Shown: positions 1 through 64,000 of the stretch, piece after piece
Layout of the letters: each line of letters opens with the position of its first letter
How positions within the stretch are numbered: position 1 is the stretch's first letter
Assembly: GCA_017443265.1 (NCBI GenBank)
Contig: JAFSOU010000015.1
Coordinates: 399-64,398 of the forward strand
DNA length: 64,000 nt
Origin: Bacteroidales bacterium
GTDB taxonomy: Bacteria; Bacteroidota; Bacteroidia; Bacteroidales; P3
Direction: 5' to 3'
The notes under the pieces: generated by a model
Databases searched by the model: none
What the model was told of the DNA's origin: nothing
What the model saw: the letters and a program-made list of their open reading frames with translations, nothing else
Position numbers and translations under genes: made by a program

Positions 1-1077
1 AACTTTGTTCACAATATCGATAGATATTACTTTTTTATTTTCTATTGCAGACATCATTGTATTATAGAATGCCTTTTGAGCACCCGACATATTATCCAAT
101 TCTTTTTCTGAGATTTCATCATTTTTGCGAACCACTCCATTATTTAATATAAATAACTCACTTGAAAAATCGAAAAAACTATTAATAATTTTAATAAATG
201 AATTAATATCTTCCAATTCCCCAGTAAGTACTAACTCCATCCCCGTAGGGTCAATAAATTTCACAGGATTATTCGCACAATACGCATAAGGCGTAAACGT
301 CGGATACTTTTCAAATAAGGGGTCACGGGAAGTAAACGTAGGCGGTGCATAATACCTCGCTTCGTAGTAGTACATTCCAGTTTCTTCATCTAATTCCTTG
401 GCATTAAAGCTGTACTTAGGCAACACCGAAGAACCAAAACTATTGTTATATTCATTCGTAATCTCCCCAAACGGAGCATACAAAAAACCTTGCACAACAC
501 TCCTGTTTTCATCCGTTACGTAGCACGTACTTCCCAGATGGTTCGGGTGGTAATAATAGACAGAGGAAGTATTTGGCATTAAGTTGGTTAAACCTACCTG
601 CGGTAACTCAAACACCGGTTTCGGGTCATCAGGATTTTGTTCCTCACCAACGGGAAGGAAGTTGTAGCCAGTAATATCAACTATATTGCGGCGTATATTA
701 GTGTCAAGTTGGTCTTTTCTATCCTGTAGCTCTGGGTCGTTTACATTCATAGAAATATTTTGGTCTCCAAGCCTACTTGCTATGCGCTCCATGCCGTTGT
801 AGTAGTGTTTGGTGTAGTAGCCGTCTTGGTTGAAGTTCAGGTAGCTATTGGGGTAGAACATGGCGTTGTGCAGGTTAAAGTTTACGCTTTCCAAACGGCC
901 GTTCACCCAGTTGGGGTTTAGGTCAAAGCTGTATTTGTAAGTTCTTGTTGTGCCTCCATCGTAGCCATACAAGGAGTAGAACAGCCTGTCGTAGCTGTAC
1001 ATACGCAGGTTGCCGTCCGCACCAAAGCGGTAGAGTTCTTCGGAGGGGGTGGGGGATGAGGTCGGGAGCAGGGACAT
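1..1077 (-). CDS. Orphan Rhs C-terminal module. An Rhs core-end fragment (241..1077) is fused to a different AT-rich toxin tip (1..240), and the 3' end lies outside the window.
   Basis: I translated the minus strand from the ATG at 1077..1075: MSLLPTSSPTPSEELYRFGADGNLRMYSYDRLFYSLYGYDGG...YYYHPNHLGSTCYVTDEN...YAPFGEITNE...YCANNPVKFIDPTG/MELVLTGELEDINSFIKIINSF... The frame stays open to position 1 (359 codons). Residues 11-279 align without gaps to the last 269 core residues of the large Rhs, and similarity stops right after DPTG. It is absent from the ORF track because no stop codon falls inside the window. Confidence 0.85.
   Translation of the reverse strand, partial: MSLLPTSSPTPSEELYRFGADGNLRMYSYDRLFYSLYGYDGGTTRTYKYSFDLNPNWVNGRLESVNFNLHNAMFYPNSYLNFNQDGYYTKHYYNGMERIASRLGDQNISMNVNDPELQDRKDQLDTNIRRNIVDITGYNFLPVGEEQNPDDPKPVFELPQVGLTNLMPNTSSVYYYHPNHLGSTCYVTDENRSVVQGFLYAPFGEITNEYNNSFGSSVLPKYSFNAKELDEETGMYYYEARYYAPPTFTSRDPLFEKYPTFTPYAYCANNPVKFIDPTGMELVLTGELEDINSFIKIINSFFDFSSELFILNNGVVRKNDEISEKELDNMSGAQKAFYNTMMSAIENKKVISIDIVNKV
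241..1047 (-). repeat. Diverged direct repeat (807 nt) of the rhs core 3' end. Its partner is 2463..3269.
   Basis: Codon-for-codon colinear with 2463..3269. Long identical runs occur, for example ttcacaggattattcgcacaatacgcataagg. Identity is roughly 80% by eye and was not computed. Confidence 0.85.
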
Positions 1078-1101
1078 CTTACAAGTTATTGTAATAGAAT
1101 A

Positions 1102-1842
1102 TTAGTTGTCTTCTTTGTGTATGGTTTTTAATGGGATAAGGTATTTCACATATAAATCTCCATCATTTATTATGGGAGGATCTGTAGTCACAAAAGTCAA
1201 TAAATTGCGCCATCTTCTGTTCATTATTACAAGCAGAAATTCGTTTGTACCTTTGTATATATTGTAAAAAAAGCATTCTCTTACTCTTGTATCTTCCGAA
1301 CCATGTCTTCTGATTTTGATGACATCTTCCCAAGATGTGTCTATAGCAGGCATAGGGACATGGGAATAATTTTCCCAAGTGGGATAATCTAACATCGTAT
1401 AATCAAGTCTTTTTTTTATCTCATCGCTACATCTTGGATAGATATATTTCATAATGTTATTATATCGGTTCTCTATCAGAAAATAGTCTTTTTTACAGAC
1501 AAGAGATTTGATTTCATCAATTGACATTGAACGACTTATCGGAATATTGCAACTTCGGGTGTAAATTGTCCCGGTAGAATATTGAATTTTTGATTTAATT
1601 TTGATTAATCCATGACGTTTATTTGTCTTACGCGAATTCCAATACAAAAGATAGTGATAATAAGGGACTTCGTACCAGCGAGTGAATGAAGCCAAAGAGT
1701 CCAATTTAACAATTCCCAAGACAATACAGTCTATGTCGTAATTGCCTATGCTGTCAGTTTTTCTAAGCCTTTCGTTTGACTGGGCATGTATGCCATTATA
1801 TATCAATATCAAACAGATGATTACAATTATTTTTTTACCCAT
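1102..1842 (-). CDS. Candidate cognate immunity protein for the Rhs toxin tip (246 aa, N-terminal signal-peptide-like segment, no family recognised)
   Basis: The ORF starts 16 nt before the rhs stop (ATG at 1842..1840, rhs stop at 1827..1829). It is AT-rich like the toxin tip. The N-terminus MGKKIIVIICLILIYNGIHAQ is hydrophobic with an AxA-like end. The position immediately 3' of a polymorphic toxin tip fits an immunity gene. Confidence 0.6.
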   Translation of the reverse strand: MGKKIIVIICLILIYNGIHAQSNERLRKTDSIGNYDIDCIVLGIVKLDSLASFTRWYEVPYYHYLLYWNSRKTNKRHGLIKIKSKIQYSTGTIYTRSCNIPISRSMSIDEIKSLVCKKDYFLIENRYNNIMKYIYPRCSDEIKKRLDYTMLDYPTWENYSHVPMPAIDTSWEDVIKIRRHGSEDTRVRECFFYNIYKGTNEFLLVIMNRRWRNLLTFVTTDPPIINDGDLYVKYLIPLKTIHKEDN

Positions 1843-4800
1843 GGCCAGGTTATATTATTTTTTATTGTTCCGTTGTGTAATTTAGAAGGTATTTTTTTCA
1901 TTGGTTTATCTTTCCATGTTTTTTCAAAATCTTCAATTAATACTAGTTCTCCTCCATATGAAATGCCGGAAGAGATACGGGTTGGACATCCTGCTGTTGA
2001 AAAAATTAGAGCAATATAATCTTTTGAAATCCATTTTCCATCACCACCCGTTTCCATTAAACCATCCGTCCAGTGTTGAATACCAAGTGTATGCCCAATT
2101 TCATGTGCCATTGTTCTAATACCAGCAGTCGCTCTCAGACGAATTATATTACCATTTTCAGTTTCTCCTCTTGCTTTATCATCTCCAACATAAGTTCTCC
2201 CTTCATAATAATTAGCCATGCCCGACTTGTCATTTTCAAATGCTTTTTTTGCATCTTCTCGTACTTCTATTTGCAAATCAAACTTAATGGTATATTCTTG
2301 TTTTTCTTTACCTTCTCCAATAACATACTTATAACACCCAGATTCACTATTCCAAAAATGTATTCCTTTTTTTAAATCATCAGCATTCTCCTTCGATGTA
2401 TAGTATTTCGCTCTGAATGTTATAGTTTTATTTTCATCATCCACAACTGGTTCGAAATCTTCCCCCGTCGGATCCACGTACTTCACAGGATTATTCGCAC
2501 AATACGCATAAGGTGAGAAAGTTGGGTACCGCTCAAAGTGAGGATCACGTGAAATAAACACCGGCGGAGCCATGTATCGTGCCTCATAGTAGTACATTCC
2601 CGTCTCCTCATCCAACTCCTTGGCGTTAAAGGAGTACTTGGGCAACACAGAAGAACCAAAACTGCTATTATGCTCGTTAGTTATCTCTCCAAAGGGAGCG
2701 TACAAAAATCCCTGTTGTACTATAGCATTCTCATCCGTAACATAACAAGTGCTTCCCAAATGGTTGGGGTGGTAATAATAGACAGAGGAAGTGTTTGGTA
2801 TTAAGTTAGTTAAACCAATCTGTGGCAGTTCAAAAATCGGTTTCGGGTCTTCGTGGTTCTGCTCCTCGCCGGGTTCTAAAAATTCATATCCCGTTATTTC
2901 CACAATGTTTTTCCGTATTAAACTATCTTGCCACTCTTTACGGCTTTGCAGGTCGGGGTCGTTTACATTTATAGGCAGGTTCTGGTCGCCCAAGCGTGAG
3001 GCTATACGTTCCATTCCGTTGTAGTAGTGTTTTGTGTAGTAGCCGTTGCTATTAAAGTTCAAATAGCTGTTGGGGTAGAACATGGCATTATGTAGGTTAA
3101 AATTCACTGCCTCAAGTCTGCCGTTCACCCAGTTTGGAGACAAATCCATGCTGTACTTGTAGGTGCGAGTGGTGCCTCCGTCGTATCCGTACAGGGAGTA
3201 GAAAAGCCTGTCGTAGCTGTACAGCCGCAGGTTGCCGTCCGCGCCAAAGCGGTAGAGTTCTTCAGAGGGCTGTGCGTTGGGTATAGTTGTCTCCCTGCGC
3301 TGCAGGCTGCCGCCAATGCCGTACTGCTCGTTCACGTTGGTGCCGTCGGCATAGCTTATGTTGTTTGGGGCAAAGGTGGTCTGCCCTTCGTTAAGGCTGC
3401 CGTAACTGTAATAGCGTGTCTGGCTGGTGGTTGTGTTGCTGTTCAGGTCTGTCTGCTGCAGGCCGTACTCCTGTATCTTGCCCCAGTCGCCGTAGGTTAC
3501 GCTCAGGGCGTAGGTCTGCGGGTTGGCGGCGCTTACCAGCTGGTTTGTGCTGTCGTAGCTGAATGTCTCGGTAAAGGTCTGCCCCGCCAGCCACGGGTAG
3601 CTGCTCACGGCCTGCGTTATGTTGCCCGCGGGGTCGTAGCTGTAGGCTGTGTGGGAGAGCTGGCTGTTGCCGCTAAGGGTGGTTATGCCCGTCAGTCGGC
3701 AGTTCTGCGGGTGGTAGGCGTACTGCATCTTCAGGCCGTTGCCGTATTTGCGGCTTGTAACCGCACCAAACTTATCATAAAGTACACTATCTAAATAATT
3801 GTACATTGTTAATTGTACATTGTACATTCTAAACAACTGTCCGCCGCGGTCGTAGTCGTAGCTCACCGTCTCGCCGTCGGGGTAGGTTATGGAGGTGGTG
3901 CGTCCCCAGCTGTCGTATTCGTACTGCGTGGTAAGGGCAAGGTCGGTGGCAAGGAAAGGCAGCGCGTAGGTGCGGGTCTCGCTTTTCACCTCGCCCATGT
4001 TGCCGTAAGTGTAGTCCATGCGGCCGCTCTCGTCAAACACGGTCTCCACGCGTCCGGCGTAGTCGTAGCTATATACCGTGGGCAGTGTGCTGTCGCTGTA
4101 TATAACGCTGTCCAAGCGGTTGGCTATGTAGCGGCGGGTTATGGTCTTCTGCTTGGGCTGGCCGTTCTCCTGCCATTTATGCGTCTCGGTGGCAGGGTTC
4201 AGTCCGTCGTAGGTGTAGAGGGTCTCGAGGTGTCCCTCGCCGTAGCTTAACCGGCGGCCCAGCCAGTCGTACTCGTATGCGCGGCTCCAGTCGCCGTTGT
4301 TGGAGCTATATACCGCCAACAGGTCGCCCACGGGGCTGTAGTCGCAGTATAGCCACGGCTGTCCTGCGGCCTTGGCGGCCCATTGTCTGCCGTCGGCGTC
4401 CTTCAGCGTTGTGGAGGTGTGGCCGTTGGGGTCGGTAACGGCGGTGCGGAACAGCGTTTTGTTAAGGTGGCTGCCGCTGAAACCGTAGGCTGTGCGTGTG
4501 GTGCTGCCGTCGGGTGCTGTCTGCACCAGCGGTCTGTCGAGCACGTCGTAGGTCGCTGTGGACGGTGTTATCGCGTCCACGGCAAAGGCAAAGCGTGTGC
4601 TGTCGCGGTGCGCCTCGGTGGGGTGGTAGGTGGCCACGGCCCTGCCGAGGCCGTCAAATACGGTGTGCCCGCTCACCACTAATTTCTCCACGCCCTGCAC
4701 CTCGGCTTCAACGCGGGTCTGCACCGCGCGCCCGAGGCCGTCGCAGTAGGTGTGGGTCTTTATGGGGTTGGCGGGGTGCTGCGGGTCGTAGTTCTCCGTG

Positions 4801-7800
4801 GTGGCCGAGGACACGTTGCGTGCCGTCTCCTTGCCGCGGTAGGTGTAGCGTATGGTGTATGGCGCGCCGTCGGCTATCTCCTTGGGGCCGCGTATCGTCA
4901 GGGGGCGTCCCCAGCTGTCGAGGGTGTACTCCATGCTGTTGCCGGCGCGGTCGGTAACCGTCAGCGGCACGCCGTAGCGCAGGTCGTAGTTCTGCATCTG
5001 CGAGCTTGTGCCGAAAGTGTCCGTAACGCTCTCGGGATAGGTGTGGACGTCGCCGTCGTAGGTGTAATGCACGGCGGTGTTGGGGCCGCGCACATCGGTG
5101 ATATTGCCGTAAATGTCGAACACATAACGGGTTGCGAGGGTGTTCTGCCCGTCGTAGTCCATTATTGCGGTGTAGTGTCCCAATGTGTCTATATCTGTGG
5201 TTCTCAGTCGCATACCTTGTATTTCCACACGTTGTACTTTATTAACGATGTGGTTGCCGTTATATTGCGGGTGGTACGCAATTTCCACTTCCACCGTCGG
5301 CTGGTCGGTGCTGCCGTGGCGTTGCAGCACCACGTTTCCGTTGCCGAAATCGTAGTCTGTCTCCTGCCACTTCACTATGCCCGCCGTGGGCTGTCCTTCG
5401 TAATAGCATGTCTGCGAGCGTGTTATGTACGGAAATACCCTTTCGGCGTCGCCAATCACGTCAAGAGTTTCTTGTTGCAGGGTGTTGGCGGTCTGCACAT
5501 ACAGCAGTCCCCTCGAGTTTCGCAAAAAGCTGGCCACAGGTATGCCCTTGGTATGTATGTCGCTGTTGCTGAAATACTTGTCGGCGGTACTGTGCACGGT
5601 GTCGCCGTTCCAGCGGGTTTCCGTCACCTTGGCGAACCCGAGGAAGGCTTTCTCGTCGCGGTCGTAGTATCCGTGGCTGTAGCTGTAGGTGGTGCGCAGG
5701 GTGTCGCGCCCGTCGCCGGGCAGGCCGTCGCATATCTTCAGCTCTCTCGCCACCCAGCGGCGCTGGTGATATACCGTTGGGGCCGTAAGCTCGTAGTCGG
5801 CGTATATGGTGCCGCCCAAGGGGTTGGTGATGCTTTTCAGCAGACCGGTGCGTCCCATGCGCGAGTAGCGCACCGCTATCTCCGTGCCGCTCTCCGATTT
5901 CAGCAGGTCGGCCACGCCGTCGCCGTCCATGTCGCTTATCTGCAGTTTTTCGTTGCTCAGGCTCATGGAGGCCTTGAGGCCCGCGCTGCCGCCCGCTTTA
6001 AGTAGCCAGAACGACCATCCGCCTGTGCCTTCTATATTTGTCGAGGCGCTGGTGGAGGTGCCGTATTCCGCAAGGTTGGCCAGTATGTCGGGTGTGCGCC
6101 ATGCCGTCCATCCCGCGGCGAAGGCGCTGCCGGTGTTGCGGCGGTATTGTATCTCGCCGTCGGCGAAATTCCTCCTCACAAGGTCGGGCAGGCCGTCGCC
6201 GTCCATGTCCTGCAGGAACACCGTCTGCGTGTTGCTGGCCGTGGTTACGCCCACGCCTCCGCTTATGGCGTTGTTCCAAATGCTGAAAGTGCCCGAGGCG
6301 CTTGCCGAGAGGCTCAGCGAGGCGCTCACCGTATCCAACCCTGGCCATTGCTGCTGCGGCAGGAAACCGTAGCCGGTGCCGAGGCGCACGGTGCCGTCGG
6401 AGCATACTATGTCGGGCAGTCCGTCGCCGTTGAGGTCGGCAAGGGTTCTGTAGGTGCTGTCGGAGGCTTTGCTCGCGCCGGGGCTTAGCACAAAGTCCCT
6501 GCCACGTCCCGAGGAGGTGGTCTGTTTGGAGGTGTTCAAAAACTGTCCTGGCAGCACTACGGATCGGCTATTGCCCGTCCCGCTGTAGGGGTGCCCGCCG
6601 CCGAAGGGCCGGTACGCCGCGCTTTCGTAGCTTAATATATGGTAGGGCTTGGTGTAATATACTCCGCCGCCGTCTATTATGTCGGGACGGCCGTCGCCGT
6701 TGAGGTCCGTAACGTCGCGCTCCATCCATGTCCTGCCGTTGCCGGCGGAATACAGGGCCACGGTGTACGAGAAATTCTTGCTCTTGCTTATCTTGTCCAG
6801 TTTGCCTCCTCCGGCCGCCGTCGCGCGGCTGCCAGTGGAGCCTCCGGATGTGCGGTATGCGCGGTCGCCTCCGCCGGAGCTCTGGCCGCAGGGTATGGTG
6901 TTGCCCGCCACATTGGGCAGCAGGGTGTCCGTCATCACTCCGAGGCTTATCGCGGGTCCGCTCACGTAGGCGTTGGGGTATATGCCCTCCATGCGGCGGC
7001 GCTCGCCGTTGCCTGTCAGCGGCATGCAGCCGAACAGCGAGAGCACGTCCCCTACGGTGCCTGTCGTGGTGGTGTCCGACAGCTGTTTCAGGTAGTTGCT
7101 GTCCGTAAGGTTGCCGTAATAGGTGTTCAGGTCGGTTGCACTGCTAGGCATATTGCTTATACTGAACAACTTGGCAAGATTTATCTTGATACTGTCGTCG
7201 TGGCGGTACTGCACAGCGTGCCAGCCGCCGAAACCGTGGCCGAAGGGCAGCGAGGCCGTGCTGAGGTGGTATTTGGGGCTCCCGGCCCTGTAGCAGCGGT
7301 AGTTAGGCACTATGTGGTATTCCAGCGTCTTTATGGTGTCCACAACACCTCCCGCAAGGGTGTCGAAATACATCGTGGTCACCGTCCCGCCGCCGGCGGT
7401 GAGGGTCTTGTAATAAAGGTAGGGATGCCACTGGTTGTCTTTCCATACGGTGGAGGTGTCGCCTATGGCGTCGAAAATCAGGCTGTCTTCCTCGGCAAGG
7501 GTTATCACGGTGTCCCACACGGGGCTGCTGCCGGGAGTCAGTGTCCGCATCAGCGTGTTGTTGCGGCGTATCTCCAGCCGCACCGCGCTGGCGAAATCCG
7601 CCGCCGCGGTAGGCACTCGGAGCGCCGCCTGTCCGTTGCCGGGCGACACGAACCTGCCGCCGCCCATGGCGAAACCGGCCACCTCGCTGCGCTGCCCGTG
7701 GGTGGGGTAGCGATAGGGGTGGAACACCTGCACCCGAGGGTTCCAGTGCAGCTCGCGGCTCACATCACGGCCGCCTTTGCTGCGGGCGCGGAACAGCAGC

Positions 7801-10800
7801 ATGCCCTCGCCGTAATCGGGAGGCTCCGTGCCTACGCACTGCTCCAGAATCCTTTCTATGTACTCGCGGCTGAGGTAGCCGTTGTCGGGGTCTGTCAGGT
7901 CGCCGCGCCACAGTGTGTCGGTACCTGTAAGGGTGTCGATGGCTATGAGCACATGCACGGGCGAGCCTGTGCCCTTGGGCATATAGGTTTGGCCGTAGTA
8001 CTCCACGCTGAGCACCACGGTGTCGGGACGCTCCTCGGCATTGCGCACAAGGCCGCCCAGCCACGCCTTGGCGTCGATGGACAGTATGGTGGTGTGGGGG
8101 ATGTCCTCGCTCTCCCATATCCTTATTATGTCGTAATGGGGCGATTCCTCATCTATGGAGCTCTCCGCGTCGGGTATCTCGTCGAGGCCGAGGGGCTCCA
8201 CGCAGGGATATTTGGGGGTGGCGTCGGGGGTTACAGTGGGCGTGCCGCAGCCGCCGGGCATGGTCATGCTCGGGGCATTGTAGCGGCCTCCGAGACGGCT
8301 TATACGGCTGTCGTCCACTATGTCGGGCAGTCCGTCGCCGTCCATGTCGCTCAGATAGGTGCCTGTGGTGGTGGTGGTGGTGCTCCAGCTTACGCCGCCG
8401 CTGATGCCCGCCACATTCAGAACGGGACCGTGGCTGACGCTCACACGGCTGTCCCTCAGATAGTTGCCGGCACCGCTTATCGGCGACGGGGTAAGGAAGG
8501 CTCCGTTCTGCTGACGCTGCCAGTGCAGTCCGCCGTTAATCACCAAAAGGCGGTCGGGAAGGCCGTCGCCGTCCACGTCGCAAAGGGTGCTGCTACCGTA
8601 GCCAAGGCCGTAGTCGGCGCCAAGGCTGTACGACACGCTGTTTATCTTCGACGAGGTGTTGGCGCCCACACCGGCATACACTCCGGCGTCGCCGCCGAAA
8701 CTGAGGCTCGCATTGCCGCCTATCACCGTCCTCGTGCCCAGAACGCCCGACAACGAGCGCTCTATGGGCTTGCGCAGCTTGCCGTGGGCGCCGCCCAGAA
8801 GTCCGCCCAAACCGTAGTCGGCTGTGGTCATGGTGGTCGTGGCCGTGCCCAGAAGGCTGTCGGCATCTATCTCACGGTAGTATTCTATGTCGTGGTCGCG
8901 GCTGCCGTCGCTGTAGTCGCGCCCCCACTGGCGTATCTTCCTCAGCTGGGCCATGCCGTGGATGTCCTCGCCGTAGCAGAAACTGTAGCTCCGCACCATC
9001 TCGTCGCCGTAATAGACAAGGATGCGCCGCAGCTTGTCGCGCTGGCTCTGCAGATGGCCGCTGCGGGCCTCGTTGCGGTCGGTCTTGGGATACTCCCTGT
9101 CGCAGTCGCAGAGATCCATGCCGAGATAGAAATCAGGAACTTCCTTGCCGCCTATATATATGTTCTCTATGCTGTCGGCGTTTATGCTTCCGCTGCCTCC
9201 GCCGCACAGGTCGTTCTCTATTTCAAGGTGCAGGGTGTTGACCCCTGCCGTCTCGTTCTTTATCATGACGCCGGTGGGACCTTGGTCTGTTACCACAGGC
9301 TCGCATTCGTTCGGGAGGCCGGTGCTTTCAAAGTGGAACTCGTATCCCTTGAAGGGGGCGCACACATGTGCCGAATGCAGCTCGTTTATCGTTATGGTGG
9401 AGCCGCACTCCACCGTCGGCAGCTGCAGGCTGATGACGCCGGCGCCGTCGGTGGTCGGCGTGTGGGTGCCCGAGGCGGTAACTATCTCGAAGGGTATCCC
9501 CGCGAGGGGGCGGCCGGTGCCGGCCTCGGTCTTTATTATGTTTATCTGAACGGGGGAGCACTCGCATTTCACGCACGGGTGGTCCTTCAATATCAGCGTC
9601 AGACCGTTGCCTTGTATGTATGTCTTCTCCAACACGTCGGCAAAGTCTCCCTGGCTTATTATCTCTGCCGTGCACGGCTCGTAAGGCTCGTCCTTGTGCA
9701 TCCTGAACTGGAAATTGTGAAGACTGTCGCAGTACCCGTTTACAGACTGCTCGTTCACCGTTATCACCTCGTCGCAAAGGACTCCATTCAATATGGCGTT
9801 TATCTTTCCGTCAGCGCCGGTGATGTAGGTGTGGGTGCCGCCGCCGTATGTTACGCGGAACTCCACGCCGGGCATCGGCGTCTTGTCAGTGGCATCGTAT
9901 TTCTCTATGTTGAGCTCCACGTTGGGACACTCGCACTTGTCGCACTCGTCGTTATAAATCTCTATGATTATGTGGTGGTCGGTGGCCTGGATGCTCTTTA
10001 TCTTGCCGGGGTCGCTGCCGGTGTCCAGCACTTGGGGCGTTGTGCTGCCGCTCGGCATGCGAAGGGTTATTTTGTCCACCATGTTGCAGTATCCTGGTGC
10101 CGAAATTTCGCGTATCACAATGGTGTCGCCCTGCTGTATGCACACGTCCCACGACGCCTCTCCGGATGCGTCGGTGGTCGCGGGCCATACGCCGTGGACG
10201 CCACGCAGGTCCGACAGCTCGAAAACGGCTCCCGGGATGAGGTTCCCGCTCCGTTTGTCGTATTTCAACACCTCCACAAGCAAATCCATGCAGGTGCCGG
10301 GGGGCGACAGAGGGTCGCAAAGATTGGCGCTTACCGCAACGGATCGACCGGAGCGGCTCCTGCCGGACGCTCCTCGACCGCCGCCTTCGCCGCTGCCTCC
10401 GGACAAGTCTGTGCCGGTACCGCCAGCCGCATCGCGGCACGGGTTGGCTGTGCTCCCGAAAAAGACGTTGTACACTCCTCTCTCGCCTGTACGGCTGTTG
10501 CCGGTGTATTCTATGCTCTCCAGCCACAGCTGACGGCCCAGGTACACTCCGCCAGCGTCGTACTGACGGCGCTTGTTGTAGTGGTAACTTATGTAGTTGC
10601 CGTCGGCGTCCTCAACACGGCACAGCGGCCAGTGGCTTATGTTGCCGCCGGCGTCGCGCATAAGCACGGTGTCTGCCAGGGCATAACCGGCGTAGGTGCC
10701 GTAATAGTATTTGGTGCCGCCTTTGTCGGTTACTATCCAATAATAGTTCTGGGGGCTTGTGCCGTGGCGCTCTATCTTGTCGTAGCTGCTCTCCGTCCTG

Positions 10801-11762
10801 CGCCAGAAAACTTTTGCCCCTGCGGTATGGCGGGGCTCCCACTGCTGCTGGTAGCGCGGCGAGGGCAGCAGCTCCTCGCCGTCGATGACGTAGCTCTCGG
10901 TCTCGCTGGACATGTCGTAGCGCGGGACACCCCAACGGCTGTCCACGCTTATGGCTGATGTGCGCATGTCCCAGCCCACTCCCAGCAGTCCGTCGCCTCC
11001 GCCGCTGCTGTAGCCTATAGTAAGGTCGGGCTGCATGCCTCTGCGGCCTTGCGGCAATTCTATGGGGTATCTGGCGGTGAGTTCTCCCTGGCTGTTGCCC
11101 GCCGACACCTCGGCAAGCGTAACTCCCGCGGCGGGGTCGGCGGCCTTCAGCTCTTTCAGCCCCGTGGGGGTGAACGACTGTCCCTCGGGCATCTCGGGAT
11201 GGCTCACCACGGCGTTTATCATGTCGGTGAAATGGGTGGTGCGGGAATATACTATGCCCCCGGATACGGAATCGCGCTGCAGACGCTTCCACACTTTCAT
11301 GCCCTCGTCATAATAATAGGTATATATGTCCTTGTGGCTGTAGCCTTTGGGCAGCTTGGCCTCGTCGTAGCCTATCTGTATGCCGGCGGCTTTGCGGAAA
11401 TGCTCGCCGTGCGGCAGGAATCGGTACCCGGCGTGTCCGGACGTGACATTGACCATGCCCGCGCCCAGAGGAGGCAAATCAGCGTCTATGCCGCCGACAC
11501 TGAGCTTTGTGCCATGTCTAAGACTGCCACTCTCGCATACGAGCAGCGCATCGTCGAAACGCATCTCGAATGCCTCGCCTCCCGTGGCATAGTACTCCGA
11601 CGAAGTGGGCTTTCCCGATGCTTCATCTCCTTTTTTTATGTCTTCCGACGGCTTGCCGCCAAGATTAGTCGTCCCGAAACTGTAATAGCCATAGACGCTG
11701 GCACTGGCCACAAACGCCAGCGCCGCAACGATAAGGATTGTCCTTGACATACCGCTTCTCAT
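1827..11762 (-). CDS. Giant Rhs/YD-repeat polymorphic toxin (3311 aa) with a fused TcB-like (SpvB N-domain plus FG-GAP/VCBS propeller motifs) and TcC-like (YD shell) architecture and a C-terminal metallopeptidase-type tip
   Basis: N-terminal hydrophobic signal MRSGMSRTILIVAALAFVASASVYG. SpvB/TcaC-N-type motif YPIELPQGRRGMQPDLTIGYSSGGGDGLLGVGWDMRTSAISVDSRWGVPRYD. Six DxDGDGxxD motifs (DVDGDGLPDRL, DMDGDGLPDIV, DLNGDGRPDII, DLNGDGLPDIV, DMDGDGLPDLV, DMDGDGVADLL). Many YD repeats (YxYDxxGR/N-type). Rhs core end YYYHPNHLGSTCYVTDEN...YAPFGE...NPVKYVDPTG. Confidence 0.95.
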   Translation of the reverse strand: MRSGMSRTILIVAALAFVASASVYGYYSFGTTNLGGKPSEDIKKGDEASGKPTSSEYYATGGEAFEMRFDDALLVCESGSLRHGTKLSVGGIDADLPPLGAGMVNVTSGHAGYRFLPHGEHFRKAAGIQIGYDEAKLPKGYSHKDIYTYYYDEGMKVWKRLQRDSVSGGIVYSRTTHFTDMINAVVSHPEMPEGQSFTPTGLKELKAADPAAGVTLAEVSAGNSQGELTARYPIELPQGRRGMQPDLTIGYSSGGGDGLLGVGWDMRTSAISVDSRWGVPRYDMSSETESYVIDGEELLPSPRYQQQWEPRHTAGAKVFWRRTESSYDKIERHGTSPQNYYWIVTDKGGTKYYYGTYAGYALADTVLMRDAGGNISHWPLCRVEDADGNYISYHYNKRRQYDAGGVYLGRQLWLESIEYTGNSRTGERGVYNVFFGSTANPCRDAAGGTGTDLSGGSGEGGGRGASGRSRSGRSVAVSANLCDPLSPPGTCMDLLVEVLKYDKRSGNLIPGAVFELSDLRGVHGVWPATTDASGEASWDVCIQQGDTIVIREISAPGYCNMVDKITLRMPSGSTTPQVLDTGSDPGKIKSIQATDHHIIIEIYNDECDKCECPNVELNIEKYDATDKTPMPGVEFRVTYGGGTHTYITGADGKINAILNGVLCDEVITVNEQSVNGYCDSLHNFQFRMHKDEPYEPCTAEIISQGDFADVLEKTYIQGNGLTLILKDHPCVKCECSPVQINIIKTEAGTGRPLAGIPFEIVTASGTHTPTTDGAGVISLQLPTVECGSTITINELHSAHVCAPFKGYEFHFESTGLPNECEPVVTDQGPTGVMIKNETAGVNTLHLEIENDLCGGGSGSINADSIENIYIGGKEVPDFYLGMDLCDCDREYPKTDRNEARSGHLQSQRDKLRRILVYYGDEMVRSYSFCYGEDIHGMAQLRKIRQWGRDYSDGSRDHDIEYYREIDADSLLGTATTTMTTADYGLGGLLGGAHGKLRKPIERSLSGVLGTRTVIGGNASLSFGGDAGVYAGVGANTSSKINSVSYSLGADYGLGYGSSTLCDVDGDGLPDRLLVINGGLHWQRQQNGAFLTPSPISGAGNYLRDSRVSVSHGPVLNVAGISGGVSWSTTTTTTGTYLSDMDGDGLPDIVDDSRISRLGGRYNAPSMTMPGGCGTPTVTPDATPKYPCVEPLGLDEIPDAESSIDEESPHYDIIRIWESEDIPHTTILSIDAKAWLGGLVRNAEERPDTVVLSVEYYGQTYMPKGTGSPVHVLIAIDTLTGTDTLWRGDLTDPDNGYLSREYIERILEQCVGTEPPDYGEGMLLFRARSKGGRDVSRELHWNPRVQVFHPYRYPTHGQRSEVAGFAMGGGRFVSPGNGQAALRVPTAAADFASAVRLEIRRNNTLMRTLTPGSSPVWDTVITLAEEDSLIFDAIGDTSTVWKDNQWHPYLYYKTLTAGGGTVTTMYFDTLAGGVVDTIKTLEYHIVPNYRCYRAGSPKYHLSTASLPFGHGFGGWHAVQYRHDDSIKINLAKLFSISNMPSSATDLNTYYGNLTDSNYLKQLSDTTTTGTVGDVLSLFGCMPLTGNGERRRMEGIYPNAYVSGPAISLGVMTDTLLPNVAGNTIPCGQSSGGGDRAYRTSGGSTGSRATAAGGGKLDKISKSKNFSYTVALYSAGNGRTWMERDVTDLNGDGRPDIIDGGGVYYTKPYHILSYESAAYRPFGGGHPYSGTGNSRSVVLPGQFLNTSKQTTSSGRGRDFVLSPGASKASDSTYRTLADLNGDGLPDIVCSDGTVRLGTGYGFLPQQQWPGLDTVSASLSLSASASGTFSIWNNAISGGVGVTTASNTQTVFLQDMDGDGLPDLVRRNFADGEIQYRRNTGSAFAAGWTAWRTPDILANLAEYGTSTSASTNIEGTGGWSFWLLKAGGSAGLKASMSLSNEKLQISDMDGDGVADLLKSESGTEIAVRYSRMGRTGLLKSITNPLGGTIYADYELTAPTVYHQRRWVARELKICDGLPGDGRDTLRTTYSYSHGYYDRDEKAFLGFAKVTETRWNGDTVHSTADKYFSNSDIHTKGIPVASFLRNSRGLLYVQTANTLQQETLDVIGDAERVFPYITRSQTCYYEGQPTAGIVKWQETDYDFGNGNVVLQRHGSTDQPTVEVEIAYHPQYNGNHIVNKVQRVEIQGMRLRTTDIDTLGHYTAIMDYDGQNTLATRYVFDIYGNITDVRGPNTAVHYTYDGDVHTYPESVTDTFGTSSQMQNYDLRYGVPLTVTDRAGNSMEYTLDSWGRPLTIRGPKEIADGAPYTIRYTYRGKETARNVSSATTENYDPQHPANPIKTHTYCDGLGRAVQTRVEAEVQGVEKLVVSGHTVFDGLGRAVATYHPTEAHRDSTRFAFAVDAITPSTATYDVLDRPLVQTAPDGSTTRTAYGFSGSHLNKTLFRTAVTDPNGHTSTTLKDADGRQWAAKAAGQPWLYCDYSPVGDLLAVYSSNNGDWSRAYEYDWLGRRLSYGEGHLETLYTYDGLNPATETHKWQENGQPKQKTITRRYIANRLDSVIYSDSTLPTVYSYDYAGRVETVFDESGRMDYTYGNMGEVKSETRTYALPFLATDLALTTQYEYDSWGRTTSITYPDGETVSYDYDRGGQLFRMYNVQLTMYNYLDSVLYDKFGAVTSRKYGNGLKMQYAYHPQNCRLTGITTLSGNSQLSHTAYSYDPAGNITQAVSSYPWLAGQTFTETFSYDSTNQLVSAANPQTYALSVTYGDWGKIQEYGLQQTDLNSNTTTSQTRYYSYGSLNEGQTTFAPNNISYADGTNVNEQYGIGGSLQRRETTIPNAQPSEELYRFGADGNLRLYSYDRLFYSLYGYDGGTTRTYKYSMDLSPNWVNGRLEAVNFNLHNAMFYPNSYLNFNSNGYYTKHYYNGMERIASRLGDQNLPINVNDPDLQSRKEWQDSLIRKNIVEITGYEFLEPGEEQNHEDPKPIFELPQIGLTNLIPNTSSVYYYHPNHLGSTCYVTDENAIVQQGFLYAPFGEITNEHNSSFGSSVLPKYSFNAKELDEETGMYYYEARYMAPPVFISRDPHFERYPTFSPYAYCANNPVKYVDPTGEDFEPVVDDENKTITFRAKYYTSKENADDLKKGIHFWNSESGCYKYVIGEGKEKQEYTIKFDLQIEVREDAKKAFENDKSGMANYYEGRTYVGDDKARGETENGNIIRLRATAGIRTMAHEIGHTLGIQHWTDGLMETGGDGKWISKDYIALIFSTAGCPTRISSGISYGGELVLIEDFEKTWKDKPMKKIPSKLHNGTIKNNITWPWVKK
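1830..2462 (-). other. C-terminal toxin domain of the Rhs protein (211 aa after DPTG) carrying the metzincin-type zinc motif HEIGHTLGIQH (2073..2105)
   Basis: The reverse complement of 2073..2105 reads CAT GAA ATT GGG CAT ACA CTT GGT ATT CAA CAC, which translates to HEIGHTLGIQH (HExxHxxGxxH). It is followed by WTDGLMETGG, a possible Met-turn. GC content drops sharply exactly at the DPTG boundary. Confidence 0.75.
2463..3269 (-). repeat. rhs core 3' segment duplicated in the orphan module. Its partner is 241..1047.
   Basis: Encodes PSEELYRFGADGNLRLYSYDRLFY...NPVKYVDPTG, colinear with the orphan copy. Confidence 0.85.
9204..10292 (-). repeat. Three tandem ~120-aa Cna-B/SpaA-like (prealbumin-fold) repeats inserted in the N-terminal TcB-like region (aa 491-853)
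   Basis: R1 is CMDLLVEVLKYDKRSGNLIPGAVFELSD...ISAPGYC. R2 is CECPNVELNIEKYDATDKTPMPGVEFRVTYGGGTHTYITGADGKINA...SVNGYC. R3 is CECSPVQINIIKTEAGTGRPLAGIPFEIVTASGTHTPTTDGAGVISL. Each is bounded by Cys pairs. A Gly/Ser/Arg-rich linker (GGTGTDLSGGSGEGGGRGASGRSRSGRS) precedes them. Confidence 0.65.
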
Positions 11763-11774
11763 ATTGCCGCCCTC

Positions 11775-13010
11775 CTATTTCTTTATAAGTTTCACACGGT
11801 ACTCGTTGTCGCCACCGCGCACCACCACAATGTAGTTGCCCGACATAAGTGTATGTATGTCAACGGATTGCTCATTTTCTCCCAGTTCCACTTTTTTGCA
11901 ACTGAGGCCAAGCGGGTTAATTATCTCCACCTCTTTCGTCTTTCCGGCAAAGCCGTCTATCTCTATGCGGTCGCTTGCAGGGTTGGGATGGATTCCAACT
12001 TGAGCTGTGGCGTCGTCGTAAATTGCTTCGCTTGCCGACTTCTCGTTTCTTTCTCCTTCGTCCAACGATACGGCCGTTGTCCCTTGAGGTGTTTCTTTCG
12101 TGGTTAGGCTCAATTTGTAAATTCCCCGTATGTCGTTTTCAAAACGTATGGCGAATGTGTAATAGTGGTCGTCGGCTGACGTGGATTCAAAATGGGTCTC
12201 GGTGGAAGTGGCACCGATTATTTTCTCCAATACTGCCACTGGCTCCGAGTCGTGCCAACGCCCGTTGCGGCCTACGCTAATCTGTACCGTCCTGCCGGCA
12301 AGTCCCTCGCGAACTATGCGCCAGCTGTTTTCGTAGCCATGTGCATCCCCTTCCCCGAACAGCAGGTAATCGCCTGCGTCTATGCCGACGCACATCGCCC
12401 TAATCTCCTCGTCGCCACGCTTCGACAAGCAGCTGACTTTATCCAGCCCCAGGACATTGTCGCGTGCAATTCCGAAAACACGGCTGCTGTAGTCAGGTGC
12501 CTCCTCGCAGTTCCACAGCGTGTCGCCTGCCTCGCTTACATAATAATTTATGGTTATATCGTGTTTAAGGGCGAGGTAGGTCTCGGCCTTGCGCCTGTCC
12601 AACTCGCTCAACGGTCTTGTGTACAGCAGCAACTCCCGTATGTCGGTGCTGTCGTTGCTCTCTACGTTCAATATCCCCGATTTGCTGCCCAGCATCGTGG
12701 TGCTGCTGTGCAGGGTGAGGCTGCTTGTTTTCGCCTCCTGCTGCCCTTGTCTGTACTGCAACACTCCACAATCCCTGCCGCCTACACGTATTACGAACAC
12801 GTTTTCAGGCGTTTCTTCGCTCTTGCGTGCTGAATATACAGCTATGACGCTCACCGTAGGCTTGGTCGACGAACGCAACCCCGCCGACAGACTGCAACAA
12901 CCGTCAGCACCCGTACTCTTGCACCAACTGTCGGGCACAACACTGGGCTGGGAATGTATAGAGAATACCGTACAACAAAACGATATTATCAAAAATATTC
13001 TTTTTTTCAT
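11775..13010 (-). CDS. Secreted protein with a T9SS C-terminal sorting domain, encoded directly upstream of rhs. The N-terminal part is possibly LamG/concanavalin-like.
   Basis: Likely start is MKKRIFLIISFCCTVFSIHSQ (ATG at 13010), and the ORF-track start at 13100 adds 30 unlikely residues. The C-terminus IHPNPASDRIEIDGFAGKTKEVEIINPLGLSCKKVELGENEQSVDIHTLMSGNYIVVVRGGDNEYRVKLIKK matches the type A T9SS CTD pattern. Its stop codon lies 12 nt before the rhs ATG. The LamG-like guess rests only on IRELLLYTRPLSELDRRKAETYLALKH. Confidence 0.8.
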   Translation of the reverse strand: MKKRIFLIISFCCTVFSIHSQPSVVPDSWCKSTGADGCCSLSAGLRSSTKPTVSVIAVYSARKSEETPENVFVIRVGGRDCGVLQYRQGQQEAKTSSLTLHSSTTMLGSKSGILNVESNDSTDIRELLLYTRPLSELDRRKAETYLALKHDITINYYVSEAGDTLWNCEEAPDYSSRVFGIARDNVLGLDKVSCLSKRGDEEIRAMCVGIDAGDYLLFGEGDAHGYENSWRIVREGLAGRTVQISVGRNGRWHDSEPVAVLEKIIGATSTETHFESTSADDHYYTFAIRFENDIRGIYKLSLTTKETPQGTTAVSLDEGERNEKSASEAIYDDATAQVGIHPNPASDRIEIDGFAGKTKEVEIINPLGLSCKKVELGENEQSVDIHTLMSGNYIVVVRGGDNEYRVKLIKK

Positions 13011-13542
13011 GGTGTAATACTGTTTTAATTCACCTGCAAGTTTAATAATTATTTTTTTATATTCCAAATATTTAACATTATATTCCTTGTGAAATAGCAT
13101 AAATAGCCATAAAAATAATTTAAAAATATTTCAATTTTAACATTTTATCTTCAAAAAATGCCCCCTAAAAACACTTTTTTCCCCTCTCTATACTGGCATA
13201 TTTTAGCAATATTGCTGGAACTTAAAAAAGCAATGATTATTTTGATGTCTTGGCATCATATTATTTGCACCAACTATCTGAATAGCACATAATTACTTTG
13301 GTACTTTGAATTGATGTTTTTTTGGTTATATTTAATTAGTCTTCAAATCGTTTTTATTATAAAGCCTTGCAAATTGCACTATATTAATAAGTTATACATA
13401 TTACTAGAAGATTAACGCACCACTATTATTTTGAGAAAAAAGAAATAGAAGAATTCTGGGGCAAGCGATACAATTCAACACATAAGCACTTATCAAATTG
13501 TTATACAATAATATACAAAGACATTTTTGCCAAACGGCACAT

Positions 13543-13574
13543 AAAAAAAACGTGCCGTCCGCAAGGATGGCACG
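13543..13574 (-). terminator. Rho-independent terminator after skp
   Basis: Hairpin cgtgccgtcc-gcaa-ggatggcacg (13551..13574), followed on the minus strand by a U-run (plus-strand A-run 13543..13550). Confidence 0.7.
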
Positions 13575-13600
13575 CTAAAATAAATGTCTAACTTAAAAAA

Positions 13601-14101
13601 TTACTTGAGTCCCATTTCTTTCTTTACAAGAGGCAGAACATCGTCGCCACCTTCGTAAAGAGCAGCTCCCGAGGTGAAGATGTAGGTGTAGCCGTTGGCC
13701 TTGGCAACCTTGGCGATGGCGTTCTTGATCTTCTCCTGAATGGGAGCGAAGAGTTCGTCGTTGCGCTCCTGCAGGCGTTTCACAGCATTTTCCTGAAACT
13801 GGCGCATACGTCCTTCTTTATCCTGCAGTTCAGTCTCTTTGGTCTGTTTGATGAGGTCCGACATCTGGTCTTTCTTGCTCTGATATTCTGCGTAGAGTGT
13901 CTGCAGTTCGTTCTGCATGGATTTGAGCATCTTTTCAGCCTCTTCCTGTTCCACCTGAAGGACTTTCTGTGCCGAATCCACTTCGGGCATTATCTTGATA
14001 AGTTCCTGTGCGTCGATGTGGCCGAGTTTTACAGGCTTTTGAGCAAAGGCAGCTGCTGAAGCGAACAGTGCAACTGCTAACACTAAGATTGTTTTTTTCA
14101 T
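13601..14101 (-). CDS. skp: OmpH/Skp family periplasmic chaperone
   Basis: MKKTILVLAVALFASAAAFAQ signal followed by coiled-coil, Lys/Glu/Gln-rich OmpH-like sequence. It sits downstream of bamA. The start was moved to the internal ATG at 14101. Confidence 0.85.
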   Translation of the reverse strand: MKKTILVLAVALFASAAAFAQKPVKLGHIDAQELIKIMPEVDSAQKVLQVEQEEAEKMLKSMQNELQTLYAEYQSKKDQMSDLIKQTKETELQDKEGRMRQFQENAVKRLQERNDELFAPIQEKIKNAIAKVAKANGYTYIFTSGAALYEGGDDVLPLVKKEMGLK

Positions 14102-14228
14102 TGTAATGTTATTATTTTTCTGTTTAATATATTTCGTATCAATCACTTACATCAACAACACATTGTAGTTGCCGATTGCAAATATACGATATTTTTTTTA
14201 TTTTCGCTATTTCTGTCAAAAACGGGCA

Positions 14229-14750
14229 TTATTGTTTTGCCGTGTAGCCCATCTGTTTCAGTATCTCGTCGCTGACATCGGTTTTTGCGCTGGCGTAGAT
14301 AATCGAGGATTCGCCCGATTTGTCGAAAATGATGGAGTAACCCTTGGCGGTGGCGTATTTCTCGATGGCGGAATACACTTTGTCCTGAATGGGTTTCAGC
14401 AGGTCCTCGCGTTTTTTCTCAAGGTCGCCGCCGGAGCCGAAGCGTTTTTTCTGGAGTTCCTTCACCTCTTTTTCCTTTTCGATAATCTCGTCCTGACGTT
14501 TGTTTTTCAGGTCTTCGGGCAGGAGGTAGGCCTCGGACTGGTACGATTTGTAGAGTTTGTCCAGTTCTTGGAACTTGGATTCTATCTCTTTCTGCCAATC
14601 GACGGAGAATTTGTCGAGGGTTTGCTGCGCCTGGTCGTAGTCGGGAATATTGCTCAATATATATTCGGTGTTTACGCAAGCGTATTTCTGTGCGTTTGCC
14701 GCAAAGGCGGCCACAAGACAGAGTGCTAATGTGAGGATTGTTTTTTTCAT
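14229..14750 (-). CDS. skp: OmpH/Skp family periplasmic chaperone (second copy)
   Basis: MKKTILTLALCLVAAFAANAQ signal, OmpH-like composition, and location immediately downstream of bamA. Confidence 0.85.
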   Translation of the reverse strand: MKKTILTLALCLVAAFAANAQKYACVNTEYILSNIPDYDQAQQTLDKFSVDWQKEIESKFQELDKLYKSYQSEAYLLPEDLKNKRQDEIIEKEKEVKELQKKRFGSGGDLEKKREDLLKPIQDKVYSAIEKYATAKGYSIIFDKSGESSIIYASAKTDVSDEILKQMGYTAKQ

Positions 14751-14785
14751 ATCAAATTATGTTTTAAAGTTATACTTCGTGTTTG

Positions 14786-17317
14786 TTAATCGATGGATTG
14801 GTTGATTGAAAAATGGAAATGCGAGCCGCCTATCTCCTTGTCGCTGAAGCCGTAGGCCCAGTCGAGGCCGATAAGGCCGAACATCGGCATATACAGGCGC
14901 ACTCCCACTCCCGCCGAGGTGTACATCTTGAACGGCTGGAACTGCGAGAATTTCGACCAAGCGTTGGCACCTTCCACAAAGCCCAGCACGTAAATGGTGG
15001 CCGAGGCGTTGAGTGTGATGGGCTGACGCAGTTCGAGGGTAAATTTGTCGAACATCGAGGCTCCAATGCGGTTGCCCGAGGCGTCTTCGGGGGTGAGTGC
15101 GTAGGTGGTGTAGCCGCGCATAGGCACCACCTCGCGGGCGTCGAGGACATAGCTCGAGAGGCCGTCGCCGCCCACATAGTAGCGTCCGAAAGGCGACAGT
15201 CCGATGTCGGAGTTGTAGTAGCCCATATTGCCGAAACGGAAACGGGCGTTGAACACCACATTGCTTATAAGGTTGAACATCCACGAGCCGCGTATGTTCA
15301 CTTTGTAGTATTCGAGGAATTTGTATTTCTCCTGCGAGTCCATAGCGCTGTAGTCGCGGCCGTCGAAGAGCGAGTACGGGGGTGTGAGCTGTGCGCTTAC
15401 CGACACTTCGGAACCCATACGGGGATAGATGGGCGAGTCGAGGGAGTTGCGGCTGAGGGCGGCGGTGTAGTTGATGTCGTTGGCATAGCCGTCGGGGAAT
15501 ATGAACGAAGTGTAGTTCTGCACGCGGTACATACGGTACGACAGGGCGTGCGAGAATATGAAATAGTCGTCGGGCCACGAAAGGCGCTTGGTAAGCGACA
15601 CGCTGGCGCCGGTAATTCTAAGGCTGTTGTATTTGGGACTGTCCTTGTCGTAATAATAGCCGTTGCTGTAGAGCGAATGGTACACCGAAAAACTTAGCGA
15701 CTGCGGTTTGCTGCCGCCAAGCCACGGTTCGGTGAAACCGGCACTCAGCGAATAATAATATGTGCCGTTGGTCTGTGCGCTAAGATAGAGTTTCTGGCCG
15801 TCGCCGGTAGGCAGCGGGGCCCACGCCTTTTTGTTGAAGATGTTGCGTACCGAGAAATTGTTGAACGAAAGAGCCACTGTTCCGATGATCATGCCGCTTC
15901 CCCATCCGCCGGAGAGCGATATCTGGCTTGTGGATTTCTCTTCGAGCTGGTACTCGATGTCCACGGTGCCGTTTTCGGGATTGGGTTTCACGTCGGGGTT
16001 TATCTTTTGTTCGTCGAAATACTGCAGTGTGGCGAGCTCACGCACGCTGCGTATCACGGCGTCGCGGCTGAAAAGGTCGCCCGGCCGGGTGCGTATCTCG
16101 CGCATTATCACCTTGTCGTTGGTCATGGTGTTGCCCTTTATCGACACTTTGTTGAGTCGAGCCTGGTTTCCCTCGCGTATGCGTATCTCTATGTCGATGG
16201 AGTCGTTGTCCACGGCCACTTCGGTTGGGGTGGCGCGGAAAAAGAGGTATCCGTTGTCCATATACAGCGAGTTGATGTCGGTGCCGCTGGGGTTGTACGA
16301 GAGGTTTTGGTCGAGGACGGTTTTGTTGTATGGAGTGCCTTTTTCTATGCGCAGATGTTTTGCCAGTTCCTCCGAGGTGTAGATGGTGTTTCCTGTAAAT
16401 GTGATGTTGCGGAAGTAATAGGGTTTGCCTTCGTAGATCTTCACTTTCAGGTGCATCTTGCCGTTGTCGTCGTAATAAACGCTGTCGCCGAGAATTTTGG
16501 CGTCGCGGTAGCCTTTTTCGTTATAGAGGTTCACTATCTCCTCAAGGTCGCTGTTGTAGTCGGATTCGATGTATTTGGAGCGTTTCCAGAAACCGGAAGT
16601 CCAGAAATAGAATTTCTTCCAGTAGTTTACGTCGTGGGTGTTTTTCATAGCACGTGCCAAACGGTTGTCGGTCAGCGTTTCGTTGCCTTCGAAAGTCAGT
16701 TCTTTGATACGCACTTTCTTGCCGGTGTGCACATCGAAAACAAGTATCTGCTCGTTTTTCTTGAGAGAGGTGTCGGGGATGGTGCTAACATCGACTGTTG
16801 CTGTGTTGTACCCTTTGTCGAGATAGTAGCTGACAATTTTGTTTTTTGAGGTTACCAGAAGGTTTTCGGTAACCACGTCGCCCACCATAAGGCCGAGGTT
16901 TTCGCGCAGTTTGTCGGCGTCGGATTTTTTCACTCCTATGAATTTGAATTTGGACAGTTTGGGACGTCCCACCAGTTCTATATTCAGGAATACCAAGTCG
17001 TTCTGTATATTGGTAACCCGTATCTTAACGTCTTCGAAAAGACCTTGTTTCCACAGTTTGTCGATGGCTCCGGAAATTTTGTCGCCGGGTATTTGCACAA
17101 TGTCGCCCACATGGAGTTGCGCCACCATCAGCACCATACGCTGGTCGAGGTTGTCGGCTCCTTCGATGGTGATGCCGCCAATTTCATATTTTTTTGGTGT
17201 GAGGTAATCGATGTCGTAGTCGCCGCCGTTGTTGCCACCCACCACAATTTGCGCTTTTGCGAGTGGTGCAAGGCACATCAACAGTGTCAGCCACAGTATT
17301 TTAGTTCTAATTTTCAT
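14786..17317 (-). CDS. bamA: Outer membrane protein assembly factor BamA
   Basis: About 843 aa. POTRA-type repeats (for example ITIEGADNLDQRMV and IKELTFEGNETLTDNRL) are followed by a C-terminal beta-barrel ending ...GGSHFHFSINQSID. Synteny is uppS-bamA-skp. The start was set at MKIRTKILWLTLLMCLAPLAKAQ. Confidence 0.95.
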   Translation of the reverse strand: MKIRTKILWLTLLMCLAPLAKAQIVVGGNNGGDYDIDYLTPKKYEIGGITIEGADNLDQRMVLMVAQLHVGDIVQIPGDKISGAIDKLWKQGLFEDVKIRVTNIQNDLVFLNIELVGRPKLSKFKFIGVKKSDADKLRENLGLMVGDVVTENLLVTSKNKIVSYYLDKGYNTATVDVSTIPDTSLKKNEQILVFDVHTGKKVRIKELTFEGNETLTDNRLARAMKNTHDVNYWKKFYFWTSGFWKRSKYIESDYNSDLEEIVNLYNEKGYRDAKILGDSVYYDDNGKMHLKVKIYEGKPYYFRNITFTGNTIYTSEELAKHLRIEKGTPYNKTVLDQNLSYNPSGTDINSLYMDNGYLFFRATPTEVAVDNDSIDIEIRIREGNQARLNKVSIKGNTMTNDKVIMREIRTRPGDLFSRDAVIRSVRELATLQYFDEQKINPDVKPNPENGTVDIEYQLEEKSTSQISLSGGWGSGMIIGTVALSFNNFSVRNIFNKKAWAPLPTGDGQKLYLSAQTNGTYYYSLSAGFTEPWLGGSKPQSLSFSVYHSLYSNGYYYDKDSPKYNSLRITGASVSLTKRLSWPDDYFIFSHALSYRMYRVQNYTSFIFPDGYANDINYTAALSRNSLDSPIYPRMGSEVSVSAQLTPPYSLFDGRDYSAMDSQEKYKFLEYYKVNIRGSWMFNLISNVVFNARFRFGNMGYYNSDIGLSPFGRYYVGGDGLSSYVLDAREVVPMRGYTTYALTPEDASGNRIGASMFDKFTLELRQPITLNASATIYVLGFVEGANAWSKFSQFQPFKMYTSAGVGVRLYMPMFGLIGLDWAYGFSDKEIGGSHFHFSINQSID

Positions 17318-17388
17318 CGTCGTTTTTGTTGTAAAAACAATTATTCGCAATTAGTATTAACGAAGCTATTGCCGATTTATTATATTTT

Positions 17389-18129
17389 TTATTGTTTTTT
17401 TATTTGTTCGCCTGTTTTTCCGAAACGTCGTTCGCGTTTCTGGTAGTCGAGAATAGCGTTGTCGAGGTCTTGTTTGCGGAAATCGGGCCAGAGTGTGGGG
17501 GTGAAATAGAGTTCGGTGTAGGCTATCTGCCAAAGCATGAAATTGCTTATGCGGTATTCGCCGCTGGTGCGGATAAGCAGGTCGGGGTCGGGGTAGGCGG
17601 CGGTGGTGAGGTAGCGTCCGAGTGTGTCCTCGTCGATATTGTCGGTTTCGAGGGTATGGCTGTTGGCGTCGGCCACTATCCTGCACAGGGCCTGTTTTAT
17701 CTCCCACCGCGAGCTGTAGCTGAGGGCGAGTATCAGCGTCATACGGGTGTTGGAGGCGGTGTCGTCGATGCACTGCTGCAGCTGTTTGCGTGTGGCCCCG
17801 GGCAGCGAGGCTGTGTTGCCTATGGTTTGCAGACGGATGTTGTTTTTCTGCAGTGTGGGGGTTTCGTCGCGTATGCACTTGACAAGCAGTGCCATAAGTC
17901 CCTCAACCTCGGCTTTGGGACGGTTCCAGTTTTCGGTGGAGAAAGCGTAGAGGGTTAGGTATTTAACCCCTAGCTCGGCACAGCGTTCCACGGTCTGCCG
18001 CACCGCTTCGATGGCGTTCTGGTGGCCGAAAATACGCTCGTGTTTGCGCTGTTTGGCCCAGCGTCCGTTGCCGTCCATAATCACGGCTATATGCTGAGGT
18101 ATATTGTTCAAATCTAATGTGTTATCCAT
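17389..18129 (-). CDS. uppS: Isoprenyl transferase / di-trans,poly-cis-undecaprenyl-diphosphate synthase
   Basis: HIAVIMDGNGRWAKQR and ...FSTENWNRP... are UPP synthase signatures. The start could be 18129 or 18162. Confidence 0.92.
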   Translation of the reverse strand: MDNTLDLNNIPQHIAVIMDGNGRWAKQRKHERIFGHQNAIEAVRQTVERCAELGVKYLTLYAFSTENWNRPKAEVEGLMALLVKCIRDETPTLQKNNIRLQTIGNTASLPGATRKQLQQCIDDTASNTRMTLILALSYSSRWEIKQALCRIVADANSHTLETDNIDEDTLGRYLTTAAYPDPDLLIRTSGEYRISNFMLWQIAYTELYFTPTLWPDFRKQDLDNAILDYQKRERRFGKTGEQIKKQ

Positions 18130-18146
18130 ATTATTATCGTTTATTG

Positions 18147-18989
18147 TCAGTATGCGTCGCACCGCTGGTGTTTGCGGAACACGTCGAATACGCTGAGTTT
18201 CACTGTTATACTCAATCCGAAGAAGGCGTACCAGTCGTCGAGGCTGTCGTCGCCGCGCTGTGTTCCGGGGGCGTAGGCGTGACCAAGCTCGTATTCGCCG
18301 CTGCGGTCGGCGAATATGGCGGCCATCTCCTCGGTGTTGGCGGTGAGCAGCTCGGGTTCCACGTATGTGGTGCTAACATCGTCGAGGTAGTCTGTCCACG
18401 TCTTGCGGAAGCCATATTCCGCCCCGACGGTGAAATATTTTCCTATGCGGCATTTCAGCCCTAGGCCGAAGGGTATGCTTAGCTGTATGAGGCTGTAAGG
18501 TTTTCGGTCGGGAAATTTGTCGAGTCCCTGCCCTTCGGTGCACAGTGGCTGCAGGTCGTACCAGTTGCCGTTGTACTGGGCTTGCGGGTTGAACCCGAAC
18601 ACCCCAATACCGGCGAACATATAAGGCGTGAAACGTTGGGCGTAGGCGCCTTTCTGGTAAGGCACGAAATTGAACTGAAGGGTGAGCGAGCCTTCTATAA
18701 CATGCGACCGGAAACTGAGGTTGCGTTTTTCGATGACGTCGGGGTTGCCGCCTTCGATATGTCCGTAGGCGAAGCTGAACTGCACAGCCCAGCGTGAATG
18801 GAAGTCGTAGCGGAATATGGCGGCGGCGGCGGGGTTCACCTTGCCGAGCACCGACTGGCTGTTGAGGTCGCCGATGTAGTTCATGCCGCCAAGCAAAAGG
18901 CCTATTTCGGCATCTTTCCGCAAAGTTTGCGAATGCGCCAGCAGGGGCAACAGCACCAGCAGAAGCGATATGCGTTTCAGGCCTGACAT
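18147..18989 (-). CDS. Outer-membrane beta-barrel protein, DUF6089-like
   Basis: Signal peptide MSGLKRISLLLVLLPLLAHSQ and alternating beta-strand pattern. Its position upstream of uppS is typical of Bacteroidota. The family name comes from memory of similar proteins. Confidence 0.6.
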   Translation of the reverse strand: MSGLKRISLLLVLLPLLAHSQTLRKDAEIGLLLGGMNYIGDLNSQSVLGKVNPAAAAIFRYDFHSRWAVQFSFAYGHIEGGNPDVIEKRNLSFRSHVIEGSLTLQFNFVPYQKGAYAQRFTPYMFAGIGVFGFNPQAQYNGNWYDLQPLCTEGQGLDKFPDRKPYSLIQLSIPFGLGLKCRIGKYFTVGAEYGFRKTWTDYLDDVSTTYVEPELLTANTEEMAAIFADRSGEYELGHAYAPGTQRGDDSLDDWYAFFGLSITVKLSVFDVFRKHQRCDAY

Positions 18990-19001
18990 TGTTTCAAATG
19001 T

Positions 19002-20003
19002 TTATTGCTTGTTTTCGGGGAAATAAAGAGTGTAGCAGATGCTCTCGGCCTGCATCATATAGTCGCGTTTGTCCTTGCCGGGAGCCATCACATAGCCGGT
19101 GAGCATGATAAGGTTTTCGCCGTCGGGGGCGAGAATGGTGTAGTTGACAAACGGCCCGCCGAGGAATCCCTTGCCCTGCAGCCGCCACAGGCCGCGGGTC
19201 TCCACACAATAGAGGTCGTTGAACTCCACGCGCTGAGTGGCCGACTCCACACGGCGTTCGGTGGACATGTACGAGCTGTCCACAGGTCCGGGGATGTTTT
19301 TCATCGAACTGTCGAGGTTGTCGAGTATGACGGCCTGTTCGAAATCGGAGGTTTTTTTGTACGGCAAGGTACGTATGATGAAACCGATGCTCATATCGGG
19401 AGTCTCCTTGCGCAGCCAAGCGAAACCGGGTGTCATCTGGCAAAGGTAATACTCGTTGGAGACGGTGATTTCGAAACCGAAGTTGTTGCGCAATTTCTGC
19501 ATCAGTTCATAGTTCTCTATGCCGGTAAAAGCGCGTTTGATACGTGTGTGCTCGCATTTCTTTATCTCTTTGTCGATGGTTGATATATAGCGGCGCAGGA
19601 AAGGAGCCACCGAATCGCGGTGCGAGAGATGGAACTCGAAAATAATCTGCGGCTGTGCCCAACGGTCGTGAGTCATGTTTACGATGTTGGGGTTGGTGTC
19701 GTTTACAAATATCATTATCACATTGCGATGCGAGATAAAGATGTCGGAATTGTAGAACGAGGATGTGGGGACATTGACCACGTCGTACGCCTGCTCGGGC
19801 TGGTTGAGACCTTGTATCGGCTCGTGAAGAATAGCCAGAATGCTGTCCTTTACAAGACCGCTGTAAACTACTTGGTCGGCAACCAGAAGCACCTCGAGAG
19901 TCTTGCCCGACGAACCGCGTTTTTTGTACGGGTCCGAATTGCCGATGCAGGCCGACATAAGCAAAGCCGCGGCTATCAATGATATTATCGTGTTTCTTTT
20001 CAT
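19002..20003 (-). CDS. Lipoprotein, DUF4837-like
   Basis: Lipoprotein signal MKRNTIISLIAAALLMSAC. There are no catalytic motifs. The family assignment is from memory. Confidence 0.5.
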   Translation of the reverse strand: MKRNTIISLIAAALLMSACIGNSDPYKKRGSSGKTLEVLLVADQVVYSGLVKDSILAILHEPIQGLNQPEQAYDVVNVPTSSFYNSDIFISHRNVIMIFVNDTNPNIVNMTHDRWAQPQIIFEFHLSHRDSVAPFLRRYISTIDKEIKKCEHTRIKRAFTGIENYELMQKLRNNFGFEITVSNEYYLCQMTPGFAWLRKETPDMSIGFIIRTLPYKKTSDFEQAVILDNLDSSMKNIPGPVDSSYMSTERRVESATQRVEFNDLYCVETRGLWRLQGKGFLGGPFVNYTILAPDGENLIMLTGYVMAPGKDKRDYMMQAESICYTLYFPENKQ

Positions 20004-20058
20004 AATTATTTGTTTTTATGAATAACTAAAAAATGTGCGATAAAGTATTTTTTTTTGA

Positions 20059-22386
20059 TTAAAAAGTGAACGAAATACCGAGGCTCGGCATAATGGGCAG
20101 CTGGTCCACACGTTCGAAAGTGAGGCGGTTGAAATAGAACATATTGTTGCGGTTGTAGATGTTTGTAACGCTCAGGCTGATGTCGAGGATGGAGCGTTTG
20201 CCGAAAGCGAAACGCTTTTTCACCGAAGCGTCGAGTCGGTGGTACGAGGGCAGACGTCCGCCGTTGACGGTTGCGTAGTATATGCCTGTCTCGCCGTTTT
20301 CGAGACGGTAGTCGGTGTTGAGGCCGCCACCGAAAGTAAGGTTCTCGTAAAGTCCGAGTGTCTGGGTGTAGGGGAAGCCGCTGCCGTAGTTCCAGCGCAG
20401 GCTGAACTCCCAGTCGAGTTTCTGGCCGGCCTTGTAGGTAAACAGCATATTGAGGTTGTGTCGGCGGTCGTAGTGCGGGTTGTAGGTGCCCAGCTCATCG
20501 GTGCGTTGCACAAAACCCAACGAGTAGGCCACCCAAAGGTACGACATGCCGTAGGTGCAACGCGCGCTGAAGTCGATGCCGTATGCCTTGCCGGTCTCTA
20601 TAATGAAATCCTTGCGGAGATATTCGGGCTTTTCGTAGATGCCTCCGTCCTGATATTCAGCAGTGCTGGGATACATCAGGTTGCGGTTCATATTCACCAG
20701 CTGGGAGAAGTTTTTGAAATAGGGTTCCACGTTGAAAAACAGCCAGTCGGTGGCATCGTATTCCACACCTAAGATAACGTGCTGAGCGTTCTGCACACAG
20801 CTGTTCACCTCCTCGCCGTGGAAAGTGGAGGTGATGCCCAGATTTTCGGAACCCGTGAGGAAACCGTTGAAAAGGTTCACCACGTCGTTGTCGGGACGGG
20901 CGTCGAGGAAATTCTGGCTATACAATCCGGCGGCAAGCTTGAAACGCAGGTCGTCGTTGAGTTTGTATTTGATGGCGATACGCGGTTCGGGGTAGAATTC
21001 GGCCACCGAAGCGTAATACACCAGCCGCAGGCCGGGTTCCAATATCCAGTGTTCGCGGTTCATCTTGTAGGTGGCAAACACGGCCAGCTCGCTGGTATGC
21101 TCGGTTACGGCAAACTTGCGAGAGTACTGGTTTTGGAAAGAGTAGTCGGTACGGAACATCTCCACATTGATGCCGTATGTGAGTTTGTCCTTGCCGAAGA
21201 AATTCACAATGTCGAGCACACCGGAAAGCCCGCCTATCTCGCTGGTACGCGGTGCCAGTCCGCTGTTCTGCACATCGCTGAACTCTATTTTGTAGTCGGA
21301 GTAGGCCAACGTTCCCTCCACCAAGGCGTCGCTGCCCGGAACAATGACAAAGTTGGCACCGGCGCCGTAGTTGTTCCATTTGTAGTCGGCAATGGACTGG
21401 TAGTTGGTAACCCAGTCGTTGTATCCAAAGCCGAACACGCTGAGCTTGCTGCCCGACGCCGATTTGAAACTCAGCTTGCCGTAAATGTCGAGAAAATCGT
21501 ATGGCAAGCCGCCGTCGATGTACGAATAGAGCAGTTTCGACGACTCGGAAAGGTATGAGTTTTTGGCCGTAACAAGGTATGTTATCGACGAGCCCTTGTC
21601 GGGACGTTCCTTTTTCAAGGGGCCTTCCAAAAGCAGGCCCGCCCCCATAGTGTTCACGCTGATTTTTCCCGTGTGGCGCTTGCTGTTGCCGTCGCGGGTG
21701 GTGATGTCGAGCACCGAGGATATGCGTCCGCCGTATTCGGCACCGAAGCCGCCGGTATAGACATCGGCGTTGAGGATTACATCGGTTTCGAACACCGAAA
21801 AAAGGCCTATGGAGTGGAATGGGTTGTACACCACCATGCCGTCGAGCAGGGTTTTGTTCTGAATCATGGAGCCGCCACGGATGTACAGCTGTCCGCCCTG
21901 GTCGCCTGTGAAGTTGATGCCCGGCAGCACCTGAAGGTACTGGGCAATGTCGGACTGACCGCCTATGGAAGGCATCTGCTGTATCTCCATCGGGGATATT
22001 TTCTCCACCGACACTTTGGTGTCTTCGCGGCGCTCCTGCTTACGTCCTGACACTTTGACGGCCTGCAGTGTCTGCGAAACGGATTTCAGCTCGATACGCA
22101 GTTGCACAGTCTGCCCTGCCGATTTTATCGTCACTTTTTCGGTATAGTCCTCGTAGCCGATACATCTTGCTATAAGAGTGTACTCTCCGTTGGGGATTTT
22201 ATTTATCAGAAAAAAGCCGTTGATGTCGGTGGCCGCTCCCAATGTGGTACCCTGCAACAACACATTGGCAAAAGGCACAGGCTCGCCGTTGTCCTTGTCG
22301 TACAAAAAACCTTTTACGGTGCTTTGTGCCATGGACAATATCGGCAAAAGCATTGCAAAAAAAGTTGAAAAAATGAGTTTACGCAT
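20059..22386 (-). CDS. TonB-dependent receptor with an N-terminal carboxypeptidase-regulatory-like domain
   Basis: VKGFLYDKDNGEPVPFANVLLQGTTLGAATDINGFFLI is CarboxypepD_reg-like. A plug region follows (ISPMEIQQMPSIGG...QLYIRGG), and the C-terminal barrel ends ...MPSLGISFTF. The start was set at MRKLIFSTFF. Confidence 0.85.
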   Translation of the reverse strand: MRKLIFSTFFAMLLPILSMAQSTVKGFLYDKDNGEPVPFANVLLQGTTLGAATDINGFFLINKIPNGEYTLIARCIGYEDYTEKVTIKSAGQTVQLRIELKSVSQTLQAVKVSGRKQERREDTKVSVEKISPMEIQQMPSIGGQSDIAQYLQVLPGINFTGDQGGQLYIRGGSMIQNKTLLDGMVVYNPFHSIGLFSVFETDVILNADVYTGGFGAEYGGRISSVLDITTRDGNSKRHTGKISVNTMGAGLLLEGPLKKERPDKGSSITYLVTAKNSYLSESSKLLYSYIDGGLPYDFLDIYGKLSFKSASGSKLSVFGFGYNDWVTNYQSIADYKWNNYGAGANFVIVPGSDALVEGTLAYSDYKIEFSDVQNSGLAPRTSEIGGLSGVLDIVNFFGKDKLTYGINVEMFRTDYSFQNQYSRKFAVTEHTSELAVFATYKMNREHWILEPGLRLVYYASVAEFYPEPRIAIKYKLNDDLRFKLAAGLYSQNFLDARPDNDVVNLFNGFLTGSENLGITSTFHGEEVNSCVQNAQHVILGVEYDATDWLFFNVEPYFKNFSQLVNMNRNLMYPSTAEYQDGGIYEKPEYLRKDFIIETGKAYGIDFSARCTYGMSYLWVAYSLGFVQRTDELGTYNPHYDRRHNLNMLFTYKAGQKLDWEFSLRWNYGSGFPYTQTLGLYENLTFGGGLNTDYRLENGETGIYYATVNGGRLPSYHRLDASVKKRFAFGKRSILDISLSVTNIYNRNNMFYFNRLTFERVDQLPIMPSLGISFTF

Positions 22387-22393
22387 ATATATA

Positions 22394-23425
22394 TCAGTGT
22401 AAAATTTTGAAAACAAGTTCTTTAATCAATTCCCCGTCGGTGATGGTACCGGTGTTGCGCACACCTTTGCTTTTAAGGTCGGCCTCTTTCAGGTAACCGA
22501 CGATAGCGGCCATCTTGGGCAAGGAGTAATTGCGTGCGGCTGTTTGGTAGTCGCGGACAAAAAACGGGGAAATTCCTAGAGCGGAAGGGGCTTGTGTTTT
22601 GTCGGCAAGCTGCTGGTATATCATCACCTTGATGAAATAGCTGTAGATATTTGGCAGCACGAGTTGTATTGGGTTTTCCTTTGGATTGGCGGCAAAATGA
22701 TTCACTATGCGGTTACATTTTAGCACATCCTTCACCCCTAGTGCTTTGGTCAGCTCAAACACGTTGTAGTCCTTGCTTATGCCTATCTCGCGTTCGATGA
22801 TGTCGCTGGTAACAGCGGAGCCCTGTGGCAGGGAGATGAACACCTTCGACAGCTCGTTGGCAATCTTGCTTGTATTGGCGCCCAGCGATTCGGCGATAAT
22901 GGCGGCACTCTGAGGCGATATAGTATAGCCCTGCTCTGCAACGTAGTTCATTATCCACCCCGACACCTGATTGTCGTAAAGCTTAGGTGTCTCAAAGAAA
23001 ACGCCTTTCGACGTTATTGCCTTTTTCAATTTGGCGTTTTTAAATTCTTTGTTACGGTAGCAAAAAGCTATTATCGAGAGATCGGAAGGATGTTCCAGAT
23101 AGTTGATAAGCAAATCCCATTCTCCAGAGTCTCTGGAATCCAGATGCTGAGCCTCTTTCACCAATACAAGTCGGTACTTGGTGTCGGGGAAGGTCGGGAA
23201 CTGCTTGGCTGTGTCGACAATGGATTTCATATTAGTGTCGATACCGTAAACCACCGTCTGGTCGAAACCCTGGTTTTGCTCGGGGACGACCTCTTTTTCG
23301 AAAAAGTCGGAAAGCACGTCCAAAGAGTGAGTCTCGGTTCCTGTGAAGAAATACACAGGCTTGACGGCACCTTTTTTTACGCTATCTATTATCTTTTTTA
23401 CGGACAATTGTTCTTTTGCAGCCAT
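22394..23425 (-). CDS. holA: DNA polymerase III subunit delta
   Basis: 343 aa. The N-terminus ...VKPVYFFTGTETHSLD... and overall length and pattern fit HolA. The call is moderately confident without an HMM search. Confidence 0.75.
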   Translation of the reverse strand: MAAKEQLSVKKIIDSVKKGAVKPVYFFTGTETHSLDVLSDFFEKEVVPEQNQGFDQTVVYGIDTNMKSIVDTAKQFPTFPDTKYRLVLVKEAQHLDSRDSGEWDLLINYLEHPSDLSIIAFCYRNKEFKNAKLKKAITSKGVFFETPKLYDNQVSGWIMNYVAEQGYTISPQSAAIIAESLGANTSKIANELSKVFISLPQGSAVTSDIIEREIGISKDYNVFELTKALGVKDVLKCNRIVNHFAANPKENPIQLVLPNIYSYFIKVMIYQQLADKTQAPSALGISPFFVRDYQTAARNYSLPKMAAIVGYLKEADLKSKGVRNTGTITDGELIKELVFKILH

Positions 23426-23447
23426 AAGCAGTTCAGCGATATTATAT

Positions 23448-25694
23448 TTATTTGATTATCAATTTCTTTACCGAAACACTATTGCTACCCACCACCTGTA
23501 TGAAATAAAGTCCGGCGACCGTCTCCGGCAATGCTATTTCGTTGTGTCCGTCGTCAACGCAGCCTTGGGAAACCACAGTGCCTTTGGAATCGATGATAAA
23601 ATACTGACGCGGTGCGGCATCGGCAAAATCCACAAAAACGCGGCTGTGCGGGTTGGCAGGATTGGGGTAGAGTTCAAAGTCGTTCTGCTCGGTGGCCAAG
23701 TCCAAACCAACATCGGTGGTGCAGAAACTTATGGTGTCGGTGCCTGTTACAGTACGCACAAGGCCGCCGTTCACATATCCTTGCAAAGTCAATTCGTTGA
23801 TCAGACGCGACAGATACGACGAAATAGTCATCCGCAGGGTGTAGCAACCTGGCCCGGTGCAGAAAGTCTCGCTAAAATCCACCGAAGTAAGCTCGTTGTG
23901 CGATGCCAGCACAGTGCCGTCGTCGCGCACAAACTGCCAACTTATGTAACTGCCGAACCAATCGATGTAACTCGAATACTGTTCGGGGATGGATATGCGA
24001 TATGCAACCTCGGTGCCGCTGTTCACAACAAAGGGGACACGGATGGTGTCGTTGGAGGTATTCTGGTCGGCAAGACCGTTTGGCAGCTCGCTCCAGATGG
24101 TCAGCACATGGCTGCCGGGAGTTACAGGCACGCTGTTTAGGGCGACTGCTTGCGACATGTTAAGTATCAACGTGCCGCTCCAAGAATATTGTTGCGGGGT
24201 TTGGTTGTCGAGTTGGTATTTGATTACAAGTGTGCGAAGGGTGTCGTTGCCGCGGTTGGCAATACGTATTTCGGGGTCGATGCTGGAGATGTTGCAGTAG
24301 GTGGAATCAATTCCGTTGTTGCTAACCACCACATCATTGCTCAGCGATGAGGTGCATGGGTCGTAGGCGGGGCAGGTAACGGCTCCGGTGTTGTTGGGGT
24401 CGAGCCAGTCTTTCAGGCGTTCCGACGACGACGATGCGTTGTTGTTTGTCCACGAATAGGAAAATTTGCCATAATAGTCGGAACCTTGCCTGTCGGAGCA
24501 CGAAGCGTCGCCGCCGTGCAGTTGGCCAATTATCTGATGATTTTGGTTGAACAACGGCGAACCCGACGAGCCGCCCTCGGTGGTGCCTTGCAGCCAGCGC
24601 GACACACACCAGTGGGTGCCGTCGTCGCTTGTGTTGTCGAGATAGGTAGAGCTGGTGCCCGCTCCGGCATGGGAGATCTTTTTCAAATCGCCGCTGGGGT
24701 GATGGATGCAAGTCATAGAGGTGGGTGCCGCGGTGCTACGCGACCAACCGAGGTACAGCGGGTTGTACGACAGCGGCACTGTGTCGTTCAGTTTAAGCAA
24801 AGCAAAGTCGGAGTTGGAGGCGTTGGCAATAAGCGAGGCATAGTTGACGGAATAGATGGTGGGGCCTGAGGTGCCGCTGCAGGTGGCCGACTCGTGCATG
24901 AACACAAAAACAAAGTTCGACGGGTTGGAGCCATATCCGCTCACACAGTGGTTGGCAGTGAGGAAATAGGGGGTGCCGTCGTTGGAGGTGTTGTTTATCA
25001 ACGCCCCTGAGCAGTGGGCACTGCCGCGGTTTAGTATCAGCGCCACACCGCGTTTCTCCAGCTGCCAGTTGGCCCCTTCGGGACAGTTGATGTTTATGTT
25101 GCACGAGCCCGAAGTACCATAAGCGCCCTTGTCGGACTTGAAAAATATGTCGCGGTAGCCGTGAATAACGGTGGAGAGTGTGAGCTCGCTTGCACCACGA
25201 ACCGACAGGGGCTCGTAGTACTCCATGATCACCGACTGTCCAGGATACAGCGATGTGGAGAACACATGCTCCGGATTGTTGCTCTGCTCGGTGAAAGCAC
25301 CCGTAACATATTTGCGGTCGGGGGTGTAGATGAACATACGGCCACCTTGCGGGATAACAAAGCGGTCGAAAACGAAATTGAGTGTCTTTGCCCCGCGGCA
25401 GGTAACCTTAAGCTGCCACACACGGTCGCCGTTGGGCAGTTGCTGCCATGCGCCGGCGTTGGTGAGCGACAGGTTGGTGTCGAGTTCGGCGCCGAAACGG
25501 AACGGGTGTTTGCTGTCGGTATTACGCGCGTCTTCGAGCAGATACTTCTCCACATCAACAGCAGGCATCACCACCTCGACAGGGTTGTCCAAGGTGTTGC
25601 CGAAAGCGTAAGGCTCGCCGCCACGGTTAATCTGTGCAAAAAGACAGGGAGCTGCGGCCAAGGTCAATACCACAATTATTATGTATCTTTTCAT
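23448..25694 (-). CDS. Secreted trypsin-like (S1) serine endopeptidase with a T9SS C-terminal sorting domain
   Basis: Catalytic triad contexts are FLTANHC (His), SDFALLKL (Asp) and EGGSSGSPLF (Ser). The C-terminal sorting domain is LYPNPANPHSRVFVDF...GLYFIQVVGSNSVSVKKLIIK. The start was set at MKRYIIIVVLTLAAAPCLFAQ. Confidence 0.88.
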   Translation of the reverse strand: MKRYIIIVVLTLAAAPCLFAQINRGGEPYAFGNTLDNPVEVVMPAVDVEKYLLEDARNTDSKHPFRFGAELDTNLSLTNAGAWQQLPNGDRVWQLKVTCRGAKTLNFVFDRFVIPQGGRMFIYTPDRKYVTGAFTEQSNNPEHVFSTSLYPGQSVIMEYYEPLSVRGASELTLSTVIHGYRDIFFKSDKGAYGTSGSCNININCPEGANWQLEKRGVALILNRGSAHCSGALINNTSNDGTPYFLTANHCVSGYGSNPSNFVFVFMHESATCSGTSGPTIYSVNYASLIANASNSDFALLKLNDTVPLSYNPLYLGWSRSTAAPTSMTCIHHPSGDLKKISHAGAGTSSTYLDNTSDDGTHWCVSRWLQGTTEGGSSGSPLFNQNHQIIGQLHGGDASCSDRQGSDYYGKFSYSWTNNNASSSSERLKDWLDPNNTGAVTCPAYDPCTSSLSNDVVVSNNGIDSTYCNISSIDPEIRIANRGNDTLRTLVIKYQLDNQTPQQYSWSGTLILNMSQAVALNSVPVTPGSHVLTIWSELPNGLADQNTSNDTIRVPFVVNSGTEVAYRISIPEQYSSYIDWFGSYISWQFVRDDGTVLASHNELTSVDFSETFCTGPGCYTLRMTISSYLSRLINELTLQGYVNGGLVRTVTGTDTISFCTTDVGLDLATEQNDFELYPNPANPHSRVFVDFADAAPRQYFIIDSKGTVVSQGCVDDGHNEIALPETVAGLYFIQVVGSNSVSVKKLIIK

Positions 25695-25730
25695 CGTTTT
25701 ATATTGTCGGTTATTTTGTTTGTCCAAAAA

Positions 25731-26933
25731 TTATTTATATCTGTCTTTCTTGGAGCCGCTGTAGAGGTCGAATTTCAGTAAACGGCACTCCAGCGGACCG
25801 TTGAAGAGGTGTATCTTGCGCGAGGGACGCAGGCCTATGTTTTTCATTGCCTCGAAATCGGAGGTGATGAGCCAGGCCGTCTTGCCGTCGCCGTAGAGGT
25901 TCTTGAAAGTGTTGCCAATCATGGTGTACATACTGTTGAGGTCGTCAACGGCGATACGTTCGCCATAAGGCGGATTGGTGATTATCATGCAGGGGCCTTC
26001 GGGCGGCTCCTTGGTCTCGATGGATTCGTTGTAGAGCATCACGTCGTGGTGGAGTTTGGCGTATTTCAGGTTGGTCTCGGCCTGCTGCAGCACACCCATG
26101 TCGATGTCGGAGCCCCAAATCTCGTATTCGAACTCGTGTATCTGCCTGTCGGCGCGTTCCTTTACCCGTTTCCAGTCGAGGATGCTGAACTCTTTCCAGC
26201 GCATGAAAGCAAAATTGCGGCGGTAATACTGGGCCGGTATGTTGTTGGCAAACATTGCCGCTTCGATAAGTAGCGTTCCCGAGCCGCACATAGGGTCGAA
26301 GAAACTGCAGTCGGCTTTCCAGCCGCTGAGCTGTATAAGTCCCGCAGCAAGCACCTCGTTGATGGGGGCTATGCCCACCGCCTGACGGTAGCCGCGTTTG
26401 TGCAGCGACTCGCCGGAGCTGTTCATCAGCAGGGTTACATGGTTTTGGAATATGTGTATGTTGAACTTGTAGGTGGGGTTTTCGGTGTCTATCGACGGAC
26501 GTTTGCCGAACATGGAGCGGAAACGGTCCACAATGGCGTCCTTGGTCTTGAGGGCGGCGTAGTACGAGTTGGTGAAAATCTTGCTGTTGGCTGCCGACTC
26601 GATGAAGAAAGTGGCATCCACGTCGAGGATATGCTCCCACTCGATTTTATATACGTTGTCGTAGAGCTCCTGCTCGTCGTTGGCTTCGAACTCGGCGAAA
26701 GGCTTGAGTATGGCAAGGGCGGTGCGACAGCAGTAGTTGGCTTTGTAGAGTGTCTCCATGGTGCCGGTGAAAGTAACGGCACGGGTTACGGGGGTGATGT
26801 CCTCGGCGCCAAGCTCTTTAAGCTCGGCGGCAAGCACCTCCTCCAGTCCGAACATGGTCTTGGCTATCATCTTGAAACGCTCGGCGTTGCTTTTGTGCTC
26901 CACCTGTTTGTTGCCTTCTTTAATTATTATCAT
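25731..26933 (-). CDS. THUMP-domain class I SAM-dependent RNA methyltransferase (RlmL/K-like, UPF0020)
   Basis: FDPMCGSGTLLIEA (SAM motif I) and IITNPPYGERI (motif IV). The start may instead be the internal MIAKTMFGLEEV. Confidence 0.85.
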   Translation of the reverse strand: MIIIKEGNKQVEHKSNAERFKMIAKTMFGLEEVLAAELKELGAEDITPVTRAVTFTGTMETLYKANYCCRTALAILKPFAEFEANDEQELYDNVYKIEWEHILDVDATFFIESAANSKIFTNSYYAALKTKDAIVDRFRSMFGKRPSIDTENPTYKFNIHIFQNHVTLLMNSSGESLHKRGYRQAVGIAPINEVLAAGLIQLSGWKADCSFFDPMCGSGTLLIEAAMFANNIPAQYYRRNFAFMRWKEFSILDWKRVKERADRQIHEFEYEIWGSDIDMGVLQQAETNLKYAKLHHDVMLYNESIETKEPPEGPCMIITNPPYGERIAVDDLNSMYTMIGNTFKNLYGDGKTAWLITSDFEAMKNIGLRPSRKIHLFNGPLECRLLKFDLYSGSKKDRYK

Positions 26934-26960
26934 GGTTTGAAAAGTATTTTTCAGTTGTAG

Positions 26961-27350
26961 TTATTTCTTTCCTAATTTATCCATAAAACGTTTGGAATCA
27001 ACGATATATCTAATATGCACCGCCTCCCCTATCTTGGCCACTTCGTCGTAAGCCTCGATGTTGAACACCAAACGTCGTCCGTCGGTTTCAACGAGTGTGG
27101 AATGGCATCGCACCTGCATTCCCAGCGGCGTGGCTTTCAGGTGTTTCACGTCTATTTCCGCTCCCACGGTGGTGAGGCCTTCGGGCAAAAGTTTTTCAAC
27201 AGAAGTGTGTGCCGTCTGCTCCATAAACGCCACAAGCGACGGAGTGGCGAACACCGGCAGCAACCCCGAGCCGCAGTTGGAGGCCGAGTCGCTGTCGAGG
27301 ACAGCCTTTGTAAGTTGGTTTTCAATACCTTTGCGGATGTCTATTTCCAT
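26961..27350 (-). CDS. Hotdog-fold thioesterase family protein
   Basis: 129 aa. The pattern ...ASNCGSGLLPVFATPSLVAFME...TVGAEIDVKHLKATPLG... resembles FlK/YbgC-type thioesterases. Confidence 0.65.
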   Translation of the reverse strand: MEIDIRKGIENQLTKAVLDSDSASNCGSGLLPVFATPSLVAFMEQTAHTSVEKLLPEGLTTVGAEIDVKHLKATPLGMQVRCHSTLVETDGRRLVFNIEAYDEVAKIGEAVHIRYIVDSKRFMDKLGKK

Positions 27351-27353
27351 AAG

Positions 27354-28370
27354 TCAGTTATCTGTTTTGTTTGTAACTATCTTTCCGTGAACAAACGGAT
27401 TATTCTTGTTTTTAGTACTTACAATACTGATATTCAGTTCGTAACCGATAAGCAGTATCATGCAGCTGAGCTGAATCCACAACATCACTATTATCAGCGT
27501 TCCGATGGAGCCGTAGAGGGCGTTGTATTTGGAGAAATTCTCGATATACAGGCGGAAACCGGCAGTAACAAGGAAGAAAAGCACTGTGGACAGGGTGGCT
27601 CCTGCCGAAAAGAAGTTGAGCCGCTGTTTTTTCACCGGCGCCACGTAGTAAATCGACGAGATTACGCCCAAGCCTATGGCTATCATCAAAAGCCACCTGC
27701 CTATGCTAAGCACGTAATACCAGAAATTCACCGCCAGAAGGTCCTGCGAAAGCAGGTAAGCCATAAAATGCTTGTAGCCCATCATGACGGTAAGTACCAC
27801 TGCCACAAGCACAAACAGCAGGAAAACAAGGTACAGGCACAGCAGTTTGCGTTTCACAAACGAGCGCGTCTCTATTATGTTCATCGACTGGTTAAAAGCC
27901 TGCATTATGGAGTCCATACCGTTGACGGACACCACAATAGTTCCCAAGAAACCCACCGAAAGCAGCACGTTGTGTTTGTGCGTAAGTATCTCGTCCATAG
28001 TGTTTATCACCTTGGCGTAGACATCGGCAGGCAGCATCTCGTTGAGGGCGGCATACAGCTCGTTGATAATGCCCTGAATGGGGAAATAGGGCAAAAGCGA
28101 GAACAGGAACAGCAGCAGCGGGAACAGCGCCAGAAAAAACGAGAAAGCCATTGCCTTGGCGCGGTTGGCTATGGATTCTTTGAGCAGGTTACGGATAAAA
28201 AAGTCGAGCACATCGAAAATGGGCACACCCTGAAAACCGGGCAACGTAATCTGCCTTATCAGATGCAGAAACTTGCGCACCGGCCGCTTGTAGAGCAGCT
28301 TGCGGGGGAGTTTTTGGAAATACTCCACCACGCTTTCTTTGCGCTTTTTCAACTTTTCTATCCTTTTCAT
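27354..28370 (-). CDS. YihY/BrkB family membrane protein
   Basis: Polytopic protein, 338 aa, with ...ANRAKAMAFSFFLALFPLLLF... and ...YGSIGTLIIVMLWIQLSCMILLIGYELN... typical of the YihY family. Confidence 0.8.
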   Translation of the reverse strand: MKRIEKLKKRKESVVEYFQKLPRKLLYKRPVRKFLHLIRQITLPGFQGVPIFDVLDFFIRNLLKESIANRAKAMAFSFFLALFPLLLFLFSLLPYFPIQGIINELYAALNEMLPADVYAKVINTMDEILTHKHNVLLSVGFLGTIVVSVNGMDSIMQAFNQSMNIIETRSFVKRKLLCLYLVFLLFVLVAVVLTVMMGYKHFMAYLLSQDLLAVNFWYYVLSIGRWLLMIAIGLGVISSIYYVAPVKKQRLNFFSAGATLSTVLFFLVTAGFRLYIENFSKYNALYGSIGTLIIVMLWIQLSCMILLIGYELNISIVSTKNKNNPFVHGKIVTNKTDN

Positions 28371-28373
28371 GGC

Positions 28374-29213
28374 TTAGACCACGAGGCTAATATCCAGACT
28401 TTTAATATGATGCGTCAGCGCGCCGACGGAGATGTAGTCCACCCCGCTTTCGGCATATTGCAGAAGGGTTTTGTCGGTAATTCCACCCGAAGCCTCGGTT
28501 TCGTAGCGTCCGCCGATGATGGCCACAGCCTCTTTCAGGAGCTCGGGCGTGAAATTGTCGAGCATAATGCGCTGCACGTTGCCCACGGCCAGCACACGAC
28601 GCAGCTCGTCGAGGTTGCGCACCTCTATCTCTATTTTGAGGTTTTTGCCCTTGGCCTTGAGGTAGTCGTTGGTTTTGGCGATGGCTTTCTCGATGCCTCC
28701 GGCAAAGTCGATATGGTTGTCTTTCAGCATTATCATGTCGTAAAGACCGAAACGGTGGTTCTCGCCGCCACCGGTTTTCACGGCATATTTTTCGAAAATG
28801 CGCAGGTTGGGCGTTGTTTTGCGGGTGTCGAGGAGTTTGGTGTGCATGCCCTTCAGCATGTCGGTCATAGCATGGGTTTGGGTGGCTATGCCGCTCATAC
28901 GCTGCATAAAGTTGAGGGCGGTGCGCTCGGCGGTGAGTATCGAGCCGGAGGGGCCTTCCACCGTCAGTATCAGGTCGCCTTTGGCAACGGCGTCGCCGTC
29001 GGATTTGAAGGTGGTAACCACCAGCGAGGGGTCCACCAGTTCGAACACACGTTTTCCCACCGGAATGCCACAAATAATTCCGTCGGCTTTGGCTATCATA
29101 CGCGCTTTGCCACGGTTGTCGGGCGAAATGCAGGCCAATGTGCTGTGGTCGCCGTCGCCGATATCCTCGCGGAGGGCCGACAGTATCACAGGATCCATAT
29201 CACTGTTTTTCAT
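28374..29213 (-). CDS. nadC: Nicotinate-nucleotide diphosphorylase (carboxylating)
   Basis: LREDIGDGDHST..., RTALNFMQRMSGIAT, LLDTRKTTPNLR and IMLKDNH motifs of QPRTase. Confidence 0.95.
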   Translation of the reverse strand: MKNSDMDPVILSALREDIGDGDHSTLACISPDNRGKARMIAKADGIICGIPVGKRVFELVDPSLVVTTFKSDGDAVAKGDLILTVEGPSGSILTAERTALNFMQRMSGIATQTHAMTDMLKGMHTKLLDTRKTTPNLRIFEKYAVKTGGGENHRFGLYDMIMLKDNHIDFAGGIEKAIAKTNDYLKAKGKNLKIEIEVRNLDELRRVLAVGNVQRIMLDNFTPELLKEAVAIIGGRYETEASGGITDKTLLQYAESGVDYISVGALTHHIKSLDISLVV

Positions 29214-29283
29214 ATCTTTACAGTATTATTTTTTGTCAAAAACAATAATTTACAAGCCCTTTTTTACAAAAAAAAAGCCTTTG

Positions 29284-29291
29284 CAAAGATA
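29284..29291 (-). promoter_or_regulatory. Bacteroidota -7 promoter box (TAtcTTTG) upstream of nadC
   Basis: Plus-strand caaagata is tatctttg on the minus strand, about 70 nt upstream of the nadC ATG. Confidence 0.45.
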
Positions 29292-29518
29292 CCAAAAAAA
29301 AATGAGATATGCAACTTTTTCTTTTTGCGTTTTTTCGAGCAGACACAGTGGTTCGTTTTCACACTTGCGGCGATATTTTCGAGGCCATAGTTTTTTTTCC
29401 GCAAAATGAAGAAAAAAAATGATTGTCCACCAATAATACAGAGCTCCGCAATCCGTGTATATTGGTGCCATCCGTGTCCAAAAATAAATAAGAGTATGTA
29501 AAAGTCATTTTTTTTGTG

Positions 29519-29526
29519 TAAATTTG
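29519..29526 (+). promoter_or_regulatory. Bacteroidota -7 promoter box (TAaaTTTG)
   Basis: taaatttg lies 74 nt upstream of the ATG at 29600. Confidence 0.45.
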
Positions 29527-29599
29527 CAGAATAGCAGAAAAATGTCGCAAAGAGCTCAACTTTCTGTTAGTCAATCATTAACACAAACACAATATCGTT

Positions 29600-30685
29600 A
29601 TGAAGATAAATGCTTTCGTCGCCGTACTGGCCACCTTGTTAGCAGTGAACACATTGCAAGCCCAGACCACAAAGGTTTCCGGCAAAATATCGGGTAGCAC
29701 CCCATGCGAAAAGATAGTGGTGAACTCCGTTGACGGCAACAAACTGGTGCCGCTGCAAACAGTAGAACTGAAAAACGGGACTTACAATTTTGAGATAGAC
29801 AACGCCAACAAACACCTTCTGCTGCTGCAATTCATGCCTTCGCAACAATCTTCGTACGCCATATACGAGCCGAAAGCGACAATAGTGGTAGACTACAACC
29901 TCGGCCAGTCAGTGCTGATAAACAACGTTAAATCGTCGGAAGAGATGCTGCTCTACAAAAAGTTCCTCGATATGAACGAGCCTGTGGAAGCCCTCAACCG
30001 CGAGTACCAGACAGCCAACGATGCTCGCCGCCGCGAGATCCAAAACGCTTTCGAGACCATGGTGCCCGCCACCTTCGACCAGATAGAAAAGCTGCTCTCC
30101 AACAACAAAAACCGACTTTTCAGCGCACTGCTGGTTACTTTCTTCGAAAACCAGTTCGACACCTACGCCCCACTCTACCGCGACGTGCGCGACGCGCTTA
30201 TCAAAGATTATCCCAACGACCAGATGGTGAAATACATCGACCAGAAACTGAAATCGGTGATGCTGCCCGGCACCCCTGCCCCCGACATAGAGATGAAATC
30301 GCCGGAAGGCAAAACCCTCAAGCTCAGCGACCTGCACGGCAAAGTGGTGCTGCTCGACTTCTGGGCATCGTGGTGCCGCCCCTGCCGCAACGAAAACCCC
30401 AACGTGGTGAAGCTTTACAACAAATACCAGTCCATGGGATTCGACATTTTCAGCGTTTCCATGGACCGCGACCGCAACGCATGGACACAAGCCATCAAAA
30501 ACGACGGACTGGTGTGGCCCAACCACGTGAGCGACTTGCAGGGCTGGACCTCGTCGGGCGGTGCCGCCTACGGCATCACATCCATTCCCGCCACCGTGCT
30601 TATCGACAGGGAAGGACGCATTATCGCCCGCAACTTGAGAGGCGCCGATCTGGAAAACAAACTAAAAGAAATCTTCGGAAAATAA
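29600..30685 (+). CDS. TlpA-like thiol:disulfide oxidoreductase (AhpC/TSA-thioredoxin fold) with an N-terminal accessory domain
   Basis: Signal peptide and the WASWCRPCRNENP CxxC active site. Confidence 0.85.
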   Translation: MKINAFVAVLATLLAVNTLQAQTTKVSGKISGSTPCEKIVVNSVDGNKLVPLQTVELKNGTYNFEIDNANKHLLLLQFMPSQQSSYAIYEPKATIVVDYNLGQSVLINNVKSSEEMLLYKKFLDMNEPVEALNREYQTANDARRREIQNAFETMVPATFDQIEKLLSNNKNRLFSALLVTFFENQFDTYAPLYRDVRDALIKDYPNDQMVKYIDQKLKSVMLPGTPAPDIEMKSPEGKTLKLSDLHGKVVLLDFWASWCRPCRNENPNVVKLYNKYQSMGFDIFSVSMDRDRNAWTQAIKNDGLVWPNHVSDLQGWTSSGGAAYGITSIPATVLIDREGRIIARNLRGADLENKLKEIFGK

Positions 30686-30707
30686 CAACAACAAAGGCTG
30701 TAAAATA

Positions 30708-31535
30708 ATGAAACAGAAATTATTTTTTGCTCTTTTGACACTTTCGGCACTCGTAGCCAAAGCACAATACCCAATCGAGGCCGAGACCGACACCGTGAAG
30801 AGCGACACCGTGGCCGCCAAACCCGTCGACACCAACATCATCACCATCACCCTCAACGAGCTCACTTTCGAGATGGTGAAAGTGAAAGGCGGCACCTTCA
30901 CCATGGGCTGCAAAAACAGCAAGGACAAGGACTGCTACGAAAACGAATACCCCGCCCACGAAGTTACCGTGGACGATTTCGCCATTGGCAAATTCGAGGT
31001 GACGCAGGACATCTGGAAAGCCGTGATGGGCTACAACCCCTCCAAATGGAAACACGACAGCCTGCCCGTGGAACGCGTTAGCTGGGACACAATACAGACT
31101 TTCATCAACAAACTAAACCGTCTTACGGGACGCAATTTCCGTCTGCCCACCGAGGCCGAATGGGAATACGCCGCACGAGGGGGCGAAAAAAGCAAGAACT
31201 ATAAATACGCCGGCTGCAACCAAGACCTCGGCTCGTACGGATGGTACGGCCCCAACGCCAACTCGCACACCCACAAGGTGGGACAGAAGAAACCCAACGA
31301 GCTGGGACTCTACGACATGAGCGGCAACGTGTGGGAGTGGTGCAGCGACTACCTCGGACCCTACACAAAAAACTCACAGGACAACCCCAAAGGTCCGCGC
31401 CACGGCGAGGAACGCATTCTTAAAGGCGGCTGCTATACAAGTCCTACCCGCGGCTGCCGCATCACCGACCGCTGCAACTACAACCCGCAACTCGGTTACA
31501 GCTACTACGGCTTCCGTCTGGTGCTGATTCCGTAA
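30708..31535 (+). CDS. Formylglycine-generating enzyme (SUMF1/FGE-sulfatase) family protein, secreted
   Basis: Signal MKQKLFFALLTLSALVAKAQ, then FRLPTEAEWEYAARGG..., NVWEWCSDY and ...LKGGCY... motifs of the FGE fold. Confidence 0.85.
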   Translation: MKQKLFFALLTLSALVAKAQYPIEAETDTVKSDTVAAKPVDTNIITITLNELTFEMVKVKGGTFTMGCKNSKDKDCYENEYPAHEVTVDDFAIGKFEVTQDIWKAVMGYNPSKWKHDSLPVERVSWDTIQTFINKLNRLTGRNFRLPTEAEWEYAARGGEKSKNYKYAGCNQDLGSYGWYGPNANSHTHKVGQKKPNELGLYDMSGNVWEWCSDYLGPYTKNSQDNPKGPRHGEERILKGGCYTSPTRGCRITDRCNYNPQLGYSYYGFRLVLIP

Positions 31536-31573
31536 ATTTCGAAGGCAAAAACGCCTCAGAACACCATAAAAAA

Positions 31574-31605
31574 GCATCCGTGGCAACCCGCTTCGGATGT
31601 TTTTG
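31574..31605 (+). terminator. Rho-independent terminator
   Basis: Stem gcatccg...cggatgt followed by tttttg. Confidence 0.55.
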
Positions 31606-31682
31606 TTTACATACAAAGCACTGAAAAATAAAATATTAGAATAATTGTTGCAAAAAATTTAGGATAAACCGAAAAAAAGTTG

Positions 31683-31690
31683 TATCTTTG
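31683..31690 (+). promoter_or_regulatory. Bacteroidota -7 promoter box (TAtcTTTG) for tRNA-Ser
   Basis: tatctttg lies 17 nt upstream of the mature tRNA 5' end. Confidence 0.6.
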
Positions 31691-31706
31691 CAAACCGAAA
31701 AAAAAC

Positions 31707-31794
31707 GGAAAGGTGCAGGAGTGGTTGAACTGGCCCGCCTGGAAAGCGAGTAAGCGTCAAAAGCGCTTCAAGGGTTCGAATCCCTTCCTTTCCG
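31707..31794 (+). tRNA. tRNA-Ser (anticodon GGA), class II with a long variable arm
   Basis: Hand-folded. The acceptor stem GGAAAGG pairs with CCTTTCC. The anticodon loop is CTGGAAA. The variable-arm stem is AAGCG/CGCTT. The T-arm is AAGGG-TTCGAAT-CCCTT. The discriminator is G. Confidence 0.9.
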
Positions 31795-31800
31795 CAAAGA

Positions 31801-31831
31801 AAATCCCGATTGAAAAATCGGGATTTTTTTA
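31801..31831 (+). terminator. Rho-independent terminator after tRNA-Ser
   Basis: atcccgat-tgaaaa-atcgggat followed by ttttttt. Confidence 0.8.
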
Positions 31832-31854
31832 TTCCAACACATTATATATTATAA

Positions 31855-31888
31855 CAAAAAATGTGGGGGCGGCAATACGTCCCCACAT
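31855..31888 (-). terminator. Rho-independent terminator after ackA
   Basis: The 8-bp stem atgtgggg pairs with ccccacat (31861..31888). A U-run follows on the minus strand (plus-strand A-run 31855..31860). Confidence 0.7.
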
Positions 31889-31914
31889 TTATATATGACA
31901 ACCCTGAATTCGGA

Positions 31915-33120
31915 TTATTTTACAAGGTTGTATGTATCGCTTGCGATAACGTATTCCTCGTCGGTGGTAACCACGATGGCTGCAACCGGGGAGTCGGGTG
32001 TAGAGATAACTCCGTCCTCGCCGGCAGTCTTGTCGTTGAGCTCCATATCAACTTTGATGCCGAGGCACTCCATGTTTTCCAGTATGGGGTGACGCATAAA
32101 CCAAGCGTTCTCGCCAATGCCACCGGTGAACAGAACTATGTCGCAGCCCCCCATCTCGGCGATGTATGCTCCGATATATTTCTTCACTCTCTGTGCAAAC
32201 ATGTCGAAAGCGTAGGTGCAGCGTTCGTCGCCAGCGTCGCGGCCGGCACGTATGTCGCGCATGTCCTGTTTGCCACCGCTGATGCCCACAAGTCCGCATT
32301 TCTTGTTAAGCATAGTTACTATGTCCTTCCAAGTCTTGCCGTTGGCCAGTTCTTTCTCGAAAAGGAACTGCAGGGCGCCAGGGTCCACGTCGCCGGGACG
32401 GGAGCCCATGATAAGGCCTTCCAGAGGAGTCATACCCATGGTGGTGTCAACCGATTTGCCATGGTCGATGGCTGCTATGGAAGCGCCGCTGCCGAGGTGA
32501 CAGCTAACTATCTTGAGGTCTTTCCAGTCTTTGCCAATCATCTTGGCGGCTTTCTCGGCTACATATTTGTGGCTGGTGCCGTGGAAACCGTAGCGGCGTA
32601 TGCCGTATTTTTCGTAGTATTCGTAAGGCAGGCCGTAGAGATACGATTTCGGGGGCAGTGTGCTATGGAAAGCGGTGTCGAACACCACAGCCTGTTTCAC
32701 ATTGGGCAGCACATTTTGCATGGCGTAGATACCTGCAAGGTTGCCGGGGGTGTGCAGCGGGGCGAGGTCGGTGAGGGATTTGATTTTCTCGATAACGTCG
32801 TCGCTAACGAGGCAGCTGCCTTTGAACAGCTCGCCGCCGTGTGCCACGCGGTTACCAACGGCACCAATCTCGTTGAGGTCCTTGATAACGCCAATTTCGG
32901 GGTCGGTAAGTGCGTTGAGCACTATTTTGATACCTGCTGTGTGGTCGGGGATGGGGAGCTGCTCGTAGTGCTTCTCGCCATGGTATTTGTGGGTGAATTC
33001 GCCCATTTCCAAACCAATACGTTCAAGTAAACCTTTTGCCATTACGGCTGCGTTGTTGGCCATGTCTATCAACTGATATTTGATAGACGAGCTTCCGCAA
33101 TTTAAAACTAATATTTTCAT
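31915..33120 (-). CDS. ackA: Acetate kinase
   Basis: MKILVLNCGSSSIKYQL..., HRVAHGG-type (NRVAHGGELF), GFHGTSH and ...FTGGIGEN... motifs. Confidence 0.97.
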   Translation of the reverse strand: MKILVLNCGSSSIKYQLIDMANNAAVMAKGLLERIGLEMGEFTHKYHGEKHYEQLPIPDHTAGIKIVLNALTDPEIGVIKDLNEIGAVGNRVAHGGELFKGSCLVSDDVIEKIKSLTDLAPLHTPGNLAGIYAMQNVLPNVKQAVVFDTAFHSTLPPKSYLYGLPYEYYEKYGIRRYGFHGTSHKYVAEKAAKMIGKDWKDLKIVSCHLGSGASIAAIDHGKSVDTTMGMTPLEGLIMGSRPGDVDPGALQFLFEKELANGKTWKDIVTMLNKKCGLVGISGGKQDMRDIRAGRDAGDERCTYAFDMFAQRVKKYIGAYIAEMGGCDIVLFTGGIGENAWFMRHPILENMECLGIKVDMELNDKTAGEDGVISTPDSPVAAIVVTTDEEYVIASDTYNLVK

Positions 33121-33322
33121 CGTTTATGTCTAATTATTAAGTGATAACGAATTATTTTTATTCAAACTTTATATCAACAAAGATACATAATAATGATTGA
33201 AAAACCAAAAAAAGATATGATTATTTTTCAATGCTGCGCGCGAAGTGTCTGAAACAAAGGTGCGAAGCGAAACAAGTCGTCCTGCGTTGCAAAAAACAAT
33301 TGTGTACAAACCATTTTTTTCG

Positions 33323-33330
33323 TAACTTTG
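33323..33330 (+). promoter_or_regulatory. Bacteroidota -7 promoter box (TAacTTTG)
   Basis: taactttg lies 17 nt upstream of the ATG at 33347. Confidence 0.5.
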
Positions 33331-33346
33331 CAAAAAAATATTCATC

Positions 33347-34126
33347 ATGCCAACAGCTCTCATACTCTCAGGTCTGGCCATACTGCCCGTGGTGTTGCTC
33401 TCTATTTACGTTTACCGCAAGGACAAGTTCGGGAAGGAACCTTTCGGGATGTTGCTCAAGACATTTGTTTTCGGTTGTCTGTCGGTAATTCCGGCCATAT
33501 TTCTGGAAGCCTTTCTGATGGGCACCTACGCAGCTTCGGCAAGCGACGGCTCGGTGCTGTTCTACAGTCTGTACCATGGCTTTGTGGTGGCGGGTTTCAG
33601 CGAGGAGCTGTGCAAGCTGCTGTTGCTAGCCATTGCCGTGTGGCGCAGCCGTCATTTCAACGAGTATTTCGACGGCATAGTGTATGCGGCCTTCCTGTCG
33701 CTCGGTTTCGCTGGGGTTGAGAATTTCGCCTACGTCTTCGGTCAGGGCGACCTTACCGCCTCGATGCACACGGCACTCCTGCGCGCCGCAGTGTCGGTGC
33801 CGGGCCATTTCCTCTTCGGCGTGGCTATGGGCTATTACTTCGCCTTGGCAAAATTCGAACCTGCCAAACGCATGTCGTACCTCGCCAAAGCACTTCTGGC
33901 ACCCATTGTACTTCACGGCACCTTCGACGCGCTGATTTTCGCTTACTCGCTCTTCTCCGACGAAATACCGCTGCTTGCAATAGCACTGTTCATATTGTTC
34001 GTGTTTTTCGACATAAAGATTTGGAAAGCCGGCAAACGCAAGCTTAACCGTTTGCAGATGAAATCGGAGGTACAGCACTGGGAAAACTACCGCTACAGCG
34101 ACAAAGCAAACAACGGGGACGAATAA
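33347..34126 (+). CDS. PrsW family intramembrane metalloprotease
   Basis: Polytopic protein with FSEELCKLL (the EExxK motif) and HFLFG... typical of PrsW. Confidence 0.8.
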   Translation: MPTALILSGLAILPVVLLSIYVYRKDKFGKEPFGMLLKTFVFGCLSVIPAIFLEAFLMGTYAASASDGSVLFYSLYHGFVVAGFSEELCKLLLLAIAVWRSRHFNEYFDGIVYAAFLSLGFAGVENFAYVFGQGDLTASMHTALLRAAVSVPGHFLFGVAMGYYFALAKFEPAKRMSYLAKALLAPIVLHGTFDALIFAYSLFSDEIPLLAIALFILFVFFDIKIWKAGKRKLNRLQMKSEVQHWENYRYSDKANNGDE

Positions 34127-34327
34127 ACACGCGTGCCCACTTTATAAAAAAACACAACGCAAAAGACGGCAAACAACACCGCACCACCTACATTCGGAAC
34201 ATCTATTTTTACACAAACGGCATCCAGAAAAAACGCTTCGCCTGCGACAACTTTTTGATTTTTACACAAATATGCGGCAACAACAAAAAAAATCAGAAAA
34301 AAAAGGCCATAATCGGAAAAAAAATCG

Positions 34328-34335
34328 TAAATTTG
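34328..34335 (+). promoter_or_regulatory. Bacteroidota -7 promoter box (TAaaTTTG)
   Basis: taaatttg lies 34 nt upstream of the ATG at 34369. Confidence 0.5.
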
Positions 34336-34368
34336 CAGCTTGTTTTTAAACGAAAAAAGATTTAAAAT

Positions 34369-36498
34369 ATGGCAATAATTGGTACAATCAGAAAACACTC
34401 GGGAATAGCTGTGGCAGTGGTAGGTATAGCTATCATAGCCTTCATTATCGGCGACGTTTTCAAACGTCAGTCCAACATACCCGATTTAGCAAAAATTGAC
34501 GGAGAAACAATTCTGAACAACACTTTTGACGCGAAGGTGAAAGAAACCGAAGAACGCTACAAAAGACAAAGCGGCAAGGAACAGCTTTCGAACGACGAAT
34601 CGTTCCAGCTCCGCGAACAGGTTTGGAACGAGATGCTCGAAGAGAAAATACTGGGCAAACAGTACGAGAAATTAGGCATCACCGTTACCGAAAAAGAGAT
34701 GAACGACATGTTTGTAGGCGAATTCATCCACCCCTACCTCCGCCAGATACCCGCTTTCAACGACCCCAACACCGGCCAGTACAACGCCCAAGGCGTGGCA
34801 CAGTTCTTACGCAATTTCGACCAAAGATCCGACGAGGAAAAACAGACTTGGCTCGACATCGAGACCTACGTCCGCCAGTCGCGCATCCTTGAGAAATACA
34901 ACCTCCTGCTGAGCCGCAGTTTCTACACACCCAAGGCTATGGGCTCGCAAATTGCCGCACTCGGCGCCAACGATGTTGACGCCCGCGTTGTGGCTCTCTC
35001 TGTACAAACAGTGAAAGACGAAGAAGTTAAGGTTACCGACGATGACCTCAAAAAATTCTACGAGAAAAACAAAAACATGTTCAAACAGGATGACGCCCGC
35101 GACATCGATTTCATCCAGTTCGCCGTTATCCCCACCCAGAAAGACATGGACGACATAGCCGACAGCGTTGGACGTATATGGACAGAATTCCAGACTCAGG
35201 AAGATGAGTACATCGGCAGCTACGTGAACCAAGTGTCGGACCGCTGGTACGACTCAACTTTCTCGAAAGCCTCCGCTTTTGCCGAATATATGGGCCTCGA
35301 CAGCGCCATCGAAAGAACAGCACAAGGCGGCTTTGTTCAGCCAATGCTCACCAACCAGACATGGGTGATGGCCAAAGTGCTTAAAGTGGAGATGCGTCCC
35401 GACAGCCTCAGAGCATCCGCCATCCACATCCTCAACAACAAAGTGGGAGAAGGCGTTACCCGCAGCGAATCCGAAGCCGCTTCACTCGCCGACAGCGTTG
35501 AAGCCCTTGTAAAATCCGGCAAAATGCCCTTCGAAGAAGCTGTGCAGCAGTTCTCCGACGACCCGCAGAAAAACGAAACCTTCGGCGACCTCAATTGGAC
35601 CGCCGACGGCAATATGGGATTCCTCAACGAAAAGATTGTAGAGACTCCCGTGGGCGGCATTTTCAAATACGAACGCCCCGACAAACTCGGATATATGATT
35701 GTAAAAGTTACCGGCAAAACTCCCGAAAACAAGAAATACCGCGTAGCCCTCATCACCCGCAGAATAGAGGCCAGCAGCGGCACCTACGAGGCAGCCTACG
35801 ACAAAGCCAACAAATTCCTTGCAAACTGCGCCAACCACGACCAGTTCATCTCCCTTGCACAAAGCGAGAACCTGATGGTGCGCAACGCCGACTTCACCCC
35901 CTCCAACGTGAAATCGCTGCAAGGCGTTAGCGAAGCTCGCGAGATAGTTCGCTGGGCTTTCAACGAAGAACGCAAAGAAGGCGACGTGTCGGAAACCGTT
36001 TACGAATCGGACAACAACTACATAGTGGCATCGCTGAAAACCATCCGCAAAAAAGGCATAGCCACCTTCGAACAGGTACGCTCCTATATCGAACCTCAGG
36101 TGCGCAACGAAAAGAAAGTGGAACTCCTCGCCGAAAAAGCCGAGAAAGCACTTGCCTCCAACAAGGACATCGACAATTTCGCCGCTCAAATGCAAGCCAC
36201 TGTCGACAGCGTAACAGACATAAACTTCAACAGCTACAGTTTCGGAATGTACGGCCCCGAAATGACAGCCCTCGGCAAAACAGCAACCGCCAAAAAGACC
36301 GGAATGATGAAACCGATAAAAGGCACCTACGGCGTTTATGTGGTATGCGTTGACGCTATCACCCCCCGCGCCGAACAAATCGACGGAGCATTGATGGCAC
36401 AACAGATGGAGATGGAAAGCACACAGAAACTGCGCTCGCTGTTCAACGTGCTTAAAGACCGCGCCAAAATCGTTGACAACAGAATAGTATTCTATTGA
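34369..36498 (+). CDS. PpiD/SurA-like periplasmic chaperone (peptidyl-prolyl isomerase family), membrane anchored
   Basis: N-terminal anchor MAIIGTIRKHSGIAVAVVGIAIIAFIIGDVF and a 709-aa SurA_N-like layout. Confidence 0.75.
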   Translation: MAIIGTIRKHSGIAVAVVGIAIIAFIIGDVFKRQSNIPDLAKIDGETILNNTFDAKVKETEERYKRQSGKEQLSNDESFQLREQVWNEMLEEKILGKQYEKLGITVTEKEMNDMFVGEFIHPYLRQIPAFNDPNTGQYNAQGVAQFLRNFDQRSDEEKQTWLDIETYVRQSRILEKYNLLLSRSFYTPKAMGSQIAALGANDVDARVVALSVQTVKDEEVKVTDDDLKKFYEKNKNMFKQDDARDIDFIQFAVIPTQKDMDDIADSVGRIWTEFQTQEDEYIGSYVNQVSDRWYDSTFSKASAFAEYMGLDSAIERTAQGGFVQPMLTNQTWVMAKVLKVEMRPDSLRASAIHILNNKVGEGVTRSESEAASLADSVEALVKSGKMPFEEAVQQFSDDPQKNETFGDLNWTADGNMGFLNEKIVETPVGGIFKYERPDKLGYMIVKVTGKTPENKKYRVALITRRIEASSGTYEAAYDKANKFLANCANHDQFISLAQSENLMVRNADFTPSNVKSLQGVSEAREIVRWAFNEERKEGDVSETVYESDNNYIVASLKTIRKKGIATFEQVRSYIEPQVRNEKKVELLAEKAEKALASNKDIDNFAAQMQATVDSVTDINFNSYSFGMYGPEMTALGKTATAKKTGMMKPIKGTYGVYVVCVDAITPRAEQIDGALMAQQMEMESTQKLRSLFNVLKDRAKIVDNRIVFY

Positions 36499-36556
36499 TG
36501 ACATCAACTAAATACAACTAACAAAAAGGCAGGTTGTTGAAAAACTTCCTGCTTTT

Positions 36557-36919
36557 TTGGTAACAACACACACCATGGAAAACACACGACAACAGAAAAT
36601 CGCCCGGCTGCTGCAACAAGAAATGGGCAACATTTTCCAACAGGAAACGAAAAACATCTTCGGCAACTCCATGATAACCGTCACCGAAGTACGCATAAGC
36701 CCCGACCTCTCTGTGGCCAAAGTATGGGTGAGCATATTCCCCATCGGCGGAGCCAAAAAAGAAGATGTGATGAACGCCATACACGACAACACCACCGACC
36801 TGCGCCGACGCCTCGGCCTGCGGGTGGGCAAACAGCTGCGCATCATTCCGCAGCTCACCTTTTTCCTCGACGACTCGCTGGATTACATCCAAAACATAGA
36901 AAAGCTGCTCAAACAATGA
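36557..36919 (+). CDS. rbfA: Ribosome-binding factor A
   Basis: 120 aa, with RQQKIARLLQQEMGNIFQ...ITVTEVRISPDLSVAKVWVS...LRRRLG...RIIPQLTFFLD. Confidence 0.93.
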   Translation: MVTTHTMENTRQQKIARLLQQEMGNIFQQETKNIFGNSMITVTEVRISPDLSVAKVWVSIFPIGGAKKEDVMNAIHDNTTDLRRRLGLRVGKQLRIIPQLTFFLDDSLDYIQNIEKLLKQ

Positions 36920-38130
36920 ACCTGCCGTTTTTCGTAGCCAGAAAGTACCTGTTTTCGCGCAAACGCAAGACCATCATCAATATCATCTCTTGGATATCGC
37001 TGATAGGTATTGCCGTGGGCTCTATGGCCCTTATAGTGGTGCTCTCGGTTTACAACGGCATAGGCAACCTCACGCAGTCGCTGTTCAACGTGTTCGACCC
37101 CGAACTGGTGATAGAGCCGCGCCAAGGCAAGAGCTTCCACACCGGCGACGCATTCCCGCTGCAACAGATAAAACAGACCGAAGGCGTGGCAAGCGTCTCC
37201 GAAATTGTGGAGGAAAACGCATGGGTTATCTACAAACAAAACGAACAAATTGCGATGCTCCGCGGCGTGGATCGCAGCTACTTGCACCACAGCGGACTGC
37301 AGTACAAACTCTCCGACACTCTCAACTACGACCTTGGCAACGACGGCGGCAACTACGGCGTGCTGCTCGGCAGCAACCTGTACTGGGCATTGGGCGTCAA
37401 TTATCTGGACCAGAATACGCCGCTGGTGGTTCATATACCCAAACGCAAGGCGGGCATAGGACTTACCATCGACGACGCTTTCAACACGCGCTACGCCATG
37501 GTCCTCGACTTTTTCTCGGTGCAGAACGAGATAGACTCCAAATACGGCGTGGCCGACATCGGTTTTGTGCGCGAGCTGCTCGACTATTCACCCGACGAGG
37601 TGTCGTTTCTAGCACTATCGGTGGATTCGTCGTACTCGGTAAAAAAAGTGAAATGGCAGCTGCAGGCCATCGTGGGCGACAATTTCAGAGTCAAGGACCG
37701 TTTTGAGCAACAGCCGCTTTACTACAAGATTTACTCGTCGGAGCGGCTGGGCATTTTCCTCATACTTTCGCTAATAATAATAATAGCCTCGCTTAGCCTA
37801 ATAGCCTCGCTCTCGCTGCTTATCATCGACAAGCGCGACGACAACCGTCTGATGCAATGCCTCGGCGCAACAAAAGCCACCATGCGCAGGATTTTCTTTG
37901 TGGAGGGCGTGCTTATCTCCGTGGTGGGAGTGTTTATCGGACTTGCCGTGGGTTTTGTGGTGTGCTTCGTGCAACAGCAGTTCGGAATAGTAAAAATGGG
38001 CGACGGCAATTTCATAGTCGACGCATTCCCTGTGGCGATGCACCTTACCGATTTCGTGGTCGTCTTTGCCCTTGTCATAGTCCTTTCCATGGCGTCGGTG
38101 TGGTTCACCGTAAGGCGGGCCAAGTTCTGA
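36916..38130 (+). CDS. FtsX-like ABC transporter permease (LolC/E family)
   Basis: MNLPFFVARKYLFSRKRKTIINIISWISLIGIAVGSMALIVVLSVYNG is a LolE-like N-terminus. The ATG overlaps the rbfA stop (ATGA). The ORF-track start at 36724 runs through rbfA in another frame. Confidence 0.85.
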   Translation: MNLPFFVARKYLFSRKRKTIINIISWISLIGIAVGSMALIVVLSVYNGIGNLTQSLFNVFDPELVIEPRQGKSFHTGDAFPLQQIKQTEGVASVSEIVEENAWVIYKQNEQIAMLRGVDRSYLHHSGLQYKLSDTLNYDLGNDGGNYGVLLGSNLYWALGVNYLDQNTPLVVHIPKRKAGIGLTIDDAFNTRYAMVLDFFSVQNEIDSKYGVADIGFVRELLDYSPDEVSFLALSVDSSYSVKKVKWQLQAIVGDNFRVKDRFEQQPLYYKIYSSERLGIFLILSLIIIIASLSLIASLSLLIIDKRDDNRLMQCLGATKATMRRIFFVEGVLISVVGVFIGLAVGFVVCFVQQQFGIVKMGDGNFIVDAFPVAMHLTDFVVVFALVIVLSMASVWFTVRRAKF

Positions 38131-38285
38131 TTTTTCCTCCTGCTCGCCTTCGGCTCACGAGATCTTGTAAATCTTGTTAATGAAGAAAGGCCCAGTGGAC
38201 CTTTCGATAGCGAAGCGGAGAAAAAAAACGCCGAAGGCGAAATATTGTTTAGATTTCCAAGATTTCTGCCCGAAGGGCAAGGAGA

Positions 38286-38314
38286 ATTTCAATTTTCAAT
38301 TTTCAACTTTCAAC
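38286..38314 (+). repeat. Heptamer array (NTTTCAA)x4
   Basis: atttcaa ttttcaa ttttcaa ctttcaa, abutting the stop codon of the 38315..39724 gene. Confidence 0.8.
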
Positions 38315-39724
38315 TCACTCCTTAAATCCCGGTTCCAAAATCTTGAAAATCTCGACAAGCATCTTGGCATCGATTTTTTTGGCAAGTATTTTCTTGTCCT
38401 TGTCGAGCAGATAGATGACCGGGGTGGAAATCACATCGTACAGCTCTTTCCAGTCCACATTGGCCACGCCGCCGTTGTAGTTGTTCCAGTCGTAAAGGTT
38501 CTTGTCCTTGATAAAATCTTTCCACTTGTCCTCCTCGTGTATGTCGGTGTTTATGGCAAAAGTGCCTATGTCGTAGGTGCTTGCATATTTCTGATAGAAA
38601 TCGTGGAGGGCGGGTATTATCGTGGCGCAGTGTCCGCATGTCGGCGACCAGAAAATGAGCAGGGTATATTTGTTCTTTACATCGCTGAGGTGGTGCCATT
38701 GGTCGTTGTAGAGCACTCCGAACTCGGGAGCCGTCTCACCCACAAGCAGTTTTTTCCATTTGGTGGCGCGTTCCACCTCCGAGTCGATGTCGGAAGGCGA
38801 AGCCCAGAATGCCTCGCCAGTGGCGTAGTATTTCTCTATCATGTGCACATACACTGCGTCGTGCGTCATTACGTTGCTACGCAAGTATTTCTCCGCCAAA
38901 TAGTTGACAAGATACTGGAAAACATCCTTGGCGGGACGCGATTTGTCTATCATCTTGTCGGCAAACTCGCAGATAACATCGGGAGAGGCCTGTCCCAGAT
39001 ACACATTGAAGAAACGCTCCACACGGTCGTAGAACACCGCCGAGGGTGTGCGCACCATGGCGTTGCAGTCGAGCGACATGTTGTCGAAATAGTGATCACC
39101 GTAGTATTCGGCCTTTTCTACTTTGGAAAGGCTGTCGCCGTTTTCTTTGGTTGCAGGCACTTCCACCTCTTTGATGGCTTTCAGCATACGGCAGAAAAGA
39201 TATTCCGGATGGGCCGCGATAAGGCCGTCCTGTATGGTGTCGAGCTGGCTGCGAAGGACGCGCGCACGTTTTTTGGCCAACTCCTTGTCGGGGGTGTTTT
39301 TGTTTACGGAGTCGTACATGCTGTAATAATGCTGGTTGAGACGCTGATAGTCGTAGAAAGCCTTGTTCTCGGGCGAGCCCGTCACCTGCATGTTGGTAAT
39401 CCAGTTGGTCTCGTCGGTCTTGAGGGTGAAAGTGGGTTTGTCGAGGTTTATTATAAACTCGGCATAGCGTCCCTGCGGGTTGGAGAAGAAATACACTCCA
39501 GGTTTCACCTCCTTGGTTGTGCTTTCAAAAACAAACTGTCCTTTTTTGTTGATACGGGCGGTGTCCATGGCCGGGGTGTATTTGCCATAATAATAGCCCA
39601 TATACAGTACTGTGTCCTTGGCGTTTTTTATCTGGACGGTTATCTTGTATCCTTTCTTCGGTGCGGCGCTTACTACGCCAGCTATCAGTACCATTGCGGC
39701 CAGAGCCAAAATGTGTTTTCTCAT
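38315..39724 (-). CDS. Thioredoxin-fold thiol:disulfide oxidoreductase (TlpA-like) with a large N-terminal domain (DUF5106-like)
   Basis: Signal MRKHILALAAMVLIAGVVSA and CxxC site FWSPTCGHC. Confidence 0.8.
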   Translation of the reverse strand: MRKHILALAAMVLIAGVVSAAPKKGYKITVQIKNAKDTVLYMGYYYGKYTPAMDTARINKKGQFVFESTTKEVKPGVYFFSNPQGRYAEFIINLDKPTFTLKTDETNWITNMQVTGSPENKAFYDYQRLNQHYYSMYDSVNKNTPDKELAKKRARVLRSQLDTIQDGLIAAHPEYLFCRMLKAIKEVEVPATKENGDSLSKVEKAEYYGDHYFDNMSLDCNAMVRTPSAVFYDRVERFFNVYLGQASPDVICEFADKMIDKSRPAKDVFQYLVNYLAEKYLRSNVMTHDAVYVHMIEKYYATGEAFWASPSDIDSEVERATKWKKLLVGETAPEFGVLYNDQWHHLSDVKNKYTLLIFWSPTCGHCATIIPALHDFYQKYASTYDIGTFAINTDIHEEDKWKDFIKDKNLYDWNNYNGGVANVDWKELYDVISTPVIYLLDKDKKILAKKIDAKMLVEIFKILEPGFKE

Positions 39725-39855
39725 AGGTATGTAGTTGTCGTTAATTGTTTAGACTATTAAAAACTGAAAAACTCAAAAATTATTGTATAGACACTTCAAA
39801 AGGTATTTTTTTTACAAAAAATGAGTGATTTTTGCAAAAATCCAGCAATATCTAT

Positions 39856-39918
39856 CGTAACGCACTACTACAAACCCCGATACAAACGCCAATGTCTCCA
39901 TTACGCTTCTGAGCGTAA
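39856..39918 (+). repeat. 63-nt intergenic repeat, copy 1. It contains the hairpin ttacgct-tctg-agcgtaa.
   Basis: 53/63 identical to 42701..42763 in a gap-free hand alignment, in the same orientation. Confidence 0.8.
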
Positions 39919-39996
39919 CGCCGCGAAGCGTAATGATATAATAATTTGATAATGTTTGAATTGCAAAATAAATTTGGTTATTTTGCATAAAAAATG

Positions 39997-40004
39997 TATC
40001 TTTG
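39997..40004 (+). promoter_or_regulatory. Bacteroidota -7 promoter box (TAtcTTTG)
   Basis: tatctttg lies 25 nt upstream of the ATG at 40029. Confidence 0.55.
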
Positions 40005-40028
40005 CAGAGCAATAAAAAAGTATTTGAT

Positions 40029-41153
40029 ATGAACCCTTTCAGTTTTGGAAATATAGTCCGTGGAGATGAGTTTTACGACAGAACTCGCGAGACCGAGTTG
40101 CTGGTTTCCACTCTCACAGGCGGCAACAATGTTGTGCTTTTCGCACCGAGGCGTTTTGGCAAAACCTCGCTTGTTTTCAAGGTTATGGAACAGCTGGAGT
40201 CGCAAGGTGTAGTTTGTGTGTATATCGATTTGATGGCGACCTACTCTCTGGAAAGCCTTGTGGAGTTATATGTCAATGCCGTGAAAGAAAAGCAGGGACG
40301 GATTGAGACATTCGCCAAAAATCTGTCAAAATGGGTGAAATCCATACGTCCTAAAGTGGATTTCGGTCCGGACGGGATGCCCTCGTTTTCGTTGGATTTT
40401 GAAAACGGAAAAGCCGATGCCGCTACAGTGACCGAGGTTTTCGACCTACCACAACACCTTGCACAAAAAGGCAAACGGGTTGTAGTAGTTATCGACGAGT
40501 TCCAAGAAATCACACGTTTCCAGAAATACGGATTGGAGGGTGTTCTACGTTCCATAATTCAGCGTCAGAAGAACGTGAATTACATCTTTTTGGGCAGCAA
40601 GACTCACCTTATGATGCAGATGTTCGACAGTAAAAAACGTCCTTTCTACAACTCCGGCATACAGGTGCAGATAGGCCCTCTCCCACAAGAAGACACCATT
40701 CGTTTCCTCCAGCAACGTTTTGCAAGCGACGGGATGGTAATTGGCGAGGAACAATGCAAGTATCTGATTGAGTGTGTCGGTGACATACCCTACTACATAC
40801 AATTGTTGGCATCGGTGCTCTGGCAAAGGGTGGTAACAAACAAACATACAATAACAAACGACGATATTGACTTGTGTGTCGATGATATAATCGGACTTAA
40901 AGGGGATTACTACCAAGAACAGTTCGACAAATATTCCGAACGCCAAAAAAGTCTGCTTAAAGCCATCGCCGTTGACGGATGTAACATATTTTCGTCCAGA
41001 TATATACAGCGGCACAGACTCGCCCCCGCCTCGACAGTTCAGAAAAGTGTCGCCGTCCTAACCGAAGATGGCGTTATCGAAAAGGAAGGCGGCAACTATT
41101 TCATAAGCGACCCATTCCTGCGCCGTTATATCATCGCAAAATACGGGTTATGA
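40029..41153 (+). CDS. AAA+/Arch_ATPase (PF01637-like) NTPase with a C-terminal winged-helix-like region
   Basis: Walker A is LFAPRRFGKTSL and Walker B is VVVIDEFQEI. The protein is about 374 aa. The start was set at MNPFSFGNIV, and the ORF-track start at 40002 is a TTG inside the promoter box. Confidence 0.8.
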   Translation: MNPFSFGNIVRGDEFYDRTRETELLVSTLTGGNNVVLFAPRRFGKTSLVFKVMEQLESQGVVCVYIDLMATYSLESLVELYVNAVKEKQGRIETFAKNLSKWVKSIRPKVDFGPDGMPSFSLDFENGKADAATVTEVFDLPQHLAQKGKRVVVVIDEFQEITRFQKYGLEGVLRSIIQRQKNVNYIFLGSKTHLMMQMFDSKKRPFYNSGIQVQIGPLPQEDTIRFLQQRFASDGMVIGEEQCKYLIECVGDIPYYIQLLASVLWQRVVTNKHTITNDDIDLCVDDIIGLKGDYYQEQFDKYSERQKSLLKAIAVDGCNIFSSRYIQRHRLAPASTVQKSVAVLTEDGVIEKEGGNYFISDPFLRRYIIAKYGL

Positions 41154-41285
41154 TTATGTTCGGTCGACAAAAGACTTTTTGTATCAACACCCTTGATTTT
41201 TATCATTGTTCGCAGATTATAAAAATCACCAATCACTTTTTCAACAAGAGATTGCATTTTGTACCTCGATTTATTACAATGAAAG

Positions 41286-42326
41286 ATGAAATATTTTGGT
41301 AAACTTTTATCGCGTCTGTTTTTCTTTACAATGGGTAGTGTGATTTTATTTTTTGTCTATTCACAAATCTTACCGTCAGCTCAAAACGAGCAAAATTTGT
41401 TGGTAAAAACATTCATCTATATTTTTACAGCGATATTAGGATGTGTAGGTTTAAGTAGTATAATCTTAGCTTTTTTTACAGATAGATTAACGCAACGGGC
41501 TTCCAAAGAGAGACGCGAGGAAGGATATCGTCACAAGCGTAAGGAACGCGAATGTTCCCCCGAAGAATTAATACACAAGGCTCGTGTGAGTAACACCGTC
41601 GTTTATTTAATTGAATCAATATTTTACTTAGGAGGTGCAATATTTTCTATTTATTTTGTATCTATAATATTGTCCTCCGACGAAGTCGATCCTGTACTAA
41701 TCATCTTTTTTTCGGCTCTATACGGTTTGTTTCTGTGCAATTTGGCAAAACCATTGATTAAACTGATTGCCAAACGAAAAGGTTGGAAAAAAATATCGGA
41801 AAGACTTGCCTCTGACTCCGACAAACTGGAAGAACAATTGCGTAGCCGCAAAGAAAAGATGGAACAATATATGTCAGACGGGGTTCTGTTGATAGCCAAT
41901 CAAAACGGTAATGGCGACATATACAATGCTCTTGAGGACTATGTGGACAAGTTTGTTCCCAACCATGTCGATGGCTCGGCACAATTGTGGCAGACCGACC
42001 TTTACAGTTTTGCTATAACTTTCCCATGCGGTGTAAGTCGAAATCAGCTTATGCAGATGATGTGTCAGCTTGAACATGAGTGTCACAACATAAGGCTGTG
42101 GATGCCTTCGCAGTTCGCCAAAAGCACTTCAGGGCAATGGACAATGGTCACAGTGAGAGTAGATGGTGTACTCGTGGCTGCAAGCGATGACGGTTGTCAG
42201 TGGATTGTGTCCAATTACGATACTGACGACCTGCTTTTCAAAAGCACCGACTCTCATCAAATCTCTTTTCAGCCCCGTCCCGACATAGATTTCAACAACG
42301 CAAAGAAAAAAGCATTATATTACTGA
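41286..42326 (+). CDS. Hypothetical membrane protein: 4 predicted TM helices, a Lys/Arg/Glu-rich linker and a ~150-aa soluble C-terminal domain. It is AT-rich.
   Basis: Hydrophobic segments are LLSRLFFFTMGSVILFFVY, FIYIFTAILGCVGLSSIILAFF, VVYLIESIFYLGGAIFSIYFVSIIL and VLIIFFSALYGLFLCNLA. I recognise no family. Confidence 0.6.
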   Translation: MKYFGKLLSRLFFFTMGSVILFFVYSQILPSAQNEQNLLVKTFIYIFTAILGCVGLSSIILAFFTDRLTQRASKERREEGYRHKRKERECSPEELIHKARVSNTVVYLIESIFYLGGAIFSIYFVSIILSSDEVDPVLIIFFSALYGLFLCNLAKPLIKLIAKRKGWKKISERLASDSDKLEEQLRSRKEKMEQYMSDGVLLIANQNGNGDIYNALEDYVDKFVPNHVDGSAQLWQTDLYSFAITFPCGVSRNQLMQMMCQLEHECHNIRLWMPSQFAKSTSGQWTMVTVRVDGVLVAASDDGCQWIVSNYDTDDLLFKSTDSHQISFQPRPDIDFNNAKKKALYY

Positions 42327-42327
42327 T

Positions 42328-42693
42328 ATGATTAAGAACTTGTTACTTGTGGCTTTGGGCAGTGCTGTGGGCGGAGCGCTGCGATATGTCGTTTCGCTTG
42401 TGATGCGCTGGAACGGCAACGGTTTCCCGTGTGCAACTTTCACGGTGAACCTTGTGGGATGTCTTGTTATAGGACTTTTGGCAGGATTTCTGTCGCGACA
42501 CTCGTCGGAAAATTTGAACCTGCTGCTTGTTACCGGACTTTGCGGCGGCATTACCACGTTTTCCACCTTCTCGCGCGAAAGCCTCACACTTATCCAGCAG
42601 GGACAGTGGTGCACCGTTGCGCTTTATGTCATCGGCAGTGTGGTTCTGGGCGTGCTGCTAACTTTTGTGGGGTATGGCATTACAAAAGCATAG
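42328..42693 (+). CDS. crcB: Fluoride ion channel CrcB/FluC
   Basis: 121 aa, with GSAVGGALRY..., FPCATFTVNLVGCLVIG and GLCGGITTFSTF motifs. The start codon lies 1 nt after the upstream stop. Confidence 0.92.
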   Translation: MIKNLLLVALGSAVGGALRYVVSLVMRWNGNGFPCATFTVNLVGCLVIGLLAGFLSRHSSENLNLLLVTGLCGGITTFSTFSRESLTLIQQGQWCTVALYVIGSVVLGVLLTFVGYGITKA

Positions 42694-42700
42694 TTTTTCT

Positions 42701-42763
42701 CGTAACCCACTATATCTAAACCCGTTACAAACGCCAACATCTCCATTACGCTTCGGAGCGTAA
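42701..42763 (+). repeat. 63-nt intergenic repeat, copy 2. It contains the hairpin ttacgct-tcgg-agcgtaa.
   Basis: Partner of 39856..39918. Confidence 0.8.
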
Positions 42764-42780
42764 TAAAAACGTCGTGCCAA

Positions 42781-42818
42781 AAGTTGAAAATTGAGTATTG
42801 AAAGTTGATATTTTTGAA
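42781..42818 (-). repeat. Degenerate NTTTCAA heptamer array in inverted orientation
   Basis: The reverse complement reads ...atcaa ctttcaa tactcaa ttttcaa ctt. Confidence 0.6.
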
Positions 42819-42947
42819 ACACTCAGCCGTGCGTCTCATTTTTCTGAAAATCTGATAATCCGAACATCGGAATGTCTGAAAGTCTTCACACAACTCCATT
42901 CTTTATCACTGTTCACAGTTCACTGCTCACTATATGAAAAAAAATCG

Positions 42948-42955
42948 TATCTTTG
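42948..42955 (+). promoter_or_regulatory. Bacteroidota -7 promoter box (TAtcTTTG)
   Basis: tatctttg lies 25 nt upstream of the ATG at 42980. Confidence 0.55.
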
Positions 42956-42979
42956 CAAACGTAAAAACATCAACAGAAT

Positions 42980-44146
42980 ATGATAAAAAAGCTATTTACC
43001 AAGGTCGTTCTCTTTGCCGTGCTACTTACGGCAGGCGGTTTTGCCAACGCACAAACAACGCTCTCCGACAACGCTTTCGCCAGCCTTGTCACCTGCGGCC
43101 CGGGCAACGACTATTACCTAGCCTTCGGGCACACCGCCATACGTGTGTGCGACCCCGCCAACGGCATCGACCGTGTGTACAACTACGGCACCTTCGATTT
43201 CGACTCGCCCAACCTGTACTGGAATTTCGTCCGAGGGTACCTCAACTACTGCGTGTCGGCCTCCAGCTACCGCAATTTTGTGGCCACCTACCAATACGAG
43301 GGCCGCTCGCTGGTGGAGCAACGCCTGCGCCTCACCCCCGACGAATGCCGCCGTCTTTTCGATGCCTTGGAGGAGAACTGCCGTCCCAAGAACAAGTACT
43401 ACATCTACGATTTTTTCCGCGACAACTGCGCCACCCGCGCCCGCGACATGGTTGTGAAAGCCCTCGACAACCCGGCGCTTTTCGTCAACCGCACCGCCGA
43501 CACCAACCGCACCTACCGCCAGATTATCTACCAGTATGTGGACCGTCTGCAGTGGTGGCAGTTCGGCGTGGACCTGCTGCTTGGCATGCGCTGCGACCGC
43601 CCCGTGTCCACCAACGACTATATGTTTATCCCTTTCGACCTGCACAACCAGCTCGACACCACCGTTGTTTCCGCCACAGGCAAGCCCCTTGCCGAGCCGT
43701 CGGTGCAGATACTTACCGAAACCAAGCAGCCCAACCCCGAGAGCCTCTCGCCCGACCTTGTCTTCTGGCTCTTTTTCCTTGTTGTGGCCGTGCTTACTAT
43801 CGCCGGACTGCTCAAAGGATGGCGCCTGTGCTGGCTCGACATACCGTTGTTCTCGGTGGCGGGAGTGCTGTCGTTAGTTTTGCTGGTGATGTGGTTCTTC
43901 ACCATACACTGGTGCACCAAATGGAATCTCAACATACTGTGGCTCAATCCGTTGTTTCTTTACATATTGTTCCGCTTGCGCAAAAGCAACCGCATAGTGC
44001 TGTACATCACAATGGCCTGTCTTGCAGTGGTTTTGATAGGTTTTGCGTGGCTGCCGCAGCAGTTCAACACCGCGGTGTTCCCCATTGTATTGGCCCTGAT
44101 GGCCCGTCTGGCAAGCTACCTTATTCCCCAACGCAACAACAAATAA
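42980..44146 (+). CDS. DUF4105 (Lnb N-terminal periplasmic domain)-type membrane protein
   Basis: Signal peptide, then AFASLVTCGPGNDYYLAFGHTAIRVCD...YNYGTFDF (a DUF4105 hallmark) and C-terminal TM helices. The overlapping ORF 42934..44160 is in another frame and is Arg/Pro-rich. Confidence 0.75.
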   Translation: MIKKLFTKVVLFAVLLTAGGFANAQTTLSDNAFASLVTCGPGNDYYLAFGHTAIRVCDPANGIDRVYNYGTFDFDSPNLYWNFVRGYLNYCVSASSYRNFVATYQYEGRSLVEQRLRLTPDECRRLFDALEENCRPKNKYYIYDFFRDNCATRARDMVVKALDNPALFVNRTADTNRTYRQIIYQYVDRLQWWQFGVDLLLGMRCDRPVSTNDYMFIPFDLHNQLDTTVVSATGKPLAEPSVQILTETKQPNPESLSPDLVFWLFFLVVAVLTIAGLLKGWRLCWLDIPLFSVAGVLSLVLLVMWFFTIHWCTKWNLNILWLNPLFLYILFRLRKSNRIVLYITMACLAVVLIGFAWLPQQFNTAVFPIVLALMARLASYLIPQRNNK

Positions 44147-44195
44147 TAAGGAACATCTAAAAACACGAAAAAAAATAAAAAAAATCATACCAATC

Positions 44196-44262
44196 ATTTC
44201 AACTTTCAATTTTCAACCTTCAATTTAAAAGATTTCAACTTTCAACCTTCAACTTTCAATTT
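44196..44262 (+). repeat. Heptamer array (NTTTCAA)x4, an 8-nt spacer, then (NTTTCAA)x4
   Basis: atttcaa ctttcaa ttttcaa ccttcaa tttaaaag atttcaa ctttcaa ccttcaa ctttcaa. The array ends 3 nt before the ATG at 44266. Confidence 0.8.
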
Positions 44263-44265
44263 ATT

Positions 44266-44877
44266 ATGACTTACGACACATCCATCTTTTGGAAATGGTT
44301 TCAGGACAACGCCGAACAGCTCACCATGCTTTCGGAATACGACGAAGCCACACAAAACCAGCTCCTCGACCAGATGCAGGCACAGCTGGAGAAATACTGT
44401 CCCGCCCTCACCTTCGACATGACGGAGCCCAACAGCGACGGACGCCGGGTGGTATTCTCGGCCGAGGGCGACGTGGATTTCTTCGAGCCGCTGCTCAAAC
44501 TCACCGACGAAGCACCCGACATCGACTGGTGGGAGTTCGTACCTTTCAAACAGCCCAGCGGCAAAGATGTGAAAGTGCGTTTCGATCAGTACACCTTCGA
44601 CACCAAGAAGATGTTTTTCGAACCCCTCGAAACCGAGGAGGAGCCCGACATCCTAGGCCTGCGCGTAGCTTTCGACGGCGCCGACAACGACAACGAGGAC
44701 ATGCTGGTGGGCACCTACTCCACCATCGAAGCCCTTATCGGAGAGTTCGACTGCGCCACCATGCTGGGTTATTTCGAGATATGCCCCGTTCCGCAAAATC
44801 CGGAAAAGGAAGGATTCAAACCGCTGGCCGAACTCCACGATTTTGTGGAGTGGTTCAAACGGCAGAGGGAGAAATAG
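44266..44877 (+). CDS. Hypothetical acidic cytoplasmic protein (203 aa)
   Basis: This frame was chosen over 44289..44885, which is Arg/Pro/His-rich. No family is recognised. Confidence 0.55.
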   Translation: MTYDTSIFWKWFQDNAEQLTMLSEYDEATQNQLLDQMQAQLEKYCPALTFDMTEPNSDGRRVVFSAEGDVDFFEPLLKLTDEAPDIDWWEFVPFKQPSGKDVKVRFDQYTFDTKKMFFEPLETEEEPDILGLRVAFDGADNDNEDMLVGTYSTIEALIGEFDCATMLGYFEICPVPQNPEKEGFKPLAELHDFVEWFKRQREK

Positions 44878-45066
44878 TAACATGAAGAAAATCAGTAATT
44901 AACAAGTATTAACAACGAAAAACTAATATCTTTTGGCGATTTTTGTTTCAAAAGTCCGCAAAAAATGGTATTTTCGCATATTGTATCAACAATGCCTATT
45001 TATCGCCGTTTGCGCGAAAAAGCATTGTAAATTAAGTATTTAAGCAGATTAAACAAAAACATTTTT

Positions 45067-46359
45067 ATGAGCAAAGTTGATGTATTGCTGGGCCTGCAAT
45101 GGGGCGACGAAGGAAAAGGAAAAGTGGTTGACGTGCTTACGCCTAACTACGATGTTGTTGCACGTTTTCAGGGCGGCCCCAACGCCGGACACACCCTCGA
45201 GTTCAACGGAATAAAACACGTGTTGCACATAATACCCTCGGGAGTTTTCCATCCCGACAAGAAAAACGTCATAGGCAACGGAGTTTTGATAGACCCCGTT
45301 ATCTTCGAACGCGAGATAGAAGGACTGTGGAAAAAAGAGGTGGATGCCACCAAAAACCTGTTCATCTCCAAAAAAGCGCACCTGATACTCCCCACCCACC
45401 GTCTGCTCGACGCCGCCAACGAACAAGCCAAAGGCAACGAAAAAATAGGCTCCACGCTGAAAGGCATAGGCCCCGCCTACACCGACAAGATTGCCCGTAC
45501 CGGTCTGCGCGTGGGCGACATCCTCGAATTCGACTTTCGCGAGAGATTCGAGCTGCAGAAATTCCAACACATACGCATTGCCGAAATGCTCGACTTCGAC
45601 ATCGACAGCTTCCGCATCGAAAATATGAGTCTGCAGGAATACGAGGACCGCTGGTTTGCCTCGCTCGACACCCTGCGCCATTTCAAACTGATAAACAGCG
45701 AGTATTTTCTCAACGAATGCCTTGCCAACGGTCTCAACGTGCTGGCCGAAGGCGCACAAGGCTCCATGCTCGACATCGATTTCGGCTCATATCCCTTTGT
45801 AACTTCTTCTACCACCGTTACCGCCGGCGTTTGCTCCGGACTGGGCGTGGCTCCTTCGAAAATCGACAAGGTGTTCGGCATCACCAAAGCCTACTGCACC
45901 CGCGTGGGCAGCGGCCCCTTCCCCACCGAATTGTTCGACAACGACGGCGACATTCTGCGCAACCGTGGCAACGAGTTCGGCTCCACCACAGGCCGTCCGC
46001 GCCGCTGCGGCTGGATAGACATACCCGCACTGAAATACGCATGCATGCTCAACGGCGTCACCGACCTTTTGGTAACCAAAATTGACGTTCTCAACGACTT
46101 CGAGACCATCAAGATGTGCAACAAATACATCATCGGTGGAAAAGAGACCGAAGAGATACCCTTCGAGTTCAACTCGGTGGAGATAAAACCCGTGCTGAAC
46201 GAATATCCCGGCTGGCAATGCGAGCTGCAAGGCACTCCCTCGTTCGACCAACTGCCGAAAAACGCCCTCAGCTACCTCGCCGAGATTGAGAAAGCCGTAC
46301 ACACCCCCGTCAAGGCCGTATCCATCAGTCCCGACCGCAAAGACGTACTTTTCAGATAG
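45067..46359 (+). CDS. purA: Adenylosuccinate synthase
   Basis: MSKVDVLLGLQWGDEGKGKVVD, GGPNAGHT, and GTTGRGIGP-type (IGSTLKGIGPAY) and TTGRPRRCGW motifs. Confidence 0.97.
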   Translation: MSKVDVLLGLQWGDEGKGKVVDVLTPNYDVVARFQGGPNAGHTLEFNGIKHVLHIIPSGVFHPDKKNVIGNGVLIDPVIFEREIEGLWKKEVDATKNLFISKKAHLILPTHRLLDAANEQAKGNEKIGSTLKGIGPAYTDKIARTGLRVGDILEFDFRERFELQKFQHIRIAEMLDFDIDSFRIENMSLQEYEDRWFASLDTLRHFKLINSEYFLNECLANGLNVLAEGAQGSMLDIDFGSYPFVTSSTTVTAGVCSGLGVAPSKIDKVFGITKAYCTRVGSGPFPTELFDNDGDILRNRGNEFGSTTGRPRRCGWIDIPALKYACMLNGVTDLLVTKIDVLNDFETIKMCNKYIIGGKETEEIPFEFNSVEIKPVLNEYPGWQCELQGTPSFDQLPKNALSYLAEIEKAVHTPVKAVSISPDRKDVLFR

Positions 46360-46368
46360 GCAATAAAA
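46231..46368 (+). repeat. 138-bp direct repeat, copy 1 (the authentic purA 3' end plus 9 nt past the stop)
   Basis: 136/138 identical to 47669..47806, and both differences are synonymous (TTC/TTT, CAA/CAG). Confidence 0.95.
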
Positions 46369-46421
46369 GGCACTGGCTTAATCCCTTAAATAAGTAACAA
46401 CACAAATAAAAACAAAAAAAT

Positions 46422-46940
46422 ATGAAAACAACAATTATTAATAAAGTCATGCCGCTGGTAGCGGTGGCTTTGGTGGGAGTGGCGATAGCCACCTCATGCA
46501 AAAAGGACAAAGAGGAGCAGAGAACGGATACACAAAACCCGCCCGACATCTCTCAAACAGATACGACGGTTGTTAACCCCAACCATCGCATTGTGCTATC
46601 CCTTACACCCGATTCCATACGCAGCTTGCTATTGGGCTCGTGGGAAGAAAAATATTACGGCCGGCACCACTATTATTCCGATGATGATGTGCGTGACACA
46701 TTGACATTTTGTGCAAATGACACTATTTTAGATAAAACAGGAGTTTTCACAAATTGTTCTTTCCAAGTTTTAAATAATAATACAATTTTTATTGCAAAAG
46801 ACTCAATCGTGTCGTCATCACACAATTTCACTTTGTCCATAGATACAACAACAAACGAATTGGAGATTATGTTCTACAATTTCATCAATTTGAGTATAAC
46901 TTGTGTAGTGAAAAATATACCATATATAAAATTAAGATAG
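46422..46940 (+). CDS. Small lipoprotein, possibly lipocalin-like. AT-rich.
   Basis: Lipobox ...LVAVALVGVAIATSCKK, and the LLGSWEE...DTLTF...DTILD pattern is shared with the next ORF. Confidence 0.7.
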   Translation: MKTTIINKVMPLVAVALVGVAIATSCKKDKEEQRTDTQNPPDISQTDTTVVNPNHRIVLSLTPDSIRSLLLGSWEEKYYGRHHYYSDDDVRDTLTFCANDTILDKTGVFTNCSFQVLNNNTIFIAKDSIVSSSHNFTLSIDTTTNELEIMFYNFINLSITCVVKNIPYIKLR

Positions 46941-46944
46941 AATC

Positions 46945-47421
46945 ATGAAAAAGACATTTTTTAGCAAAGCTTTACTGCTGGTAGCGGTGGCTTTGGTGGG
47001 AGTGGCAATGGCTACATCCTGCAAAAAGGAAATAGTTAGCACAGAAAATCATGGAAGTATAGAACCTCCTGACAATATTATTGATTCGTTACAAAATGAT
47101 TCGTTACAAAAACCATTCTTAGGTACGTGGGTTTCGCGCGGGATGTCTTCTTGGGGAGATCCCGTATGCTCCCCAGCTGATTTAAATTCGGACACTATCA
47201 CTTTTTTGCCCAACCACACAATGCTTGATAACTGCTCGGGATGGGGTAGCTTTAACGGATTTCCATATACAATAATTTCCGACACGACTGTCGAGTTTGG
47301 TACTTGGCAACTAAATGTAAAATTTCCCAATGTAGATACTCTTATTATTTATAATTGGAGACATTGCGAGGATATCGCATCATTTATCAAAAATGTCATA
47401 TTCACTAAAATAAACAATTGA
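46945..47421 (+). CDS. Small lipoprotein, a paralog of 46422..46940
   Basis: Lipobox ...LVAVALVGVAMATSCKK, then FLGTWVS...DTITFLPNHTMLD. The signal-peptide DNA (46977..47030) is 49/54 identical to 46454..46507. Confidence 0.7.
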   Translation: MKKTFFSKALLLVAVALVGVAMATSCKKEIVSTENHGSIEPPDNIIDSLQNDSLQKPFLGTWVSRGMSSWGDPVCSPADLNSDTITFLPNHTMLDNCSGWGSFNGFPYTIISDTTVEFGTWQLNVKFPNVDTLIIYNWRHCEDIASFIKNVIFTKINN

Positions 47422-47428
47422 TATCCAC

Positions 47429-47797
47429 ATGAAAAAGACAATCATTTTTTTTATAGGAATTATCACTTTTACAACATCCTTTTGTCAAGAAGTGTTTATT
47501 TACAATGAAAATGGAACACCATACTATTTCAATGAAAACCCAAATGTGAAATATGTGGAATTCAGCAACAATCTTTCAGATAATGATTTTGAAGCGGCTA
47601 AAACGGCATTGTTTCAATATGCCGACACAATTCAAAATTTGGAATACAGATTGTTTCGCCTTTATGTGGGCACTCCCTCGTTTGACCAGCTGCCGAAAAA
47701 CGCCCTCAGCTACCTCGCCGAGATTGAGAAAGCCGTACACACCCCCGTCAAGGCCGTATCCATCAGTCCCGACCGCAAAGACGTACTTTTCAGATAG
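47429..47797 (+). pseudogene. Chimeric ORF. The 5' ~80 codons come from a signal-peptide-bearing gene and are fused in frame to a duplicated purA 3' fragment.
   Basis: MKKTIIFFIGIITFTTSFCQEVF...LFRLYV / GTPSFDQLPKNALSYLAEIEKAVHTPVKAVSISPDRKDVLFR. The last 42 residues are identical to the PurA C-terminus. Confidence 0.8.
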
Positions 47798-47806
47798 GCA
47801 ATAAAA
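47669..47806 (+). repeat. 138-bp direct repeat, copy 2 (duplicated purA 3' end)
   Basis: See 46231..46368. Confidence 0.95.
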
Positions 47807-47884
47807 AACATTTTTTAGCGTTTAAACGTAAAATATAGGACAAAAAAGTTACCAAATAAAAACAAATTCAAAAAACCACATACA

Positions 47885-48943
47885 ATGAAAAGATTAGTTT
47901 TGGCCATATTGGCAATGATAACAATAAGTGCGGGCCTCAACGCCCAAACCAAGGTAAAAGAGTCGCAGGTGCCGCGCGCCGTGCTTCTGGCTATGGAAAA
48001 CACCTACACCAGCTACTCCGTGAAAGCCTGGTTCGAGCAGCCCGGACAGTACGTGGCCGACTTCAGCACCGAAGGACAGAACGGCAAAGCCTATTTCACC
48101 GACGACGGCGAATGGCAATACAGCGCCTTTGTCGTGGACATCTCGGAATGCCCCACAATAATGAACACCTATTTTGTGGACAACTACCCGGGATTCAAAA
48201 TCCGTTCCACCGAATACATCGAGGAGATGAGCGGCGACAACTACTACCGCATGATAATCACCCGCAAGGGCATCGGCTCCGACGATTTCGAGCTGATTTT
48301 CGACACCCGCGGAAAACTCACCAAGACCAACGCCCCCGACCCAGAGGTGGTGCGCCGCGACTTTATCGCCCGCAACAACCCCGAAGCCGACCTCTCGGAA
48401 CGTGAAGGACCACAACCGCCGGAGAAAGCCGACAAAACTGCTCGTAAGAAAAGACAACTCGAAATCGACGCCGAAATCGAGACAGTAACCCCTCCCGACG
48501 CTGTGAAGAAAAACTTCGAGAAACGCTACCCCACCACCCGTATCAAAGAGGGTCCCGAATGGGTTATGCGCGACGGCGAATACTATGTGGCATACTTCAC
48601 CAACAACCAAAGAGTGGATTTCGACGCTGTGCTGGCCGAATCAGGCACCATGATAATGGTGGGCACCAAACTGGCTCCCGAACGCTACCCGCGTCCCATC
48701 CAGAAATACCTTGCCGAAAAGCTGAAAGGCGAAAAATACGACATCGAAAAGATGGTGCGCTACGACTACGACTCCAAATACCGCAACGAAGATGGCAAAA
48801 AACCGAAACAATACTTCTATGTGGTTATCAGCCAGAAGGTTAAAGGTAAGAAAGGCAAAAAATTCACCCGTATGACTTTCGACAACGTGGGCAAATTCAC
48901 CGGCCTGCTGGCCAACCCCCTCGACGAAAAAGATATAAGATAA
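47885..48943 (+). CDS. Secreted PepSY-like (BLIP-like) repeat protein
   Basis: Signal MKRLVLAILAMITISAGLNAQ. There are two halves, each with a ...P..V...F...YP... and ...GEWQYSAF / GEYYVAYF pattern, separated by a charged linker. The family assignment is from memory. Confidence 0.6.
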   Translation: MKRLVLAILAMITISAGLNAQTKVKESQVPRAVLLAMENTYTSYSVKAWFEQPGQYVADFSTEGQNGKAYFTDDGEWQYSAFVVDISECPTIMNTYFVDNYPGFKIRSTEYIEEMSGDNYYRMIITRKGIGSDDFELIFDTRGKLTKTNAPDPEVVRRDFIARNNPEADLSEREGPQPPEKADKTARKKRQLEIDAEIETVTPPDAVKKNFEKRYPTTRIKEGPEWVMRDGEYYVAYFTNNQRVDFDAVLAESGTMIMVGTKLAPERYPRPIQKYLAEKLKGEKYDIEKMVRYDYDSKYRNEDGKKPKQYFYVVISQKVKGKKGKKFTRMTFDNVGKFTGLLANPLDEKDIR

Positions 48944-48963
48944 TAGCTATGGCTAATAACAAT

Positions 48964-48995
48964 AAAAAAAGCGGCTTTTCAAGCCGCTTTTTTTT
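48964..48995. terminator. Bidirectional rho-independent terminator between convergent genes
   Basis: aaaaaaa-gcggctt-ttca-agccgc-tttttttt. Confidence 0.85.
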
Positions 48996-49014
48996 GTGCA
49001 AATAGAATCCCAGT

Positions 49015-49605
49015 TTACAATCGGGCCTCCACCACTTTCCAGTCCACAATCTGCCACAGGGCGGCAAGATAGTCGGCGCGGCGGTTCTGATAGTCGAGGT
49101 AATAGGCGTGTTCCCACACATCGAAGGTGAGCAGAGGTTTCAGGCCGTCGGTAACAGGGTTTTCGGCGTTTTTCTGCTGGGTCATCACCAAATTGCCTTC
49201 AGCGGTGAGCGACAGCCATACCCAGCCGCTTCCAAACAGAGTGGCGCCTTTCTGCTCAAATTCGGCTTTGAATTTGTCGAAAGAGCCAAAAGTCTTGTCT
49301 ATCAATTCCTTGATACGTCCTGCAGGTTCGTGATTGGCGGAGCCGAACTGTTCGAAATACATGGCGTGGTTAAGCACCTGTCCGGCGTTGTTGAACAGTC
49401 CGCCTTGCGAGCGTTTCACAATCTCGGTAAGGGCAAGGCCTTCCAGTCCGCTGCCGGGCAGCAGTTTGTTGAGGTTGTCAACGTAGGCTTTCAGATGTTT
49501 GCCGTGGTGGAACGAGAGTGTAGTCTCGCTGATAACGCCGTCCAACGCCTTGTATGGCAATGCCGGCAGTTCGAAAATTCCGTTGGTTGGGGTGATGTCG
49601 GTCAT
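49015..49605 (-). CDS. sodB: Fe/Mn superoxide dismutase (Fe-type signature)
   Basis: ELPALPY..., HHGKHLKAYV, FNNAGQVLNH (Fe-SOD-like Gln context) and DVWEHAYYLDYQNRR. The start was set at MTDITPTNG. Confidence 0.93.
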   Translation of the reverse strand: MTDITPTNGIFELPALPYKALDGVISETTLSFHHGKHLKAYVDNLNKLLPGSGLEGLALTEIVKRSQGGLFNNAGQVLNHAMYFEQFGSANHEPAGRIKELIDKTFGSFDKFKAEFEQKGATLFGSGWVWLSLTAEGNLVMTQQKNAENPVTDGLKPLLTFDVWEHAYYLDYQNRRADYLAALWQIVDWKVVEARL

Positions 49606-49647
49606 AACTTTATTTTTTGATGAAAAAAATGTGTGTTTATCATTTTG

Positions 49648-49655
49648 CAAAAATA
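49648..49655 (-). promoter_or_regulatory. Bacteroidota -7 promoter box (TAttTTTG) for sodB
   Basis: Plus-strand caaaaata, 43 nt upstream of the ATG at 49605. Confidence 0.5.
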
Positions 49656-49695
49656 CAACTTTTTTGCGAAAAAGATAGTGATTGCGAAAAAAAAA

Positions 49696-50358
49696 TCAAA
49701 GAAACTTGTTGTTACCGCCCAGTTTTTTTTCGAGCATAGGCACGAAACTGAAATTGCCGAAAGTCTCCTCTTTCGTCTCGGTGTCGCTAATCTTGGTTAT
49801 GCGACGCATCTCGTAGTTTTCGTTGCCTACGGGAATAACCATCATGCCTCCTATTTTAAGCTGTTTCAGCAAATCGGGAGGCACCATTGGGGCACCGCAG
49901 GTGATAATTATCTTGTCGAACGGTGCCGATGAGGGGATGCCTTTATAACCGTCGCCGTGGTAGCAGCGAACAAAAAATTTCAGCTGGGCGATAAGACGCT
50001 GCGTCCTTTGGAAAAGCTCGTCGTGACGCTCGATGGAGAGCACTCTCGCCCCCATAGCGGCAAGTATGCATGCCTGATAGCCGGAACCCGTCCCCACTTC
50101 GAGAATCTTGTCGTTCTGTTTCACCTCCAGCAGTTGCGACTGAAACGCCACGGTATGCGGGTGCGATATCGTCTGTCCGCAAGCTATGGGCAAAGCCCTG
50201 TCATCGTAGGCAAGGGAGTCGAGCGAGGGGTCCATGAAAAAATGACGCGGCACTTTGCGCATGGCCTCCAAAACACTTTCGTCGGTGATGCCCTTTGCAC
50301 GCATCTCCTCGCACATACGCTCGCGTAAACCCTTGTGTCTAAATGTGTCTTCCAACAT
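49696..50358 (-). CDS. pcm: Protein-L-isoaspartate O-methyltransferase
   Basis: ...RHFF...AYDDRALPI..GQTISHPHTVA... and ILEVGTGSGYQA (SAM motif). Confidence 0.93.
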   Translation of the reverse strand: MLEDTFRHKGLRERMCEEMRAKGITDESVLEAMRKVPRHFFMDPSLDSLAYDDRALPIACGQTISHPHTVAFQSQLLEVKQNDKILEVGTGSGYQACILAAMGARVLSIERHDELFQRTQRLIAQLKFFVRCYHGDGYKGIPSSAPFDKIIITCGAPMVPPDLLKQLKIGGMMVIPVGNENYEMRRITKISDTETKEETFGNFSFVPMLEKKLGGNNKFL

Positions 50359-50389
50359 ACCGGTAAAAGATAACTGCTTTTTCAGTTTG

Positions 50390-50397
50390 CAAAAGTA
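50390..50397 (-). promoter_or_regulatory. Bacteroidota -7 promoter box (TActTTTG) for pcm
   Basis: Plus-strand caaaagta, 32 nt upstream of the ATG at 50358. Confidence 0.55.
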
Positions 50398-50525
50398 CGC
50401 TTTTTTTGCCTACAATTCGGCTCGCCTTAAAGTAAACAATAAACAATTTGACGTGAATTTCATCATATTTCAAAAGACGATGTGCAAACCATCTACACCT
50501 CATTGATTGGCACTGCGTTGCAAAA

Positions 50526-51140
50526 TCACCATTTGGGATACTCCACTCCCATCAGCTCGCGGTAAGGACGTGTCTCAACATTTTTTTCTATACCCATCTG
50601 TTCGAAAACGCCTGTGATAAACCGGTCTATCAACTGCTGCAAAGCGGCTTCTTCGATGGCAGAGAGCTTTTCGGCGGAGTACACTCCCTCTATCTCCAAA
50701 AAATGCTCGTCGTTGCCATGTATGGGCACAGTGCAAAGTTCCAAGTGGTATTCAACTTCGCCTTCATTCACAAACAGCCATTTATCCTTATGCTTTGTGT
50801 ACCAAAGTCTTGCTCCAAAATCCTCCATCATCTCGACAAAACTAAGCATGTCGGCCTCGTGGCGTAGTTCGAACTCGTGTTCTACGTTGTTTTCGAGGTT
50901 CCCGAGTACCATCTGCTTACGTTTGGCGTTGGCCACAATGCTCCGTAATTGCAGGGGGTCGCCGCCGTAATTCTTGCGTATGCGGAAACGTTTTTTGCTT
51001 TCCTCGGCAGCCTGGGGCATGACATAGTAGGTATCCTCTGCCACTATATGCTCAGGCAGGCCGTATATTTCGGTCAGGCGGCGTTTTATTTCGTCGAACC
51101 TATGCTGTGGCACCCGGGCTTTTTTTTCGACTTCTTTCAT
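50526..51140 (-). CDS. CYTH-domain protein (CyaB/ThTPase-like)
   Basis: The N-terminal EVEKK matches the CYTH ExExK signature, and later acidic/basic strands (FRIRK..., EHEFEL, LEIEGV) also fit. Confidence 0.7.
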   Translation of the reverse strand: MKEVEKKARVPQHRFDEIKRRLTEIYGLPEHIVAEDTYYVMPQAAEESKKRFRIRKNYGGDPLQLRSIVANAKRKQMVLGNLENNVEHEFELRHEADMLSFVEMMEDFGARLWYTKHKDKWLFVNEGEVEYHLELCTVPIHGNDEHFLEIEGVYSAEKLSAIEEAALQQLIDRFITGVFEQMGIEKNVETRPYRELMGVEYPKW

Positions 51141-51161
51141 GGGTTTCAGGGTATCGTTTCA

Positions 51162-51196
51162 CAAAAACGGTTTCTTTCCTTGCGGAAAGAAACCGT
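51162..51196 (-). terminator. Rho-independent terminator after the DUF3467 gene
   Basis: Perfect 13-bp stem acggtttctttcc-ttgc-ggaaagaaaccgt, followed on the minus strand by a U-run. Confidence 0.75.
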
Positions 51197-51222
51197 ATCA
51201 TCAACATTTTAAACAAATTTAA

Positions 51223-51534
51223 TCATGCTTCTGCCAATGGCGACATATTGTTATAAGGTATGGTGGTGCCGTCGTCGTCTTTTATACGACCGTGCACCGA
51301 CTCGTATCTTTCGATATTTTCGGTAAGAGCTTTGAGCAAACGTTTGGCGTGCTGTGGGGTGAGTATTATCCGCGACTGCACCTTGGCTTTGGGCAGGCCC
51401 GGCATCATACGAATAAAATCCACTATAAACTCCGAAGGCGAATGGGTTATCATTGCCAGATTTGAGTATATGCCATCGGCTACATCGGCCGGCAGGTCGA
51501 TGTTAATCGTCTGTTCGTTCTTTTTCTCTTCCAT
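51223..51534 (-). CDS. DUF3467-family small protein
   Basis: 103 aa, with INIDLPADVADGIYSNLAMITHSPSEFIVDF...ILTPQHAKRLLKAL, the typical DUF3467 pattern from memory. Confidence 0.7.
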   Translation of the reverse strand: MEEKKNEQTINIDLPADVADGIYSNLAMITHSPSEFIVDFIRMMPGLPKAKVQSRIILTPQHAKRLLKALTENIERYESVHGRIKDDDGTTIPYNNMSPLAEA

Positions 51535-51544
51535 CTTGTGTTAT

Positions 51545-51580
51545 AAAAAAGTGTCAGGCACATTTTATTGTGCCTGACAG
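51545..51580 (-). terminator. Rho-independent terminator after rpoC
   Basis: gtgtcaggcac-attttatt-gtgcctgacag, followed on the minus strand by a U-run (plus-strand aaaaaa 51545..51550). Confidence 0.75.
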
Positions 51581-51593
51581 ATATGTTTTACAT

Positions 51594-54500
51594 TTATTTT
51601 TTCGTTGCTGTTGCGGCTTCCATCTCGGCTTTATCGGCCACGATGATGTCCTTGTACTCGCGCAAGCCTGTGCCGGCTGGGATAAGGTGTCCCACAAGCA
51701 CGTTCTCTTTCATACCCAGCAGGAAGTCCTGCTTAGCGCAGATAGCGGCTTCGGTAAGCACTTTGGTGGTCTCCTGGAACGAAGCGGCGGAAAGGAAACT
51801 CTTGGTCTGCAACGAAGCGCGGGTGATACCCTGCAGCACCTGACGGGCTGTGGCAGGTTTGGCGTCCAATGCAACCATAGGCCTCTTGTCCTGACGTTTC
51901 AGCGAGGAGTTCTCGTCGCGCAACTGGCGGGCGGTGATAATCTGACCTTTCTTGTAATTTTCGGAGTCGCCGGCATCGTCGATATACTGCATACCGAAGA
52001 TTTTGTCGTTCTCCTCGTGGAAATCCACTTTGTTCACAAGTTCGCCTTCCATGAAGCGGGTGTCGCCCGGATCTTCGATTTCCACCTTGCGCATCATCTG
52101 ACGTACTATAACCTCAAAGTGCTTGTCGTTGATTTTTACGCCTTGCAGACGGTAAACCTCCTGCACTTCGTTTACGATGTATTCCTGCACTTTCATAGGT
52201 CCTTTCACGGCGAGGATGTCGGCCGGTGTAATAGCGCCTTCGCTCAAAGGAGTACCGGCTTTCACATAGTCGTTATCCTGTGCCAGAATCTGTTTCGATG
52301 TGGGTATCAGATATGTACGTGCTTTACCCGCTTTCGGGGTGATGGTAATCTCACGGTTGTTACGTTTAAGTTTTTTGGCGATGGTAACGATACCGTCGAT
52401 TTCGGCCACCACAGCGGGGTCGGACGGGTTACGCGCCTCGAACAGCTCGGTAACACGCGGCAGACCGCCCGTGATATCGCCAGCTTTGCCGAACGAACGC
52501 GGAACTTTGGCCATTATGTCACCGGCTTTGAGTTCGGTGCCGTCCTCAACAACGATATGTGCATGAACTGGCAAGTCGTAAACTTTCTGCACTTCGCCGT
52601 TCTCGTCAACGATGCTGATGGTCGGGTTTTTGGTTTTCTGACGCGATTCGATAATCACTTTATCGTGCAGACCTGTCTGGTCGTCGGATTCTACACGGTA
52701 GGTAACGTTCTCCACCACGTTTTCGAACACCACTTTACCGCTAACTTCGGAGAGGATAACGGCGTTGTAGGGATCCCAGTCGGCGATGATGTCGCCCTTT
52801 TGCAGGTTGTCGCCCACGTGCTTGTACAAGTGCGAGCCGTAAGGCAGCAGGGCGGTGGCAAGGGTGATGTTGGTGCGTTCGTCAACGATACGCATCTCGG
52901 CCGAACGTCCGATAACGATGTCGTATTCCTCGTTGGTGCTTGTTACGTAGTGTACCGAACGCAGTTCGTCTATTTCGAGTTTACCAGCGTGTTTTGCCTC
53001 CAATTTGGAAGTTGTACCGATGTTGCCACCGGCCACACCACCGACGTGGAAGGTACGCAGAGTAAGCTGTGTACCAGGCTCACCGATGGACTGTGCTGCG
53101 ATAACACCCACGGCCTCGCCTTTCTGCACCATCTTGTTGGTGGCAAGGTTACGACCATAGCAGCGTGCGCACACACCTTGTTTCGATTCGCAGGTAAGAA
53201 CGGAACGTATCTCGACTTCTTCGATACCGGCATCTTCGATTTTCTTGCAGATAACCTCGGTAAGCTCTTCGCCGGCAGGAACGATAAGTTCTCCAGTTTC
53301 GGGATTGTATATGTCGTGTACCGAAGTACGGCCCAAAATTCTTTCAGAGAGGGTTTGAACCACCTCGTCGTTTTTCATAAGGGCTGTGGTGGGCAAACCG
53401 CGCAGTGTTCCGCAGTCCTCCTCGGAGATGATTACATCGTGAGCCACGTCAACCAGACGACGGGTAAGGTAACCGGCGTCGGCGGTCTTAAGAGCTGTAT
53501 CGGCCAGACCTTTACGAGCACCGTGGGTAGAGATAAAGTACTCAAGCACCGAAAGGCCTTCCTTGAAGTTGGATATAATTGGGTTTTCAATAATTTCGTT
53601 GCCTGTGGCACCAGCTTTCTGCGGTTTTGCCATCAGTCCACGCATACCGGAGAGCTGACGAATCTGCTCCTTGGAACCACGGGCTCCCGAATCCAGCATC
53701 ATATAAACTGAATTGAAGCCTTGGTTGTCGTTCTTCAGTTGTGTCATCACAGCCTCGGTAAGACGGGCGTTGGTGTCGGTCCATATATCGATAACCTGAT
53801 TATAACGCTCGTTGTTGGTGATAAGACCCATCGAGTAGTTGGCGATAACCTCGTCAACTTCGGCGTTGGCTTGGGCAATGAGCTCCTCTTTGGCCTCGGG
53901 AACGATAACGTCGCCCAAATTGAACGACAGACCGCCCTTGAATGCCATACGGTAACCCATGTTCTTTATATCGTCGAGGAATTTGGCTGTTACAGCGTTG
54001 CCGCAAACTTTGAACACATCGCCGATGATGTCGCGCAGGGATTTTTTGCCCAGCACCTCGTTGATGTAGCCATAGTCCTTCGGCACCACTTGGTTGAACA
54101 GCACTCGTCCAACGGTGGTCTCTATAAGTTCCTCTTTACCTTTGTTTTCAATCTTCACTTTGATGATAGAGTGAAGGTCGACACGTTTTTCGTTGAAAGC
54201 TATTATCACCTCTTCGGGCGAGTAGAAAATCTTTCCTTCGCCTTTCATCGGGTGGCCGGGTTCGCTGCGGCGGGGTTTGGTCATATAGTACAAACCAAGC
54301 ACCATATCCTGCGAAGGCACTGTGATAGGAGCGCCGTTGGCCGGGTTGAGGATGTTGTGCGAAGCAAGCATCAGCAGTTGGGCTTCCAAAATGGCGGCAT
54401 TTCCAAGGGGAACGTGGATAGCCATCTGGTCTCCGTCGAAGTCGGCGTTGAAGGCGGTACATACCAGCGGGTGCAGACGTATGGCCTTGCCTTCGATGAT

Positions 54501-55868
54501 GCGGGGCTGGAAAGCCTGGATACCCAGTCGGTGCAGCGTAGGAGCACGGTTCAACAGTATCGGGTGACCTTTCAGTATGTTCTCAAGGATTTCCCAGATA
54601 ACGGTGTCCTTGCGTTCCACAATGCGTTTTGCCGATTTAACGGTCTTTACTATGCCTCTTTCGAGCAGTTTTCTTATAATGAACGGTTTGAACAACTCGG
54701 CTGCCATATCCTTAGGCAGACCGCATTCGTGCATTTTCAGTTCGGGGCCTACCACGATAACCGAACGGCCGGAGTAGTCAACACGTTTACCGAGAAGGTT
54801 CTGACGGAAACGGCCTTGTTTACCTTTCAAGCTGTCCGACAGGGATTTAAGTGCACGGTTGGAGTCGGTTCTTACGGAGCTGGCCTTGCGCGAATTGTCG
54901 AACAAAGAGTCCACAGCTTCCTGCAACATACGTTTTTCGTTACGCATGATGACTTCGGGAGCTTTTATCTCCATCAGTTTTTTCAGACGGTTGTTGCGGA
55001 TTATCACGCGGCGGTACAGCTCGTTGAGGTCGGAGGTTGCGAAACGTCCGCCGTCGATAGCTACGAGAGGACGCAGCTCGGGAGGAGTAACAGGAACCAC
55101 TTGTATAATCATCCATTCGGGACGGTTTTCTTTGCGGCGCTGGCCTTCGCGGAATGCCTCCACAATGTTCAGACGCTTAAGGGCGTCCTGTTTCCTCTGG
55201 TTCGAAGTCTCTTCTTTAGCCTTGACCCTGAGCTCTGCCGACAGAGAATCCAAGTCCAGATCCTTGAGGAGGGTGTGGATGGCTTCGGCACCCATACCGG
55301 CTATGAACTTGTTGGGGTCGCTATCGTCGAGTTGCGAGTTTCCCGGAAGGTTGTCAATAATGTTGTAATATTCCTCTTCTGTAAGGAGTTCGCGTTTTTC
55401 GAGGGGTTTGCCGTCTTCGCGTTTGGCAAGGCCGGGTTGGATAACCACATACTTCTCGTAATAGATAACCTGTTCCAGTTTTTTGCTGGGGATGTCGAGC
55501 AAAGTGCCTATTTTGTTGGGCATGGAGCGGAAAAACCAGATGTGTGCCACCGGAACAGTGAGTTCGATGTGTCCCATACGCTCGCGGCGCACTTTCTTCT
55601 CGGTCACTTCCACACCGCAGCGGTCGCAAACGATGCCTTTGTAACGTATGCGTTTGTATTTTCCGCAGTGGCATTCCCAGTCGCGGACAGGTCCGAAAAT
55701 TCTTTCGCAGAACAAGCCGTCGCGTTCGGGCTTGTAGGTGCGGTAGTTTATTGTTTCAGGCTTGGCAACCTCGCCGAACGAGCGTTTTTTAATCATCTCG
55801 GGCGAAGCCAAGCTTATAGTTATCGAACTAAAATCGTTTTTTATCTGTGAATCGTTTTTAAAAGCCAT
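51594..55868 (-). CDS. rpoC: DNA-directed RNA polymerase subunit beta'
   Basis: 1424 aa with [10 protein letters not shown] and canonical beta' blocks. Confidence 0.99.
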
Positions 55869-55904
55869 AATTCTTATCCTAAACTAATGAAAAACTATTC
55901 TTAA

Positions 55905-58900
55905 TTATTCGAAATCGAGTTCAAGACCCAGTCCACGCAATTCATGAACGAGCACATTGAACGATTCGGGTATTCCGGGGGTCGGCATATTGTCGCCCTT
56001 CACGATGGCCTCGTATGTCTTCGACCTGCCGGGGACGTCGTCGGATTTCACCGTAAGTATCTCCTGCAATATATGCGAAGCACCGAAGGCTTCCAATGCC
56101 CACACCTCCATTTCTCCGAAACGCTGTCCGCCGAACTGTGCCTTACCGCCCAACGGCTGTTGTGTGATAAGCGAGTACGGTCCGATGGAACGAGCGTGCA
56201 TCTTGTCGTCGATCATGTGGTGCAATTTCAACATATAGATGTAGCCCACGGTAGCCGGCTGGTCGAAACGGTCGCCGGTTTCACCGTCGTAGAGGTAGGT
56301 GCGGCCGTTTTCGGGCAGTCCTGCCTCACGCATATATCCGTTGATCTGCTCGAGGGTGGCGCCATCGAAGATAGGTGTCTGGTAGCGTTTGCCCAGTTTC
56401 TTGCCTGCCCAGCCCAAAACAGTTTCGTAAATCTGTCCAAGGTTCATACGCGAAGGCACGCCCAGGGGGTTAAGGACAATGTCCACAGGGGTTCCGTCGG
56501 CAAGGAACGGCATATCTTCGGCACGTACAATCTTCGACACGATACCTTTGTTACCGTGACGACCGGCCATTTTGTCGCCGATACGCAGTTTGCGCTTGCT
56601 TGCCACATACACTTTGGCCATCTGAACTATGCCCTGCGGCAGGTCGTCGCCAACAGTCTTAACAAATTTCTCGCGTGTGTAGCGGCCAAATATCTCGCGA
56701 TATTTGATGTTGTAGTTGTTGAGCAACTCCTTAACAAGGTCGTTGGCCTCCTTGTCGGTGGTCCACTTGTTGGGGTTTACTGTGGTATAGTCTATTTCCT
56801 TGAGTATCTTCTGGGTAAATTTGGTTCTTTTGGGAACCACTTCTTCCTTGACATTGGAATAAACTCCGTTGCACACTTTGCCAGTGAGTATAATCACCAG
56901 TTTGTCCACAAGTTTGCGTTTCAGTTCCTCGGTCTCTTCGTTGAACTTGACATCGAGTTCGGCAATAACCTCCTTGTCGTGGGTACGGTTCTTAGGGCTC
57001 TTGGCGATGTGACTGAATAGTTTCTTGTCGATAACCACGCCCTGTACTGAAGGCGGAACCTTGAACGAAGCGTCTTTCACGTCGCCGGCCTTGTCGCCGA
57101 AAATGGCTCTGAGGAGTTTCTCTTCGGGAGTGGGGTCCGATTCGCCTTTGGGTGTGATTTTTCCTATCAATATATCGCCTTCCTTGACTTCGGCGCCGAT
57201 ACGGATTATACCATTTTCGTCGAGGTCTTTGGTGGCGTCGTTGCTCACGTTGGGTATATCGCGTGTCAGTTCCTCTACACCGCGTTTTGTCTCTCTCACC
57301 TGTGTGGTGAATTCCTCAACGTGTACGGAAGTGAATATGTCTTCTTTAACAACTTTTTCGGAGATAACGATAGCATCCTCGTAGTTGTAACCTTTCCACG
57401 GCATAAATGCCACCATGAGGTTACGTCCGAGTGCCAGTTCTCCGTTTTGTGTTGCGTAACCTTCACAAAGCACCTGTCCTTTTTTCACCTTGTCGCCTTT
57501 GCTGACTATAGGACGAAGGTTGATGGCAGTGCTGTGGTTGGTACGCTGGTATTTGGTAAGATTGTAAGTCTTGAGGTCGTCGTCGAAAGTAACCAGACGC
57601 TGACGCTCGTCGCGGGAGTGGCGTATCACTATCTTGGTGGCGTCCACATATTCCACCACACCATCGCCCACTGCGTTGAGCAGCACGCGGGAGTCTTCGG
57701 CCACCGATTTCTCGATACCGGTTCCCACTATGGGTATCTCGGGGTTGAGCAGAGGCACAGCCTGACGCATCATGTTGGATCCCATCAAGGCACGGTTGGC
57801 GTCGTCGTGTTCCAGGAAAGGAATCAGCGATGCCGCTATGGAAGCTATCTGGTTCGATGCGATATCCATAAGGTTCACATCCTCCGGCGAAACTATTGGA
57901 AAATCGGCCAAGTTACGAGCTTTCACCTTCTCTGTGGTGATGGTGCCGTCCTCGCTCTGAGGAGTGGTGGCCTGAGCCACAATCTGGTTTTCTTCTTCTT
58001 CGGCGGTAAGGAATATCGGTTCCTCGTCAACCTGCACTTTGCCTTCCACCACTCTCTGGTAAGGAGTTTCGATAAAACCGAGACGGTTTATCTTGGCATA
58101 AACGCACAGCGACGAGATAAGTCCGATGTTCGGGCCTTCTGGGGTTTCGATGGTACACAGACGTCCGTAGTGAGTGTAGTGCACGTCACGCACCTCAAAT
58201 CCGGCGCGTTCGCGCGACAGACCTCCGGGACCCAGTGCCGAGATACGGCGTTTGTGGGTGATTTCGGCCAGCGGGTTAGTCTGGTCCATGAACTGCGACA
58301 GCTGGTTGGTGCCGAAAAACGAGTTGATGACCGACGACAAAGTCTTGGCGTTGATAAGGTCCACTATGCCGAACACCTCGTTGTCGCGCACGTTCATACG
58401 CTCGCGGATGGTGCGGGCCATACGTGCCAGACCCACGCTGAACTGTGCCGAAAGCTGCTCGCCAACGGTACGCACCCTACGGTTGCTCAGGTGGTCGATA
58501 TCGTCGACCTCGGCCTTGGAGTTGATAAGTTCAATCAGATATTTGATGATGGAAGTGATGTCCTCGCGGGTAAGCACACGCACGTCGGAAGAAACGGTGA
58601 GGTTCAGCTTGGTGTTGATACGGTAGCGTCCCACATCGCCCAAGTCGTAACGTTTCTCGGAGAAGAACAATTTTTCGATGATGCCTCGCGCGGTCTCCTC
58701 GTCGGGTGGGTCGGCGCTACGCAGCAGTCTGTAAATAAATTCTACAGCTTCCTTGGCATTGTGAGCTGTATCTTTATTCAATGTGTTGAAAATCACCGAA
58801 TAATCGAGAGTGTCATCGGCCTCTTTGTGAACAAGGATAGATTTCACACCGAGGTCCATGATTTTGTCGATATGTTCTTCGGTTAGTTCGGAGTCACGTT

Positions 58901-59708
58901 CCACGACGACCTCGTTACGTTCCATTGAAAGGACTTCACCGGTGTCCTCGTCTACGAAATCCTCAACCCACGAACGTTCCACGCGTGCAGCCAGCTTACG
59001 GCCCAAAACGCGTTGCAAGTTTGTGGGACTCACCTTTATCTCTTCGGAGAGGTTGAAAATATCAAGAATATCTTTATCCGTCTCAAAACCTATGGCGCGG
59101 AGCAAGGTTGTGATAGGAAGTTTTTTCTTACGGTCGATATAGGCGTACATCACGTTGTTGATGTCCGTTGTAAACTCCATCCAGGAGCCGCGGAACGGTA
59201 TGATACGTGCGGAATACAGCTGGGTTCCGTTGGAGTGGAACTGTGTTCCGAAGAATACGCCGGGGGAGCGGTGCAGTTGCGAAACAACCACACGTTCGGC
59301 TCCGTTTATCACGAATGTGGCTTTGGGAGTCATATACGGTATCATTCCCAAGAACACATCGTCTATTTTGGTCTCGAACTCCTCGTGTTCGGGATCGGTG
59401 CAGGACAGGCGCAGCTTGGCCTTCAGAGGCACGCTGTACGTAAGGCCGCGCTCGATACATTCCTCTATGGTGTACCGCGGCGGGTCGATGAAATAGTCTA
59501 AAAATTCAAGAACGTAATTGTTGCGCGTATCCGTGATGGGGAAGTTTTCGTTGAAAACTTTGTACAACCCTTCGTTAAGATGGTTGTCGGGATTTGTCTC
59601 TATCTGGAAAAAATCCCTGAACGATTTGAGCTGGATATCCAAAAAATCGGGGTAGTCGAATTTGCGAACTGTCGCGAAATTAACTACTTTTGAGTTATTA
59701 TTTGCCAA
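55905..59708 (-). CDS. rpoB: DNA-directed RNA polymerase subunit beta
   Basis: 1267 aa with ...[12 protein letters not shown]... and ...[11 protein letters not shown]... blocks. Confidence 0.99.
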
Positions 59709-59770
59709 GGTCTATGTGTTTTTATGATGTTTTCCGAAACTAAGAATTAACTAACAAACAAACAAGGAAT

Positions 59771-59795
59771 GGGCTCCCCGACTGCTCGGAAGCCC
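59771..59795 (-). promoter_or_regulatory. Stem-loop in the rplL-rpoB spacer, a possible partial terminator or attenuator
   Basis: On the minus strand it reads GGGCTTCC-GAGCAGTC-GGGGAGCCC, followed by a U/G-rich tract. Confidence 0.35.
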
Positions 59796-59824
59796 TATTC
59801 CTTATGGAACCAATAGGTGAAAAC

Positions 59825-60205
59825 CTATTTGATCTCAACTTCTGCGCCTGCTTCTTCGAGGGATTTCTTCAAAGCTTCAGCTTCGTCTTTGGAAACACCT
59901 TCTTTTACAGGCTTGGGAGCTGCGTCAACTAATTCTTTAGCTTCTTTCAGTCCGAGGCTTGCCAGATCCTTAACCAGTTTCACAACGGCCAGTTTCTGAG
60001 CACCGGCGGCTTTCAGTATCACGTCGAAAGAGGTTTTCTCTTCAGCGGCGGCACCAGCGGCGGCACCAGCGGCGGGAGCGGCTACTGCAACAGCTGCTGC
60101 AGCGGGTTCAATGCCGTATTCTTCTTTCAATACATCGGCCAATTCTTTTACTTCTTTTACTGTAAGATTTACTAATTGTTCAGCAATAGCTTTAATATCT
60201 GCCAT
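59825..60205 (-). CDS. rplL: 50S ribosomal protein L7/L12
   Basis: [38 protein letters not shown]...LKEAKELVD... Confidence 0.98.
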
Positions 60206-60276
60206 GACTTTTTTATTTTTAAATGTTTTACAATTTGTTTACTTTTTTGTTTTTTTTTGATGTTCGCACATCAGTT

Positions 60277-60798
60277 TTATTCGGCTTTTTCCGACATAGT
60301 CTTCAAAACTCCGGTCAATGTGTTTGCGCCAGACTGCAACTGCGAAACCACGTTCTTGACAGGCGACTGCAGCAGAGCCACAACGTCGGCGATAAGTTCG
60401 TTCTTGGACTTGATGTTCACCAGTGTGTCCAAGTTTTCGTCGCCAATGTAGAACGACTCTTCCACATAAGCACCTTTGAGGATGGGTTTTGCGTTAGTAG
60501 CACGGAACTCTTTTATGAGTTTGGCGGGAGCGTTGTTGGAGTTCGAAAGCATTATCGAAGTCTCGCCTTTTATGACAGGGAACAACTCAGAGTAGTCGAC
60601 TCCTGTCTTTTCCATTGCCTTTATGAGCAATGTGTTCTTGACAACCAACAGTTTCACTTCTCTGCGGAATGCCAAACGGCGCAACTTGCTCGTCTGTACA
60701 GAGTTGAAGCCTCCAATGTCGGCTATGTACAGATGAGGGTAGTTTTTGATTTCCTCGCAAAGTGAGTCTATCAGTTGGGCTTTCAGTTCTTTTCTCAT
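60277..60798 (-). CDS. rplJ: 50S ribosomal protein L10
   Basis: 173 aa in the operon position between rplA and rplL, with an L10-like sequence. Confidence 0.95.
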   Translation of the reverse strand: MRKELKAQLIDSLCEEIKNYPHLYIADIGGFNSVQTSKLRRLAFRREVKLLVVKNTLLIKAMEKTGVDYSELFPVIKGETSIMLSNSNNAPAKLIKEFRATNAKPILKGAYVEESFYIGDENLDTLVNIKSKNELIADVVALLQSPVKNVVSQLQSGANTLTGVLKTMSEKAE

Positions 60799-60826
60799 AA
60801 TGTTTCGAAAGTTTACTAATTATTGA

Positions 60827-61522
60827 TTACAAGCTAATGGATTTGGTGTCGACTTTTACGCCGGGGCTCATTGTGCTGGACACGGTTACGCTTTTCACGT
60901 ATGTGCCTTTGGCGGCGGCGGGTTTCAGCTTGATGATAGCCTGCAGCACCTCGCGTGCGTTGTCCACTATTTTGTTAGGTTCGAACGACACTTTTGCCAC
61001 TGCAGAGTGGATGATACCAAATTTGTCAACCTTGAAGTCGATTTTACCGGCCTTAGCTTCTGTAACTGCTTTGCCAACTTCCATAGTAACTGTGCCTGTT
61101 TTGGGGTTGGGCATGAGTCCGCGGGGACCCAGTATTTTTCCCAGCGCTCCTACTTTGGGCATTACGCTCGGCATGGTAATAATAACATCTACATCCGTCC
61201 AACCGCCTTTTATTTTTGCGATATAGTCGTCTAATCCGTAATAATCGGCTCCGGCTGCCTTAGCTTCTTCTTCCTTGTCGGGGGTGCAGAGCACAAGCAC
61301 GCGAACCTGTTTTCCGGTACCGTGGGGCAATGTAACGCTGCCGCGAACCATCTGGTTGGCTTTGCGGGGGTCAACGCCCAAGCGCACATCAAGATCCACG
61401 GAAGCGTCGAACTTGGTGTAGGTGATGTCCTTCACAACCGACACGGCTTCCTCCAAAGAGTAAACCTTAGTCTTGTCGAACTTTGCTAAAGCTTCTTTTT
61501 GTTTCTTAGATAGTTTTGCCAT
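60827..61522 (-). CDS. rplA: 50S ribosomal protein L1
   Basis: [11 protein letters not shown]...[20 protein letters not shown]...LPHGTGK... Confidence 0.98.
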
Positions 61523-61540
61523 GTTTTTTTAAACTTTAAT

Positions 61541-61984
61541 TTATTTAGCCAAGGGGTTCTCACCCGTAACAGTGATACCCATACTTCTTGCAGTACCTGC
61601 CACCATGCTCATCGCCGATTCTATTGTGAAACAGTTCAGGTCGGGCATTTTGGCTTCTGCAATCTGACGCACCTGGTCCCAGGTTACGGAAGCCACCTTG
61701 TTTCGGTTGGGTTCGGCCGAACCGCTCTTCAACTTGGCCACTTCTTTCAGCTGGATTGCCACAGGGGTCGTCTTAATTACAAAATCAAAGGATTTGTCGG
61801 TGTAAACAGTGATGATGGCGGGTACGATCTTGCCTGCCATATCCTGGGTTCTGGCATTGAACTGCTTGCAGAACTCCATGATGTTAACACCTTTAGCACC
61901 CAATGCCGGACCTACCGGTGGGGCGGGGTTTGCCGCGCCTCCCTTGATCTGCAATTTAATCAATCCTGCAACTTCTTTTGCCAT
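61541..61984 (-). CDS. rplK: 50S ribosomal protein L11
   Basis: [42 protein letters not shown]... Confidence 0.98.
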
Positions 61985-62045
61985 TTTTGATAAATGCTAA
62001 ATTTGTTATTACTAATAAAATTGACTTTTTCGGCTCTGCCTTCGA

Positions 62046-62591
62046 CTACTCTTTCTCCACCTGGGCGAAATTCAGTTCCAGAGGCGTGCGGCGACCGAAA
62101 ATCTTGACCATCACGACCAATTTTTTCTTGTCTTCCATCACCTCTTCCACAACTCCGCTGAAGCTGTTGAAAGGTCCGTCGATAACCTTTACATTCTCTC
62201 CTACTATGAACGGGTCGGCGTAGCCCTCGCCCTTTTCGCGGTCGTCGTCAACCTTGCCTAAGATGCGGTTCACTTCGGCCTCGCGCATGGGTATGGGTTT
62301 GCCGTCCTTCTCGCGCAGGAAATCGATAACATTTGGAATGTTCTGAATGATTTGTGCTATCTCACCTGCCAAGGCAGCTTCAATCAACACATATCCCGGG
62401 AAAAAGTTGCGTTCTTTCATCACCTTTTTGCCGTTGCGTATCGACCAAACCTTCTCGGTAGGTATGAGCACCTGCGAAACGTACTGTTGCAAGCCAAGGC
62501 GGTTCACCTCGTTGAGGATATACTCTCTGGCTTTGTTTTCCTTTCCGCTGATGGCTCTTACCACATACCATTTTTTCACTTGTTCTTCCAT
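62046..62591 (-). CDS. nusG: Transcription termination/antitermination factor NusG
   Basis: The start was set at MEEQVKKWYVVRAISGKENKA (NGN domain). The C-terminal KOW region is GENVKVIDGPFNSFSGVVEEV. The ORF-track start at 62669 adds 26 unlikely residues. Confidence 0.95.
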   Translation of the reverse strand: MEEQVKKWYVVRAISGKENKAREYILNEVNRLGLQQYVSQVLIPTEKVWSIRNGKKVMKERNFFPGYVLIEAALAGEIAQIIQNIPNVIDFLREKDGKPIPMREAEVNRILGKVDDDREKGEGYADPFIVGENVKVIDGPFNSFSGVVEEVMEDKKKLVVMVKIFGRRTPLELNFAQVEKE

Positions 62592-62730
62592 ATACCGATT
62601 ATTGTTGTAAATTGTTGTGGCGTCGCCACATACTTTATATTTATATACTCTCTTGCTGCTTGTCGCCACGCTATTTCAATAATGAAATTGGGAAGCAAAA
62701 AAAGCGCGGCTATCTTCTTTTGAAGAAACG

Positions 62731-62946
62731 TTATTTGAATATATCGTAAAAGTATCCCAGAAAACCTCTCCATCCCATATCCTGTGCTCCGAAAACGAAG
62801 TCCATCAGGAACACTATGAGTGCGAGAATGAGTGCTGCCACTGCCACTACGATGGCACTGCTCTGCAGCTCTTGAAATGTTGGCCACGACGTTTTATGAA
62901 CGAGTTCGTCGTAGCTGCTTTTTACATAATCTCCTATCTTCGACAT
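62731..62946 (-). CDS. secE: Preprotein translocase subunit SecE
   Basis: 71 aa, with ...ELVHKTSWPTFQELQSSAIVVAVAALILALIVFLMD, a single TM helix, and a position between tRNA-Trp and nusG. Confidence 0.9.
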   Translation of the reverse strand: MSKIGDYVKSSYDELVHKTSWPTFQELQSSAIVVAVAALILALIVFLMDFVFGAQDMGWRGFLGYFYDIFK

Positions 62947-62965
62947 TTTATCCTTTTATTTTTAG

Positions 62966-63036
62966 CAGGGGCTGAGAGAATCGAACTCCCATCTAAGGTT
63001 TTGGAGACCTCCATTCTGCCATTAAACTAAGCCCCT
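62966..63036 (-). tRNA. tRNA-Trp (anticodon CCA)
   Basis: Hand-folded. The acceptor stem AGGGGCT pairs with AGCCCCT. The anticodon stem is GAGGT/ACCTT with loop CTCCAAA. The T-arm is GGGAG-TTCGATT-CTCTC. The tuf, tRNA-Trp, secE order is conserved. Confidence 0.88.
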
Positions 63037-63041
63037 TTCCG

Positions 63042-63070
63042 AAAAAAACGGGCGAGCTTTATCCCGCCCG
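63042..63070 (-). terminator. Rho-independent terminator after tuf
   Basis: Stem cgggcg...cgcccg with a U-run on the minus strand (plus-strand aaaaaaa 63042..63048). Confidence 0.65.
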
Positions 63071-63095
63071 TTTTTCTTTTGTTATATAACTAAAA

Positions 63096-64000
63096 TTAGT
63101 CTAACAGTTTGGTTACCTGACCGGCGCCCACTGTACGACCGCCTTCGCGGATAGCGAAACGCAGGTTCTCGTTCAGAGCGATTTCGGAGATCAGGTCAAC
63201 GGTGATTGTAAGGTTATCGCCGGGCATTACCATCTCACGGCCTTCGGGCAGGGAGATTTCACCAGTAACGTCAGTTGTACGGAAGTAGAACTGAGGACGA
63301 TATTTGTTGTGGAACGGAGTGTGACGGCCACCTTCTTCTTTCTTAAGAACGTAAACCTCTGCCTGGAATTTCTTGTGAGGTTTGATTGAGCCGGGTTTTG
63401 CAATAACCATACCACGACGGATTTCGTCTTTGTCGATACCGCGGAGCAGCAGACCTACGTTATCACCAGCTTCACCTTCGTCGAGGATTTTGCGGAACAT
63501 CTCAACGCCAGTAACAACCGATTTCAGTTTTTCAGCGCCCATACCGATGATATCAACGGGGTCGGAGGTGTGGATAACACCAGTTTCGATACGGCCGGTA
63601 GCAACTGTACCACGACCTGTGATCGAGAACACGTCTTCGATAGGCATGAGGAAATCTTTATCTCTGTCGCGAACGGGCAGGGGGATCCAGCTGTCAACTG
63701 CATCCATAAGTTCTTGGATAACGGGAACCCACTTCGGGTCGTCGTTCAGGCCGCCGAGAGCGGAACCGCGGATGATGGGGGTGTCGTCGCCTTCGAAACC
63801 GTAGAAGTTCAGCAGGTCGCGGATTTCCATTTCAACGAGGTCGAGCAGTTCGGGGTCGTCAACCAAGTCAACTTTGTTCATGAAAACAACCATTTTGGGC
63901 ACACCTACCTGTTTAGCCAGAAGGATGTGTTCACGGGTCTGGGGCATGGGACCGTCGGTGGCGGCTACCACGAGGATAGCACCGTCCATCTGGGCAGCAC
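63096..64000 (-). CDS. tuf: Elongation factor Tu (C-terminal ~300 codons; the 5' end lies outside the window)
   Basis: ...[30 protein letters not shown]...GRHTPF...[17 protein letters not shown]. The frame is open to the window edge. Confidence 0.98.

Follow-up and report, generated by a model that had tools for sequence, protein, structure and literature searches.

A large SpvB-type Rhs toxin gene and the gene directly preceding it, which encodes a secreted protein with a type IX secretion system (T9SS) C-terminal sorting domain (CTD), together make up what is, judging from sequence comparisons, a conserved Bacteroidota-specific module. We read it, at a probability of about 0.6, as a polymorphic-toxin module in which the T9SS-exported and surface-attached partner would couple a Sec-routed Rhs cocoon to the cell surface.

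The window, i.e. the whole 64,000-nt stretch of DNA analysed, carries on the same strand and in this order the DUF8202-CTD partner, the Rhs gene, a secreted immunity candidate and an orphan tip (Table 1). The source genome of the Rhs locus is that of a gut-type, uncultured Bacteroidales.

Table 1. Features of the partner-Rhs locus, with positions in the window and the basis of each assignment
Feature	Position	Strand	Basis
Partner, 411-aa secreted DUF8202-family protein	11775..13010	-	profile matches, alignment, AF2
T9SS type-A C-terminal sorting domain of partner, aa 340-411	11778..11993	-	profiles, AF2 model
12-nt partner/Rhs spacer, GAGGGCGGCAAT	11763..11774	-	sequence
Rhs polymorphic toxin of the signal-peptide/ZU5/SpvB/propeller/RHS class, TcB-TcC fusion-like cocoon, 3311 aa	1827..11762	-	Pfam, NCBIfam, AF2, Foldseek, motifs
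Signal peptide or signal anchor, Rhs N-terminus, aa 1-24	11691..11762	-	sequence itself and homologues
ZU5/GAIN-like domain, aa 50-188, with HF|TD motif, aa 177-180	11199..11615	-	AF2, Foldseek, alignment
SpvB/TcB N-terminal shell segment, aa 208-440	10443..11141	-	Pfam SpvB, Foldseek
Three SpaA/prealbumin-like Ig domains with flanking Cys, placed behind the initial SpvB part, aa ~490-885	9108..10295	-	Pfam, CxC motifs
Expanded FG-GAP beta-propeller region, six Ca-type DxDGDG motifs and large insert, aa ~1040-1900	6063..8645	-	Pfam, motifs
TcdB_toxin_midN, DUF6443 and YD/RHS shell, aa 1931-3020	2703..5972	-	Pfam, NCBIfam
Rhs-associated core TIGR03696 ending DPTG, boundary of variable tip	2463..2702	-	NCBIfam, motif
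Variable toxin tip, metzincin/MMP-like, aa 3101-3311, HEIGHTLGIQHwtDgLM, 34% GC	1830..2462	-	weak PDB and Pfam matches, GC
Candidate immunity protein, 246 aa, signal peptide, 33% GC	1102..1842	-	downstream of Rhs
Orphan rhs C-terminal cassette, partial, runs past window edge	1..1077	-	Rhs core and different tip

Profiles and motif searches recovered, at their claimed places in the Rhs ORF, the signal, SpvB motif, six propeller-type motifs, YD shell and Rhs core end described by the initial annotation, and the domain architecture agrees with its reading of a cocoon protein of Sec type in which TcB and TcC are fused and PAAR is lacking. The protein opens with a signal-like segment (MRSGMSRTILIVAALAFVASAS), and homologues likewise retain a hydrophobic N-terminus. 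The ZU5/GAIN-like domain, modelled by AF2 with pLDDT > 90, matched the ankyrin ZU5 3f59 (Foldseek, TM 0.62) as well as FIIND and GAIN domains, and its HF|TD, a motif of autocleavage type, is conserved across a 53-sequence alignment (H in 47 sequences, F and T in 48 each, D in 49). SpvB was detected at aa 225-400 (Pfam, E 1.7e-22), with the previously cited motif at aa 232, and the segment matched YenB (9c4k/4igl), TcdB2-TccC3 (4o9x) and SpvB-N (6p0x) by Foldseek at E ~1e-9. The SpaA insert region, with a Pfam SpaA match at aa 496-558 and CxC motifs at aa 610, 733 and 885, is variable among relatives (14-94% identity). FG-GAP/FG-GAP_3, RHS_repeat and TcdB_toxin_midN (aa 1931-2053) were matched by Pfam/NCBIfam, and a profile scan of the Rhs protein gave no match to TcdB_toxin_midC. 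The six D-x-[DN]-G-D-G-x-x-D motifs lie at aa 1062, 1139, 1686, 1776, 1852 and 1944, the TIGR03696 core covers aa 3021-3100, and the core-end motifs YYYHPNHLGS, PFGE and DPTG begin at aa 2995, 3023 and 3097. Additional to the initial annotation are the ZU5/GAIN-like domain with HF|TD, the three SpaA Ig inserts, the metzincin-like tip, the immunity candidate and the orphan rhs tip.

The 411-aa T9SS-CTD protein that had been placed 12 nt upstream on the same strand was verified as well: Por_Secre_tail (36.8 bits, cutoff 27) and TIGR04183 (35.7 bits, cutoff 23) both scored above their cutoffs, and the spacer is exactly 12 nt. The open frame permits a start at 13100, and homologues begin at the MKK of 13010 in the alignment. 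From there, a signal peptide (aa 1-20) is followed by a hypervariable N-region (aa 22-115), a conserved DUF8202 core (aa ~95-225) including the ERRKAETYLALKH helix, a second beta domain, a linker and the CTD, and all 16 close homologues carry PF26628 and PF18962. The CTD part of the AF2 model matches the mirolase CTD 8qb1, the whole model being poor (pLDDT 56). Repeats of DUF8202-like modules also occur in many giant surface proteins that have no relation to Rhs, some of them with Laminin_G_3 or a CTD. The spacer together with the stop codon reads TAGGAGGG, which is SD-like; no terminator-like site lies within its 12 nt, and the identical spacing is found in L001-L006. A second CTD protein is encoded in the window, so the organism uses T9SS cargo signals.

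Querying the surrounding loci revealed a constancy of the pair. Starting from the partner, 25/25 informative loci (L001-L029) had SpvB-Rhs as the next gene downstream; these loci span Bacteroidales, Flavobacterium and Dysgonomonas, and starting from Rhs, a DUF8202 gene was found upstream in 5/5 Bacteroidota SpvB-Rhs loci (Paludibacteraceae, Flavobacterium sp., Duncaniella, Prevotella aurantiaca and one JGI contig); many of the surveyed loci are close relatives, and the counts overstate the independent events. SpvB-Rhs still lies downstream where partner identity drops to 29-37%, namely in Flavobacterium branchiicola, F. pectinovorum and Dysgonomonas sp. The DUF8202 partner was absent from the Rhs homologue loci of Treponema bryantii (L044) and the actinomycete Alloactinosynnema (L034), of which the Treponema homologue keeps the signal-ZU5-SpvB-Rhs design. 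The T9SS cargo is thus a dedicated neighbour, as had been proposed, and a pair both conserved and Bacteroidota-specific supports a functional T9SS link. Flanking genes vary (skp/bamA here; SurE, MFS, OMP and AbiE in others) and differ in every lineage, indicating that the pair moves as a unit. Two partner size classes (~400 and ~1000 aa) occur, and the partner variable regions and Rhs N-terminal regions reassort independently, leaving no co-evolution signal for a specific partner-Rhs interface.

At the 3′ side of the module, the Rhs tip gave a weak match over ~120 residues to the MMP-1 catalytic domain (PDB, E 0.009) and a weak Pfam match to Reprolysin_4, and the tips of relatives diverge exactly past DPxG. 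The 3′ end of Rhs and the start of the immunity candidate share 16 nt; identical copies of the candidate lie 3′ of the same Rhs in L037-L040, and an orphan copy, 89% identical, occurs without any Rhs in L041-L043. The Rhs core of the orphan cassette shares 85.5% identity with aa 2832-3100 of the main Rhs, whereas the cassette's tip is a different one and starts like the Rhs tip of L013.

On these features, Rhs would pass into the periplasm via Sec and fold as a TcB/TcC-like shell around its C-terminal metzincin-like toxin, while the partner would be exported by T9SS and anchored at the cell surface by its CTD, with the hypervariable N-region pointing outward. The partner would then couple Rhs to the surface, either by carriage through T9SS or by capture outside, and the ZU5/GAIN-like HF|TD joint may allow the cocoon to be released from the N-terminal fragment. 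As the immunity candidate is itself secreted, the toxin's site of action in competing bacteria would lie outside the cytoplasm. We counted against this reading that the Rhs protein itself lacks a T9SS CTD, that Treponema carries this toxin class without the partner, that partner and Rhs show no co-evolution signal, that DUF8202-like modules occur in the non-Rhs giant surface proteins, and that the partner model is poor; in the literature, we found no experiment tying any SpvB-Rhs to T9SS. Moreover, the widths involved, ~100 Å for a folded TcB/TcC cocoon against ~70 Å for the SprA pore, make co-export of a folded shell physically doubtful.

The partner could alternatively be a target-binding or adhesin subunit, T9SS-secreted and anchored alone, that orients Rhs to prey, with Rhs leaving otherwise (vesicles, lysis or an intrinsic route shared with Treponema). 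A mosaic and hypervariable N-region would be expected of a surface exposed for receptor binding or as an antigen, and this N-region reassorts independently of Rhs; DUF8202 modules recur in the giant surface proteins with Laminin_G_3 or a CTD, and Treponema, a diderm, carries the same toxin design without the partner, which therefore may not be an export factor. We nevertheless consider this role rather unlikely, as no other outer-membrane route for a 360-kDa periplasmic protein is known, and the 12-nt coupling and strict gene order equally fit a stoichiometric complex assembled before export. That the pair is kept solely by joint inheritance as a mobile cassette, with the partner an ordinary T9SS adhesin without a toxin role, has the slimmest chance: the relatedness of many loci, which makes independent events fewer than the counts, and the lack of co-variation between partner and Rhs would fit it, but order, strand and immediate adjacency hold at 29-37% partner identity across two orders, Bacteroidales and Flavobacteriales, the arrangement survives both size classes and the recombination shuffling both genes, and it is precisely the lineages without T9SS that have no partner.

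The initial annotation saw no PAAR, VgrG, Hcp, TcA or WXG element in the window, and our Pfam scan likewise found none in 30 further large ORFs, smaller ORFs, including those beyond 59.7 kb, lying outside its scope. A host-directed, anti-eukaryotic Tc-like toxin, with a TcA-like translocator or T6SS-iii elsewhere in the genome and an unrelated T9SS neighbour, would suit the TcB-like structure of the SpvB, propeller and midN regions (Foldseek: YenB, TcdB2) and the resemblance of the tip to an extracellular matrixin. It is very improbable, since the Sec signal peptide is at odds with cytoplasmic T6SS loading, PAAR, VgrG and TcA are missing among the ORFs scanned, a neighbour that stays in place in 30 loci while the flanks change cannot be adjacent by chance, and polymorphic toxins acting between bacteria are typified by what is seen here, an immunity-like gene, orphan copies of it and an orphan tip.

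Two claims of the initial annotation were not supported. It had reported no recognisable delivery module, but signal peptide, ZU5, SpvB and integrin-like propeller constitute the 'TcdB/TcaC' trafficking class, which Zhang, de Souza, Anantharaman, Iyer and Aravind (2012) defined as signal-peptide/ZU5/SpvB/propeller/RHS toxins, listing Bacteroidetes metallopeptidase tips and a downstream immunity gene (PMC3482391). The locus shares the signal peptide, N-terminal ZU5, SpvB, integrin-like propeller, RHS, variable toxin and downstream immunity gene of that description, and differs in the dedicated DUF8202-CTD gene preceding the toxin; the class is not known from that work to include a T9SS-CTD partner or an outer-membrane step. 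The initial annotation also knew of no earlier description of the pairing, but Steele and Moran (2021) already reported that most Apibacter SpvB/TcdB-type rhs genes adjoin T9SS type-A sorting-domain genes and inferred a T9SS association (PMC8125069), the same inference as ours, reached independently. Both cases combine a PAAR-less SpvB/TcdB Rhs with a type-A CTD gene; the Apibacter neighbours are likened by CTD type, not DUF8202 family, and the remark is one paragraph on one genus, without partner family, cross-phylum survey or ZU5. Similarly, the TANFOR toxins of Bacteroidetes, large, CTD-less, signal-peptide proteins adjoining T9SS-CTD genes, have been proposed as T9SS substrates (Jana, Salomon and Bosis 2020, PMC7073777); the T9SS link is hypothetical in both, and TANFOR has its own delivery domain in place of SpvB/RHS, and SprB-repeat/Fn3/PKD neighbours.

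Compared with the Tc (ABC) BC cocoons TcdB2-TccC3 and YenB-YenC, the Rhs has in common the SpvB fold, FG-GAP propeller, TcdB_midN, RHS shell and Rhs core before a variable toxin, while B and C are fused, a Sec signal, ZU5 and SpaA inserts are added, the propeller is enlarged, midC was not detected, no TcA is nearby, and the immunity gene and orphan tips point to bacteria as the targets. WapA, a Gram-positive Rhs/YD toxin, is Sec-exported and displayed on the cell surface. The WapA type and T6SS PAAR-Rhs share the RHS cocoon around a polymorphic toxin and cognate immunity, but WapA need not cross an outer membrane and lacks SpvB and propeller, and T6SS Rhs proteins use PAAR or VgrG coupling without a signal peptide. 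The pairing described here probably links the SpvB-Rhs toxin class to the type IX secretion system.

Profile searches with Pfam and NCBIfam verified the architecture that the initial annotation had read from motifs in Rhs, the main gene product of the toxin locus: every quoted motif was present, and SpvB, FG-GAP, midN, RHS and TIGR03696 were also matched by profile (see the table), with RHS_repeat at E 1e-10 and with FG-GAP_3 and DUF6443 in addition. The HMM annotation proposed there was reproduced for SpvB, TcdB_toxin_midN, FG-GAP, RHS_repeat and TIGR03696 in Rhs and for TIGR04183 in the partner, the protein encoded immediately upstream; TcdB_toxin_midC had no Pfam match in Rhs at E ≤ 0.01. 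Rhs therefore shares the SpvB N-domain, the FG-GAP propeller and TcdB_toxin_midN with the BC subunit of Tc toxins, all except midC, and TcB-type structures (4o9x, 4igl, 9c4k) were matched by Foldseek as well. Inserted into the SpvB region are three SpaA-type Ig domains flanked by Cys (aa ~490-885); the propeller region (aa ~1040-1900) is of unusual length, and the signal-like N-terminus is kept among homologues.

Features of the toxin locus and of the Rhs protein, with the supporting matches
Feature	Window position	Strand	Rhs residues (aa)	Evidence or remark
Rhs ORF	1827..11762	-		3311 aa
SpvB			225-400	Pfam, E 1.7e-22
SpvB motif			232	
SpaA Ig domain			496-558	Pfam/NCBIfam profiles
Six DxDGDG-type motifs			1062, 1139, 1686, 1776, 1852, 1944	
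TcdB_toxin_midN			1931-2053	Pfam/NCBIfam profiles
YYYHPNHLGS			2995	
Rhs-associated core TIGR03696			3021-3100	57.7 bits, cutoff 32.5
PFGE			3023	
DPTG			3097	
Partner ORF	11775..13010	-		411 aa, N-terminal signal peptide
Immunity candidate	1102..1842	-		246 aa, signal peptide, overlaps Rhs stop codon by 16 nt
Orphan rhs C-terminal cassette	1..1077	-		partial, runs off window start

Ahead of the SpvB domain, residues 50-188 of Rhs were confidently modelled as a beta-sandwich (pLDDT > 90), which Foldseek matched to the ankyrin ZU5 domain (3f59, TM 0.62, probability 1.0), to the FIIND of NLRP1/CARD8 and to GAIN. Between its last two strands lies HFTD (aa 177-180), which hardly varies among 53 homologues belonging to several phyla. 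In PIDD and Nup98, the ZU5 domain cleaves itself at HF-S. By analogy, we infer that Rhs may cleave itself at HFTD; for the superfamily, the site is given as CxH by Zhang et al. 2012 (PMC3482391). The same study defines the 'TcdB/TcaC' class by signal peptide, SpvB, integrin-like propeller and RHS, and describes an N-terminal ZU5 domain as frequent and proposed to release the toxin at the cell surface. By these features Rhs is a member of this polymorphic-toxin class, and the statement of the initial annotation that the gene comes with no recognisable delivery module has to be revised, for its design is that of a class already defined.

The ZU5-like domain, the Ig inserts, the tip features, the immunity candidate and the orphan cassette had all been overlooked at the initial annotation. 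Five relatives carry five different tips after DPxG, those of close relatives being unrelated to one another beyond this point, and the Rhs body has a GC content of 56-61%, versus 30-34% for tips and immunity gene. After DPTG, the tip of Rhs carries HEIGHTLGIQHwtDgLM, i.e. a HExxHxxGxxH-type motif at aa 3220 followed by D-G-L-M; it aligned weakly with the MMP-1 catalytic domain (~120 residues, E 0.009) and reached 16.3 bits with Reprolysin_4, below the cutoff of 22, and its sequence suggests, with modest confidence, a metzincin-like enzyme. Identical copies of the immunity candidate follow the same Rhs in other assemblies, and an 89%-identical copy (P0285) occurs alone in other genomes, with no Rhs nearby and with a queuosine-synthesis gene and a Mur ligase/alanine racemase gene as its neighbours (L041-L043); this lone copy resembles an orphan (acquired) immunity gene. 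A toxin remnant was considered for the 135-aa gene upstream of it, and this was rejected. The core of the orphan cassette shares 85.5% identity with aa 2832-3100 of the main gene and likewise has DPTG as its end; beyond it comes a different tip, which starts like that of the Rhs in a metagenome locus (L013). The locus is thus that of a classical polymorphic Rhs toxin. It should be taken to span position 1 to 13010.

The open frame of the partner reaches 13100, and its homologues begin at the MKK of 13010. Its C-terminal sorting domain (CTD) scored above the curated cutoffs (Por_Secre_tail, 36.8 bits versus 27; TIGR04183, 35.7 bits versus 23) and matched the mirolase CTD in Foldseek (8qb1, TM 0.68), which together with the signal peptide characterizes the partner as a T9SS type-A cargo, whereas Rhs ends in its toxin tip without a CTD of its own, either type A or type B (no match to Por_Secre_tail or CHU_C). 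The AF2 model of the partner, built on 14 sequences, is poor (pLDDT 56), namely outside aa 130-300 and the CTD, and besides the CTD yielded just generic Ig/FN3 matches. The 12 nt between partner and Rhs include GGAGG and no terminator. A Shine-Dalgarno-like TAGGAGGG at 11763..11777 (-) overlaps the partner stop codon immediately before the start of Rhs; most Bacteroidota do without SD sequences, and an SD-like site is unusual there.

With the N-terminal 340 aa of the partner, 16 close homologues were found in total, all of ~400 aa and all with DUF8202 (PF26628) plus Por_Secre_tail, and through this precomputed PF26628 annotation of the 16 homologues, at 39-98% identity, the partner is a probable member of DUF8202. 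No mention of DUF8202 was found in the literature. The conserved core of the partner (aa ~95-225, with an ERRKAETYLAIKxxI helix) has DUF8202-like counterparts in giant proteins (2000-6700 aa; P0137-P0283; 1022 representative hits), each of which repeats the module 4-10 times, and among four giant proteins scanned, two contain Laminin_G_3 and one a T9SS CTD. Thus, the DUF8202-like core is a surface-protein module not exclusive to Rhs partners, and the giant repeat proteins, hundreds of them, seem to form a large class of repetitive surface proteins that is as yet uncharacterised.

The association of the two genes was surveyed from both sides. Searches from the partner side covered the contigs of close homologues, the GTDB species genomes and metagenomes, the last adding 17 loci, and an SpvB-Rhs gene directly followed the partner in 25 of the 25 loci with enough downstream DNA (L001-L029, the 4 remaining loci being cut by contig ends). 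On the contigs of close homologues, the same 12-nt gap leads to a huge SpvB/SpaA/FG-GAP/midN/DUF6443/RHS gene; distant partner relatives (29-37% identity over the DUF8202 core) were found by the GTDB scan in Flavobacterium (four genomes) and Dysgonomonas (one genome), each genome having a ~1000-aa CTD protein and then directly a >2600-aa ORF with SpvB, FG-GAP, midN and RHS. In the reverse search, with Rhs aa 1-460 as query, a DUF8202 gene was located upstream in 5/5 Bacteroidota contexts (a Paludibacteraceae MAG, Flavobacterium sp., Duncaniella, Prevotella aurantiaca and an unassigned JGI contig), three of these loci being fragmented drafts. Outside this phylum, the partner is absent at the Treponema bryantii locus despite the same signal/ZU5(HFTD)/SpvB/Rhs design, and an Alloactinosynnema homologue with a CHAP tip has neither ZU5 nor partner. 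Every lineage has other genes around the pair (skp and bamA here; SurE, MFS, OMP genes and AbiE in the others), so the pair is retained as a unit. It spans at least six lineages, two orders (Bacteroidales and Flavobacteriales) and two partner size classes, many loci being close relatives and the independent events far below 30. The partner-Rhs pair is conserved and Bacteroidota-specific, its arrangement is operon-like, and the co-occurrence on which the initial annotation had staked the pairing was borne out.

Some related loci depart from the two-gene layout. In L044 (Treponema bryantii), L031 and L034 separate genes encode the ZU5-SpvB part (266-639 aa) and the propeller-RHS part (2458-2780 aa) of the toxin, which may reflect a true TcB-N / BC split or frameshifts; in L030 (the Paludibacteraceae MAG), L033 and L036 partner and Rhs are broken into several ORFs, with an IS1595 transposase in between in L030, owing either to decay of the loci or to errors in the assembly. 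In the window, skp (OmpH) and bamA, followed by uppS, are found immediately upstream of the toxin module (13601..17350, -), an outer-membrane biogenesis neighbourhood, and this position is probably incidental because related modules sit in quite different contexts. Farther on, a 759-aa trypsin-like peptidase with Por_Secre_tail is encoded at 23448..25727 (-) as another T9SS cargo, which is indirect evidence of T9SS machinery in this genome, and a STAND/AAA-type ATPase lies at 40002..41153 (+) among three large ORFs of 791, 528 and 408 aa without Pfam match (27015..29390, 38174..39760 and 42934..44160, +).

The partner itself is variable. In the rumen-type clade its aa 22-115 are hypervariable (21-95% identity), and across the window and L001-L018 it is a mosaic of three or four N-types and two mid-types in every combination, reassorting independently of the ZU5, SpvB and SpaA regions of the adjacent Rhs; for instance, L017 has a 96-97% identical Rhs N-terminus next to a 22/48% identical partner, and L015 is the reverse. 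Co-variation of the partner with the Rhs N-terminus was looked for, and the independent reassortment found instead argues against a co-evolving variable interface. An outward-facing, diversifying N-region of the partner would fit this pattern. ZU5 as the docking site of the partner was likewise weakened, because Treponema carries ZU5 yet no partner, and the actinomycete homologue carries neither.

The established roles of T9SS concern gliding, adhesins and degradative enzymes; to our knowledge, a role in interbacterial toxin delivery has been no more than hypothesised, for TANFOR toxins and Apibacter Rhs proteins, and we know of no exit route from a diderm cell for SpvB-Rhs cocoons lacking TcA and PAAR. 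In the mechanism proposed here, Rhs would be exported by Sec, and the partner by T9SS, which would attach it to the cell surface; the partner would couple the cocoon to that surface, either carrying Rhs through T9SS or capturing it outside, and the ZU5/GAIN-like joint would let the cocoon detach. The toxin would then act in the envelope of competitors, as suggested by the immunity candidate being itself secreted. That the 360-kDa CTD-less cocoon is carried across the outer membrane and displayed by T9SS, with the sorting domain supplied in trans by the partner (hitchhiking) and a self-cleaving ZU5/GAIN-like joint as the release latch, is a tentative reading, to which we give a probability of roughly 0.3.

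Co-export, in which the partner carries Rhs through T9SS, may occur, but Rhs has no CTD, a folded BC cocoon (~100 Å) is wider than the SprA pore (~70 Å), and Treponema does without the partner. Alternatively, the partner may be a mere neighbour of Rhs; the pattern of conservation speaks against this, as does the fact that the partner is missing precisely where T9SS is missing. Delivery by T6SS is unlikely, given that Rhs has a signal peptide and lacks PAAR: T6SS Rhs effectors are coupled through PAAR/prePAAR or VgrG and have no Sec signal, whereas Rhs here is the opposite on each, neither PAAR nor VgrG being matched by the Pfam/NCBIfam profiles. No T6SS or TcA genes were detected among 30 further large ORFs scanned in the window, nor TcA in the annotated flanks of related loci; a TcA gene may still lie elsewhere in the genome.

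The pairing had been considered undescribed, which proved incorrect: Steele and Moran 2021 (PMC8125069) reported most rhs genes of Apibacter to be of the SpvB/TcdB type, to lack PAAR and to adjoin T9SS type-A sorting-domain genes, and proposed a T9SS association for them, parallel to the T9SS proposal of Jana et al. 2020 (PMC7073777) for TANFOR toxins. In the literature, no experimental test of the Apibacter or TANFOR proposal, no experimental T9SS-Rhs link and no case of T9SS hitchhiking was found, Song et al. 2021 on Tc toxins makes no mention of Bacteroidetes, and Lauber et al. 2024 offers no citable pore dimension. New here are that the neighbour is one family (DUF8202 plus CTD) in two size classes, that the pairing is tested in both directions across orders with the non-Bacteroidota homologues lacking the partner, and that the HF|TD motif is conserved and the variation of partner and Rhs mosaic and uncoupled. 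The module is real and conserved, a T9SS-partnered variant of known SpvB-Rhs polymorphic toxins that had been sighted before.

A loose earlier remark is hereby turned into a testable two-gene system, and cultured isolates carrying the module (Flavobacterium pectinovorum DSM 6368 and F. branchiicola CCUG 60096) make it directly testable in Flavobacterium strains. If the hitchhiking and release-latch reading is true, it would represent a Bacteroidota-specific, T9SS-dependent and contact-dependent toxin delivery and a TcA-independent deployment of BC-type cocoons; and were the partner to provide the sorting signal in trans, this would be, as far as we know, a new mode of T9SS substrate recognition.

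Follow-up and report, generated by a model that had tools for sequence, protein, structure and literature searches.

Described metallopeptidase toxins and the Rhs gene

The metzincin catalytic fold comprises a five-stranded sheet, helix A and the active-site helix B, and its lower subdomain ends in helix C. Snapalysin, the smallest metzincin, is secreted by Actinobacteria as a free enzyme of approximately 130 aa. Serralysins are accompanied by a periplasmic inhibitor (AprA/AprI, PrtC/Inh), an adjacent small Sec-exported protein that blocks the active site of the metzincin. Metallopeptidases have also been described as toxins. The C-terminal metallopeptidase of VgrG2b from Pseudomonas aeruginosa exerts its toxicity exclusively in the periplasm, and an E-to-A mutant is no longer toxic; its immunity protein PA0261 requires its signal peptide (PMC6899460). 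Likewise, the Rhs-M91 effector SED_RS06335 of Salmonella Dublin is toxic only in the periplasm and is neutralized by the periplasm-facing protein SED_RS06340 (PMC13556075). Tox-MPTase1-5 are families of metallopeptidase toxin domains that terminate RHS proteins, some of them in Bacteroidetes and some with a TcdB/TcaC leader. These families are HExxH-only, Wss1-like zincins for which no immunity protein is known; for peptidase toxins acting at the surface, immunity proteins that are secreted or span the membrane were noted (Zhang et al. 2012, PMC3482391).

We analyzed a stretch of 64,000 nucleotides of Bacteroidales DNA, referred to as the window. Its minus strand carries an ORF of 3311 aa (1827..11762) displaying the features of an Rhs/YD polymorphic toxin gene, namely an RHS/YD shell, a core-end motif, a GC break from 0.61 to 0.34 and a variable tip. 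The encoded protein starts with MRSGMSRTILIVAALAFVASASVYG and consists of an N-terminal signal peptide or anchor, SpvB, three SpaA-like domains, FG-GAP propeller repeats, TcdB_toxin_midN, RHS repeats and the C-terminal tip. Pfam matches were obtained for SpvB (1.7e-22), SpaA (6e-15), FG-GAP_3 (8e-14), TcdB_toxin_midN (1.5e-11) and RHS_repeat (1e-10), and FG-GAP and DUF6443 were matched as well. With a signal peptide, SpvB and an integrin-like beta-propeller preceding the RHS repeats, the protein fits the 'TcdB/TcaC' export class exactly. No Pfam match to a PAAR or VgrG domain was found anywhere in the 3311 aa, and the ten genes upstream code for a T9SS-CTD protein, OmpH, BamA, UppS and other housekeeping functions, which argues against an Rhs effector delivered by a T6SS.

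The Rhs shell ends with the core-end motif DPTG (residues 3097-3100; 2463..2474, minus strand), where the protein reads ..SPYAYCANNPVKYVDPTG followed directly by EDF. The segment ..SPYAYCANNPVKYVDPTG fits the core-end consensus ..PYxYxxNNPxxxxDPxG, after which the variable tip begins, and DPTG occupies the equivalent place in all homologues. By analogy with known Rhs proteins, DPTG is presumed to be the autoproteolytic site at which the tip is released. The GC content amounts to 0.606 in the Rhs core, 0.336 in the tip, 0.329 in the downstream ORF and 0.495 in the remaining window.

Several of the described systems resemble this gene in part. In VgrG2b, too, a delivery protein carries a fused HExxH zinc peptidase, and it provides a functional template for the mechanism proposed below. 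However, it is a DUF4157-type zincin rather than a metzincin and is delivered by the T6SS of Proteobacteria on a VgrG spike; moreover, neither VgrG2b nor PA0261 shows a sequence relationship to the tip or the immunity candidate of the window. The Rhs-M91 effector shares the position of the metallopeptidase as C-terminal Rhs tip, but SED_RS06335 has a PAAR N-terminus, T6SS delivery and a Peptidase_M91 tip, and the tip of the window has no M91 match. Serralysins correspond to the locus in that a metzincin gene lies beside a gene for an exported small protein, and they were among the top PDB matches for the motif region of the tip. They differ in being free proteases secreted by a type I system, with an unrelated inhibitor family and without cassette polymorphism or orphan arrays.

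Sequence motifs and affinities of the putative toxin tip

The tip (1830..2462, minus strand; position 2462 belongs to the first codon past DPTG) is a predicted minimal metzincin-like zinc metallopeptidase domain, as judged from family alignments and metzincin profile matches. Its core spans approximately residues 10-160 and is followed by a tail of some 50 residues, in which the motif ..NGx[IV]K.. is conserved. The original prediction of 211 AT-rich residues after DPTG with an exact HExxHxxGxxH followed by GLMETGG was verified on the minus strand, including the residue count. The sequence HEIGHTLGIQH (2073..2105, minus strand; H120, E121, H124, G127 and H130 of the tip) is the predicted zinc-binding and catalytic motif and contains the extended signature HExxHxxGxx(H/D) of metzincins. 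A six-frame search of the 64-kb window located HExxHxxGxxH once, compared with 0.007 occurrences expected from amino-acid composition. GLMETGG (2043..2063, minus strand) is a candidate Met-turn, the codon of M136 being located at 2055..2057.

Family alignments revealed that H120, E121, H124 and G134 are invariant and that G127 and M136 vary little or not at all. M136 and G134 were invariant in nine sequences, and M136 was conserved to at least 90% in a set of 37. Unlike these motif residues, the remaining domain drops to 26-40% identity across the family. The tip family comprises 694 clusters at 50% identity, nearly all located at the C-termini of Rhs/YD proteins, and no Pfam or NCBIfam model covers it. 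Its signature combines HExGHxxGxx[H/E/D] with a subsequent G[LIV]M. Among 144 family representatives the third ligand is H in 83, E in 33 and D in 20, a ligand being absent in a few members; Met follows at +6 from this position in 93 of the 144. We know of no characterized metzincin with Glu as third ligand, and Glu at this place is atypical.

Profile comparisons placed the tip close to metzincins. It stayed just under the gathering score of every Pfam model, with Reprolysin_4 as best match (21.2 bits; gathering cut-off 22) and Peptidase_M10 matched over residues 26-132 (E 0.0035). Peptidase_M10 and reprolysin-like models were weakly matched below threshold by all nine close members, while three distant members exceeded the gathering cut-offs of Reprolysin_4, Reprolysin_5 or M66. 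A search of PDB with the 37-sequence family profile returned exclusively metzincins, with snapalysin on top (E 1.9e-4), and the metzincins matched by sequence were snapalysin, MMPs, ADAMs, serralysins and fragilysin. The predicted secondary structure (strand-helix-strand-strand-(helix)-strand-strand-strand-helix, the last helix containing HEIGH) follows the order of the metzincin N-terminal subdomain through the active-site helix. The AlphaFold2 model of the tip was poor past residue 128, with pLDDT <40 from residue 129 on, the region that contains the third ligand and the putative Met-turn, and Foldseek with this low-confidence model gave no match in PDB at E <= 0.001.

Snapalysin (MEROPS M7, the Streptomyces small neutral protease; PDB 1c7k/1kuh/4hx3) was the best solved-structure match of the tip profile. 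Both have a short catalytic domain and HExxHxxGxx(D/H), with a Met a few residues further on, in ..LMSGG.. of snapalysin aligned to GLMETGG. The 37-sequence profile paired HEIGHTLG..GLMETGG with HETGHVLGLPDHY..SELMSGGG of snapalysin, and the segment aligned to GLMETGG is described in the literature as the Met-turn region of snapalysin. The N-terminal strand-helix segment was aligned as well, though weakly. However, the significant alignment covers no more than about 40 residues, and the tip is longer (approximately 160 + 50 aa), terminates an Rhs protein and belongs to a family in which H, E or D serves as the putative third ligand. Membership in the snapalysin family itself (M7, PF02031) was rejected, as only one of nine members matched, below threshold (E 0.0025), and the architecture differs; snapalysin counts as the closest relative.

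Motifs, conservation and profile affinities thus support the predicted metzincin-type site. The Tox-MPTase families mentioned at the outset resemble the tip in the type of domain, a metallopeptidase at the end of an Rhs protein, but the tip does not belong to those represented in Pfam: the Tox-MPTase Pfam models gave no match at E <= 1 for the tip and nine close members or at E <= 0.01 for ten distant members, and an assignment to Tox-MPTase2-5 was rejected on this basis. Tox-MPTase1 presumably has no Pfam model; the Pfam models set the tip family apart from Tox-MPTase2-5, not from Tox-MPTase1.

The downstream gene and its cassettes

The ORF following the Rhs gene codes for a protein of 246 aa beginning with MGKKIIVIICLILIYNGIHAQ (1102..1842, minus strand; the ORF ends at position 1102). 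Based on pairing, co-divergence and signal-peptide features it is the candidate cognate immunity protein and is predicted to reach the periplasm by Sec export and to be soluble there. The two ORFs overlap by 16 nt (1827..1842, minus strand), exactly as first noted. Comparable overlaps are present at L001-L006, L008 and L009. The overlap points to operonic, and probably coupled, expression of the Rhs and immunity ORFs. Also in agreement with the original prediction, in which the immunity family had not been recognized, the protein matched no Pfam or NCBIfam model (including Imm*, Inh and SUKH), a PDB profile search gave nothing below E = 1, and Foldseek with a low-confidence model found nothing.

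The N-terminus carries a predicted type I signal peptide, MGKKIIVIICLILIYNGIHA (1783..1842, minus strand), with predicted cleavage between IHA and QS and thus Gln at +1. It is made up of MGKK with two positive charges in the n-region, the hydrophobic stretch IIVIICLILI and the cleavage region; the mean hydropathy in a 10-residue window reaches 4.1. The Sec-signal-like start recognized initially recurs in every homologue. All ten protein clusters found have a signal-peptide-like N-terminus, and the hydrophobic core measures 10-14 residues across the homologues, so that the layout is kept while the sequence drifts. In 12 of 15 related downstream ORFs A or S precedes Q at residues 19-23. The Q-rule of Bacteroidetes (PMC5837995) calls for cleavage between a small residue (-1) and Gln (+1), and the predicted site of the immunity candidate fits this rule. 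Many homologues have a Cys in the hydrophobic region, and two Cys residues, C39 and C138, are invariant in the mature part.

At seven other loci a member of the downstream family likewise follows a tip homologue, and both diverge in parallel, which supports the designation of the downstream protein as paired immunity candidate. Tip identities of 80, 56, 55, 54, 47, 46 and 42% correspond, in the same order, to identities of 97, 47, 52, 52, 39, 27 and 33% between the downstream proteins. Next to tips with 27-31% identity the following ORF is unrelated, but it has a signal peptide or a lipobox (in one case a clear lipobox, LSC). In another Bacteroidales genome (L017), an immunity homologue is part of a toxin-less array of about 18 exported small ORFs.

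Tips of this family recur in orphan cassettes at L008 and L007. At L007, the cassette adjoining a homologue of the window tip contains an M91 tip with an exported Sel1 protein after it. In the cassette arrays observed, the gene after each tip, be it the metzincin-like domain, an M91 peptidase or one of several unknown types, codes for a protein that is exported, anchored by a lipid or inserted in the membrane. The window itself contains an orphan Rhs C-terminal fragment with a different tip (1..1077, minus strand; M start at 1075..1077) and a DPTG motif of its own (241..252). The DNA of its core end (207-964) repeats positions 2429-3186 of the main gene with 70-82% identity. The 80 aa of its tip that are visible before the window edge had no Pfam match. 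By its sequence layout, the fragment forms a standard orphan toxin cassette. A candidate immunity gene directly downstream and predicted orphan tip-immunity cassettes were hence both found, as is typical of polymorphic toxins.

Proposed function and alternative readings

We consider it probable (roughly 0.7) that the tip is a small metzincin-type zinc endopeptidase acting in the periplasm or envelope of rival cells and that the overlapping gene confers periplasmic immunity. The tip would be freed from the Rhs shell at DPTG and work outside the cytoplasmic membrane of neighbouring Bacteroidales. H120, H124 and H130 would bind zinc, E121 would serve as general base and M136 would form the Met-turn beneath the metal. 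As substrate, an essential envelope protein appears most likely, ahead of DNA, RNA and cytoplasmic targets. The immunity protein would be exported by Sec, cut by signal peptidase I between IHA and Q and retained in the periplasm, and it may bind and block the protease in producer and sibling cells.

A toxin role of the tip is supported by its position after the core-end motif, the sharp drop in GC content, the orphan cassettes and the occurrence of the family at Rhs/YD C-termini. Since the immunity partner carries an export signal, the toxin probably targets the envelope of rival cells. The links that held, namely the active site, the cognate partner, its export and the exported partners of distant tips, lend support from comparative genomics to an extracytoplasmic target, as had been suggested at the outset. 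On the other hand, a periplasmic inhibitor beside a secreted metzincin is also known from non-toxin systems (serralysin with Inh/AprI), which counts against the toxin reading. Glu or Asp replaces the third His in a third of the tip family, an observation that we also count against the explanation.

Among the alternatives, the one that survives best retains enzyme and compartment and differs in the substrate. The tip would cleave stem peptides or cross-links of peptidoglycan and act as a cell-wall lytic effector like Tae or LD-peptidase toxins. This agrees with the predicted periplasmic location of the immunity protein and with the many periplasm-acting effectors that are peptidoglycan hydrolases; a cell-wall peptidase toxin has also been linked to immunity proteins that are secreted or transmembrane (Zhang et al. 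2012, PMC3482391). In contrast, all sequence affinities of the tip point to metzincins that cleave proteins. The peptidoglycan metallo-endopeptidases known to us have LAS, M23 or M15 folds and none of them is a metzincin. Furthermore, VgrG2b, the closest functional precedent, reportedly lacks peptidoglycan hydrolase activity (PMC6899460). A peptidoglycan substrate is therefore unlikely.

The Rhs protein is Sec-dependent and its cargo therefore folds in the periplasm of the producer. This would also suit a secreted protease with a periplasmic self-inhibitor, comparable to serralysin and Inh/AprI. Such a protease would be directed at proteins of the host, the diet or eukaryotes and would not be part of an interbacterial pair, and the exported protein would do no more than shield the producer during passage of the protease through its periplasm. 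SpvB/TcB-TcC-like shells are indeed best known from toxins directed against eukaryotes, which counts in its favour. However, orphan tip-immunity modules and tight co-divergence are typical of interbacterial conflict, and the toxin-less array with an immunity homologue is sensible only if an incoming toxin has to be neutralized. As the downstream ORF also lacks a Pfam match to Inh, we give this explanation a slim chance.

It is very improbable that the hydrophobic N-terminus of the downstream protein stays uncleaved as an anchor, or results from faulty annotation, and that protein and toxin act in the cytoplasm. The frequent Cys in the hydrophobic region of the homologues might be taken as a hint in this direction, but the charged n-region, the hydrophobic core and the site with a small residue before Gln are kept despite sequence drift. 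Moreover, the invariant C39 and C138 of the mature part fit an oxidizing compartment, and the unrelated partners of distant tips include the clear lipobox LSC. That the tip has decayed or serves a non-catalytic purpose, for instance as a binding module, with the motif as a relic, would suit the variable and occasionally missing third ligand (H, E or D) and the low confidence of the tip model, but can practically be dismissed in view of HExxH, Gly and Met being conserved over hundreds of clusters with strong divergence elsewhere and of the dedicated immunity gene being maintained.

An envelope-directed metzincin tip with exported immunity would belong to an established concept, that of periplasm-acting metallopeptidase effectors with exported immunity proteins, and its conceptual novelty is limited. 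With VgrG2b (PMC6899460) and Rhs-M91 (PMC13556075) as precedents, a tip acting in the periplasm is less unusual than the original prediction implied. Within this known kind of weapon the tip family appears to be new by its sequence. It represents a large unannotated toxin family of hundreds of clusters, accompanied by an equally unannotated immunity family, in Bacteroidales of the ruminant and other guts, where interbacterial weapons besides the T6SS are poorly known. As the partners of neighbouring cassettes consistently carry export signals, SpvB-type Rhs proteins may deliver to the periplasm. More tentatively, in gut and rumen Bacteroidales the Sec-dependent proteins of the SpvB-propeller-RHS type could constitute a periplasm-only delivery route with the metzincin family (~700 clusters) as main uncharacterized payload, possibly including the first metzincins with Glu as third ligand. 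If true, such delivery would follow a logic distinct from that of PAAR-Rhs proteins and the T6SS. Both the periplasm as compartment and metzincin catalysis in which H, E or D provides the third ligand are testable by standard expression assays, and the substrate of the tip could expose a new vulnerable envelope protein of Bacteroidota and thereby a possible antibacterial target. The host of the Rhs gene is an uncultured Bacteroidales bacterium of the ruminant gut and belongs to a MAG lineage.

Organization of the Rhs locus

Direct reading and the ORF listing place the gene of the 3311-aa Rhs protein at 1827..11762 on the minus strand; the end of the protein reads ..SPYAYCANNPVKYVDPTG/EDFEPVV...WPWVKK. 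The core-end motif DPTG occupies residues 3097-3100 and leaves, by translation of the ORF, exactly the 211 C-terminal residues of the original prediction, the domain referred to here as the tip. Its GC content of 0.336 versus 0.606 in the Rhs core bears out the proposed AT-richness, and values of 0.329 and 0.495 were obtained for the following ORF and the remaining window, respectively. This following ORF (1102..1842, minus strand; 246 aa, N-terminal MGKKIIVIICLILIYNGIHAQS), the immunity candidate, overlaps the Rhs ORF by the 16 nt initially described. Since ORF listing, direct reading and GC values agree, all factual statements made from the sequence hold.

Pfam assigned SpvB, three SpaA-like domains, FG-GAP propeller repeats, TcdB_toxin_midN and RHS repeats to the Rhs protein, while no PAAR or VgrG domain was found by Pfam in its 3311 residues. 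The N-terminus (MRSGMSRTILIVAALAFVASASVYG) resembles a signal peptide or anchor. A matching architecture is that of the TcdB/TcaC export class of polymorphic toxins (Zhang et al. 2012, PMC3482391). All defining features of this class that can be read from sequence are present, which makes the protein a polymorphic Rhs toxin of that class.

The region 5′ of the Rhs gene encodes a protein with a type IX secretion (T9SS) C-terminal domain, OmpH, BamA, UppS and other Bacteroidota housekeeping proteins. The T9SS protein (441 aa; 11775..13100, minus strand), which carries the C-terminal sorting domain, is the immediate upstream neighbor, and an equivalent protein annotated as DUF8202 plus Por_Secre_tail also precedes the Rhs gene in L001, a homologous locus. 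For RpoB, the best match is an uncultured Bacteroidales MAG sampled from red deer (95% identity), followed by relatives at about 76%.

An orphan Rhs C-terminal fragment (1..1077, minus strand) with its own DPTG at 241..252 and a different tip lies 3′ of the immunity candidate. This second tip is AT-rich (MELVLTGELEDINSF...) and runs off the left window end, so that its partner gene lies outside the view; the visible 80 aa had no Pfam match. The DNA encoding the core end is duplicated between fragment (207..964) and main gene (2429..3186) with 70-82% identity and a constant spacing of 2222 nt, a ready recombination substrate that would swap tips. Main gene and fragment together represent the standard Rhs locus layout with displaced tip-immunity cassettes. 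Long plus-strand ORFs of up to 1439 aa, e.g. 6639..10958, run antisense to the GC-rich Rhs core and are most likely a by-product of composition and repeat structure rather than genes.

Family and predicted active site of the tip

The putative zinc-binding motif HEIGHTLGIQH is encoded at 2073..2105 (minus strand), followed by GLMETGG at 2043..2063 (minus strand), both read directly from the sequence as predicted. HExxHxxGxxH occurs a single time in the six-frame translation of the 64-kb window, compared with 0.007 occurrences expected from composition. A word-indexed search recovered 8 related clusters, and exhaustive profile searching yielded 694 representatives at E ≤ 0.001 (389 at E ≤ 1e-10), which are almost all located C-terminally in Rhs/YD proteins or fragments. 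Two family alignments, with 9 and 37 sequences, show H120, E121, G123 and H124 (numbered within the tip) to be invariant; for G127, G134 and M136, conservation ranges from at least 90% to complete, while overall identity drops to 26-40%. That the tip is a non-catalytic relic is the least probable of the readings considered. Family-wide conservation also extends to a ..[FL]xNGx[IV]K.. motif at residues ~190-205 (window ~1848..1895), where G198 is at least 90% conserved; the ~40 residues N-terminal to it are highly variable. Genome-collection scans with one of the family alignments (A7) or with the single tip gave 0 confirmed loci. These results are treated as false negatives and not as evidence of absence, because two loci from that collection, L015 and L016, encode tip homologues.

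No curated Pfam or NCBIfam model claims the tip, and neither the tip nor the examined family members matched Tox-MPTase or M91 families in Pfam. Its best Pfam matches, slightly below threshold, are reprolysin-like and matrixin models, and three distant family members score above the gathering cut-off of Reprolysin_4, Reprolysin_5 or M66. Profile searches of the PDB returned exclusively metzincins. With a deeper profile, snapalysin (1c7k, 4hx3) came out on top at E ~2e-4, its HETGHVLGLPDHY....SELMSGGG aligning with HEiGHtLGlghfs....kglMesgg of the tip profile; the aligned segment contains the snapalysin Met-turn. A Met in G[LIV]M context six residues past the third ligand is found in 93 of 144 domain representatives, which supports a candidate Met-turn in the tip at the sequence level.

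An AlphaFold2 model calculated from an 8-sequence alignment reached a mean pLDDT of 58.6. Residues 5-128 were modeled with moderate confidence, and the succession of secondary-structure elements in them, as far as the HEIGH helix, is compatible with the upper subdomain of metzincins; residues 129-211 scored below 40. Foldseek comparison of this low-confidence model with the PDB gave insignificant GTPase-like matches only. By its sequence affinities, the tip is probably a minimal, snapalysin-like metzincin whose family is unnamed in Pfam and NCBIfam. Metzincins, above all snapalysin, are the proteins it resembles most, and it would work like them. It belongs to none of the families with which it was compared, namely M7 (snapalysin), M91 and Pfam Tox-MPTase2-5. 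A role as releasing peptidase, like the PVC-metallopeptidase, was considered and rejected: the tip forms the terminal domain, beyond the core-end motif, and comes with an immunity partner of its own.

Of the 144 representatives, 83 have H, 33 have E and 20 have D in the third-ligand column (tip residue 130; His in the window, 2073..2075). About one quarter of the family may use Glu as third zinc ligand, and we know of no characterized metzincin with Glu at this position. One orphan tip of the Glu type, in locus L008, is 80% identical to the His-type window tip, and its partner immunity protein shares 97% identity with that of the window.

The downstream protein and its pairing with the tip

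The immunity candidate, whose family had not been recognized at first sight, has no relative in Pfam (Inh and Imm families included), NCBIfam or the PDB, the latter also searched with a sequence profile. Foldseek found no fold match for its model, which is of low confidence (pLDDT 63). Among 5.8 billion proteins its family comprised ten clusters, a number that may be exceeded because the search relies on shared 5-residue words; only one further cluster was added when the profile was extended to the three most divergent members. On this sequence evidence, the family is new to curated libraries.

Wherever context is visible around a tip-family member, an immunity-family member is encoded directly 3′ of it. 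Identities to the window pair, given for tip and partner, were 80% and 97% in L008, 56% and 47% in L016, 55% and 52% in L015, 54% and 52% in L009, 47% and 39% in L020, 46% and 27% in P0037, and 42% and 33% in L007. The two families therefore diverge together. P0037, a protein of 536 aa from the tip profile search, contains the tip and an immunity homologue including its signal peptide (MKILFILTLLFMNIGNTFSQ...) in one ORF, which reflects either a genuine fusion or read-through, or else a frameshift introduced by sequencing or assembly.

The Sec-signal-like start of the original prediction recurs throughout the homologues. In every member, 1-3 positive charges at the N-terminus lead into 10-14 strongly hydrophobic residues, with a small residue and then Gln at positions 19-23 (IHA-Q, IRA-Q, IFA-Q, VHS-Q, LYS-Q, SYA-Q, TFS-Q, TYA-Q). 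The layout of this segment is kept, its sequence otherwise unconserved. In Bacteroidetes, substrates of signal peptidase I characteristically carry Gln at +1 (PMC5837995). Two Cys in the mature part are invariant among nine closer members, which fits an oxidizing compartment. As neither a lipobox nor a T9SS C-terminal domain was found in the immunity candidate, it is most likely a soluble periplasmic protein. A lipoprotein was rejected, since Cys10 comes too early, the preceding V-I-I is not lipobox-like and the homologues keep an [A/S]-Q site instead.

A further homologue (29% identity; ORF 5962..6660) belongs to a one-directional array of ~18 small ORFs at 1..11180 of L017 (Bacteroidales MAG Hm464_bin103), which is free of a toxin gene. 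Most of these ORFs encode signal peptides or lipoboxes, and gene starts recur: several begin with MKRERKSKMKVIK, and AATGTATCAAATAnGGAGTT precedes several. Orphan-immunity islands have been described in Bacteroidales, and the similar L017 array looks like one specialized for exported immunity proteins. Pairing and co-divergence, the toxin-less array and the conserved signal peptide point to the downstream protein as the cognate immunity protein.

Predicted site of action

Together, these features suggest that the tip, freed from the Rhs shell, would act as a zinc endopeptidase on the envelope or in the periplasm of neighboring bacteria, where the exported partner would neutralize it. The extracytoplasmic reading holds for an incoming toxin as well as for the producer's own Sec-exported protein, because the harm would be done outside the cytoplasm either way. 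That a periplasm-acting metallopeptidase effector has an exported immunity protein is an established concept. The C-terminal metallopeptidase of P. aeruginosa VgrG2b is toxic in the periplasm only, toxicity is abolished by an E-to-A mutation, and its immunity protein requires its signal peptide (PMC6899460). Likewise, the toxicity of a PAAR-Rhs-M91 effector from Salmonella Dublin depends on a PelB leader, and a periplasm-facing orientation is predicted for the corresponding immunity protein (PMC13556075). Neither effector shows sequence kinship to the window tip; the likeness would lie in exported immunity and periplasmic action.

Peptidoglycan as substrate would leave the compartment unchanged and alter the target. 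We consider this unlikely and favor an envelope protein, because all sequence affinities of the tip are to protein-cleaving metzincins. Somewhat less probable is a secreted protease with non-bacterial substrates and a periplasmic self-inhibitor in the style of serralysin and Inh, against which the polymorphism of the cassettes, the co-divergence of tip and partner and the toxin-less L017 array all speak. Cytoplasmic action, with the partner held by an uncleaved anchor, is very improbable.

Envelope or periplasmic action may not be confined to this tip. The genes downstream of tips at 27-31% identity (L023/L027, L025 and L026) encode proteins of no relation to the immunity family, again with an N-terminal signal peptide or a lipobox (LSC). 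The orphan cassettes of L008 (1..7426) comprise three unassigned tips followed by two lipoproteins and one membrane protein, and L007 (1198..5302) contains a Peptidase_M91 tip (E 3e-10) whose downstream neighbor is a signal peptide-bearing Sel1 protein. Every cassette tip of these two loci thus precedes an exported or membrane protein, which suggests that delivery of cargo to the periplasm, for action there, may be the rule among the SpvB-type Rhs proteins of gut Bacteroidales.

Follow-up and report, generated by a model that had tools for sequence, protein, structure and literature searches.

Duplication of a purA 3' end around an AT-rich lipoprotein islet in Bacteroidales: a possible scar of 3'-end displacement

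Displacement of 3' gene ends (C-terminal displacement) has been proposed for rhs loci and for the T6SS effector-immunity arrays of Vibrio cholerae (PMC5361080; Jackson et al. 2009, as cited therein). The locus described here lies behind purA in a window of 64,000 nucleotides (the whole stretch of Bacteroidales DNA that was analysed), where two copies of the purA 3' end bracket an AT-rich lipoprotein islet. It would resemble the rhs and T6SS cases in having its homology anchor in a conserved upstream gene and an illegitimate other end, and in having a resident 3' end moved downstream, where it survives as an orphan fragment; as in those cases, close strains differ in their alleles and no recombinase is present. 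In contrast to them, the anchor is the housekeeping gene purA in place of a polymorphic toxin gene, the end that was displaced duplicates the purA end almost exactly and has no evident function, and the event itself is one that we infer.

Cis-mobilisable and integrative mobilisable elements occupy the 3' ends of protein genes (e.g., the ICESt1/ICESt3 family at fda); their att cores are short and conserved, with arms that bind the recombinase, and their partner elements are known. They share with the purA locus the repeats that contain a housekeeping 3' end, the lack of an integrase of their own, and a strain-variable presence, but no partner, conserved right arm, or recombinase relative was found here. 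Campbell integration also yields a homology-insert-homology product that is reversible by RecA and has one copy in the empty site; at purA, however, no vector or replicon was found, and an illegitimate joint would already be required to produce a 1.4-kb circle.

The proteins of the islet have parallels of their own. The variable lipoprotein families of Mycoplasma (Vlp/Vsp) carry a conserved module of 5' leader and signal peptide. The purA islet and its relatives are similar in their near-identical upstream region and lipoprotein signal, their unrelated mature parts, and their tandem arrays (L123); unlike Vlp/Vsp, they belong to another phylum, no phase-variation switch is seen here, and their weak NCBIfam matches lie far below the cut-off. 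The KLIKK-peptidase/potempin system of Tannerella forsythia includes small outer-membrane lipoproteins with an eight-stranded beta-barrel (PMC9890683, PMC4404884). PotE, PotB1, and PotB2 have an up-and-down barrel of eight strands, and the potempin gene is located directly upstream of the peptidase that is inhibited (PMC9890683, PMC4404884).

Structure of the repeat and the insert

All features of the locus lie on the + strand. The purA gene (45067..46359) encodes an intact adenylosuccinate synthetase of 430 aa (ORF and Pfam PF00709), and the exact protein occurs in seven contigs. Its end forms the first copy, R1 (46231..46368), of a 138-nt direct repeat that comprises the final 129 nt of purA (42 codons and the stop) and 9 nt past the stop. 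The second copy, R2 (47669..47806), was found by a repeat search of the window at 99% identity. Base-by-base comparison gives two mismatches (C at 46245 vs T at 47683, A at 46251 vs G at 47689), both synonymous in the purA frame, and beyond the repeat the similarity ends sharply on either side. R2 is followed by the purA-to-PepSY intergenic flank (47807..47884), which is of the empty-allele type, and by a gene for a PepSY-like secreted protein (47885..48943), a right-hand neighbour conserved across all alleles. Elsewhere in the window, a 64-nt repeat at 39855 and 42700 is of an intergenic hairpin type, has no Rfam match, and is unrelated to the purA-end duplication.

The insert between the copies (46369..47668) measures 1300 bp and has no counterpart in the empty-site strains L094 and L099. 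Its GC content is 36.5%, compared with 53.7% in purA and 50.3% in the window, and its GC3 is 0.31-0.42, compared with 0.69 in purA. A leader after R1 (46369..46421) precedes lipo1 (46422..46940; an ORF of 172 aa with the lipobox ATSC), which is followed by its paralogue lipo2 (46945..47421; 158 aa) and by a chimeric ORF of 122 aa (47429..47797; exact protein in six contigs), with gaps of 4-7 nt between the ORFs. The chimeric ORF begins with 80 codons of a signal-peptide ORF, here termed ORF3N (47429-47668), which continue in frame into the PurA end of R2. The illegitimate junction (47667..47670) joins ORF3 codon 80 to purA codon 388/389 (TATGTG next to GGCACT). The first 6 nt of the insert, GGCACT, are the same as the first 6 nt of the repeat.

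No integrase, transposase, resolvase, or any other recombinase was detected by a Pfam scan of the window ORFs other than a 3311-aa ORF at 1827-11762. No tRNA was found near the insert and no inverted repeats or hairpins at its ends, the folding of those ends gives no structure above shuffled controls, and neither the insert nor its conserved modules have a match in viral contigs or in plasmid or phage collections. The preliminary description had reported the 138-nt duplication with two synonymous differences, AT-rich DNA between the copies, two paralogous lipoproteins there, a third ORF ending in the PurA C-terminus, and a window without a recombinase. The data above bear these points out, and the comparisons of the proteins do likewise: lipo1 and lipo2 are 34% identical over 128 aa (E 1e-8) and have a common lipobox, and the last 42 residues of the chimeric ORF are identical to the PurA C-terminus.

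The purA-end repeat around the lipoprotein insert is real. Each of the two junctions was recovered again in independent assemblies, which come from six or more samples, MEGAHIT contigs at k=141 (k greater than the repeat length) span each repeat copy, and R1 and R2 carry distinct linked variants. A strain at 98.8% (L083) has the same structure with variants of its own. These results rule against an assembly artefact, which the preliminary description had named as a possibility.

Alleles of the purA-to-PepSY site

Related strains at about 98% identity supply at least 20 contigs over the purA-to-PepSY site, a strain-variable islet that is occupied in some strains and vacant in others. The insertion polymorphism predicted from the window alone is present: L094 and L099 have a precise empty site with a single repeat copy, and the flank after this copy is the flank after R2 in the window. 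Adding exactly one repeat-plus-insert unit to the empty site yields the filled allele.

A different AT-rich insert occupies the site in L092 and L095-L097, with the left junction and leader as in the window. This allele is covered almost throughout, starting 77 nt before the end of purA and running to the PepSY-like gene. Both inserts begin at the same left junction, after GCAATAAAA, and on the right each is followed by a repeat of the purA stop region, where the L092-type allele repeats only about 12 nt of the purA end, ATAGACAATAAA, a length that A-rich low complexity may in part inflate. This right copy has the A variant of the empty alleles, whereas the left purA end has G. To the right, the two inserts end in unrelated sequence, and in the L092-type allele the flank 47807..47884 is replaced by a different sequence over about 33 nt. 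A further filled allele, L090, has a variant first gene. The leader and signal-peptide start of the window are about 82% identical to those of L092, L090, and L083, and other filled strains have GGCAAT where the window insert starts with GGCACT.

R1 is identical in L083, whose purA body is of the empty-strain type to about 46137 and then matches the window exactly from 46138 to 46372, all of R1 included. This pattern shows later homologous recombination. None of the related-strain contigs carries a recombinase in any allele of the site. The preliminary description had pointed to fuller forms of the insert in which a tyrosine or serine recombinase might be present; no such form was found, and the L092-type allele holds only two small ORFs. 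Among the matches listed by a PurA scan of a genome collection there were no close relatives, the best being 60% identical.

Origin of the displaced purA end

The window allele is quite possibly a recombinant, the scar of a homology-facilitated illegitimate recombination (3'-end displacement), a model already put forward for the T6SS and rhs loci (PMC5361080). The islet after purA would hold members of an AT-rich mosaic lipoprotein family, potempin-like orphan genes. Its left part (purA, R1, leader, lipo1, lipo2, and ORF3N) would derive from a chromosome already filled after purA, and its right part (R2, intergenic flank, and PepSY gene) from an empty-type chromosome. One illegitimate crossover would have connected ORF3 with purA at the junction codons, and the other end of the exchange would have been an ordinary homologous recombination inside purA. 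The purA end of the recipient would have been pushed downstream to become R2, into which the truncated ORF3 would now read; a dedicated recombinase would not be required. Such displacement assumes chromosomal transfer or natural transformation in an uncultured lineage. Later spread of the allele between strains may have occurred by homologous recombination in the flanks, and the 138-nt repeats would render the insert deletable or amplifiable by RecA.

The joint lies between two collinear halves, the left matching the filled L092/L090 and the right matching the empty L094/L099, and the point at which they meet is non-homologous. R2 and its flank are collinear with the empty allele because empty sites carry one repeat and then the same flank; R1 and the leader are collinear with the filled alleles, as the 82% identity of the leader and signal start indicates. 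The short displaced purA stop of the L092-type allele, with its A variant, points to an event of the same polarity with a different illegitimate joint. The repeats had been interpreted in the preliminary description as att-like, a reading that does not hold up well. Related site-specific elements would have a common attP, unlike the two inserts with their unrelated right ends, and relatives at other intergenic sites have no target duplication; since a recombinase is lacking as well, the repeat is better read as a displaced gene end.

ORF3 provides part of the evidence against displacement. Only three homologues of ORF3N were found among 5.8 billion proteins, none of them demonstrably full length, and the JGI metagenomes yielded nothing, either by alignment or by a DNA pattern with 35 specified bases. 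The complete homologue of the third ORF sought since the preliminary description was thus not clearly among them. A donor with a full-length ORF3 would be expected under displacement, and because none was found among these proteins, the truncation of ORF3 and any microhomology at the joint are not demonstrable. In L100 and L104, homology to ORF3N stops within about 3 nt of the window junction point, beyond which lies an internal antisense fragment of an IS982-family transposase; if joints were random, the chance that another junction would fall at this ORF3 position is only about 2-5%. R1 and R2 resemble each other more closely (1-2 differences) than either copy resembles the empty alleles sampled (5 differences), and displacement therefore requires a recipient from outside the sample or gene conversion of one copy by the other. 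Finally, ORF3N, the repeat, and lipo1 are connected in the contig L084, an order expected from a circle or tandem copy.

The S8 subtilase encoded after lipo2 in L114 shares only its first 18 nt with ORF3, and the idea that ORF3N is a truncated subtilase was rejected. Template-switch and integration models built on the GGCACT identity were also tried, and none gives the observed order without extra steps; the identity is possibly coincidental.

The same product could have arisen by a Campbell-type insertion-duplication, somewhat unlikely on balance, in which a non-replicating circle of 1438 bp (a purA-end copy plus the insert) entered an empty site by a single crossover in the 138-nt homology. 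The circle could have come from illegitimate circularisation of a filled-allele fragment or from RecA excision from a similar allele. The exact addition of one repeat-insert unit to the empty site is consistent with this origin, the variant bases of R2 lie at its 5' end, which fits a crossover further downstream in the repeat, and the junction that a circle of this kind would have is seen in L084. However, this origin takes one step more than a one-step exchange, as the circle would be formed through the same illegitimate joint, and it leaves unexplained why the duplicate in the alternative allele is only 12 nt long. The circle junction predicted in the preliminary description is present in a single short contig (L084; 1090 bp, both ends in lipo2), and this can equally represent a circle, a copy in tandem, or the collapse, at low coverage, of the 118 nt over which the repeats are identical.

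A small cassette, akin to a cis-mobilisable or mini integrative element and mobilised in trans by a site-specific recombinase encoded elsewhere, with the purA stop region as target and the repeats as attL and attR, is distinctly unlikely. The flanking direct repeats and exact single-copy empty sites are as a site-specific element would have them, the insert has a foreign base composition, and its right end coincides with an independent junction elsewhere (L100, L104); the possible circle junction in L084 would also agree. The two inserts share a left junction and repeat the purA stop region on the right, but common descent accounts equally well for the shared left junction. The right arms beside the supposed core are unrelated, so that the arms conserved on both sides of the core in site-specific elements are absent in the two inserts compared, and there are no inverted core repeats or hairpins. 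The 138-nt identity far exceeds the 12 nt common to both alleles, related islets stand at other sites without flanking repeats, and the second junction leads to the internal antisense transposase fragment, where there is no purA-like target. No recombinase is encoded by the scanned ORFs of the window or in any allele.

Because of the L084 contig and the second junction at the same ORF3 position, a trans-mobilised cassette is kept, unproven, in the form of a non-autonomous mobile cassette with its right terminus at ORF3 codon 80 and moved in trans by some enzyme, for which the chance is slim. In its favour, this ORF3 nucleotide, give or take about 3 nt, adjoins purA codon 389 here and the antisense point inside the IS982-family transposase gene in another organism, and related modules occur at unrelated intergenic sites. 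If true, small surface-protein or inhibitor cassettes of Bacteroidota would be moved by a new route, which could create long target duplications. Unless this defined-end reading holds, the mechanistic interest of the locus is moderate. With its empty, filled, and alternative alleles, the locus is a natural example of a housekeeping-gene end duplicated when accessory genes slot in alongside, and gene-end duplications of the purA type should not be taken as att sites by default.

Very improbable is a remnant of a larger integrative element (an ICE or prophage) at the purA 3' end that lost its recombinase and most of its genes by internal deletion: the att-like repeats, AT-rich cargo, and apparently cut-off third ORF are in its favour, but no larger version of the insert occurs among the at least 20 contigs covering the site, the insert is without a match in the phage, plasmid, and viral collections, and the lipoprotein family to which its genes belong is chromosomal, its arrays and islets being free of mobile-element genes. 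An artefact of assembly or binning, to which the metagenome source and the several contigs that break within or at the end of R2 might point, is scarcely credible against junctions reproduced across samples and assemblers and against the copy-specific linked variants.

Several other classes of element were considered and rejected. An integron gene cassette is contradicted by the absence of an attC-like structure at the ends and of an integrase among the scanned ORFs, and by the 4-7 nt ORF gaps; folding of the ends no better than shuffled controls excludes attC-like or IS200/IS605-like ends. A transposon or insertion sequence does not agree with the lack of terminal inverted repeats, a duplication of 138 nt, and the lack of a transposase among the scanned ORFs. 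A diversity-generating retroelement was dismissed because the scanned ORFs of the window include no reverse transcriptase and the R1/R2 differences are C/T and A/G only.

The lipoprotein family of the insert

The genes of the insert expose a previously undescribed AT-rich lipoprotein family in ruminant-gut Bacteroidales, often paired with an S8 peptidase. The lipobox signal MKK...LVGVAMATSCKK is present in lipo1, lipo2, and all homologues; none of lipo1, lipo2, and the chimeric ORF belongs to a Pfam or NCBIfam family. An AlphaFold2 model of lipo2 has about eight strands (mean pLDDT 66, core about 80), and the PDB entries that it matches best are 8ehc and 8ehd (both potempin E, with E ~1e-3 and target-normalised TM-score 0.61-0.66), a match to be read with the moderate confidence of the model. 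The insert lipoproteins are thus suggested by the predicted fold to be potempin-like, potempin E being the best match of the lipo2 model among solved structures. Like potempins, the family occurs in variable arrays in Bacteroidales, and homologues are encoded just upstream of a secreted peptidase gene (L114, L117); in contrast to potempins, no sequence similarity is detectable, no peptidase gene follows the window pair, and inhibition is putative.

In L114 and L117, where the homologue is one of lipo2, and in L118-L120, the gene next downstream of the homologue encodes an S8 subtilase; the window insert contains no peptidase gene. The lipo1 and lipo2 genes of the window would accordingly be orphans with respect to the potempin-type position upstream of a peptidase. 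Should these two genes encode orphan peptidase inhibitors, the locus would count as a defence-type islet and could be compared with orphan immunity genes.

At E<1e-3, lipo1 has 15 representative homologues among 1.8 billion proteins. Lipoprotein/peptidase modules are found at unrelated intergenic sites of several rumen Bacteroidales with no linked recombinase. Members of this mosaic family stand at multiple loci and shuffle between loci and strains, and the breakpoints of the mosaic fall at short conserved modules. One such module, the leader plus signal peptide, occurs twice in the insert (46411..46512 and 46934-47035; 77% identity) and is likewise found at the start of lipoprotein genes from other loci and other species.

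The purA-end repeat and its insert

Nucleotides 46231-46368 and 47669-47806 form a 138-nt direct repeat, each copy (R1 and R2) comprising the final 129 nt of purA (42 codons plus the stop) followed by 9 nt. Base by base, the copies differ at only two positions (46245 C/47683 T and 46251 A/47689 G), both synonymous in the purA frame, and similarity stops abruptly at either end. The 1300-bp insert between them (46369-47668) has a GC content of 36.5%, compared with 53.7% for purA (45067-46359, plus strand) and 50.3% for the window, and its GC3 is 0.31-0.42 versus 0.69 for purA. It encodes two paralogous lipoproteins, lipo1 (46422-46940) and lipo2 (46945-47421; 34% identity to lipo1, with a lipobox in common), and an 80-codon signal-peptide ORF, ORF3N (47429-47668), that runs in frame into R2 to give a chimera of 122 amino acids ending in the PurA C-terminus. 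The duplication, the AT-rich DNA and the three ORFs thus all stand as the preliminary description had them. The surrounding genes are housekeeping (BamA, UppS, acetate kinase, a SurA-like protein, SodB, rpoBC, ribosomal proteins), and there is no tRNA gene near the insert. Among window ORFs other than the 3311-aa ORF at 1827-11762, Pfam detects no integrase, transposase or resolvase, in agreement with the earlier reading.

The insert opens with the same six nucleotides, GGCACT (46369-46374), as both repeat copies (46231-46236 and 47669-47674); in other filled strains it opens with GGCAAT. The identity may be microhomology or coincidence.

In a repeat search of the whole window, the purA-end repeat is the sole near-identical one among the long repeats. 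A 64-nt intergenic direct repeat (39855-39918 and 42700-42763; 84% identity; no Rfam match), with a short hairpin inside (ATTACGCTTC...GAAGCGTAAT), lies on either side of an AAA-ATPase gene, a 346-aa membrane ORF (GC3 0.41) and crcB. Three colinear diverged repeats (207-964 and 2429-3186; 70-82% identity; spacing 2222 nt) relate the beginning of the window to the 3' portion of the 3311-aa ORF, which is on the minus strand. Between them is a 246-aa AT-rich ORF (1102-1842, minus strand; GC3 0.33) that matches no Pfam family.

Alleles of the purA-PepSY site and their proposed origin

Four allele states were compared at the site between purA and the PepSY gene (47885-48943), in strains whose flanks are about 96.5-99% identical. 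The empty site that the preliminary description proposed to look for exists in L094 and L099, where purA leads through a single repeat copy into the flank that follows R2 in the window and on to the PepSY gene. The window-type allele is present in L081-L089. An alternative allele (L092, L095-L097) carries another AT-rich insert (33% GC) encoding a 150-aa lipoprotein and a 249-aa ORF. It begins at the same point as the window insert, directly after GCAATAAAA, and its leader and signal-peptide start are about 82% identical to those of the window. At its right end the repeated piece of the purA stop region is just ~12 nt long (ATAGACAATAAA), and beyond it ~33 nt of intergenic sequence differ. This remnant has the empty-type base A, whereas the purA end of the same allele has G. 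In L090 (96.75% identity) the leader is present and the first gene diverges.

From R2 rightwards the window matches the empty allele, in which repeat and flank are contiguous; to the left, purA, R1 and the leader all match the other filled alleles. The simplest route to the window allele would be a single exchange involving one chromosome of the filled type and one of the empty type. Its left side would be homologous, inside purA, and its right side illegitimate, joining codon 80 of the incoming ORF3 to codon 388/389 of the recipient purA; the displaced recipient purA end would thereby have become R2. The alternative allele, with its remnant of the empty type, fits this scheme too, the joint there being 12 nt before the repeat end. 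The same displacement model, homology-facilitated illegitimate recombination with C-terminal displacement, has been put forward to explain rhs and T6SS effector-immunity arrays (PMC5361080). Later homologous exchange can be seen in L083, whose purA body is of the empty-strain type up to about 46137. Positions 1-2092 of this contig, aligned to window 45714-47806, have 12 mismatches up to 46137, many common to the empty-site strain L094, and none across 46138-46372, which includes all of R1; the insert is 0.9% diverged. This mosaic suggests that a homologous-recombination breakpoint lies some 65-95 nt upstream of R1. The most likely origin of the window allele, favoured at slightly short of even confidence, is a one-off illegitimate recombination, anchored by homology, within a strain-variable lipoprotein islet.

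The third ORF and rival origins

Homologues of ORF3N are rare: a search of 5.8 billion proteins gave three, and a profile search brought no more. One homologous locus (L101-L103) retains 95% DNA identity up to 47629, beyond which other AT-rich ORFs follow. In L100 (650-787) and L104 (315-482), two metagenome contigs from other samples than the window, the match extends exactly to the point at which the window switches to purA and then gives way to GC-rich sequence. Read on the opposite strand, this is the 5' part (residues 26-81) of an internally truncated gene for an IS982-family (IS1187-like) transposase (pairwise tblastn: 63% identity over 56 aa, E 9e-21). As a result, P0002 and P0003, the proteins called there, end in the nonsense tail NTERFGRWRQGDNFKV. 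The two contigs do not differ from about 50 nt ahead of the junction onward and so represent one event. Two independent junctions, with purA and with the transposase fragment, therefore fall at one ORF3 position, within ~3 nt. The chance of this is roughly 2-5%, and the preferred illegitimate-recombination model leaves it unexplained. The purA-end scar itself is of a known kind; the parts worth following are the lipoprotein gene family exposed by the insert and this coincident ORF3 end.

Campbell-type integration of a 1438-bp circle would yield the same product as the anchored exchange, and is an unlikely though serious competitor. In the short contig L084 (1-1090; 1090 bp), which comes from the sister sample SAMN15829940, ORF3N leads through a repeat with copy-2 variants and the leader into lipo1 and the start of lipo2; both contig ends are inside lipo2. 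This junction is as expected of an excised circle or a second tandem copy; a circle explains it no better than does low-coverage collapse of the 118-nt identical stretch or a tandem copy generated by RecA.

The L084 junction also favours a site-specific cassette mobilised in trans, as do the direct repeats with their exact empty site, the left junction common to both inserts, the stop-region core repeated in both, and the coincident ORF3 end. The reading as an integration scar left by a recombinase-driven element is only partly supported: a recombinase is absent from all alleles as from the Pfam-searched window ORFs, the right arms of the two inserts are unrelated, the core has neither inverted repeats nor hairpins, related islets elsewhere have no repeats around them, and plasmid, phage and viral collections contain no match to the insert. 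Such a cassette is rather improbable. That the insert is the remnant of a larger element is very doubtful; the fuller version with a recombinase that had been anticipated is found in none of the four allele states. An assembly artefact is scarcely credible, since exact-protein look-ups retrieved the arrangement from independent assemblies of at least six samples in three projects, one k=141 assembly spans purA, R1 and insert in one contig and insert, R2 and PepSY gene in another, and L083, at 98.8% identity, shows this structure along with variants of its own. Some of the probability is assigned to none of these origins.

The lipoprotein family and the predicted fold of lipo2

Neither lipo1 nor lipo2 matches a Pfam or NCBIfam family, and their own family is sparse, with 15-20 clusters detected. 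A leader and signal-peptide module of ~100-190 nt (76-92% nucleotide identity) is common to its members, whose mature parts are unrelated. L123 (5600-9100), like L124 and L125, has five such genes in a tandem array (240, 160, 166, 223 and 128 aa), each opening with the same 102-188-nt module, at 37% GC versus 50% in the flanks. Two copies of a perfect 31-nt palindromic element, CGTCGTTGCGGATATGTTATCCGCAACGGAA, lie between the array genes.

Modules of the family are shuffled between loci. Next to tsaE, a lipo2 homologue precedes an S8 subtilase gene in L114 (1697-3806) and a lipo1-like gene in L121. In another species, between the same FGE-sulfatase and BKACE genes, L106 (6001-7190) has a lipo2-like gene and a 232-aa ORF, and L117 (8001-11215) a truncated lipo2 and a 982-aa S8 subtilase; the islet at this intergenic site thus differs between related genomes. 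None of these other sites is flanked by direct repeats.

The AlphaFold2 model of lipo2 is an eight-stranded beta structure (mean pLDDT 66, core ~80). Among solved structures, potempin E of Tannerella forsythia matches it best (E ~1e-3, target-normalised TM-score 0.61-0.66), and lipocalin-like lipoproteins come next. Potempins, lipoproteins of the outer membrane, inhibit secreted peptidases and are encoded immediately upstream of their targets (PMC9890683). The lipo2 homologues that directly precede AT-rich S8 subtilase genes mirror this arrangement. From this gene context in relatives and a fold model of moderate quality, it is plausible that lipo1 and lipo2 are orphan inhibitors of the potempin-like kind.
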